From positions 1 to 26,678 of the IMG/VR virus record IMGVR_UViG_3300049190_000011: DNA of 26,678 nucleotides. The stretch is one strand, 5' to 3'. Each line of letters begins with the position of its first letter. The stretch's first letter is position 1. The notes beneath the pieces were generated by a model. It made no database searches. It saw nothing but the letters and a program-made list of their open reading frames with translations, and was not told where the DNA came from. Both the position numbers and the translations under genes were made by a program. Below are positions 1 through 26,678 of this stretch, one piece after another. The stretch comes from a virus (taxonomy: Duplodnaviria; Caudoviricetes).

Positions 1-892
1 GGACGGCCGGGGCTTCCCGGTACCGCGTCAAAATACCCTGGACTGCCAGGTTGCAGGGGAGCTCGACGGCGCGCGCCACCTCTTCGGCCGCGTCCAGGAA
101 GGCCTTGGACGGCCGCTCCCCGGTACAGGCCAGATCGAGCTTGTGCTCGAAGCTGTCGCGGGGTGAGGTGAGCCATTTCTTGAGGAACCGGCTGTCCTCG
201 GAGCGGATGATCGAGCGCGCGATGGCCTGGTGCGCCAGGTGCGGGAACTTGATCGTCCGGTCTTCGGTCAGCACGAGCGGGGTCAGCACGTTGTAGCAGA
301 AGCTCGCCTGCTGCTGGAGCTCAGCCGCCAAGATGCCCCGGTAGTACACGTGATTGCTCTCGCCAGGGTGCACATCGACGCCCTCCAGCCGGTAGTCCGG
401 CTCCTTGGTGAGCACGATGCCGCCCCGGTTGGTGTAGGCGTTCTCGATGTCGACCACACCCTGCACGTGGATGGTGGTCGTGCCCTCCCTGGGCTTGTGA
501 CCATCCCGACCCATGATCGTTTCGCCGCGCTCGTCGATCGTGTTGCAGTAGAGCTCCCGGAAAGCCTGCCAGCCTTCCCAATTCAAGCCCAGGCGGGTGG
601 TGAAGCCGAGCTCGCGTGGCTCCCGGCCGACCTCGCAGCCAGGTCCGTACTCGGTCATGGTGATGACCTCGAAGTCCTGGTCGCGCACCCGTACTGGAGC
701 CTTCGAGAACACGTAGCGGTGCAGGCCCGACCAGACGGTGATGGCCCCACCGCTGCGCAGGATCACGCTGATGGCGTACTTGAGGCCAGAGCCGAAGTAG
801 CCGATGGGGCTGTCGCCCTCCTTGGCGCTGATGCCGATCGTGGTGACGGCACGCATGTCAATTGCGCCCTCATTCTGGAAACTGACGATCAT
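1..892 (-). CDS. GHKL/HSP90-like ATPase-domain protein (3' end runs off the window)
   Basis: Not in the ORF track. Manual translation from ATG 892 stays open to base 1: MIVSFQNEGAIDMRAVTTIGISAKEGDSPIGYFGSGLKYA...WQAFRELYCNTIDE...EGTTTIHV. RBS AGAAAGGGAGG upstream; ATGA overlap with the previous gene. Confidence 0.7.
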   Translation of the reverse strand, partial: MIVSFQNEGAIDMRAVTTIGISAKEGDSPIGYFGSGLKYAISVILRSGGAITVWSGLHRYVFSKAPVRVRDQDFEVITMTEYGPGCEVGREPRELGFTTRLGLNWEGWQAFRELYCNTIDERGETIMGRDGHKPREGTTTIHVQGVVDIENAYTNRGGIVLTKEPDYRLEGVDVHPGESNHVYYRGILAAELQQQASFCYNVLTPLVLTEDRTIKFPHLAHQAIARSIIRSEDSRFLKKWLTSPRDSFEHKLDLACTGERPSKAFLDAAEEVARAVELPCNLAVQGILTRYREAPAV

Positions 893-1131
893 GTAGTAGG
901 CCTCCCTTTCTGAATGATTTCACGATTACGCTGAACGTGAACTCCAACGTAGGTGTTCACCATGAAGTCTTCATCAGCGGCCGCCAGAATAGCTTCTGCC
1001 CATTCCTTCTGCTGCAGAGCGTACCGACGAATTTGAGCGATCATTGTGGCAGCATCTTGGCGACCCCAGTCAGCAAGACCACTCCCACTAGCCAAGCCAG
1101 GAAGGTGAATGCTTGTCATGCGATCTGCCAT
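889..1131 (-). CDS. hypothetical protein (80 aa, MADRMTSIHL...)
   Basis: Start re-called to ATG 1131 (TGATG overlap with upstream stop); stop overlaps the next ATG. Confidence 0.65.
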   Translation of the reverse strand: MADRMTSIHLPGLASGSGLADWGRQDAATMIAQIRRYALQQKEWAEAILAAADEDFMVNTYVGVHVQRNREIIQKGRPTT

Positions 1132-1691
1132 CACAAGGGCTCCTTTTGCTCTTCGCCATACAGGTAGGTGCGCCACGGCACCTTCATGCGCCAGCGGTCG
1201 CTGAGGTGATTGGTGTCGCGCATGCTGGTGCAGGGGTTGGACTGGATGTACCAGCCGATGTGCTCCAGCACCGGGTTGTTGCTCTTCACCCAAAAGCCCC
1301 AGCGGCGGCCCTTGATGTAGGGCCCGCGCCACACCAGCGTGTGGAGAGGCCACTTGCCATTGACGGGACCGAGCACCCGGTGGGTGTGGGTGAAGTCGCG
1401 AAAGTACCAGCGCCAGGCGGTGACCGGGCTGATGGTAATCGTACCGTCGTGCTGCATCACCTCTTCAAGGTAGGTGGAGAACGGGAACGCCCAGAAGCGC
1501 CAGGGGTGATCGTGCGGGTCTGGGTCCTCATCGCCCCGGTAGAAGACGTGCCAGAGCAGCTGTCCCCAGGGGGTCATTGGGGTGATGGGAACGCGCGCCA
1601 GGTAGAGGGTCCGCTCGCCATGGCGGCCGCTGCCGTAGATGAGCTCGGCCCAGCCGAGCCAGCCGAGAAAGGTGAGAAGTCGCTTGAGCAT
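1131..1691 (-). CDS. cupin-like conserved phage protein
   Basis: RBS AGGAGGG then ATG 1691 (MLKRLL...). His-rich motifs HVF..D.DPDPHDHPW.F and HTHRV, then TLVWRGP..RRWGFW. Confidence 0.55.
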   Translation of the reverse strand: MLKRLLTFLGWLGWAELIYGSGRHGERTLYLARVPITPMTPWGQLLWHVFYRGDEDPDPHDHPWRFWAFPFSTYLEEVMQHDGTITISPVTAWRWYFRDFTHTHRVLGPVNGKWPLHTLVWRGPYIKGRRWGFWVKSNNPVLEHIGWYIQSNPCTSMRDTNHLSDRWRMKVPWRTYLYGEEQKEPL

Positions 1692-1702
1692 AGGGCCCTC
1701 CT

Positions 1703-1763
1703 GCGGAGACAGCCGGGACGTGTGGCCCTGGTGCGATTGACGCTCCCCCGGCTGCCCCTCCGC
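1703..1763 (-). promoter_or_regulatory. long intergenic stem-loop ending at an RBS
   Basis: Minus strand GCGGAG-GG-GCAGCCGGG ... CCCGGCTGT-CTCCGC, followed immediately by AGGAGGG. Confidence 0.5.
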
Positions 1764-1773
1764 GAAGCAGTGG

Positions 1774-2163
1774 TTAGTTGAGTGTCGGCTCTTCGACCGG
1801 CTCTTCGACCAGCCGGACGTTCGCGCCGCCGAACAGCTGCGCCAGCGCAGCGGGCATGCCGCCATGCTGACAGGGCTCGTCTTCCTTGACGAAGGCCACG
1901 CCATGGTCGTCGAGGTATTCAGTGTCGACCGTCCAGTTGGCTTCGGGGTCGATCCCGGCCTTGGCGTAGAGCTTGTCCCAGAGCTCCTTGCTGCGCCGCT
2001 CGAAGGCCGCGTTCATGGCGTCGGCCTCGTCGGAGTACCGCTTGTTGAGCTCTTCGGTCGTCTGGCGCGCCTCGCGGCGAAGGTCACGCAGCTGGCGGCA
2101 AAGGTCCAGGCCTTCCGCATCGTCGAGCTTGACCGCCTTGGGGCGGGTGTTCTGATCGTTCAT
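1774..2163 (-). CDS. hypothetical coiled-coil protein (129 aa)
   Basis: RBS AGAAAGGGAAG; phage-like codon usage; acidic tail VEEPVEEPTLN. Confidence 0.75.
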   Translation of the reverse strand: MNDQNTRPKAVKLDDAEGLDLCRQLRDLRREARQTTEELNKRYSDEADAMNAAFERRSKELWDKLYAKAGIDPEANWTVDTEYLDDHGVAFVKEDEPCQHGGMPAALAQLFGGANVRLVEEPVEEPTLN

Positions 2164-2164
2164 T

Positions 2165-2350
2165 CTACTTCCCTTTCTGTCTCATCACCGCGACCAGCCC
2201 CAACAGGAGCAGGCCCGGCCACAACAGGACGAGCCCCACATAGGCACGTCCCCTCAGTTGGGAGCCCTTGCGCCGTGTCGCCACGATTGCAAGCTCCCCG
2301 TTCAGCAGGCCGAACACCAGGTAGAGGTTCAGCCAGCCAACCCAAGTCAA
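2165..2350 (-). CDS. small membrane protein, two hydrophobic segments
   Basis: TTG start overlapping the upstream stop (TTGA); WVGWLNLYLVFGLL and AYVGLVLLWPGLLLLGLVAVM. Confidence 0.55.
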   Translation of the reverse strand: MTWVGWLNLYLVFGLLNGELAIVATRRKGSQLRGRAYVGLVLLWPGLLLLGLVAVMRQKGK

Positions 2351-2619
2351 GCCGCCTGCTCCCACGCATGGCCGCGCAGGCGGTTGATCTCGAAGTCGAA
2401 TGCGAGCTCACCCATATGCTGGATCAACAGCACATGGAGCGTCCGCCTGTCCAGATGGTGGGGCACCGGACGGCCGAAAGCTCTCCGGTACACCTCGACC
2501 ACTTCATGAACATGAAGCGGTTCGCCGGGTGCCCAGGGAGGCAGCTGCTCCCTGGGCTTGTCACCGACAGCAGCCTTCGCCTCCCGATGCGGAGGAGCCC
2601 AGGAAGCGAAGGTGCTCAC
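2347..2619 (-). CDS. hypothetical protein (90 aa)
   Basis: GTG start in a GTGA overlap with the upstream stop; fills the gap between neighbours. Confidence 0.55.
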   Translation of the reverse strand: MSTFASWAPPHREAKAAVGDKPREQLPPWAPGEPLHVHEVVEVYRRAFGRPVPHHLDRRTLHVLLIQHMGELAFDFEINRLRGHAWEQAA

Positions 2620-2798
2620 TGACCGCTTTCCTCCACCGTCACGTGGATGCGCTGAGGCATGGTCGCCCGCTCGCCCACGTGGACCTTCTGGATGTAGAGG
2701 GTCGTGACCCCCGCGTCCCCGCCGACCGCGCGGTACCGATGGCACCCCTTGGTCTCCTTGGCGTCTTCGCGTTCCATGATAATTGACAGCTTCTTCAC
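2616..2798 (-). CDS. hypothetical protein (60 aa)
   Basis: Strong RBS AAGGAGGTG before GTG 2798. Confidence 0.7.
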   Translation of the reverse strand: MKKLSIIMEREDAKETKGCHRYRAVGGDAGVTTLYIQKVHVGERATMPQRIHVTVEESGQ

Positions 2799-2810
2799 CT
2801 AGCACCTCCT

Positions 2811-3053
2811 TCACTGCACCCATTCGAGCTCGTACTTGTCCGGCAGATTGCCGCAATCGTGCTCGCCAGCCGGGTCGTCGACCTCGACGCACTCGTTGGT
2901 GCTCGCTGACTTGTACACGATGGGCATGTCTGCCCAGGTCTTGATGGCGAAGCAGAACAGCAGAGCTATCAAGACCCACAGCACTGCGCTCGCCAGCAGA
3001 CCGTTGCGGCAGCCAATCGGCACCCGCAACGGCTCATCGTCAAAGTCGTCCAT
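2811..3053 (-). CDS. membrane-anchored hypothetical protein (80 aa)
   Basis: RBS GGAGGG, ATG 3053 (MDDFDDEPL...); TM segment LLASAVLWVLIALLFCFAI; Cys-containing C-terminal part. Confidence 0.65.
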   Translation of the reverse strand: MDDFDDEPLRVPIGCRNGLLASAVLWVLIALLFCFAIKTWADMPIVYKSASTNECVEVDDPAGEHDCGNLPDKYELEWVQ

Positions 3054-3055
3054 AC

Positions 3056-3661
3056 TCAGCCCTCCACCGGCACCATCTCGTCGCCCCAAGGGTCGACCGG
3101 GTAGCCATGTTCCTCCAGCTGCTTCGGGCTCACAAGCACCTTGTAGCTTTCCTCGTTGGTGCTCATCAGGCGGACCCAGCCGCCCATCGAGCCGCGCTTG
3201 CTCTTCTTGCGCGCGACCATGGCGACGTGCGGGTAGGGGCCCAGGAGCTCGGAGACCTCGGTCAGTACCGAGTGGCACTGCGAGCCGGGCTCAGCATAGG
3301 TGGCGGTGGCCTTCCCTGCCAGGCCGAATTCCTTGATGACCTTCTTGAACGGGGCCTTGTGGCCGTGCTCGCAGCCGACGGCCGCGTGGACCATCTCGTG
3401 CAGCAAGGTGGCCAGCACCTCGACCGGGTCGGACAGCCGGGGGCAGATGAACATGTTGACGGTCTTCTCGTTGCTGCTCCAGGCAGGCGGGAAGCACTGG
3501 CCAATGGCGTTGCCCTTCCCAGCATTCTTGGCCCAGCCGATCGAGACGTAGAGCTCAGCGGGAAGCTCATGCTTGCCCGGCTTGGAGAACCGCTCGTCGA
3601 GCAGCTTCATGCCAGCGCGAAGCCAGCCTTCACGAGTGTCATGGGTGTTGGTCTTTGGCAC
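3056..3661 (-). CDS. SprT-like zinc metallopeptidase-domain protein
   Basis: GTG 3661 after AGAAAAGGAG; zincin motif TLLHEMVHA...HGHK.PFK. Confidence 0.75.
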   Translation of the reverse strand: MPKTNTHDTREGWLRAGMKLLDERFSKPGKHELPAELYVSIGWAKNAGKGNAIGQCFPPAWSSNEKTVNMFICPRLSDPVEVLATLLHEMVHAAVGCEHGHKAPFKKVIKEFGLAGKATATYAEPGSQCHSVLTEVSELLGPYPHVAMVARKKSKRGSMGGWVRLMSTNEESYKVLVSPKQLEEHGYPVDPWGDEMVPVEG

Positions 3662-3668
3662 GGGGTTT

Positions 3669-3713
3669 CTCCTTTTCTGAAGCGAGCCTGCCCCACGGGG
3701 AGGCAGAAGACAA
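3669..3713 (-). promoter_or_regulatory. partial copy of the repeated leader/promoter motif
   Basis: TTGTCTTCTG (3713-3704) 27 nt upstream of AAAAGGAG, nearly the same spacing as at 3957-3998; GATAGG box absent. Confidence 0.4.
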
Positions 3714-3714
3714 G

Positions 3715-3939
3715 TCATTTTCCTTCGAGCAGTCCCAGGTCTCGTAGAATTCGACGGACCCCGGTTCGAGCGTTCTGCATCGCGCGTCTGTCGCTGGCGG
3801 TGCGGGCCACCACGTAGGTGTACTGGCGGTCGTTCACCCAGAAGCGCACCTTGTAGTGCTTGCCCTGGTCGATGCGGTGCTCGACGCCAGCGGCGGTGAG
3901 CTCGGCTATAACGGCGGTCACAGGGGTCTCTTTAGCCAT
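3715..3939 (-). CDS. small basic protein, possible HicA-like fold (74 aa)
   Basis: RBS AGAAAAGGAG, ATG 3939; GKHYKVRF...TASDRRAMQN pattern resembles HicA-like alpha-beta-beta-beta-alpha phage proteins. Confidence 0.55.
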   Translation of the reverse strand: MAKETPVTAVIAELTAAGVEHRIDQGKHYKVRFWVNDRQYTYVVARTASDRRAMQNARTGVRRILRDLGLLEGK

Positions 3940-3956
3940 CAGTCGTACTCCTTTTC

Positions 3957-3998
3957 TGAGAACTCCTATCGACCAGCACAACGCAGAAGACAAGCCCC
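3957..3998 (-). promoter_or_regulatory. putative phage promoter, copy A
   Basis: GGGGC-TTGTCTTCTG-N13-GATAGG-N3-TCTCA, same layout as 17506-17547; intergenic, ahead of the accessory gene block; TTGACA at 4006-4001. Confidence 0.6.
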
Positions 3999-4013
3999 TT
4001 TGTCAAACTATTT

Positions 4014-6443
4014 TCAGAACGGCGGCTCCTGGCTGTCGCCCTTCGGCTTGCCCTTGCCGTCGACCTTGAGCTCGCCCTGCTTCGGCTTCGGCTTGGGCCA
4101 GGTCCGCGTCCCGTGGATGTCCTCCCACCGCTCCCGGCACTCGTCTAGGCTGGGGAGCAGCCAGAAGTACGCGCGCTTCTCGACCTTGCGCATGAAGCCG
4201 TCACCAGCGGGCTCGTCCCAGCAGGCCATCTGCTGGATGACATCGAGCTTCGGCACGACACGCTTGAGAAACTTGCCGAGCGCGGTCTGATTGCCGCGCC
4301 GGTTGATCATCCAGCGCCGGGTATGCTCGATGTAGTCGTCCACCAAGAGCTCCTTGCGGACCTCGTTGGGCCACTCGTCCTGGTCGGAGAACAGCGAGCC
4401 GTCGTTCAGCTTGTTCAGCCACCAGTCCTGCTCCGGGCTGAGGCTCAGGTCCTTCTGGTCCTTGAGCGCATCGGTCTGGGGCACCTGGCGCACGTCGAAT
4501 TCGCTGAGGTCGTACGTCAGCAGCAGGTGGAGCAGGGCCTCCCGGCCGCCGTTGTCCATTTGGTCGGCGATGGCGCGGAAGTAGGCGCTCTTCTGCTGTT
4601 GCTCCTTGCCCACGTCGAGCACCAGGAAGCGGCGCTCGTCGCCCGACGCTGGCACCACGTGCTCGTCGTTCGAGGCCATGATCAGGTGGACATAATTGGG
4701 GGCGGTCTCCACGTCGACGCCCTTGGCCTCGATCTGCAGCGTGTCTTCAGTGATCAGCGTCTTGAGGATCGACGCATGCTTCTTGTCACCCGCGTAGAAG
4801 GCCTCGTCGGCGAACAGCAGTACCACGTCCCTGAGGTGGCTGTTGAAGTTGCCGACCAGGTGGGAAGGGTTGCTGACGTGCAGGAAGTGACGGCCCAGGA
4901 GGGAGCCGATGACCTTGGCGGCGAAGCTCTTGCCGGTGCCCTTGCCCCCGCGCATCACCACCGCTACCTCCCCTGGGCTATCGGGGTGCTGCACCATGCG
5001 CGCCAGCCAGCCCATCAGGTAGCGGTAGATGGCCTCGTCGCCATTGCAGACGTTCTCAAGCAAGTGGTCAAGGAACAGCTGGCAGTCGCCCGGCCGCGCG
5101 GTGACCGCAAAGCCCTTCCACATGTTGTACGCTCCGGTGATCTCACGCCCAGGGGCGAAGACAATGGTGTCGAATTGGCGGCGCTGCGGATGGCCCAGCC
5201 ACCAGCCGCCGACTGCCTTCATCTTCGGCATGCCGCTTTTCTCATCGACCCCGACCTGCACGTACTGGTTCATGTGCCGGTTGCGGAAGTCGTCGAAGCT
5301 CTGGCGGGTGAGCCGGGTACGGTTGAGGGCGTGGTCCACCACCTCTTCGACCACCCGGCACTTGCCGCCGATGTTGCCGATGACAGCGAACCGCTCGTTG
5401 AGCTTCTGCAGCCACGGGTCAATGGCGTATTCCCGCGCGCGCTCGATCTGCCGGATGGCGTACTTCGCGCCGTTCGAGCCCTTCTCGATGATGCTCTCGC
5501 TGATACCGAAGTCGGGGTCAGTGAGCACTGAGAAGATGACATCATCAGGGACCTCAGCGCGCACCAGCTGGCAGACGCAATCGAACACCCAGGCCGACCG
5601 GCTGTTGTCCCCGGCCTTGATCTCGTCAGGGTGGCGGCCCTGGACGATGATCACTTTGACCCGGTCGGGCACATCCCACTGGTCGAGCTCGTTCACGTCG
5701 TTTAGGCGCTCGACGTTGCCGCTCACCTTGACGATTGGCTCCCGGCCGCCGCCAGCGAAGCCGCCTTCTTCGCGCATCTGCACGGCCGGGGCGGGGGTGA
5801 ACTGGCTCAGCGGGTAGACGAGCTCTTCATCGAACGAGACCAGCGTGGCCAGCGTCGCCACGCGGCCCTTCTTCGCCTTGCGCTCGTCAGGGATGTTGAC
5901 CGTGCCTGGCAGGCGCATGATGCGGTCGATGTTGTGGCAGTTGTCCGCGCCGAACAGCACCTCCAGCTGCTGATTGAACCGCTTGGCGTCCTCAGCCTTG
6001 TCCAGGTCCCCGTTGACCGGGATGGGCTGCTCCAGCTTCCAGAAGCCCTGGTAGCCGCCGCCGCTGAACACCACCACGGTCGGCGCGGGTACCCCGGCCG
6101 GGAGCCTGGAGGTCAGCAGGCTGAGGGCCCGCTGGCGCTCCTCCTCCAGGTCTTCACCGGCACGGGGGTCGATGTCGACATGCAGCCAGTCGACCGACTT
6201 GATGTCTTCGCGCTCAGCCTTCTTGGTGATGTCCCGGAGCGGCGGGTTGACGTGGAAGTAGATGTTCCGCTGGCCATTGTACTCGCCTAGCCAGCGGCGC
6301 GCCGCGTCTTCATCGGAAGGGTAGAAGGTGCGGGTGTCGATGGCCTTGCGGTCGGGGCGGATCGAGGTGAGGGCCCAGGGCCCAGCGGGGGCCCAGCGGC
6401 GCAGGAAGTCGATGGCTGCATTGGTGTCAGGTTGTACGCTCAC
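4014..6443 (-). CDS. primase-helicase (RepB-like primase plus SF3/D5-like helicase)
   Basis: Primase motifs WLHVDID, SGGGYQGFW, RIMRLPGTVN; Walker A GGKGTGKS, Walker B LLFADE, motif C IMASN. Confidence 0.9.
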   Translation of the reverse strand: MSVQPDTNAAIDFLRRWAPAGPWALTSIRPDRKAIDTRTFYPSDEDAARRWLGEYNGQRNIYFHVNPPLRDITKKAEREDIKSVDWLHVDIDPRAGEDLEEERQRALSLLTSRLPAGVPAPTVVVFSGGGYQGFWKLEQPIPVNGDLDKAEDAKRFNQQLEVLFGADNCHNIDRIMRLPGTVNIPDERKAKKGRVATLATLVSFDEELVYPLSQFTPAPAVQMREEGGFAGGGREPIVKVSGNVERLNDVNELDQWDVPDRVKVIIVQGRHPDEIKAGDNSRSAWVFDCVCQLVRAEVPDDVIFSVLTDPDFGISESIIEKGSNGAKYAIRQIERAREYAIDPWLQKLNERFAVIGNIGGKCRVVEEVVDHALNRTRLTRQSFDDFRNRHMNQYVQVGVDEKSGMPKMKAVGGWWLGHPQRRQFDTIVFAPGREITGAYNMWKGFAVTARPGDCQLFLDHLLENVCNGDEAIYRYLMGWLARMVQHPDSPGEVAVVMRGGKGTGKSFAAKVIGSLLGRHFLHVSNPSHLVGNFNSHLRDVVLLFADEAFYAGDKKHASILKTLITEDTLQIEAKGVDVETAPNYVHLIMASNDEHVVPASGDERRFLVLDVGKEQQQKSAYFRAIADQMDNGGREALLHLLLTYDLSEFDVRQVPQTDALKDQKDLSLSPEQDWWLNKLNDGSLFSDQDEWPNEVRKELLVDDYIEHTRRWMINRRGNQTALGKFLKRVVPKLDVIQQMACWDEPAGDGFMRKVEKRAYFWLLPSLDECRERWEDIHGTRTWPKPKPKQGELKVDGKGKPKGDSQEPPF

Positions 6444-6445
6444 GA

Positions 6446-6772
6446 TCAGGCCTCCCAGTAGCAGGCCAGGTCGGTGCAGTCGGTCTCGCCAAGCTCCATC
6501 CGGTTGAGCCAGTAGCGGCAGATGCCCATGTCAGTGGCCACCTCCTGCTGTGTCTTGTTGCAGCGGCGGCGCATGATGAAGCACCGCTCATGGGCCTTGA
6601 GGGTGCCGACACGCACCGACGGTGCGCTGGCGTCGAGGTCACGCTCCCACCGGCTGTATCGGCTCAACGGCACCTCTAGCCGGGCGGCGGCCGCGCGCTG
6701 GCGCTCCTGGCGGCGACGACGATCAATGGTCAGACGCTCTCCGCGTGTTAGTTTCTGTGGCGCGTCAACCAT
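6446..6772 (-). CDS. tandem Cro/XRE-type HTH protein
   Basis: Two HTH-like repeats: RQRAAAARLEVPLSRYSRWERD and TQQEVATDMGICRYWLNRMELG. Confidence 0.8.
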   Translation of the reverse strand: MVDAPQKLTRGERLTIDRRRRQERQRAAAARLEVPLSRYSRWERDLDASAPSVRVGTLKAHERCFIMRRRCNKTQQEVATDMGICRYWLNRMELGETDCTDLACYWEA

Positions 6773-7155
6773 CGTATGAGCTCCTCACCTTCCAATCGGT
6801 CCCAGATCACGAGTGCGAGCTCGCGCAATCGGGGTTGTGTTACTTTCCCCAGGTGCCGGGCGGCGGTCTCCCCATCGAAGAGCAGCCACTCACGCCCCAC
6901 CTGGAGCAGGAGGTAGGCGTGGAAGCCCTTCCTCCATCTGCGTTTGAGCCAGACCCGCTGCTGAGGGGTGAAATGCTTCACCCGCACCGGAGCTTCATCC
7001 GACCCTTTGGGCCACCGGGGTAGCCACTTGAGCTCCACCCAGCCGACCGAATAGTTGACATCCGGGGTACCTGGGTAGACCTTATTCTCGACCGCCATGG
7101 CGTCGAGTGGGCGCAGGGCGCGCACCACGCGACCCCGCATATTGCTTTCAGCCAC
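6748..7155 (-). CDS. VRR-NUC / PD-(D/E)XK nuclease, putative Holliday junction resolvase
   Basis: GTPDV...WVELK...FTPQQRVWL. Confidence 0.75.
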   Translation of the reverse strand: MAESNMRGRVVRALRPLDAMAVENKVYPGTPDVNYSVGWVELKWLPRWPKGSDEAPVRVKHFTPQQRVWLKRRWRKGFHAYLLLQVGREWLLFDGETAARHLGKVTQPRLRELALVIWDRLEGEELIRWLTRHRN

Positions 7156-7645
7156 GAGCCACCTGTGGACCGTATGCCTGATTGTGGTACTTGCCGTCGT
7201 ACGAGCGTTCAGTCGGCTCGTCCAGGCGGTGGAACACTACCTGGGCAATAGCCTGCCCCTCGACAAGCCGGATGGGCTTGGGGCCCTTGTTGCTGAGCTC
7301 CAATGTCAGCCAGCCCTCCCAGCCTGGCTCGATCACGGTGTTGAACACGCTGAGGCCCAGGCGAGCGAGGCTGGACTTGTCGTGGACGATGCCGAGCACG
7401 TCGTTCGGCATGGTGAACCGCTCAACCCCGGCCGCCAGCGTGAACTCACCGGGGTTGAGCATGCAGTACCGGCCGTCCGGATGAGCGTAGGCCTTCTTGA
7501 TCATGGGGTCGGGCTCGGAGCCGAGCACCAGCCTCAAGTCGTAGCCAGCAGGCCCCAGACCATAGCTGAGGCCGCGCTCCTGGGTCCGCTCGGCACAGGG
7601 CTCCAGGATGTTCAAGCGGCGGATGGTCTGTCCGGAAAGTATCAT
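7148..7645 (-). CDS. dcd: dCTP deaminase (trimeric dUTPase fold)
   Basis: MILS start, PAGYDLRL, DKSSLARLG, IEPGWEGWLTLEL, IAQVVF, YDGKYHNQ. Confidence 0.85.
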   Translation of the reverse strand: MILSGQTIRRLNILEPCAERTQERGLSYGLGPAGYDLRLVLGSEPDPMIKKAYAHPDGRYCMLNPGEFTLAAGVERFTMPNDVLGIVHDKSSLARLGLSVFNTVIEPGWEGWLTLELSNKGPKPIRLVEGQAIAQVVFHRLDEPTERSYDGKYHNQAYGPQVARG

Positions 7646-7666
7646 CGTTTCTGCTCCTTGGGTCGC

Positions 7667-9643
7667 CTACTTTGCCTCGCCCCACGAGGGACCGATCTCG
7701 GTATCTACGCGGAATGGCACCTCAGCCTTGCGCACGTCCCGCATCACGGCCGCCATGGCGTAGGCCTCATCCCGGCTCTCAACAGAGCCGTCGATCTCGT
7801 CGTGCACCTGCAGCTGCAGGAAGTGTCCAGCCGCGTCGAGCTCGACCAGCGCCTCCTTGGTCTGGTCGGCGCTGGAGCCCTGGATGAGCCGGTTCAGCGC
7901 CTTGTGCGTCCAGTCATAGGAGCCGTCTGGCTTCTGAGGGAAGTGGAGCTTGCGGCCACCAATGGTCTTGATGAAGCCGTTCTTCTTCGCCTGGGCCTCA
8001 GCCTTCTTCGCCAGCTGTTTGATGAACGGCGCGCGGCTATCAAATTTGTCGATGATCTCCTGGCCTTCTTCGCCAGCGGCCTCGAACATGTAGCCGTCTT
8101 CGACCTCACGGCGCGCTTCCAGGGCCTCTTCACGGGTCGCATGGTAGCTGACCCGGCGCTCCCTCCCACGCCCAGAGGCCAGAGCCCAGCGGGTGGGGAG
8201 ACCGCAGTCACGGCTCAGCTTCGCGCCGCCCTCACCGTAGCAGAGCCCTAGGTAGAGGTTCTTGGCGTACTTCCGGGGCAGGCCGGTCAGGTCGGCCATG
8301 AATTGGTGATTGTCGAGGTTGGGGTCGTCCCAGTAGGCCTTGGCCGCCACCCGCGCCTTGGGCAGGTCCATGATGGCCGCGAAGTGCGTGGTCCACCGGG
8401 GCTCCTGCTGGCTGTAGTCGTTCGCCACCCACTCGCAGCCTTCCTCAGGGATGTAGATCGAGCGCCACATGGCGGCGAACTCATCCCGGCTCGGCTGCTG
8501 CTGGAGGTTGGGGTCGACGCAGCTGAGGCGGCCGTAGCGCGCGCCCTTCTGGTCGCCCTTCTCGTCCTCACGAGCGATCTGGTTGAAGGTGCAGTGGATG
8601 CGGCCGTTGACCATGTAGTTGCGCACCGACGCGGCGAAGGTGGTGCGCAGCTTGTTGACCTTGCGAGCCCAGGCGATCGAGGTTGCCACCTCGTGGTCGA
8701 TGCCACCGAGCAGGAACTTGTCGATCTGAGGCTGCCCTGTACTCGTCTCTTCGAGCTTGATGCCGATGGCCTCCAGCGCCGGAGCAAGGGCACCGGCCTT
8801 CCACACGTCGCCGATGGCTATGCTGTGACCGGTGTGGTGTTTGACCCGCGCCAGCGCCTCAGCCTCTTGGGTCATCGACCACTCTTCGACCTGGCGCAGC
8901 TTCTCAAGATCGATGCGCACCCCGCGCCGCCGCATGCGGACTAGGCAGGGAAGCACTCGGCTCTCTAGGTTCCACACACCCCACAGGTCTTCATCGTCGA
9001 TGCGGCGCTCCTGGCGGCGCATGATGAGCAGCGGCTGCTGAGTGTCGGCCTCGGCGTAGGGGCCCACGTAGCGCGCCGGGAGCCGCCACATGCCACTCTT
9101 GGGGTCCACCCCGTAGATGCGTGCGGCTTCCTCCAGCAGGGACACGTCCTTGCCCGGCAGGCCATTGCGCTCGGCTATGTTCTGCAGTGAGAAGCTGTGG
9201 TGGAGCTCGTAGATCAGCGGGTCGGCGATCTGGATGTCTCGGAAGTAGCGGACCTCCTTGAAGTCGACCTCATCTTCGAGAAGGTAGTCTAGGTCGTACT
9301 GCAGGTTCGCGCCGACCAAGTCGCCCTTGAAGACCTTCGCCTGGGCTCGCAGGTAGGCCAGCACCTGGGCCTCGTCTAGGTTGTCCCCGCCCTCGTGCCG
9401 CATGGGCAGGTAGGCACTAGGGCCGTCTTCGATCGTGAAGCTGACCCCGGTGATGAAGCCCCCGCGCCGGACCCCGATGCCCAGCTGCTTGAGGTGAGGG
9501 TCCTTGGTTTCAACGTCGACGCAGACCCGCTTGGCGTCGGCCCAGGAGGGCAGTGAGCCCAGGGAGGGAGGGCTCCACTGGCTCTCCGGGGCGAACAAAG
9601 GCATTTGCAGCGGACCCCCGCTGCCAGACTTTCTCGCTGCCAT
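7667..9643 (-). CDS. polA: DNA polymerase family A with 3'-5' exonuclease
   Basis: Exo motifs DVET, NLQYD, YAEAD; GRLSCVDPNLQQQP; motif A DYSQQEPR, motif B RKYAKNLYLGLCYG, motif C VHDE. Confidence 0.95.
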   Translation of the reverse strand: MAARKSGSGGPLQMPLFAPESQWSPPSLGSLPSWADAKRVCVDVETKDPHLKQLGIGVRRGGFITGVSFTIEDGPSAYLPMRHEGGDNLDEAQVLAYLRAQAKVFKGDLVGANLQYDLDYLLEDEVDFKEVRYFRDIQIADPLIYELHHSFSLQNIAERNGLPGKDVSLLEEAARIYGVDPKSGMWRLPARYVGPYAEADTQQPLLIMRRQERRIDDEDLWGVWNLESRVLPCLVRMRRRGVRIDLEKLRQVEEWSMTQEAEALARVKHHTGHSIAIGDVWKAGALAPALEAIGIKLEETSTGQPQIDKFLLGGIDHEVATSIAWARKVNKLRTTFAASVRNYMVNGRIHCTFNQIAREDEKGDQKGARYGRLSCVDPNLQQQPSRDEFAAMWRSIYIPEEGCEWVANDYSQQEPRWTTHFAAIMDLPKARVAAKAYWDDPNLDNHQFMADLTGLPRKYAKNLYLGLCYGEGGAKLSRDCGLPTRWALASGRGRERRVSYHATREEALEARREVEDGYMFEAAGEEGQEIIDKFDSRAPFIKQLAKKAEAQAKKNGFIKTIGGRKLHFPQKPDGSYDWTHKALNRLIQGSSADQTKEALVELDAAGHFLQLQVHDEIDGSVESRDEAYAMAAVMRDVRKAEVPFRVDTEIGPSWGEAK

Positions 9644-9646
9644 CGG

Positions 9647-10087
9647 TCAGAGGCTCGCGTCTTGGGTGGTGCCCTGGCTGTGGATCATGCGGCACGTGGC
9701 GATGAGCGAGCGGATGTCTTTCTGCGCCTCCAGCAGGTGCTGCCGGTTGCTCCAGTGCAGAAGCATGTTGAGCGCCCCGGCTTCGACCGCGTCGCAGCCG
9801 TTCACCCGGCAGAATTCGGCGATGGTCTCGTGCGGCACCACCCCGCGCGGCAGGCGGACCCCCTCGTCATAGAGCTCGATGAGCTTCTGGACGTAGTGGT
9901 CGGCCTTCTCAAGGTCCTGGAGCCCGTTCTTCTTGCGCCAGCGGGCCACGTACTTGGTGGCGCAGCCCTCTAGGTAGCCGATCCCGTGGCGCTCGATCAG
10001 GTCCCAGTGTTCGAGCAGCCCATTCTTGTAGTGGTCACCGCCGACCTGGCGTTGGTTAGCAGACAGCAAGCCCATTTCATCCTCCAT
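9647..10087 (-). CDS. DUF3310-family protein (T7 gp1.7-like), possible nucleotide kinase
   Basis: ATG 10087 in TGATG overlap; QVGGDHYK...WDLI...GYLEGCATKYVARWRKKNGLQDLEKADHY. Confidence 0.7.
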   Translation of the reverse strand: MEDEMGLLSANQRQVGGDHYKNGLLEHWDLIERHGIGYLEGCATKYVARWRKKNGLQDLEKADHYVQKLIELYDEGVRLPRGVVPHETIAEFCRVNGCDAVEAGALNMLLHWSNRQHLLEAQKDIRSLIATCRMIHSQGTTQDASL

Positions 10088-10641
10088 CACTCGCAGAGCT
10101 CCTTGATCACGCCCGACTGGCGTGGCAGGAGGTTCTCGCGCGCCTTGAGCGCATCGAGCAGGGCCTGTCCGCGTGGCGGCAATGGCACCTCGTCGAAGTA
10201 CCGTTCGATCTCGGTGAGCCCTTCCTGAGCGTACAGGTTGCCCCGAAGCAGCTGCTCCTTGCTCCACAGCCAGAACTCCAGCCGGTCACAGGCCTTGAGC
10301 TTGGCAAAGTCGAGCTCGTCCAGATCGTGCTCGGCCGGGAGACCGAGCGAATGATTGATGCGGGTCTCCAGCTTGCCGACCTCGTTCTTGAAGCCGGGCA
10401 CGTAGCGACCCACCGGAGCCGGGCTGTCGCCTACCCAGGCCTCAGGCACGTCGTGGCTGAGGCAGTAGGCCGCCAGCCGGGGGAAGTCGTCCGGCCACAG
10501 GTACCACATCAGCATGGCGACGCCCCAGCTGTGGGCCGCATTCGAGTAGGACCCTTGGTGGAGGATGCCGTGGCACCGCTCAACCGCGCCGCCTGAGCGG
10601 CTCTGGATGACCGCATTGGCCATGTTGTTCCAGTCGCTCAT
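10087..10641 (-). CDS. HD-domain 5'-deoxynucleotidase (YfbR-like)
   Basis: SNAAHSWGV, LSHDVPEAWVGD.PAP, KACDRLE. Confidence 0.8.
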   Translation of the reverse strand: MSDWNNMANAVIQSRSGGAVERCHGILHQGSYSNAAHSWGVAMLMWYLWPDDFPRLAAYCLSHDVPEAWVGDSPAPVGRYVPGFKNEVGKLETRINHSLGLPAEHDLDELDFAKLKACDRLEFWLWSKEQLLRGNLYAQEGLTEIERYFDEVPLPPRGQALLDALKARENLLPRQSGVIKELCE

Positions 10642-11693
10642 GCCTCAGCTTCCTCTTCACGCTTCGCCTGGGCGTCACGACGGCGCTCCAGCCATTCCTG
10701 ACAGGCCACGCGCCAATCGGCCGCATGACATTGGCTGAGGTTCTCGAAGGCGAGCTCGAACCGCTCAAGGTCATCGCTCTCCTTGTAGGCTTGGTGGGCC
10801 AGCCACATGGGAATAGCGACGCGGCGAAAGAACGGGTCACGAAGCCCAGGGGTGGGTCCAACGTCGAGGAACACGCTCAGGTCCTCGCGCCACTGCTTGA
10901 TGTTGGTGGAGACGAGCGGGTAGGGCTCGACCAGTCCCTCGGCATAGGGGTTGTAGGGCACCCGCTGGAGGATGGGCTGCACCTGCTCCAGTGTGGCGTG
11001 GTAGGCGTGGAGGTTGTTGCTCATCTGGTAGAGCCGACCGACCGGCACACCGACCCCAGCCGCCAGGAATTCCTGGAGGTACGAGAAGTGGACCGCGTTG
11101 GCCCCATAGGCACCCCACACCACGTCGTTCGAGCGGTTGCACAGCGTCATGTCCAGCCGCCCTTCGGTGCTGACCGAGACGTAGATGTGCGTGTTACAGG
11201 GCACGTCCTTGCCCCCGGCGCGCGCGGTCGGCGGGTCGACATGGCCGTCCCACATGCTGATGACCTGGCGGCGGTCGTCAGGGTTGTGCTTGAGCGCCTC
11301 GATCACGTCAAGCAGCTGGTCCTGCAGCATGAAGCCCTCGCCATCAGGGGTCTGCTGCTGAAACCACTTGAGCCAGCGCGCGCCATAGGCCCCGTGCAGG
11401 GTCTTGCCGTCGTCGCTGAACGTCTTCATCCGCTTGACGAAGTGCGCCACGTACTTCACGTCGTTGCGCCCCGCCAGCATCCACAGGCTCTCGAAGAGGT
11501 GGAAGAACGGGTTAGCATCGCGCTCTGGGTAGTAAATCACCCGCTCGCACGGCTCTTCATAGACGGTCGTGACCGGACCCGGAAACAGGCGCACGGGCCC
11601 GTTCCTGCTCTCGCGGTCGATGCCTACCTGGTCCAGGTCGACGAGCGCCTTGGGCAGCGCCTCCTGGACGTTCCGGGTCCGGATCACATGCAT
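10638..11693 (-). CDS. thymidylate synthase-family dUMP hydroxymethyltransferase
   Basis: ESRNG, NPFFHLFESLWML.G, RRQV, catalytic PCN, NRSND..WG..GAN (Asn at the dUMP-specificity position), NLHAY; located in a 5-hmdU modification cluster. Confidence 0.85.
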   Translation of the reverse strand: MHVIRTRNVQEALPKALVDLDQVGIDRESRNGPVRLFPGPVTTVYEEPCERVIYYPERDANPFFHLFESLWMLAGRNDVKYVAHFVKRMKTFSDDGKTLHGAYGARWLKWFQQQTPDGEGFMLQDQLLDVIEALKHNPDDRRQVISMWDGHVDPPTARAGGKDVPCNTHIYVSVSTEGRLDMTLCNRSNDVVWGAYGANAVHFSYLQEFLAAGVGVPVGRLYQMSNNLHAYHATLEQVQPILQRVPYNPYAEGLVEPYPLVSTNIKQWREDLSVFLDVGPTPGLRDPFFRRVAIPMWLAHQAYKESDDLERFELAFENLSQCHAADWRVACQEWLERRRDAQAKREEEAEA

Positions 11694-11694
11694 G

Positions 11695-12312
11695 TTAGGC
11701 GGCCTCCCGCACGATGCCGAGCTCGGCATTGAGGTCGCTGATGAGGGTGGCCGGGAGATTGCCCTTCGGCCCCGCCATCACCTCAGGCAGGAAGTCCTGC
11801 ACCTCAGGCCACACCTCGACCAGACGGCCGATCGTGGTGACGCTCTCGATGACCGCCTTGACCTTGGCGCGAAGGGCGCGCTCGCGCTCTTCGACATCCT
11901 TGTTCATGGCGTCGAGCACCGCCTTGGCGTCCCGCACCGCGTTGCGTGCGGCCATGTAGGGGTGGTCAGGGCGGATGATCGAAGCAATGTGGGTGCCGTG
12001 GCGGCTGTTGTGGACCTCGTAGGGCACCCGCTGTGCGTCGGCGAACTTGATCTCCAGCACCTCGTTGGTGTCTTCGACCGCCACCTTGACGCTGCTGGCC
12101 TTCGGAAACCAGCCATCGGGAGCAGCCTGGAGCCGCTTGCGATCGAGCTCCGAGAAGGCTGCCTCGTAGCCAGCCTGGTCGCGCTCCTTGGTGAGCAACC
12201 GGAGCTTCTCGTCTTGTTCAGCGATCAGCAGCCGGTCGGCTGCGAACCGCTGGGTCAGGGCATTGGCAATGATGCCGTCCCTGAGCTCGGCATTGATACG
12301 AATTGTCGACAT
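11695..12312 (-). CDS. Nmad5 (nucleotide modification associated domain 5)-like protein
   Basis: MSTIRINAELRD.II.NAL start; C-terminal SVTTIGRLVEVWPEVQDFLP...LP; position between transferase and hydroxymethylase. Confidence 0.7.
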   Translation of the reverse strand: MSTIRINAELRDGIIANALTQRFAADRLLIAEQDEKLRLLTKERDQAGYEAAFSELDRKRLQAAPDGWFPKASSVKVAVEDTNEVLEIKFADAQRVPYEVHNSRHGTHIASIIRPDHPYMAARNAVRDAKAVLDAMNKDVEERERALRAKVKAVIESVTTIGRLVEVWPEVQDFLPEVMAGPKGNLPATLISDLNAELGIVREAA

Positions 12313-12313
12313 G

Positions 12314-13201
12314 TCATCCCTTTCTCGGTTGGTACCTCTGCTTCGGCGCGCCCTCACCTAAGCGAGCGCGCTCGTATTTGTCGAACTCACACAGCGTGTG
12401 TTCGACATCGCGCATCTCCCAGCGAGGCCAGTCGACCGGCCAGAAAGCCGGGTCGAGCGACTGTGCCAGAAGACAACGCATCCCCGCAATCAGCGTCTGC
12501 TGGTCGCGTGGACCCTGGTAGCGCAGCGTCCCTAAAGGGAGACCCTGCACCCGGCAGAGCCCCCGCGCCGCTCCTGGGCCTGCCGACGCCCACGTCATAA
12601 TGTCCGGGGCCTCGTTGAGCATGCTGGTGTGGCGCAGGTCTGTCACGATCTCGTAGGCCATGAACGCCCCCAGGTAAGGGAAGCCGCACAGCACCTCGTG
12701 GACCGCCTTGAGCTCGGTCGTGTCGTCACAGGCATAGGCCATCACCCCGCACTCAGGCCCGACCGCGCTGATGCACTGCAGCAGGCCGTCGACCTTGTCC
12801 ATACCGGGCGGGCTCTTGATCATGTAGGCAGCGCCTAGGATGGTATGCCCAGAGGCGACGCGGTCCTTGAGCAGGCGGCGCGCTTCCTCCACGTCCCAGG
12901 TGCCCAGGAGCAGGGGCTTGAGGAGCTCTCCGGTCTCGATCTTGTTGAACCACCGGAACACCACGGCCGCTAGGAACTGACGGTATCCGTCGTCACCCAG
13001 CGGCTCCCGGATGTTGTCCTTGAACCACCGGGTGACCCGGTCGTCTTCGCGGAACACATTGCAGAAGCGGTAAGCCGCCAAGATGGGGTCGTCAGTCCAC
13101 GGGGCCCCGGCTCCATCGGTCAGCGCCAGGTCGAGCTCCTTGGTCAGCATCAGCTGGTAGCGAGCTCGCGCGTAGGCGAAGAACCGCTCAGCGCCTTGCA
13201 T
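12314..13201 (-). CDS. alpha-glutamyl/putrescinyl thymine pyrophosphorylase clade 1 (aGPT-Pplase1)
   Basis: PWTDDPIL..YRFCNVFREDDRVT, FRWFNK, G.FMAYEIVTDL, GPGAARGL, EHTLCEFDKY.R. Confidence 0.85.
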   Translation of the reverse strand: MQGAERFFAYARARYQLMLTKELDLALTDGAGAPWTDDPILAAYRFCNVFREDDRVTRWFKDNIREPLGDDGYRQFLAAVVFRWFNKIETGELLKPLLLGTWDVEEARRLLKDRVASGHTILGAAYMIKSPPGMDKVDGLLQCISAVGPECGVMAYACDDTTELKAVHEVLCGFPYLGAFMAYEIVTDLRHTSMLNEAPDIMTWASAGPGAARGLCRVQGLPLGTLRYQGPRDQQTLIAGMRCLLAQSLDPAFWPVDWPRWEMRDVEHTLCEFDKYERARLGEGAPKQRYQPRKG

Positions 13202-13487
13202 TGAACCGCTCCGCAACACGCTTGGCGAAACCGGCCGTGTTGAGCTCAGGCGGCATTTGCAGGCTGCTGTGCGTGACGACAATGCGCTTGTCGTCCAGCG
13301 TCCCAGCCATGCTCTTGAGCGCCACCGAGACCATGCTGCTGAACAAGAGCAGCATGGCCGCGTCCCAATAGCGGTACTGGTCGAGCAGGCGCAGCATGCC
13401 GACGATCACGAGCAGGTCGAACATCGACAAATTCTCGCGGGTGGTGTAGGCCGCGCAACGGCGGCAGAACCTCCAGAACCTCTTCAC
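13188..13487 (-). CDS. small membrane protein (99 aa)
   Basis: GTGA overlap with the kinase stop; hydrophobic segments LSMFDLLVIVGML and AAMLLLFSSMVSVAL. Confidence 0.55.
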   Translation of the reverse strand: MKRFWRFCRRCAAYTTRENLSMFDLLVIVGMLRLLDQYRYWDAAMLLLFSSMVSVALKSMAGTLDDKRIVVTHSSLQMPPELNTAGFAKRVAERFNARR

Positions 13488-14119
13488 AGCCCTAGCTCCT
13501 TCTTGATGATCTCCAGCCCCTGGTCGCGGTCGGCCCAGACGGCGCGCACCCCGGCCTCGTCCAGCCGCTTCATGGATGTCTTCACCCCGCTGAACTTGCT
13601 GGCTGTGTTCTTGGGGTTGACATCACCCTTCGGCTCCGGGAGCTCCAGTAGCTTGCGGCCGCGCGCGGCGCGCTCAGCATTCTCGGCTTCGATCTTGGCC
13701 ACGCGGCGGTCGAAGTCCGCCTGGCGGCGCTGGTTTATCGAGGTGAGGCAAAGCTCCAGGGGAGTGTCCAACGCCACCACGAGCAATGGCAGGCCATCCT
13801 CGTGCAGCTTGACCGCGCGGTTGACCTCTGCGCTGATGAGCAGGCCCTCGTAGAGCACGTCCATCCCCGCGCTGTGCGACTGCCGTACGAGCTCATAGAT
13901 GTGGTCTTGGTCGGTGATCGTGTCGCAGCCACCACAGGCGGTCTCGTAGTGGCCGATCACTGCCAGCGGCCGCCCACCAGCCGGGTGCTGGTAGATGTAG
14001 CCAATTGGTCGCTTCCTGTCCGGCACCTTGACTGCTGCCTTGGAAGGATAGCAAGCCATCACCGCCCTAGCCAGCGTGGTCTTACCAGACCCCGACGTTC
14101 CCCTGATGTTTATGATCAT
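13484..14119 (-). CDS. 5-hydroxymethyluracil DNA kinase (5-HMUDK, P-loop)
   Basis: MIINIRGTSGSGKTT, GHYETACGGCDTI, VLYEGLL, LDTPLELCL.SI..RR; cluster context. Confidence 0.85.
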   Translation of the reverse strand: MIINIRGTSGSGKTTLARAVMACYPSKAAVKVPDRKRPIGYIYQHPAGGRPLAVIGHYETACGGCDTITDQDHIYELVRQSHSAGMDVLYEGLLISAEVNRAVKLHEDGLPLLVVALDTPLELCLTSINQRRQADFDRRVAKIEAENAERAARGRKLLELPEPKGDVNPKNTASKFSGVKTSMKRLDEAGVRAVWADRDQGLEIIKKELGL

Positions 14120-14526
14120 GCTGCAGTCCTCATGTAAGCGAGCAACCGTTCGACATCTTGGAGCGTGAACTTGCCCTTCATGCTGTTGGCAATCTTGGTG
14201 ACCACAGCGACATTACCCTTAACATAGCCTCTGTCGTTATTGACGCGATCTAAGGTTGGGGTAAATGGTGTGTTGGTGGGCCCGAACGGAACGTCTAGAA
14301 TTGGACATCGAGCAGGAATAGTGATATCGTCTTTCGTTATGTCGAACTTCAACCCATCCCTAATAGCACGACGGCGGGCATTCATGAACATCTGCCTGAC
14401 CTGCCATTCAGGAGTGTCTTTCTTCTGCTCCCTGTTGGTCTTGATATTTGCCAAAGTACGTTCCCGAAATTGCGGATCAGTCCAGTACCTGCTCAACGCA
14501 CGTTCCGGCTTCCTAGGCCCCTTCAC
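14116..14526 (-). CDS. free-standing HNH-type homing endonuclease
   Basis: GTG 14526 in GTGA overlap; ARRRA...FDIT..DI.IP.RCPIL...PTLDRVNNDRGYVKGNVAVV...ANSMK; visibly more AT-rich than flanks. Confidence 0.75.
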   Translation of the reverse strand: MKGPRKPERALSRYWTDPQFRERTLANIKTNREQKKDTPEWQVRQMFMNARRRAIRDGLKFDITKDDITIPARCPILDVPFGPTNTPFTPTLDRVNNDRGYVKGNVAVVTKIANSMKGKFTLQDVERLLAYMRTAA

Positions 14527-15437
14527 GGCTCCAGGCCCAGCGTGGCAGCAACGCCAGCCCATTGCCGTGGCATATGCCGGATGCCGCTGTTCCAGAGCGG
14601 CCTGACGGTGATGGCGTTGCCCTTGACCCGCGTCCAGGCCTCGTCATCCTCCTTGGCAGCAGGCCGCCAGCCTTCGATGAAGTCGCCCTCCTGGGCCACC
14701 TTCACCGCGCCGCCAGCCAACCGCTCGAAATTGGCCTTCCAGCGATCGTACTTCGGTGGCATGTCGAGGCTCTTGCGGCCCATGACCGGCTGCTTGATGA
14801 TCGAGCTCCCCGCGTACCAGTAGGGCGTCCCTGGCACCGGGTAGGCGTAGGCCATGATGAAGCGGCCCTCCCGGAAGTAGAAGGCAGGGCGGCGCTCTTC
14901 ACCGTTCAACTGGTAGAGCGAGCGGTCGTAGTCGAGCTCGACGAGCCGGGTCCAGCCCCAATACACATGGCCCAGGCGGCGGCCCCAGCCGTGAGCCTGG
15001 ATGTACCAATCCACGTCGTCCATCTTGGGGGCGAAGGCGGCCTGCACCTCGCCACCAGCGAAGAGCTCGCGCGTCTTCGGCACGAGCAGCTGAGCGTTGA
15101 GGTGGTAGGAGCTCGGCCCAGCCAGCCACAGGCCGCTCTCCATCTGCTCACGAGCGTAGTTGCCGCCGTGCGGGGGGCTCTTGGTCGAGTACACGAAGCG
15201 CGCTTCCTCGGTCGCGCCATCGAACAGGTCCTGGGCATGCCACTGAGCCCACACCTCCCGGCATGCCTCGTCGGGGCCGAATTTCTCGGAGCCAGACGGG
15301 TAGATGGCCCCGGTGGAAGCCTGCCAGGCGACGCGCGGGTCATGGCTGTCGTGCCATGAAAAATCAATCTCCTTGCGCCACAGTAACCGAGCGAGCATCG
15401 ACCCCGTCAGTCCCATTCCCTCAATATGAACGCGCAT
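14523..15437 (-). CDS. FAD-dependent oxidoreductase (glycine/D-amino-acid oxidase-like), putative DNA-acting flavin lyase
   Basis: Rossmann motif VHIEGMGLTGSMLA, AWQASTG, late EGWRP; sits downstream of aGPT-Pplase2. Confidence 0.75.
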   Translation of the reverse strand: MRVHIEGMGLTGSMLARLLWRKEIDFSWHDSHDPRVAWQASTGAIYPSGSEKFGPDEACREVWAQWHAQDLFDGATEEARFVYSTKSPPHGGNYAREQMESGLWLAGPSSYHLNAQLLVPKTRELFAGGEVQAAFAPKMDDVDWYIQAHGWGRRLGHVYWGWTRLVELDYDRSLYQLNGEERRPAFYFREGRFIMAYAYPVPGTPYWYAGSSIIKQPVMGRKSLDMPPKYDRWKANFERLAGGAVKVAQEGDFIEGWRPAAKEDDEAWTRVKGNAITVRPLWNSGIRHMPRQWAGVAATLGLEP

Positions 15438-15907
15438 CAAATTCGTCCTTCCTGTTGCATTTGGCGCATGTTCTGCCGTCTGCGAGCTCGCTCTACCGGA
15501 TCAGCCGCCAAAGCCAACGATTGTCTTCGGAGGCGATCTCTCACTGCAGGATCAGCTGCTTTCTTCTTGAGAGTTTCGCTCACCTGTTTCTTGAATTGCG
15601 CCGTTCGGCGGCAGCCCTTAGGACTACTGGCGGCGGGGTTAATATTGTAACCGTGCCGAGCCGCCCCGGTCTTGTCAATCCATTGCTGTTCAAGCTCATC
15701 CAGCTGCCCAGGGAGGCAAACCTCGACCACAGAAAAGGTGAAGCATTGCTCCCCGTACTTGTTCCAAGCGCGCTGCAGCTTCACGTTCCAGTGAGCACCT
15801 TTCCGGAGAAGGTTCTTGTGGTCGCGCTGCCGCTTAGCCAGCCTGAGAGCTTGGCCAATGTAGCAGCGACCACGAGGGCCGTCAATCCGGTAGATACCAC
15901 AATCCAT
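15437..15907 (-). CDS. free-standing GIY-YIG homing endonuclease (Seg-like)
   Basis: GIYRI...CYIGQA...R..DH...L.KG.H.N.KLQRAWNKYG...EQQWID...GYNI; basic C-terminal tail. Confidence 0.85.
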   Translation of the reverse strand: MDCGIYRIDGPRGRCYIGQALRLAKRQRDHKNLLRKGAHWNVKLQRAWNKYGEQCFTFSVVEVCLPGQLDELEQQWIDKTGAARHGYNINPAASSPKGCRRTAQFKKQVSETLKKKAADPAVRDRLRRQSLALAADPVERARRRQNMRQMQQEGRI

Positions 15908-16767
15908 CAATGCGAGCCCTTCGGCATGGCGTGGAGCATACCCCTGGCAGTCTCACTCGCCTCAGCCCAGCCGGTCAACCCGTGCCTGATCTCGTCAATA
16001 TCATTGAACAGAGGATAGTGGCCATTCAGGTGTGATTTGTGCTTGCAGAGCACCGTCTCCACCTCCTGCAAGCCAACAGGGCGCTCGTGATGGGGTGGAG
16101 CCGTGAAGCCCTTGAAGTGGTCGGTGAGGTGAGCGACCACCTCGTTAATCACGAGCTCTTGGTCCTTGGGCTTGGCGTTCTCCGGGAGACCCATCTTCCA
16201 ACGCCAGAACATTAAGGCTGACTTGACAGGGTCATCGAACATGAAGACCGCAGCCTGGTCGAAGTCCACCCCGACAATGCCCAGGCGGTCGAGCATGTCG
16301 CAGACCTTGAAGCTGATCCAGGGTCCGAACAGAGGGAGCTCCTTGGCGCGCCCTGCCACCAGGGCGTAGGGCAGCGGGCCCTCGCCAGCGGCGATCTCTT
16401 CCACCATCTGGTGCGGGTTGTCCATGAAGCGGCCCCAGAGCTTGGTGACCGCCTTGACGGCTGCCTCACCCCGGAAGTGCCGCCGCTCGCTGCCCCTGGG
16501 CCACCGGCCGCCATCGGGGGCCTCGGTCTCGTTCTTGGCGGCGATGCTCATGCGCTGCCAGAATTCCTTGCCACCGGCTTCGCTGATGTAGGAGGCCGCG
16601 CCGCAATGGTAGAAGCACCAATAGGCGATGAGCCAGCGGTCCCGCTGCTCAGCGTCCATCCACTCCATCTTGCTCAACGCAATGTAGACCGGGTCAAGGT
16701 CCCCGGTCTCGAGAAGGCGTGCCCCGAATTCATAGATGTCGAGGCGAGGGTAATTTCGTCCGGCCAT
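15907..16767 (-). CDS. amino acid:DNA transferase (aGPT-Pplase2)
   Basis: ATG 16767 after AGAAAGGGAG; LLETGDLDPVY, RWLIAYWCFYHCG, WPRGSERRHFRG, FGPWISFKVCDMLDR, QEVETVLCK.KSH.NGHY. Confidence 0.85.
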   Translation of the reverse strand: MAGRNYPRLDIYEFGARLLETGDLDPVYIALSKMEWMDAEQRDRWLIAYWCFYHCGAASYISEAGGKEFWQRMSIAAKNETEAPDGGRWPRGSERRHFRGEAAVKAVTKLWGRFMDNPHQMVEEIAAGEGPLPYALVAGRAKELPLFGPWISFKVCDMLDRLGIVGVDFDQAAVFMFDDPVKSALMFWRWKMGLPENAKPKDQELVINEVVAHLTDHFKGFTAPPHHERPVGLQEVETVLCKHKSHLNGHYPLFNDIDEIRHGLTGWAEASETARGMLHAMPKGSH

Positions 16768-16776
16768 GTGTGCTCC

Positions 16777-16815
16777 CTTTCTGCTCCCGACCGTCGCGCG
16801 GCCGGGAGCAGAAGG
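16777..16815 (-). promoter_or_regulatory. stem-loop abutting the RBS of the first modification gene
   Basis: Minus strand TTCTGCTCCCG-G-CCG-cgcga-CGG-T-CGGGAGCAGAA running into AGGGAG. Confidence 0.55.
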
Positions 16816-16822
16816 CAATCGC

Positions 16823-17377
16823 TTACTTGTGGATGGTGATGCGGCCGTCCGCATCCTGCTTCATGCCGTAGCCGACATAGTAGTGCAGGAGACGAATGCC
16901 TTCATAGCAGGTCTTCTTGGCGACTTCCGGGTCCATACCCTTCTTCGAGCCCCAGGTCGCAGCCAGTGCCTCGTCGAAGGTCGCACCCGGCTTGGTGGAG
17001 AAGAGCTCGACCAGCTTGGCGCGGAAGGTGCCGGGGCGAACCGCCTTGATCTCGTCACCGGCCGGGAATACGAAGCGCATGCCGCGCGGCTTGCGGGTCC
17101 TCTTCTCGTCCTTGGGAGCAGGGGCGGTCTTGCCCTTGTCGTCGGCTCCGAGGCTCTCGTCGTTCGCCTGGTCGTAGGCTTCCAGCGCCGCCCAAGTCCG
17201 CTTGATAGCCGTCTTGGTGTCGGCGAAACGCTTGGTGGTGCTGAGGCCGAGGTTGGACCGAACCAGGTTGTGGAGCTCGACCAGCTGTGCGCCGGTCAGC
17301 TGGTCCAGGAACAGGTCTGCACCGTTCTCAGCGGCGGTGCGGGTTTGGGCATAGGTCTTGCCGAGGAACTTGATCAT
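16823..17377 (-). CDS. two-domain basic protein with possible winged-helix (DUF3489-like) C-terminus
   Basis: ATG 17377 after AGAAAAGGAG; low-complexity linker; GTFRAKLVELF...GATFDEALAATW. Confidence 0.6.
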   Translation of the reverse strand: MIKFLGKTYAQTRTAAENGADLFLDQLTGAQLVELHNLVRSNLGLSTTKRFADTKTAIKRTWAALEAYDQANDESLGADDKGKTAPAPKDEKRTRKPRGMRFVFPAGDEIKAVRPGTFRAKLVELFSTKPGATFDEALAATWGSKKGMDPEVAKKTCYEGIRLLHYYVGYGMKQDADGRITIHK

Positions 17378-17412
17378 GGGTAGTCTCCTTTTCTGTGTTG
17401 GCACTTTCTAGC

Positions 17413-17504
17413 CACCGCTGGCCCTGACTTCATCGACTGTTCACCAAGCATTTATATCCCGCCTCCTGGATTGCGGCCTGGTCTCCCTCAGGTGACCAGC
17501 GGTG
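17413..17504 (-). ncRNA. candidate structured RNA or 5' leader (~92 nt)
   Basis: Terminal stem CACCGCUGGU/GCCAGCGGUG continued by CCUGA/UCAGG; inner ACCAGGC/GCUUGGU; starts just after promoter-like copy B. Confidence 0.45.
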
Positions 17505-17505
17505 T

Positions 17506-17547
17506 TGAGAGACCCTATCTCTCACGCTGCAACAGAAGACAACCCCC
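17506..17547 (-). promoter_or_regulatory. putative phage promoter, copy B
   Basis: GGGGG-TTGTCTTCTG-N13-GATAGG-N3-TCTCA preceded by AAAATA; same layout as 3957-3998. Confidence 0.6.
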
Positions 17548-17914
17548 TATTTTGATCTGGCGTCATTTTCTGAGACCGTCCCTTCGCTGGACCGCGCGCC
17601 AGGTTCACGCCTTTGGGTACGAGCTCAGTGCAGTCGATGCACAAGGTCCCGTGGTCGCATCCATGATCGAGGTTCTGCCCAAGAGGGACGCGTAGGGTCG
17701 GTATCTTGCCAGCCAGGAACGCGGCGAAGACGTGAGCGCGCACCGTGTTGTGCTCGCTGTCCACCCAGAAGCTCCCGTAGGGCCCCGACCATGGCCGCTG
17801 CCCTCCCCGGCTCTTGGCTCCGGTCCAGACCCTGCAGCCGTCCGGTTTGTTCTCCAGGTATTGGAGGAAGCGGGCCTCCAGCTGCATCAGGTAGCAAGGG
17901 GTGAGCTCTGCCAC
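17522..17914 (-). CDS. HNH/His-Cys-box-like endonuclease, divergent
   Basis: RBS AGAAAAGGAG; GCRVWTGA...YGSF...RAH.FA...LDHGC....C...ELV...N. Confidence 0.65.
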   Translation of the reverse strand: MAELTPCYLMQLEARFLQYLENKPDGCRVWTGAKSRGGQRPWSGPYGSFWVDSEHNTVRAHVFAAFLAGKIPTLRVPLGQNLDHGCDHGTLCIDCTELVPKGVNLARGPAKGRSQKMTPDQNRGLSSVAA

Positions 17915-17928
17915 GGTGGTCTCCTTTT

Positions 17929-18270
17929 CTATACCTCAATCACTCGAATGCCAGCGCGCCGGGAGCGCCGCACCATGTCGGCTGTGCCCCGGCCACCTGG
18001 GAAGGCCACCACTAGGTCAGGCTGACCCTTGGTGAGCATCTCCTGATTGCGCCGGGGCCCTGCAGACAAGCCGAAACGGCTCCAGTCGGCCGGGTAGGCT
18101 TCCAGCCGGATGCCGCGCCTGAGGCCCCAGGCCTCACCTAGCTGGTCAGCGCCGCGCGCCGCGCCATGGATGATCGTGGTGATCGGCTGCTCGGCTCCCA
18201 CCTGCTGCAGAACCTGATCAACACGAGACTTGTTCTGATAGTCCCGGCCGCCACACACGAGCACCCTCAT
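17929..18270 (-). CDS. SLOG-superfamily protein (YspA/DUF2493-like)
   Basis: RVLVCGGRDY, IIHGAARGADQL, ADW...G.SAGPRRNQEML, VVAFPGGRGTADMV. Confidence 0.85.
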   Translation of the reverse strand: MRVLVCGGRDYQNKSRVDQVLQQVGAEQPITTIIHGAARGADQLGEAWGLRRGIRLEAYPADWSRFGLSAGPRRNQEMLTKGQPDLVVAFPGGRGTADMVRRSRRAGIRVIEV

Positions 18271-18530
18271 TTCCGCTTCTCCACACGGTAGCGTATCATG
18301 AAGCGGCCGTGGACCTTCACCTTCTTGAGATAGGGGTTGTTCGCGGGCCCGTCGAGCACCGGCTTGCCCTTAGCGTCCAAGGCATACTTGATCAGCCACC
18401 CTTCGGCTGTGTTGATCTCAACAACGTCTGTGACCAGCTGCTCCTGGACGATGTCCCATATCTCCAGGTCCATCCAGTCGTGTGGCGGACCACCCGCCAC
18501 CGCGTAGGTGGGGGCGGTCTTGAAGGTCAT
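18267..18530 (-). CDS. hypothetical protein (87 aa)
   Basis: ATGA overlaps at both ends; phage-like codon usage. Confidence 0.7.
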   Translation of the reverse strand: MTFKTAPTYAVAGGPPHDWMDLEIWDIVQEQLVTDVVEINTAEGWLIKYALDAKGKPVLDGPANNPYLKKVKVHGRFMIRYRVEKRK

Positions 18531-19759
18531 GCAGCGACGCTCATGCTGTGCTGGGAAACGTAAGCCTGGAGCTCGCTGTAGCCACCGACCAGTGTGCCGT
18601 TGTGGTACACTTGGGGGAAGGTCTTGTGCCCCTGGGCCTTGAACGCGGCGATGTCGTCCTCAGACACGTGCTCCTGAACCACCGGGGTAAAGCCCAGGGA
18701 GGTGAGGAGGTTCTTGGCGTCCACGCAGTGGGGGCAGCCTGGCTTGCTGAGCACCTGCCACTCTGAGGGCAGCACCCCGGCTTCCTCGAACATCGAGAAG
18801 GCGTCGTCCCAGCTGCCAGTGACCGAGGCCTTGGAATAGTCGGTGGCCTTGTTCTCGAAGAAGTTGACGTGCTCCTTGCCGCTGACCAGCACGTCCACCC
18901 ACGGCAGCGGGTTTTCAGCGATGTTGTAGAGCGGCTCCAGCCCCAGCTGCCCCAGGCGGCGATCGGCGATGTAGCGGATGTAGGTCTTCACCTCGTCAGG
19001 GGTGAGCCCTTCGATATCGGCCTCGCCATAGGCCAGGTCGATGAAGCGGTCTTCCATGTGGACCATGCGGTCGCAGTCCTGGTAGATGCGGTTGCGGAGC
19101 TCGGTGGTCCACAGGCCGGGGTGCTCGTCCAGCAGAGCGTGGAACACCTTGACCATGGACGCCACGTGGTGGCTCTCGTCGCGGATGGACCAGCTGATGA
19201 CCTGCCCCATGCCCTTCATCTTGCCGAAGCGGGTGAAGTTGAGCAGGATGACGAAGCTAGCGAACAGCTGCAGGCCTTCGCCGAAGGCGCTGAACACCGC
19301 GATGTCGCGCGCCAGCCCTTCCAGACCGTCGCCGCTCGCCTCGCACATCATCTCGTGCTTCTGGCGCATCTCGTCATATTCCATGAACGCTGCATACTCG
19401 GCTTCCGGGATGCCGAGCTCGTCGATCAGCGTCGAGTAGGCCTGGATGTGGACCCCTTCACGCGCGGCGATAGAGGCCATCATCATCCGGAGCTCGACCG
19501 GCTTGAACAGGGGCAGGTAGCGGTCGATGTAGCATTCGGCCACGTCGACGTCGGCCTGGGTGAAGAAGCGGAACACCTGGGTGAGCAGGTTGCGCTCGTC
19601 GTCGTTGAGCTTGGCCTTCCAGTCCTGCACGTCGACGTTCAGCGGCACCTCGCGCACCAGCCAGTGCATCTGCTCGCTCTCGACGAAGGCCTGATACGCC
19701 CACGGGAACCAGAATGGCTTGTAGGCGGTGCGCTTGGTGAACAGGGATGGAGTTTGCAT
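18527..19759 (-). CDS. nrdB: class Ia ribonucleotide reductase beta subunit with C-terminal glutaredoxin domain
   Basis: Metal ligands QADVDV, EGVH (radical Tyr in HIQAY), EGLQLF, DESHH; tail NFFENKATDY; then SKPGCPHC...TFPQV...VGGY. Confidence 0.93.
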   Translation of the reverse strand: MQTPSLFTKRTAYKPFWFPWAYQAFVESEQMHWLVREVPLNVDVQDWKAKLNDDERNLLTQVFRFFTQADVDVAECYIDRYLPLFKPVELRMMMASIAAREGVHIQAYSTLIDELGIPEAEYAAFMEYDEMRQKHEMMCEASGDGLEGLARDIAVFSAFGEGLQLFASFVILLNFTRFGKMKGMGQVISWSIRDESHHVASMVKVFHALLDEHPGLWTTELRNRIYQDCDRMVHMEDRFIDLAYGEADIEGLTPDEVKTYIRYIADRRLGQLGLEPLYNIAENPLPWVDVLVSGKEHVNFFENKATDYSKASVTGSWDDAFSMFEEAGVLPSEWQVLSKPGCPHCVDAKNLLTSLGFTPVVQEHVSEDDIAAFKAQGHKTFPQVYHNGTLVGGYSELQAYVSQHSMSVAA

Positions 19760-19761
19760 TG

Positions 19762-21513
19762 TCAGGCCTCGCATGCTGTGCAGTCGCTTTCACCTGGCGC
19801 TGGCGCGCGGGTGGGCTGACTGAGGTTGGTGCCCACAGCCTCGGTCCGCCGGACACTGCTGGAGCGAAGGTAGTAGAGGGCCTTGAGGCCGCCCTCCCAG
19901 GCGCGGAAGTGGAGCCGGTTGAGCTCGGCAGGGCTGACCGTCGGGGGCAGCGCCAGGTTGAAGCTCTGCCCCTGGCAGATGAATGGCTGACGGTCAATGG
20001 CCTGTTCCATGATGGCCATCTGGTCGTGCTCGACGTGCGTCCGGAACACCCGCTTCTGCTCCGGGGTGAGCCAGTCCAGATGCTGGACCGAGCCATCATG
20101 GGTGAGGATGCTCGACCACACCCCCGGCTTGTCGCGGTCCAGGGAGCGCAGGAGCGTCTGCAGCGCCGGGTTGCGCACCTCCTGGGTGCCGCTCAGCGTC
20201 TTCTGGGCAAAGGCATTGGCCGCCATCGGTTCGGTCGACGGGGAGACCCCGCCACAGATGAGCGAGCTCGTAGCGTTGGGGGCGATGGCCATGCGGTGGG
20301 CGTGACGCAGGCCGGTACCGGCCATGTCTGGCGCTTCGCCGCGTTCGGCTCCGAGCCGTAGCGAGGCGCGCTTGGCCAGCTGGCTGATCGTGCCATAAAG
20401 GCTGAGGTTCAGGCGGCGCGCTTCCGGGTCTTCCATGGAGAGACCGCGCTGCTGGAGGAAGGTGTGCCAGCCGAGTGACCCCAGCCCAATCGACCGCTCC
20501 CTCTGGGCCGAATTGACCGCGCGCCACATGCCTTCCGGGGCCTGCTCGATGAACACGTCCAGCGTGTTGTCGAGCATGGTGACCAGGTCGTCGATGAACT
20601 GCTCGGCCACCGGGGCCCATTCATCGTACTTCGCCATGTTCAGTGAGCTCAGGCAGCACACGGCCGTCCGGTCGGGAGCGGTGGGCAGCATGACCTCAGT
20701 GCAGAGGTTGGAGTGGTGGACCCGCAAGCCCAGGGAGCGGAGCGGCTCTGGGAGCGCGCGGTTGGCCGTGTCAGAGAAGAACAGGTAGGGCTCGCCGGTC
20801 TGCACCCGCTTGAGCAGCAGCCGCATCCACAGCTGGCGCGCGTCGAGCGTGGCCTTGGCGATGCCGCTGTTGGGGTCGACCAGGGTCCACGGCTTGCTGT
20901 GCTTCACCGCCAACATGAAGTCATCGCTGATGCAGACCCCGTGGTGGGTGTTCTCGTTCTTGCGATGGACGTCGCCCCCGGTCGGGGTGCGCATCTCGAT
21001 GAATTCGACCACCTCAGGGTGGCTGATGTCGATGTAGGCGGCTCCAGCGCCGCGCCGCGTCCGGCCTTGGTGGTAGGCCAGCAGCTGGCTGTCCATGACG
21101 TGGAGGAAGGGCATGAGGCCGGGGGTCTCGACACCCTTGGACGTCTTCTCACCGACCGAGCGCACGTGGCCCCAATAGGTGCCGATGCCGCCGCCGTTGG
21201 TGGAGAGATAGGCGTTCTCAGTGAAGTTGGCCGCCAGGCCGGTGATGCTGTCGTCGACGTAGTTGAGGAAGCAGCTGATGGGGAGACCGTTGGGGGTGCC
21301 GCCGTTCGAGATGAGCGGGGTGGCGTAGCTGAACCACAGCTTGGAGGAATACTCGTAGAGCCGCTGAGCGAGCTCCGGGTCACCGCCGCTGAACGCCTGG
21401 CTGGCGCGGGCGAAGACGTCCTGAGGGCCCTCCCCGGCCTGACAATATCGCTCCTCCAGCGTTATCCGTCCCAACGTGGTGAGCAATTCGTCACGGCCGT
21501 AATCAATTCTCAT
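19762..21513 (-). CDS. nrdA: class I ribonucleotide reductase alpha subunit, no ATP cone
   Basis: ATG 21513 (MRIDYGRD); ATP.ISN.G, ISCF, GEPY, SNLCTE, IAPNATSS, LYYLRS, C-terminal CTAC. Confidence 0.95.
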   Translation of the reverse strand: MRIDYGRDELLTTLGRITLEERYCQAGEGPQDVFARASQAFSGGDPELAQRLYEYSSKLWFSYATPLISNGGTPNGLPISCFLNYVDDSITGLAANFTENAYLSTNGGGIGTYWGHVRSVGEKTSKGVETPGLMPFLHVMDSQLLAYHQGRTRRGAGAAYIDISHPEVVEFIEMRTPTGGDVHRKNENTHHGVCISDDFMLAVKHSKPWTLVDPNSGIAKATLDARQLWMRLLLKRVQTGEPYLFFSDTANRALPEPLRSLGLRVHHSNLCTEVMLPTAPDRTAVCCLSSLNMAKYDEWAPVAEQFIDDLVTMLDNTLDVFIEQAPEGMWRAVNSAQRERSIGLGSLGWHTFLQQRGLSMEDPEARRLNLSLYGTISQLAKRASLRLGAERGEAPDMAGTGLRHAHRMAIAPNATSSLICGGVSPSTEPMAANAFAQKTLSGTQEVRNPALQTLLRSLDRDKPGVWSSILTHDGSVQHLDWLTPEQKRVFRTHVEHDQMAIMEQAIDRQPFICQGQSFNLALPPTVSPAELNRLHFRAWEGGLKALYYLRSSSVRRTEAVGTNLSQPTRAPAPGESDCTACEA

Positions 21514-21745
21514 GGTTCTGTGTCCCTTCCCCGTCGCTGGCGGCAAGGCTCCCACCATGCCCCGGTATGGGCAAGGTGCCAATGGTGTCCTCCAGCATCT
21601 TTGTCGCTAACTTGAGTTGCTCGACTGCCTCGACCAGCGAAGCCCTATTTACTCGCTTCCGTACGAGCGCCGTACACACCGGACCCGCCCCGCCTTGGAG
21701 GATGATACAGTGAATTTCACCAAGGCGCTTCTCCAAGTCACTCAC
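21503..21745 (-). CDS. hypothetical protein (80 aa)
   Basis: GTGA overlap with the helicase stop; somewhat AT-richer codons. Confidence 0.5.
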   Translation of the reverse strand: MSDLEKRLGEIHCIILQGGAGPVCTALVRKRVNRASLVEAVEQLKLATKMLEDTIGTLPIPGHGGSLAASDGEGTQNHEN

Positions 21746-23013
21746 ATCTTGACCACTGTCAGGTTCTCAGCCGCGCGGGTGATGCCTGTATAGAGCCAGC
21801 GGTCCCGGTCCTGCCGGAAGCAGTAGGCCTCGTCGAACAGCATGACATCATCCCACTGCGAGCCCTGGGCCTTGTGGACGGTCATGGCGTAGCCGTAGTC
21901 GAATTCCTCGACCTCCTTGCGCTCCCACCAGGGTAGGCTCTCGTCGCGGCCCTCGAAGTAGTGCGTGTGGGCCTCCACCTCCAGCTGGGTGCCAGCGTTG
22001 CCCTCCAGGTCACTCTCGGCTTCGACGGTCATGTAGACGCGGTCTTCGGTGATGGCCCCGACGCCCTCCACGTACCAGAGCGCGCCGTTCAGCAGGCCCT
22101 TCTCGTGATTGTTGCGCAGGCAGACGAGCTTGTCGCCGACCACCGGGTAGTCGTTGCTGGAGATGGCCTTCAATTGGCGCATGCGCCGGTTGCTGGAGTG
22201 ACGGGTCTTGTTCCGGCCGACCAGCAGCTGGTCCGCCTTCATCGCCTGCTCTGGGCTTAGGTCCCGCTGCTCGATCACCTGACAATTGCCGTAGGTGCCC
22301 AGGGAGAGGCGGTTGCCCTCGCGCACCTGGGTGGCCATCGCGATGATGGGGCTCTCGGCCGCCTGGCGGTGAATTTCGGTCAGCATCACATCCGGCTTGA
22401 CCCCTTCGGTGAAGAAGCCGCCACCACCGACCGGGGGCAGCTGGGCAGGGTCGCCCAGGACGAGCACCTTGGTGCCGAAGCTGAGCAGGTCTTCGCCCAT
22501 GCGGCCGTCGACCATGGAGCACTCGTCGATCACCACCAGGTCCACGTCCTTGACGGGGCTCTCGTCGTTGAGGGTGAAGCTGGGGCGGCTGAGCGCCTTG
22601 CGCTCGCGCTCGACCTGCTCTCGCAGGTCCCTCACACGGCGATTGTTATTGAACACCTCAGTGAGCTCGGCCGCGCTGAGGTGCGAGCCTGCCTCCTGGC
22701 GGAGCTCGATCAGCAGCGCCGCTAACATCGCCTCGATCTCCTTGAGGCGCGCCTTCCCCTTCTCCTTGGTGTGGTAGATCATGGAGTGGATGGTGCTGGC
22801 GTTGGGGCAGCCCTTCTGCCTCAGGACATAGGCGGCCTTGCCGGTGTAGGCCCCAAACAGCACGTCATCCACGCCTTCGGTGAAGTGCTTGGCGAGCGTG
22901 GTCTTGCCGGTCCCAGCGTAGCCGAACAGGCGGAACACCTGGCGACTAGGGTCTCGGCAAAATTCATCTACTGCCTTGAGAGCAGCGTCTTGTTGGGGTG
23001 ACCAGGTCGGCAC
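21742..23013 (-). CDS. RecD/Dda-like SF1B helicase
   Basis: GYAGTGKT, AYTGKAA, STIHS, VIDECSM, GDPAQLPPV, LTEIHRQ, YAMTVHKAQGSQW, LYTGITRA. Confidence 0.92.
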   Translation of the reverse strand: MPTWSPQQDAALKAVDEFCRDPSRQVFRLFGYAGTGKTTLAKHFTEGVDDVLFGAYTGKAAYVLRQKGCPNASTIHSMIYHTKEKGKARLKEIEAMLAALLIELRQEAGSHLSAAELTEVFNNNRRVRDLREQVERERKALSRPSFTLNDESPVKDVDLVVIDECSMVDGRMGEDLLSFGTKVLVLGDPAQLPPVGGGGFFTEGVKPDVMLTEIHRQAAESPIIAMATQVREGNRLSLGTYGNCQVIEQRDLSPEQAMKADQLLVGRNKTRHSSNRRMRQLKAISSNDYPVVGDKLVCLRNNHEKGLLNGALWYVEGVGAITEDRVYMTVEAESDLEGNAGTQLEVEAHTHYFEGRDESLPWWERKEVEEFDYGYAMTVHKAQGSQWDDVMLFDEAYCFRQDRDRWLYTGITRAAENLTVVKM

Positions 23014-23036
23014 ATAAGGCTCCGGTTTCTAGAGCG

Positions 23037-23080
23037 GAAAAGGGTGTCAGGGGAGACCGGGGGCATTGGTCTCCCCTGAC
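23037..23080 (-). terminator. 13-bp hairpin with short U tract, possible intrinsic terminator or processing site
   Basis: GTCAGGGGAGACC-N9-GGTCTCCCCTGAC (23046-23080) followed on the minus strand by ACCCTTTT. Confidence 0.55.
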
Positions 23081-23123
23081 GACGAAGCAGCGGCAACAGG
23101 GGGAAACCGCCGCCCCGATCAGG

Positions 23124-23951
23124 TCAGAACGGCGGGTCTTCGGACGAGCCGTTGCCGCCGTCACCCGTGTTGTTCTGCGTCTCGAACGCAGCACGGGCCA
23201 TGCCGCTGGTGACCATGTCGCGGAAGCCCTTGGCTTCTTCGAGCAAGGCCGCTTCGGTGCCGGGGTTGATCAGGCTCTCCGACCAGCTGCCCTTGAGCGG
23301 CTCGATCTTGAAGTTGAAGAACGAGCCCTTCTCGTTCTTCTGCTTGACCGTCTTGAGCACGGCGCGGTTGGCGAACATCGGCGGCCGACCCTTGAGGGTG
23401 TACATGGCCGTGGTGAAGTCGCGGTACGGCTTGATCTTGGTCGACGTGAACGAGACCACCGCGAAGCCCGTCGTCTCGGTGCCGTCCTCGTTGAGGAGCA
23501 GACCGTAGATGTAGTGCGTCTCGATGAGCTCGTTGCCGTTGTCGAGCATGAGCTTGCCAATGCGGCTGCCGCCGTTGGCTGCGATGGCCGCCTTGACGAC
23601 ATCGCCGTTGGGGTCATGCAGGCCGACGAAGCCGCCGCCCTTGTCGCGCGGCACCCATTCGACGTAGGCCGTTTCCTTGTGCACCGGCAAGAACGCCTGG
23701 CCAGGTGCCTGCTTGGAGACATCACCTTCGATGATGTCGCCGGTGACGGTGTTGACCATCTGCCCCGGCTTGTAGCGGTCCCCGTCTTCCTCGACCTGGG
23801 GCGAGTTGGACTGCAGGATGCTGATGAACGGGATGCTGAGGTCAGCCCCGCTGGTGCCTTCGAAGCCTGCTCCCGCGTCGGCTCCGTAGTCATAGGCGGC
23901 TACCGCGCCACCCTTGGGGGTGTTGGCAACCGCTTTGCTCTGTCCGGCCAT
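23124..23951 (-). CDS. putative single-stranded DNA-binding protein
   Basis: RBS GAAAGGAGGG; DLSIPFISILQSNSPQV, YVEWVPR..GGGFV; flexible acidic tail ending EDPPF; replication-module position. Confidence 0.6.
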   Translation of the reverse strand: MAGQSKAVANTPKGGAVAAYDYGADAGAGFEGTSGADLSIPFISILQSNSPQVEEDGDRYKPGQMVNTVTGDIIEGDVSKQAPGQAFLPVHKETAYVEWVPRDKGGGFVGLHDPNGDVVKAAIAANGGSRIGKLMLDNGNELIETHYIYGLLLNEDGTETTGFAVVSFTSTKIKPYRDFTTAMYTLKGRPPMFANRAVLKTVKQKNEKGSFFNFKIEPLKGSWSESLINPGTEAALLEEAKGFRDMVTSGMARAAFETQNNTGDGGNGSSEDPPF

Positions 23952-24052
23952 GATGGCCCTCCTTTCAAACGCTGGGGACACTTTTAGGGCCTCCCGAGCA
24001 ATGGCCCTTCCTCTGCCGAGGCGCTCACCACTAACCAGGTGACGGTATCTCG

Positions 24053-24607
24053 TTAGCCGGGGTCCTTGAAGTCGATCTTGCTGGACCGCTGGCGGTACAC
24101 ACCGAAGGTGTCCAGGGGAATGTCCACCCCTTCCTGCAGCTGTTCAGTCACAAACGACGCCAGGGTGGACGGATGTACACCGCGCTTGATGTCGAACTTG
24201 AGGGGCTTCTTGCGCTTGCGCAGGTCAGCCTCGAACTTCTTGGCCCATGCCTCGTCGCCCTTGCCAAATTCGATCTTGAATTCACGCTTGATCAGCTTGC
24301 CGTGACCCTTGTCCTCCAGCCAGCTGAACGCCTTTTCAGCGGTCGCAGCCGGGATGGACCCCCTGATCTTCTCGACAATCTTGACCTTGATGCCGTCTTT
24401 GGTGGTGCACTCCTTCACCTCGGCCTCATCCATGAGCGCAGGCAGCTGGTGTTCAGCGATGTCCCGCAGCTTCTCCTGGGCCTTCTTCAGCGCCTCCTCA
24501 CAGCGGGCCACCTCTGCCTCAGCCTCTTTCTGATCGAGCGCCAAGCCGCTGATGCGAGCCAGGACGTTGTCGCCAGGCCCGTCTTTGAAGTCGCTGTAGT
24601 CGTGCAT
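24053..24607 (-). CDS. conserved phage replication-module protein, N-terminal coiled coil
   Basis: GGAG RBS then ATG 24607; LP.LM.E, AF.WL...GHG.LIK, VHPSTL.SFV.E. Confidence 0.75.
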   Translation of the reverse strand: MHDYSDFKDGPGDNVLARISGLALDQKEAEAEVARCEEALKKAQEKLRDIAEHQLPALMDEAEVKECTTKDGIKVKIVEKIRGSIPAATAEKAFSWLEDKGHGKLIKREFKIEFGKGDEAWAKKFEADLRKRKKPLKFDIKRGVHPSTLASFVTEQLQEGVDIPLDTFGVYRQRSSKIDFKDPG

Positions 24608-24697
24608 TAGGTTCTCCATTTCTGATGGTGGTCGGGGCCCGCTCCAATGTTGGGAACGGGCCCCTTTGGTTCGGCTACCCACCTGTCGCCATGTTGT

Positions 24698-25063
24698 CTA
24701 CGCCGCCTCATCCTGGCAATCAGCAAACACCCCCTGGGCGCGAACCGGGATGTAAGTGTGCTTGGCTCCTGACCACTGCAGCATGTTGACCGTGCCGTCA
24801 TTGAAGTCGGCCGCGATGGCGGTGGCTAGGCCCAGGAGCACGGGGTTGCCGACCAGCAGGAGGTGGTCATCGTCGCCGAAGTCCTTGAGGCGCTCGTGGA
24901 GCTCCTTGAGCACCGGGTCCAGGTTGAAGGGGCTGGCGTTCGAGCCCAGGAGGAACATGAGCTCGCCATGCTCGGCAGCCGGGGAGAAGTCGAACTTGGG
25001 CTTGAGTTGGCCGTCCTTGGGGTCCACCCACTTGGTGTCCTGGACGACGAAGACCTTGCTCAT
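24698..25063 (-). CDS. conserved hypothetical phage protein (121 aa)
   Basis: ATGA overlap with the helicase; MSKVFVVQ...DFSPA..HGEL...D.LLLVGNP...LQW. Confidence 0.75.
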   Translation of the reverse strand: MSKVFVVQDTKWVDPKDGQLKPKFDFSPAAEHGELMFLLGSNASPFNLDPVLKELHERLKDFGDDDHLLLVGNPVLLGLATAIAADFNDGTVNMLQWSGAKHTYIPVRAQGVFADCQDEAA

Positions 25064-26538
25064 AACCACTCCCTCAGCGTGTCACCAGTAATCCTGGCGG
25101 CGATATCAAACTTGCGCCGAAGCGCCTTGATGATGTGGCGAGCAACCGTCTGAGCCCCGCCAGGCAGCCGCGCCTCGAAGTCAACATAGTTGACCGGATG
25201 CTCCTGGCCAATACGGTGCGCACGATCTTCGCTCTGCAGCCGGTCGATCAGCTTGAAGCTGTTGGTGGGGTACAGGACCGAGCGCGCCTGGATCAGGGTG
25301 AGCCCCTCCTTGCCCTTGGCCGGGTTGCCGACGAACCACTGCGCATCCCCGGCCTGGAACGCCATCTTGGACCGCTCGCACTCGTCGTCGTTCATGGTAC
25401 CGTCGTACCGCACGGCCGCCTTGCCGAGCCGGTCCATGACCTGGTCGATGTCCTTGGTGAACCGGCACCAGATGATGGCCGGATGGCTCAGGCCATCGGT
25501 CACCTCTTCAACCTGGTCCATCAGCGGGTTGCGCTTGCCGATGAGCCGCACCGGCTCCTCATCGTCGTCGGTGTAGGCGTAGCCGCTCACGATCTGCTGG
25601 AGCCTGAGCAGCCGGACGATGGCCAGGTTGCCGTCGATCATGGCCCCGTCTTCGAGCTCGGCCTCAAACTCGTCGCGCAGCTTCATGTACAGGTCCGCCT
25701 GCTCTGGAGCGAGCTCGAAGTAGCGGGTGCTGTAGAGCTTCGGCGGCAGGTCCAGCACCTCGTCCTTGGTGACCCGGCTGCTCACGCTCTGGAGGATGGT
25801 GGTGAGCTCGTCAATATTCTTGTACTCGATCAGCTTGTCATAGCCGGGGTCATAGCCGAGCTCTTTCTCGCACTCGGCACGGGTGAACCAGTCGCCGAAG
25901 TGGAACTTGAACGTCCGGAAGCTGTCGAGCTCGTGCTTCTTCCAGATATCCTCGTCAAGGAATTTCAGCTGGCTGTAAAGGTCGAAGGGTCCTTGCGCGA
26001 TCGGGGTGCCAGTGAGCAGGCGACGGTAGGGTGCATAGCGGCCGCTGGCTACCAGCGCCTTGGTGCGCTTGGCCGACGGGGTCTTGATGTTGTGGGCCTC
26101 GTCCATCACGTACAGGACGCGGCGCTGGCGCAGGAATTTCCACAGATACTTCTTCGCCAGGTCGGTGACCGCGCCGTCGTAGCTGAGCAGCAGCCAGGCT
26201 AGGCCCTTGTGCTTGAGCAGCTGCTCGCGCTCCTTGGTGACCCCGACGTTCCGGGCCTTCTGGCTGTTCCACACATGCGCTTTGGAGACGCGGGCGATGC
26301 GGTCGGGCAAGTGCGCTGGGAGCTCGTCGCTGAGCCAGTTGCGGTGGACCCCGCTGGGCGCGACCACCACCACCGCGTCGATCTCGCCTTTCTCGTAGAG
26401 GTAGGCGGCCGTGTCGATGCAGGGCTTGGTCTTGCCGCAACCCTGCTCCCACAGGATGCCGTAGAAGGGAAGGTCCCGGCTCGCCTCGAAGGTTTCGGCC
26501 TGGTGCTTGAACGGGGTCGACTTGTACTGATAGTCCAC
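25060..26538 (-). CDS. SNF2-family (SF2) helicase/ATPase
   Basis: GTG 26538 after AGAAAAGGAG; PFKHQ, EQGCGKT, DEAH, LTGTP, LRLQQI, GLTL, QSEDRAHRIGQ. Confidence 0.92.
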   Translation of the reverse strand: MDYQYKSTPFKHQAETFEASRDLPFYGILWEQGCGKTKPCIDTAAYLYEKGEIDAVVVVAPSGVHRNWLSDELPAHLPDRIARVSKAHVWNSQKARNVGVTKEREQLLKHKGLAWLLLSYDGAVTDLAKKYLWKFLRQRRVLYVMDEAHNIKTPSAKRTKALVASGRYAPYRRLLTGTPIAQGPFDLYSQLKFLDEDIWKKHELDSFRTFKFHFGDWFTRAECEKELGYDPGYDKLIEYKNIDELTTILQSVSSRVTKDEVLDLPPKLYSTRYFELAPEQADLYMKLRDEFEAELEDGAMIDGNLAIVRLLRLQQIVSGYAYTDDDEEPVRLIGKRNPLMDQVEEVTDGLSHPAIIWCRFTKDIDQVMDRLGKAAVRYDGTMNDDECERSKMAFQAGDAQWFVGNPAKGKEGLTLIQARSVLYPTNSFKLIDRLQSEDRAHRIGQEHPVNYVDFEARLPGGAQTVARHIIKALRRKFDIAARITGDTLREWL

Positions 26539-26678
26539 GGTGGCTCCTTTTCTATGCAGACAACGATGGCCTAGGAAGGTCCCGGCTCGCAATCATGGCC
26601 GGTGCTCGACCAGCTGGACTTGGGCCCAGGAGGGCGGGGCAGGTCGAGCGCGGAAAAAGTGTGGAGGCAGTAGGGCCT

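What the first reader, a model, noticed from the sequence alone, without database searches (positions are those of the whole stretch)
9647..16767. Thymidine-hypermodification cluster of the flavin type with no acetyltransferase: possible free 5-aminomethyl-dU or another end product
Seen: dUMP hydroxymethylase, 5-HMUDK, aGPT-Pplase2 and an FAD oxidoreductase in one coupled operon. No GNAT acetyltransferase, PLP decarboxylase or radical SAM gene is recognisable anywhere in the window. Established: 5-hmdU in DNA is phosphorylated by 5-HMUDK and substituted with an amino acid by the transferase. In M6 a radical SAM and a PLP enzyme give 5-aminoethyl-dU; in PaMx11 a flavin enzyme gives 5-aminomethyl-dU, which an acetyltransferase then acetylates. 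Here the gene after the flavin enzyme is an HNH endonuclease. Inference: the virion DNA may carry unacetylated, cationic 5-aminomethyl-dU, or that amine is derivatised by another enzyme.
Basis: partly seen in the sequence, partly recalled or inferred. Interest (0 to 1): 0.82.

Follow-up and report, generated by a model that had tools for sequence, protein, structure and literature searches.

The report
Second flavoenzyme family for phage thymidine
This phage's thymidine-modifying gene cluster holds a flavoenzyme-fold protein from an unnamed family rather than the known PaMx11 enzyme, and no acetyltransferase, so its DNA likely carries a bare, positively charged aminomethyl-uracil, a prediction that cultured Gordonia phages with the same family would let one test.

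Summary
The cluster is real: dUMP hydroxymethylase, 5-hmdU DNA kinase, amino acid:DNA transferase (AADT) with the full glycine pocket, and a flavin-fold protein. No GNAT, PLP or radical SAM gene was found in the window, but the record is only about 42% of the genome.

The flavin protein is not the PaMx11 gp47 orthologue. Sequence and profile searches share only the N-terminal FAD motif; the predicted fold is D-amino-acid/glycine-oxidase-like (gp47: Z 18.3, 13% identity). It belongs to a closed family of 215 clusters with no Pfam model of its own. The family sits beside an AADT or kinase gene in 36 of 38 distinct loci, occupies the gp47 slot, and is fused to a gp48-like GNAT in one protein. Of 26 loci showing both partners, 24 lack a recognised GNAT.

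Best reading (about 0.5): a second glycinyl-thymidine oxidase that leaves free 5-aminomethyl-dU. Its only cultured carriers found are Gordonia cluster DR phages and Rhodococcus phage Tonitrus, whose transferase has a changed pocket. The two endonuclease genes are optional insertions. All chemistry is inferred.

The parts
15907..16767 (-). Amino acid:DNA transferase (aGPT-Pplase2/AADT), glycine-type pocket D25, E94, K154, E237, T238, C241, K242, Y251, D256
   Evidence: PF18724; phmmer to PDB 25qc E 8e-97 and 8z2m E 6e-88; pocket alignment to YuA gp10
15437..15910 (-). GIY-YIG endonuclease, optional insertion (56% GC)
   Evidence: PF01541; absent in L006, L023 and the run X2 contig, a NADAR gene in its place in L005
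14523..15437 (-). 304-aa flavoprotein-fold protein of an unnamed family (DAAO/glycine oxidase superfamily); predicted glycinyl-thymidine oxidase
   Evidence: Model pLDDT 96; fold matches; DAO-like features; family searches; motifs
14116..14562 (-). HNH/endonuclease-VII-like gene, optional insertion (52% GC)
   Evidence: PHROGs 3322, 1035, 3118; absent in L005, L006, L023, L093
13484..14119 (-). 5-hmdU DNA kinase (5-HMUDK)
   Evidence: PF18748; 52% to PaMx11 gp49
13188..13487 (-). 99-aa ORF with hydrophobic stretches, no family; seen in close relatives and weakly in gp47-type locus L083
12314..13201 (-). HMUDK helical-domain protein (aGPT-Pplase1; counterpart of M6 gp55 and PaMx11 gp50)
   Evidence: PF18723 E 8.5e-42; 52% to PaMx11 gp50
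11695..12312 (-). Nmad5 nucleotide-modification-associated protein
   Evidence: PF18757
10638..11693 (-). Thymidylate-synthase-family enzyme, predicted dUMP hydroxymethylase
   Evidence: PF00303; 53% to M6 gp58
10087..10641 (-). HD-domain nucleotidase-like protein
   Evidence: PF12917, PF13023
9647..10090 (-). DUF3310 protein
   Evidence: PF11753; start from codon model
16823..17377 (-). Conserved gene upstream of AADT (like PaMx11 gp45 and M6 gp49), function not assigned
   Evidence: PHROG 7790; 40% to PaMx11 gp45

Best explanation
This M6/PaMx11-like phage likely replaces thymidine with 5-hydroxymethyl-dU, then likely phosphorylates it in DNA, swaps the phosphate for glycine, and uses a flavoprotein-fold enzyme of a family distinct from PaMx11 gp47 to remove the glycine carbons, which would leave free, cationic 5-aminomethyl-dU as the final base. 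Shown here: the genes, their order, the glycine-type transferase pocket, the predicted fold, the lack of sequence-detectable orthology to gp47, and the lack of a GNAT in the 42% of the genome held. Inferred from close homology to tested enzymes: 5-hmdU synthesis, kinase step, glycine transfer. Inferred from fold, position and fusion only: FAD binding and oxidation of the glycine N-Calpha bond with release of glyoxylate. Inferred from absence: that the amine stays free. The likely purpose is protection from host restriction nucleases.
For: AADT keeps all six YuA glycine-pocket residues plus the catalytic Cys and the metal ligands, including K248 and Y257; putting K and Y at these two positions switched a diamine transferase to glycine (PMC13458397 passages). 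The flavin model (pLDDT 96) matches DAAO (Z 23.0, rmsd 3.6, 282 aligned), IdaA (21.4), glycine oxidase (20.7), MnmC (19.6) and gp47 (18.3). IdaA cleaves N-carboxymethyl amines and releases glyoxylate (PMC7312458 passage); MnmC1 and gp47 are proposed to do the same on modified uracil (PMC8989533). GxGxxG, D30 and the GWRP arginine R258 (249 of 251 rows) are conserved; by motif order, read by eye, R258 corresponds to gp47 R242, the proposed carboxylate ligand. The family lies beside an AADT or kinase gene in 36 of 38 distinct loci; the other two are 1.1-1.3 kb contigs. P0133 fuses the family to a GNAT weakly related to gp48, and L021 has a gp48-like GNAT in its cassette, which points to a primary amine product. 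A GNAT was seen in 2 of 26 loci that show both partners. Three of 4 complete genomes with the family have no PF00583 or PF13508 match. A close relative (79-96% nucleotide identity over shared blocks) that extends about 16 kb beyond the window has none either.
Against: No activity, cofactor or nucleoside data exist here. The protein is only 13% identical to gp47 and fits DAAO better; a shared fold does not fix the reaction. The window is 42% complete, and the structural part of the genome was not seen in any close relative. One complete relative of the same cluster type (G002/L008) has a weak GNAT two genes after the flavin gene (E 0.001); it is not gp48-like and lies among unrelated small genes. 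The same flavin family also accompanies AADTs with Asp at the K248 position in 11 of 32 loci with no diagnostic change in the flavin itself, so its substrate need not be glycinyl-thymidine everywhere. The GNAT profile used was built partly from the two loci it found, so unrelated GNATs could be missed; the Pfam scan covered 97 of 141 candidate neighbours. A cupin-like gene at 1131-1691 and the 99-aa ORF are unassigned.
Confidence: 0.5

Rival explanations
1. The flavin family acts on the amino-acylated base but does different chemistry from gp47 (for example oxidation at the 5-methylene to give 5-formyl-dU, or oxidative loss of CO2 to give an N-formyl or formimidoyl product), so the final base is a new one that needs no acetyl cap.
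For: No sequence link to gp47 beyond the FAD motif; closer fold scores to DAAO, CmiS2, IdaA and Orf1 than to gp47; gp47-type genes were followed by a tailoring-type gene in 9 of the 11 gp47 loci examined (GNAT, amidoligase plus phosphatase-like pair, or methyltransferase), while this family lacks a GNAT in 24 of 26; it pairs with two AADT pocket types. The alternative reactions are my own inference from superfamily chemistry, recalled, not from a call.
Against: Fusion and adjacency to gp48-like GNATs in P0133 and L021 fit a free amine; the carboxylate-type arginine is kept; the closest folds include enzymes that release glyoxylate from N-substituted glycines.
Confidence: 0.24
2. The enzyme makes 5-aminomethyl-dU, but a GNAT or other enzyme in the unseen 58% of the genome, or one too divergent to recognise, caps the amine, so the virion base is 5-AcNmdU or another derivative.
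For: Record is 42% complete; G002 carries a divergent GNAT that Pfam barely detects; GNAT partners exist in the family.
Against: In PaMx11, ZC01 and Epa5 the GNAT is the next gene after the flavin gene; close relatives join flavin gene and kinase directly; window plus G001 cover the replication and small-gene regions to the portal without a GNAT hit.
Confidence: 0.13
3. The flavin protein works on a free metabolite (making or removing the amine donor) or is inactive here, and the DNA ends as glycinyl-thymidine or 5-hmdU.
For: Best fold matches are soluble amino-acid oxidases; DNA binding was not tested; two endonuclease genes have inserted around the gene.
Against: Gene is intact with all family motifs; strict linkage to AADT and kinase across two unrelated cassette types; same slot as gp47 and as M6 gp52/gp53; conserved basic residues and an aromatic residue at a hairpin tip (R189, R192, F193), placed by eye like the gp47 Y180 wedge.
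Confidence: 0.13

Closest known systems
Pseudomonas phage PaMx11 5-AcNmdU pathway (gp46 AADT, gp47 flavin oxidase NGTO, gp48 GNAT, gp49 kinase; PMC8989533, PMC11472151)
   Same: Same gene order and context; AADT 51%, kinase 52%, helical-domain protein 52%, polymerase 59% identical; a DAAO/glycine-oxidase-fold protein in the gp47 slot.
   Different: The flavin protein is from another family (13% identity by structure; profile match limited to the first 36 residues); no GNAT; two endonuclease insertions; Nmad5 present.
Pseudomonas phage M6/YuA 5-NedU pathway (gp51 AADT, gp52 PLP, gp53 radical SAM, gp54 kinase)
   Same: AADT 53% with the same glycine pocket; hydroxymethylase 53%; Nmad5 and helical-domain gene in the same order.
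   Different: No PLP or radical SAM homologue; flavin-fold gene instead.
Gordonia cluster DR phages (CloverMinnie, CaiB and others, gene 5) and Rhodococcus phage Tonitrus gene 8
   Same: Same flavin family, 35-38% identical, beside AADT and kinase, no GNAT hit in the two genomes searched.
   Different: 5-hmdU would come from a TET/JBP dioxygenase; AADT has Asp at the YuA K248 position. Papers call the cassette a putative modification system and leave this gene hypothetical or unnamed (PMC11955845, PMC9302106); no chemistry in the passages read.
Stenotrophomonas phage Sonora
   Same: AADT, flavin oxidase and kinase side by side with no GNAT hit in the genome: the same predicted end product.
   Different: Its flavin enzyme is a gp47 homologue (38%), not this family; its base is not reported in the passage search of its paper.
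tRNA enzyme MnmC1; iminodiacetate oxidase IdaA; glycine oxidase ThiO; D-amino acid oxidase
   Same: Same fold (Z 19.6 to 23.0); N-terminal motif aligns weakly with IdaA (E 0.76).
   Different: 11-14% identity; these act on tRNA or free metabolites.

Membership tests
PaMx11-type 5-AcNmdU system | AADT with glycine pocket and catalytic Cys | tested here: met
   All ten positions checked match YuA, M6 and PaMx11
PaMx11-type 5-AcNmdU system | 5-HMUDK and dUMP hydroxymethylase | tested here: met
   (homology only)
PaMx11-type 5-AcNmdU system | gp47-family flavin oxidase (sequence-detectable homologue) | tested here: not met
   No tblastn, phmmer or profile hit; hhalign probability 9% and 37%, N-terminal motif only; cross-profile scores at most 16 bits
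PaMx11-type 5-AcNmdU system | gp48-type GNAT next to the flavin gene | tested here: not met
   Absent from the cluster and window
PaMx11-type 5-AcNmdU system | GNAT anywhere in the genome | tested here: inconclusive
   Record 42% complete; none in the relative G001, 55% complete
PaMx11-type 5-AcNmdU system | Product 5-NmdU or 5-AcNmdU by LC-MS | not testable with these tools
   Needs enzyme assay or virion DNA
M6-type 5-NedU system | PLP decarboxylase plus radical SAM isomerase in the cluster | tested here: not met
   tblastn best E 1.8 and 0.39; PF00291 found in M6 but not here; PF04055 none, M6 not run as control
DAAO/glycine oxidase (DAO, GR2) flavoprotein superfamily | Two-domain DAO fold | tested here: met
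   Predicted model pLDDT 96; Foldseek E 1.8e-12; Z 23.0, rmsd 3.6, 282 aligned; feature match 0.96
DAAO/glycine oxidase (DAO, GR2) flavoprotein superfamily | GxGxxG motif, acidic residue after beta-2, late GxRP arginine | tested here: met
   G7, G9, G12, D30, G256-W257-R258-P259 conserved in 92-100% of 251 rows; roles assigned from recalled family knowledge and motif order
DAAO/glycine oxidase (DAO, GR2) flavoprotein superfamily | Pfam PF01266 match | tested here: inconclusive
   None for the window protein; one distant member, P0240, scores E 4e-7
DAAO/glycine oxidase (DAO, GR2) flavoprotein superfamily | Bound FAD and amine oxidase activity | not testable with these tools
   Needs purified protein

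The most novel reading that the evidence does not exclude
The slot after the transferase holds a widespread, unnamed DNA-acting flavoenzyme family that does chemistry gp47 does not, giving a base not yet described. In Gordonia cluster DR phages it works on a non-glycine adduct made by the Asp-pocket transferase, so a cultured, easily grown phage group carries an undiscovered DNA base made entirely after replication.
Probability: 0.25. Interest if true: 0.85.

Novelty: new variant of a known kind. Interest (0 to 1): 0.6.

Why it matters
Known thymidine hypermodification routes use one flavin enzyme family, and 5-aminomethyl-dU is described as an intermediate. This finding adds a second family that Pfam-based surveys miss, occurs in both hydroxymethylase and TET/JBP cassettes, and mostly lacks the acetyl cap. 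It names a candidate function for the unassigned fifth gene of the Gordonia cluster DR and Tonitrus cassettes, which are cultured, so one LC-MS run could show whether free 5-aminomethyl-dU or a new base is a natural end product. A DNA enzyme that unmasks a primary amine would also be a labelling tool.

Tried and rejected
Orthology to gp47: rejected by tblastn, phmmer, hmmsearch and hhalign. HNH gene as functional replacement of the GNAT: rejected, it is missing in close relatives. A residue-level alignment to gp47 by hhalign failed, so motif correspondences are by eye. ViI gp247 as a serine-pocket control: too distant to align. Folding the P0133 fusion from a single sequence gave pLDDT 39 and no information. 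Search for longer fused forms (605-2000 aa) found only P0179. The AADT-flavin-kinase single product P0258 has 120-130-aa linkers that look like read-through of other frames; its DNA was not seen, so it is given little weight. Flavin differences between K- and D-type cassettes: only Ile/Val swaps (residue numbers printed there are shifted by five). The 64-kb contig behind L023 could not be searched whole. The BFVD fold search gave only other FAD oxidoreductases at 9-15% identity. Earlier findings of this scan: nothing. Iyer et al. 2013 (PMC3763556) is not held, so a prior computational mention of this family there cannot be excluded; the figures of PMC8989533 could not be seen and its supplement text (15,037 characters) had none of six terms. 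No complex prediction was run, as no binding claim is made.
Full report
Setting. The window is the whole record, an IMG/VR virus fragment estimated 42% complete. It is the replication arm of an M6/PaMx11-like phage: helicases, class I ribonucleotide reductase, PolA, dCTP deaminase and primase. PolA is 67% identical to phage Simon and 59% to PaMx11. Contigs of run X1 match most of 8000-19000 without a difference; X1 may be the source sample.

Observation. On the minus strand the order is AADT (15907-16767), GIY-YIG endonuclease, 304-aa protein (14523-15437), HNH-like endonuclease, 5-HMUDK, a 99-aa ORF, HMUDK helical-domain protein, Nmad5, thymidylate-synthase-family gene, HD protein, DUF3310, PolA. 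The genes overlap or lie a few bases apart. No GNAT, PALP-type PLP enzyme or radical SAM gene was found in the window by Pfam on 51 ORFs, tblastn with PaMx11 gp48 and M6 gp52/gp53 (best E 0.59, 1.8, 0.39), six-frame family searches or a phage GNAT profile. The two endonuclease genes have low GC (56% and 52% against about 64%). Close relatives lack them and join flavin gene and kinase directly (L005, L006, L023, L093), and a 36-kb contig in run X2 skips both. They are insertions, not part of the pathway.

Upstream steps. The hydroxymethylase candidate is 53% identical to M6 gp58, the kinase 52% to PaMx11 gp49. The AADT is 51-53% identical to the tested glycine transferases. PMC13458397 (sections 33 and 36 and passages read) defines the YuA glycine pocket as D24, E96, K159, K248, Y257, D262 and reports that Lys and Tyr at the last two variable positions switch a diamine transferase to glycine. 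The window protein has all six plus E243, T244 and C247; PhiW-14 gp109 and nACB2 differ at 248 and 257. Glycinyl-thymidine is therefore the likely intermediate.

The flavin protein is not gp47. It has no Pfam, PHROG or NCBIfam hit, whereas gp47 matches PF01266 at E 2.6e-15. tblastn against 50,697 phage records finds 8, all Gordonia or Rhodococcus phages, not PaMx11; the ZC01 gp47 orthologue finds 20 other records and none of those 8. PDB sequence searches miss the gp47 structure. Profile-profile comparison aligns only the first 31-36 residues, and cross-profile scores are at most 16 bits. The model from 118 sequences is confident (pLDDT 96.2, pTM 0.92) and has the DAAO/glycine oxidase fold: DAAO Z 23.0, CmiS2 21.5, IdaA 21.4, glycine oxidase 20.7, MnmC 19.6, and gp47 18.3 at rank 23 (rmsd 3.5, 248 aligned, 13% identity). 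The two phage families are thus distant members of one superfamily; independent recruitment and deep divergence were not told apart.

The family. A profile search of 1.84 billion representatives gives 215 proteins at E 0.001, 206 at 1e-10 and 183 at 1e-30, a sharp edge. None of the 120 listed close homologues carries a precomputed Pfam domain. Across 251 rows GxGxxG, D30, AWxASTG, HG, GWRP and GxRxxP are conserved. Read by eye in motif order, R258 matches gp47 R242, the proposed carboxylate ligand, and the R192-F193 hairpin tip matches the Y180 wedge (PMC11472151, results parts 2 and 3 read); no residue-level superposition was possible.

Context. After dropping rows with under 230 aligned residues, 59 rows fell into 38 clusters at 95% identity, the window included. 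Of these, 36 show an AADT or kinase gene, 26 show both, 2 of the 26 show a GNAT, and none of the 38 shows an M6-type PLP or radical SAM homologue. The GNAT profile included those two proteins, so I also scanned 97 of 141 candidate neighbours with Pfam: only the added L021 protein scored, and L008's appeared only at E 0.026. Two cassette types occur. Of 32 clusters with an AADT, 21 have Lys at position 248 (L027 by alignment; the script's motif call misread it) and mostly sit in M6-like hydroxymethylase clusters. Eleven have Asp there, and 10 of those show a TET/JBP gene (L042 assigned by likeness to L020). The cultured Gordonia DR phages and Tonitrus are of the second type. The flavin sequences show no diagnostic difference between the types.

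Evidence on the product. P0133 (456 aa) fuses the family to a C-terminal GNAT (PF00583 E 1e-7; 32% to gp48 over 73 residues), and L021 holds TET, a gp48-like GNAT, AADT, a distant family member and kinase in one run. Both suggest that the family releases an amine that can be acetylated, as gp47 does (PMC8989533 passages and section 21 read). IdaA, a close fold match, releases glyoxylate from N-carboxymethyl amines (PMC7312458 passage). Of four complete genomes with the family, CloverMinnie, Tonitrus and G008 have no PF00583 or PF13508 match, and G002 has a weak one two genes after the flavin gene. G001, 79-96% identical to the window over shared blocks, runs about 16 kb further to the portal with no GNAT hit. 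The structural region of this lineage was not seen.

Against. Nothing here shows activity. The fold fits soluble oxidases better than gp47. The pairing with an Asp-pocket AADT means the substrate may vary. Divergent GNATs can escape Pfam, as G002 shows. A GNAT-less flavin cluster is not unique: Sonora has one with a gp47 homologue.

Literature. Ten searches of the held library found no paper that assigns a function to this family or reports free 5-NmdU in virions; '5-NmdU' occurs in 4 papers. PMC11955845 names a five-gene system in Tonitrus with a 'hypothetical protein' (passages). PMC9302106 calls CaiB genes 1-5 nucleotide modification enzymes and names four (passages); its GenBank record labels gene 5 'oxidoreductase'. 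PMC13355239, PMC8772589, PMC9022593, PMC11946847 and PMC9413003 were searched by term only. Iyer et al. 2013 was not available, figures were not visible, and subscription journals are largely missing.

Verdict. A real cluster and a new variant of a known kind: the PaMx11 logic with a different flavoenzyme family and no acetyl cap. Free 5-aminomethyl-dU is the best single reading at about 0.5; new chemistry 0.24; capped by an unseen enzyme 0.13; flavin not acting on DNA 0.13. Interest 0.6, because the family is unannotated, widespread and testable in cultured phages.

Noticed in passing
L063 (phage Simon) 7486-8899; L082, L083, L085, L086: gp47-type flavin gene followed by an amidoligase-like gene (PF12224, weak) and a low-molecular-weight-phosphatase-like gene (PF01451) in place of the GNAT; may cap 5-aminomethyl-dU with another acyl group (the phosphatase-like ORF was not listed for L086).
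   Followed up: partly
L001:1658-2515, L002:2368-3237 and nine other clusters: TET/JBP-type cassettes carry AADTs with Asp at the YuA K248 position, suggesting a donor other than glycine in cultured Gordonia DR phages and Tonitrus.
   Followed up: partly
L061 (Sonora) 5099-7479: Cultured phage with AADT, gp47 homologue (annotated 'putative membrane protein') and kinase, no GNAT hit in the genome: a ready test for free 5-aminomethyl-dU.
   Followed up: partly
L018:2755-3477; L084:9782-10540: A FkbM-type methyltransferase directly upstream of AADT-flavin-kinase, and an N6/N4-type methylase right after a gp47 homologue; either could methylate the amine as in tRNA MnmC, or be unrelated.
   Followed up: no
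window 15437-15910 and 14116-14562; L083, L086, L026, L093, L018: Free-standing endonuclease genes recur at the borders of the tailoring slot; they may drive the swapping of tailoring genes.
   Followed up: partly
L005:2092-2517: NADAR-domain gene between AADT and flavin gene where the window has GIY-YIG.
   Followed up: no
L074:9058-9264 (G001): Close relative encodes a GcrA-like protein, by recalled knowledge a hint of an alphaproteobacterial host; another relative (L093) is binned in a Gammaproteobacteria MAG. Host unresolved.
   Followed up: no
window 1131-1691: Cupin-like gene (PHROG 4786, labelled cysteine dioxygenase), with homologues in Rhodobacter, Loktanella and Brevundimonas phages, far from the cluster.
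   Followed up: partly
window 17522-17914; 18527-19759: A third HNH-type endonuclease gene, and a ribonucleotide reductase small subunit fused to glutaredoxin.
   Followed up: no
P0179 / P0258: Predicted single products joining flavin and kinase, or AADT, flavin and kinase; linkers look like read-through and the DNA was not seen.
   Followed up: partly
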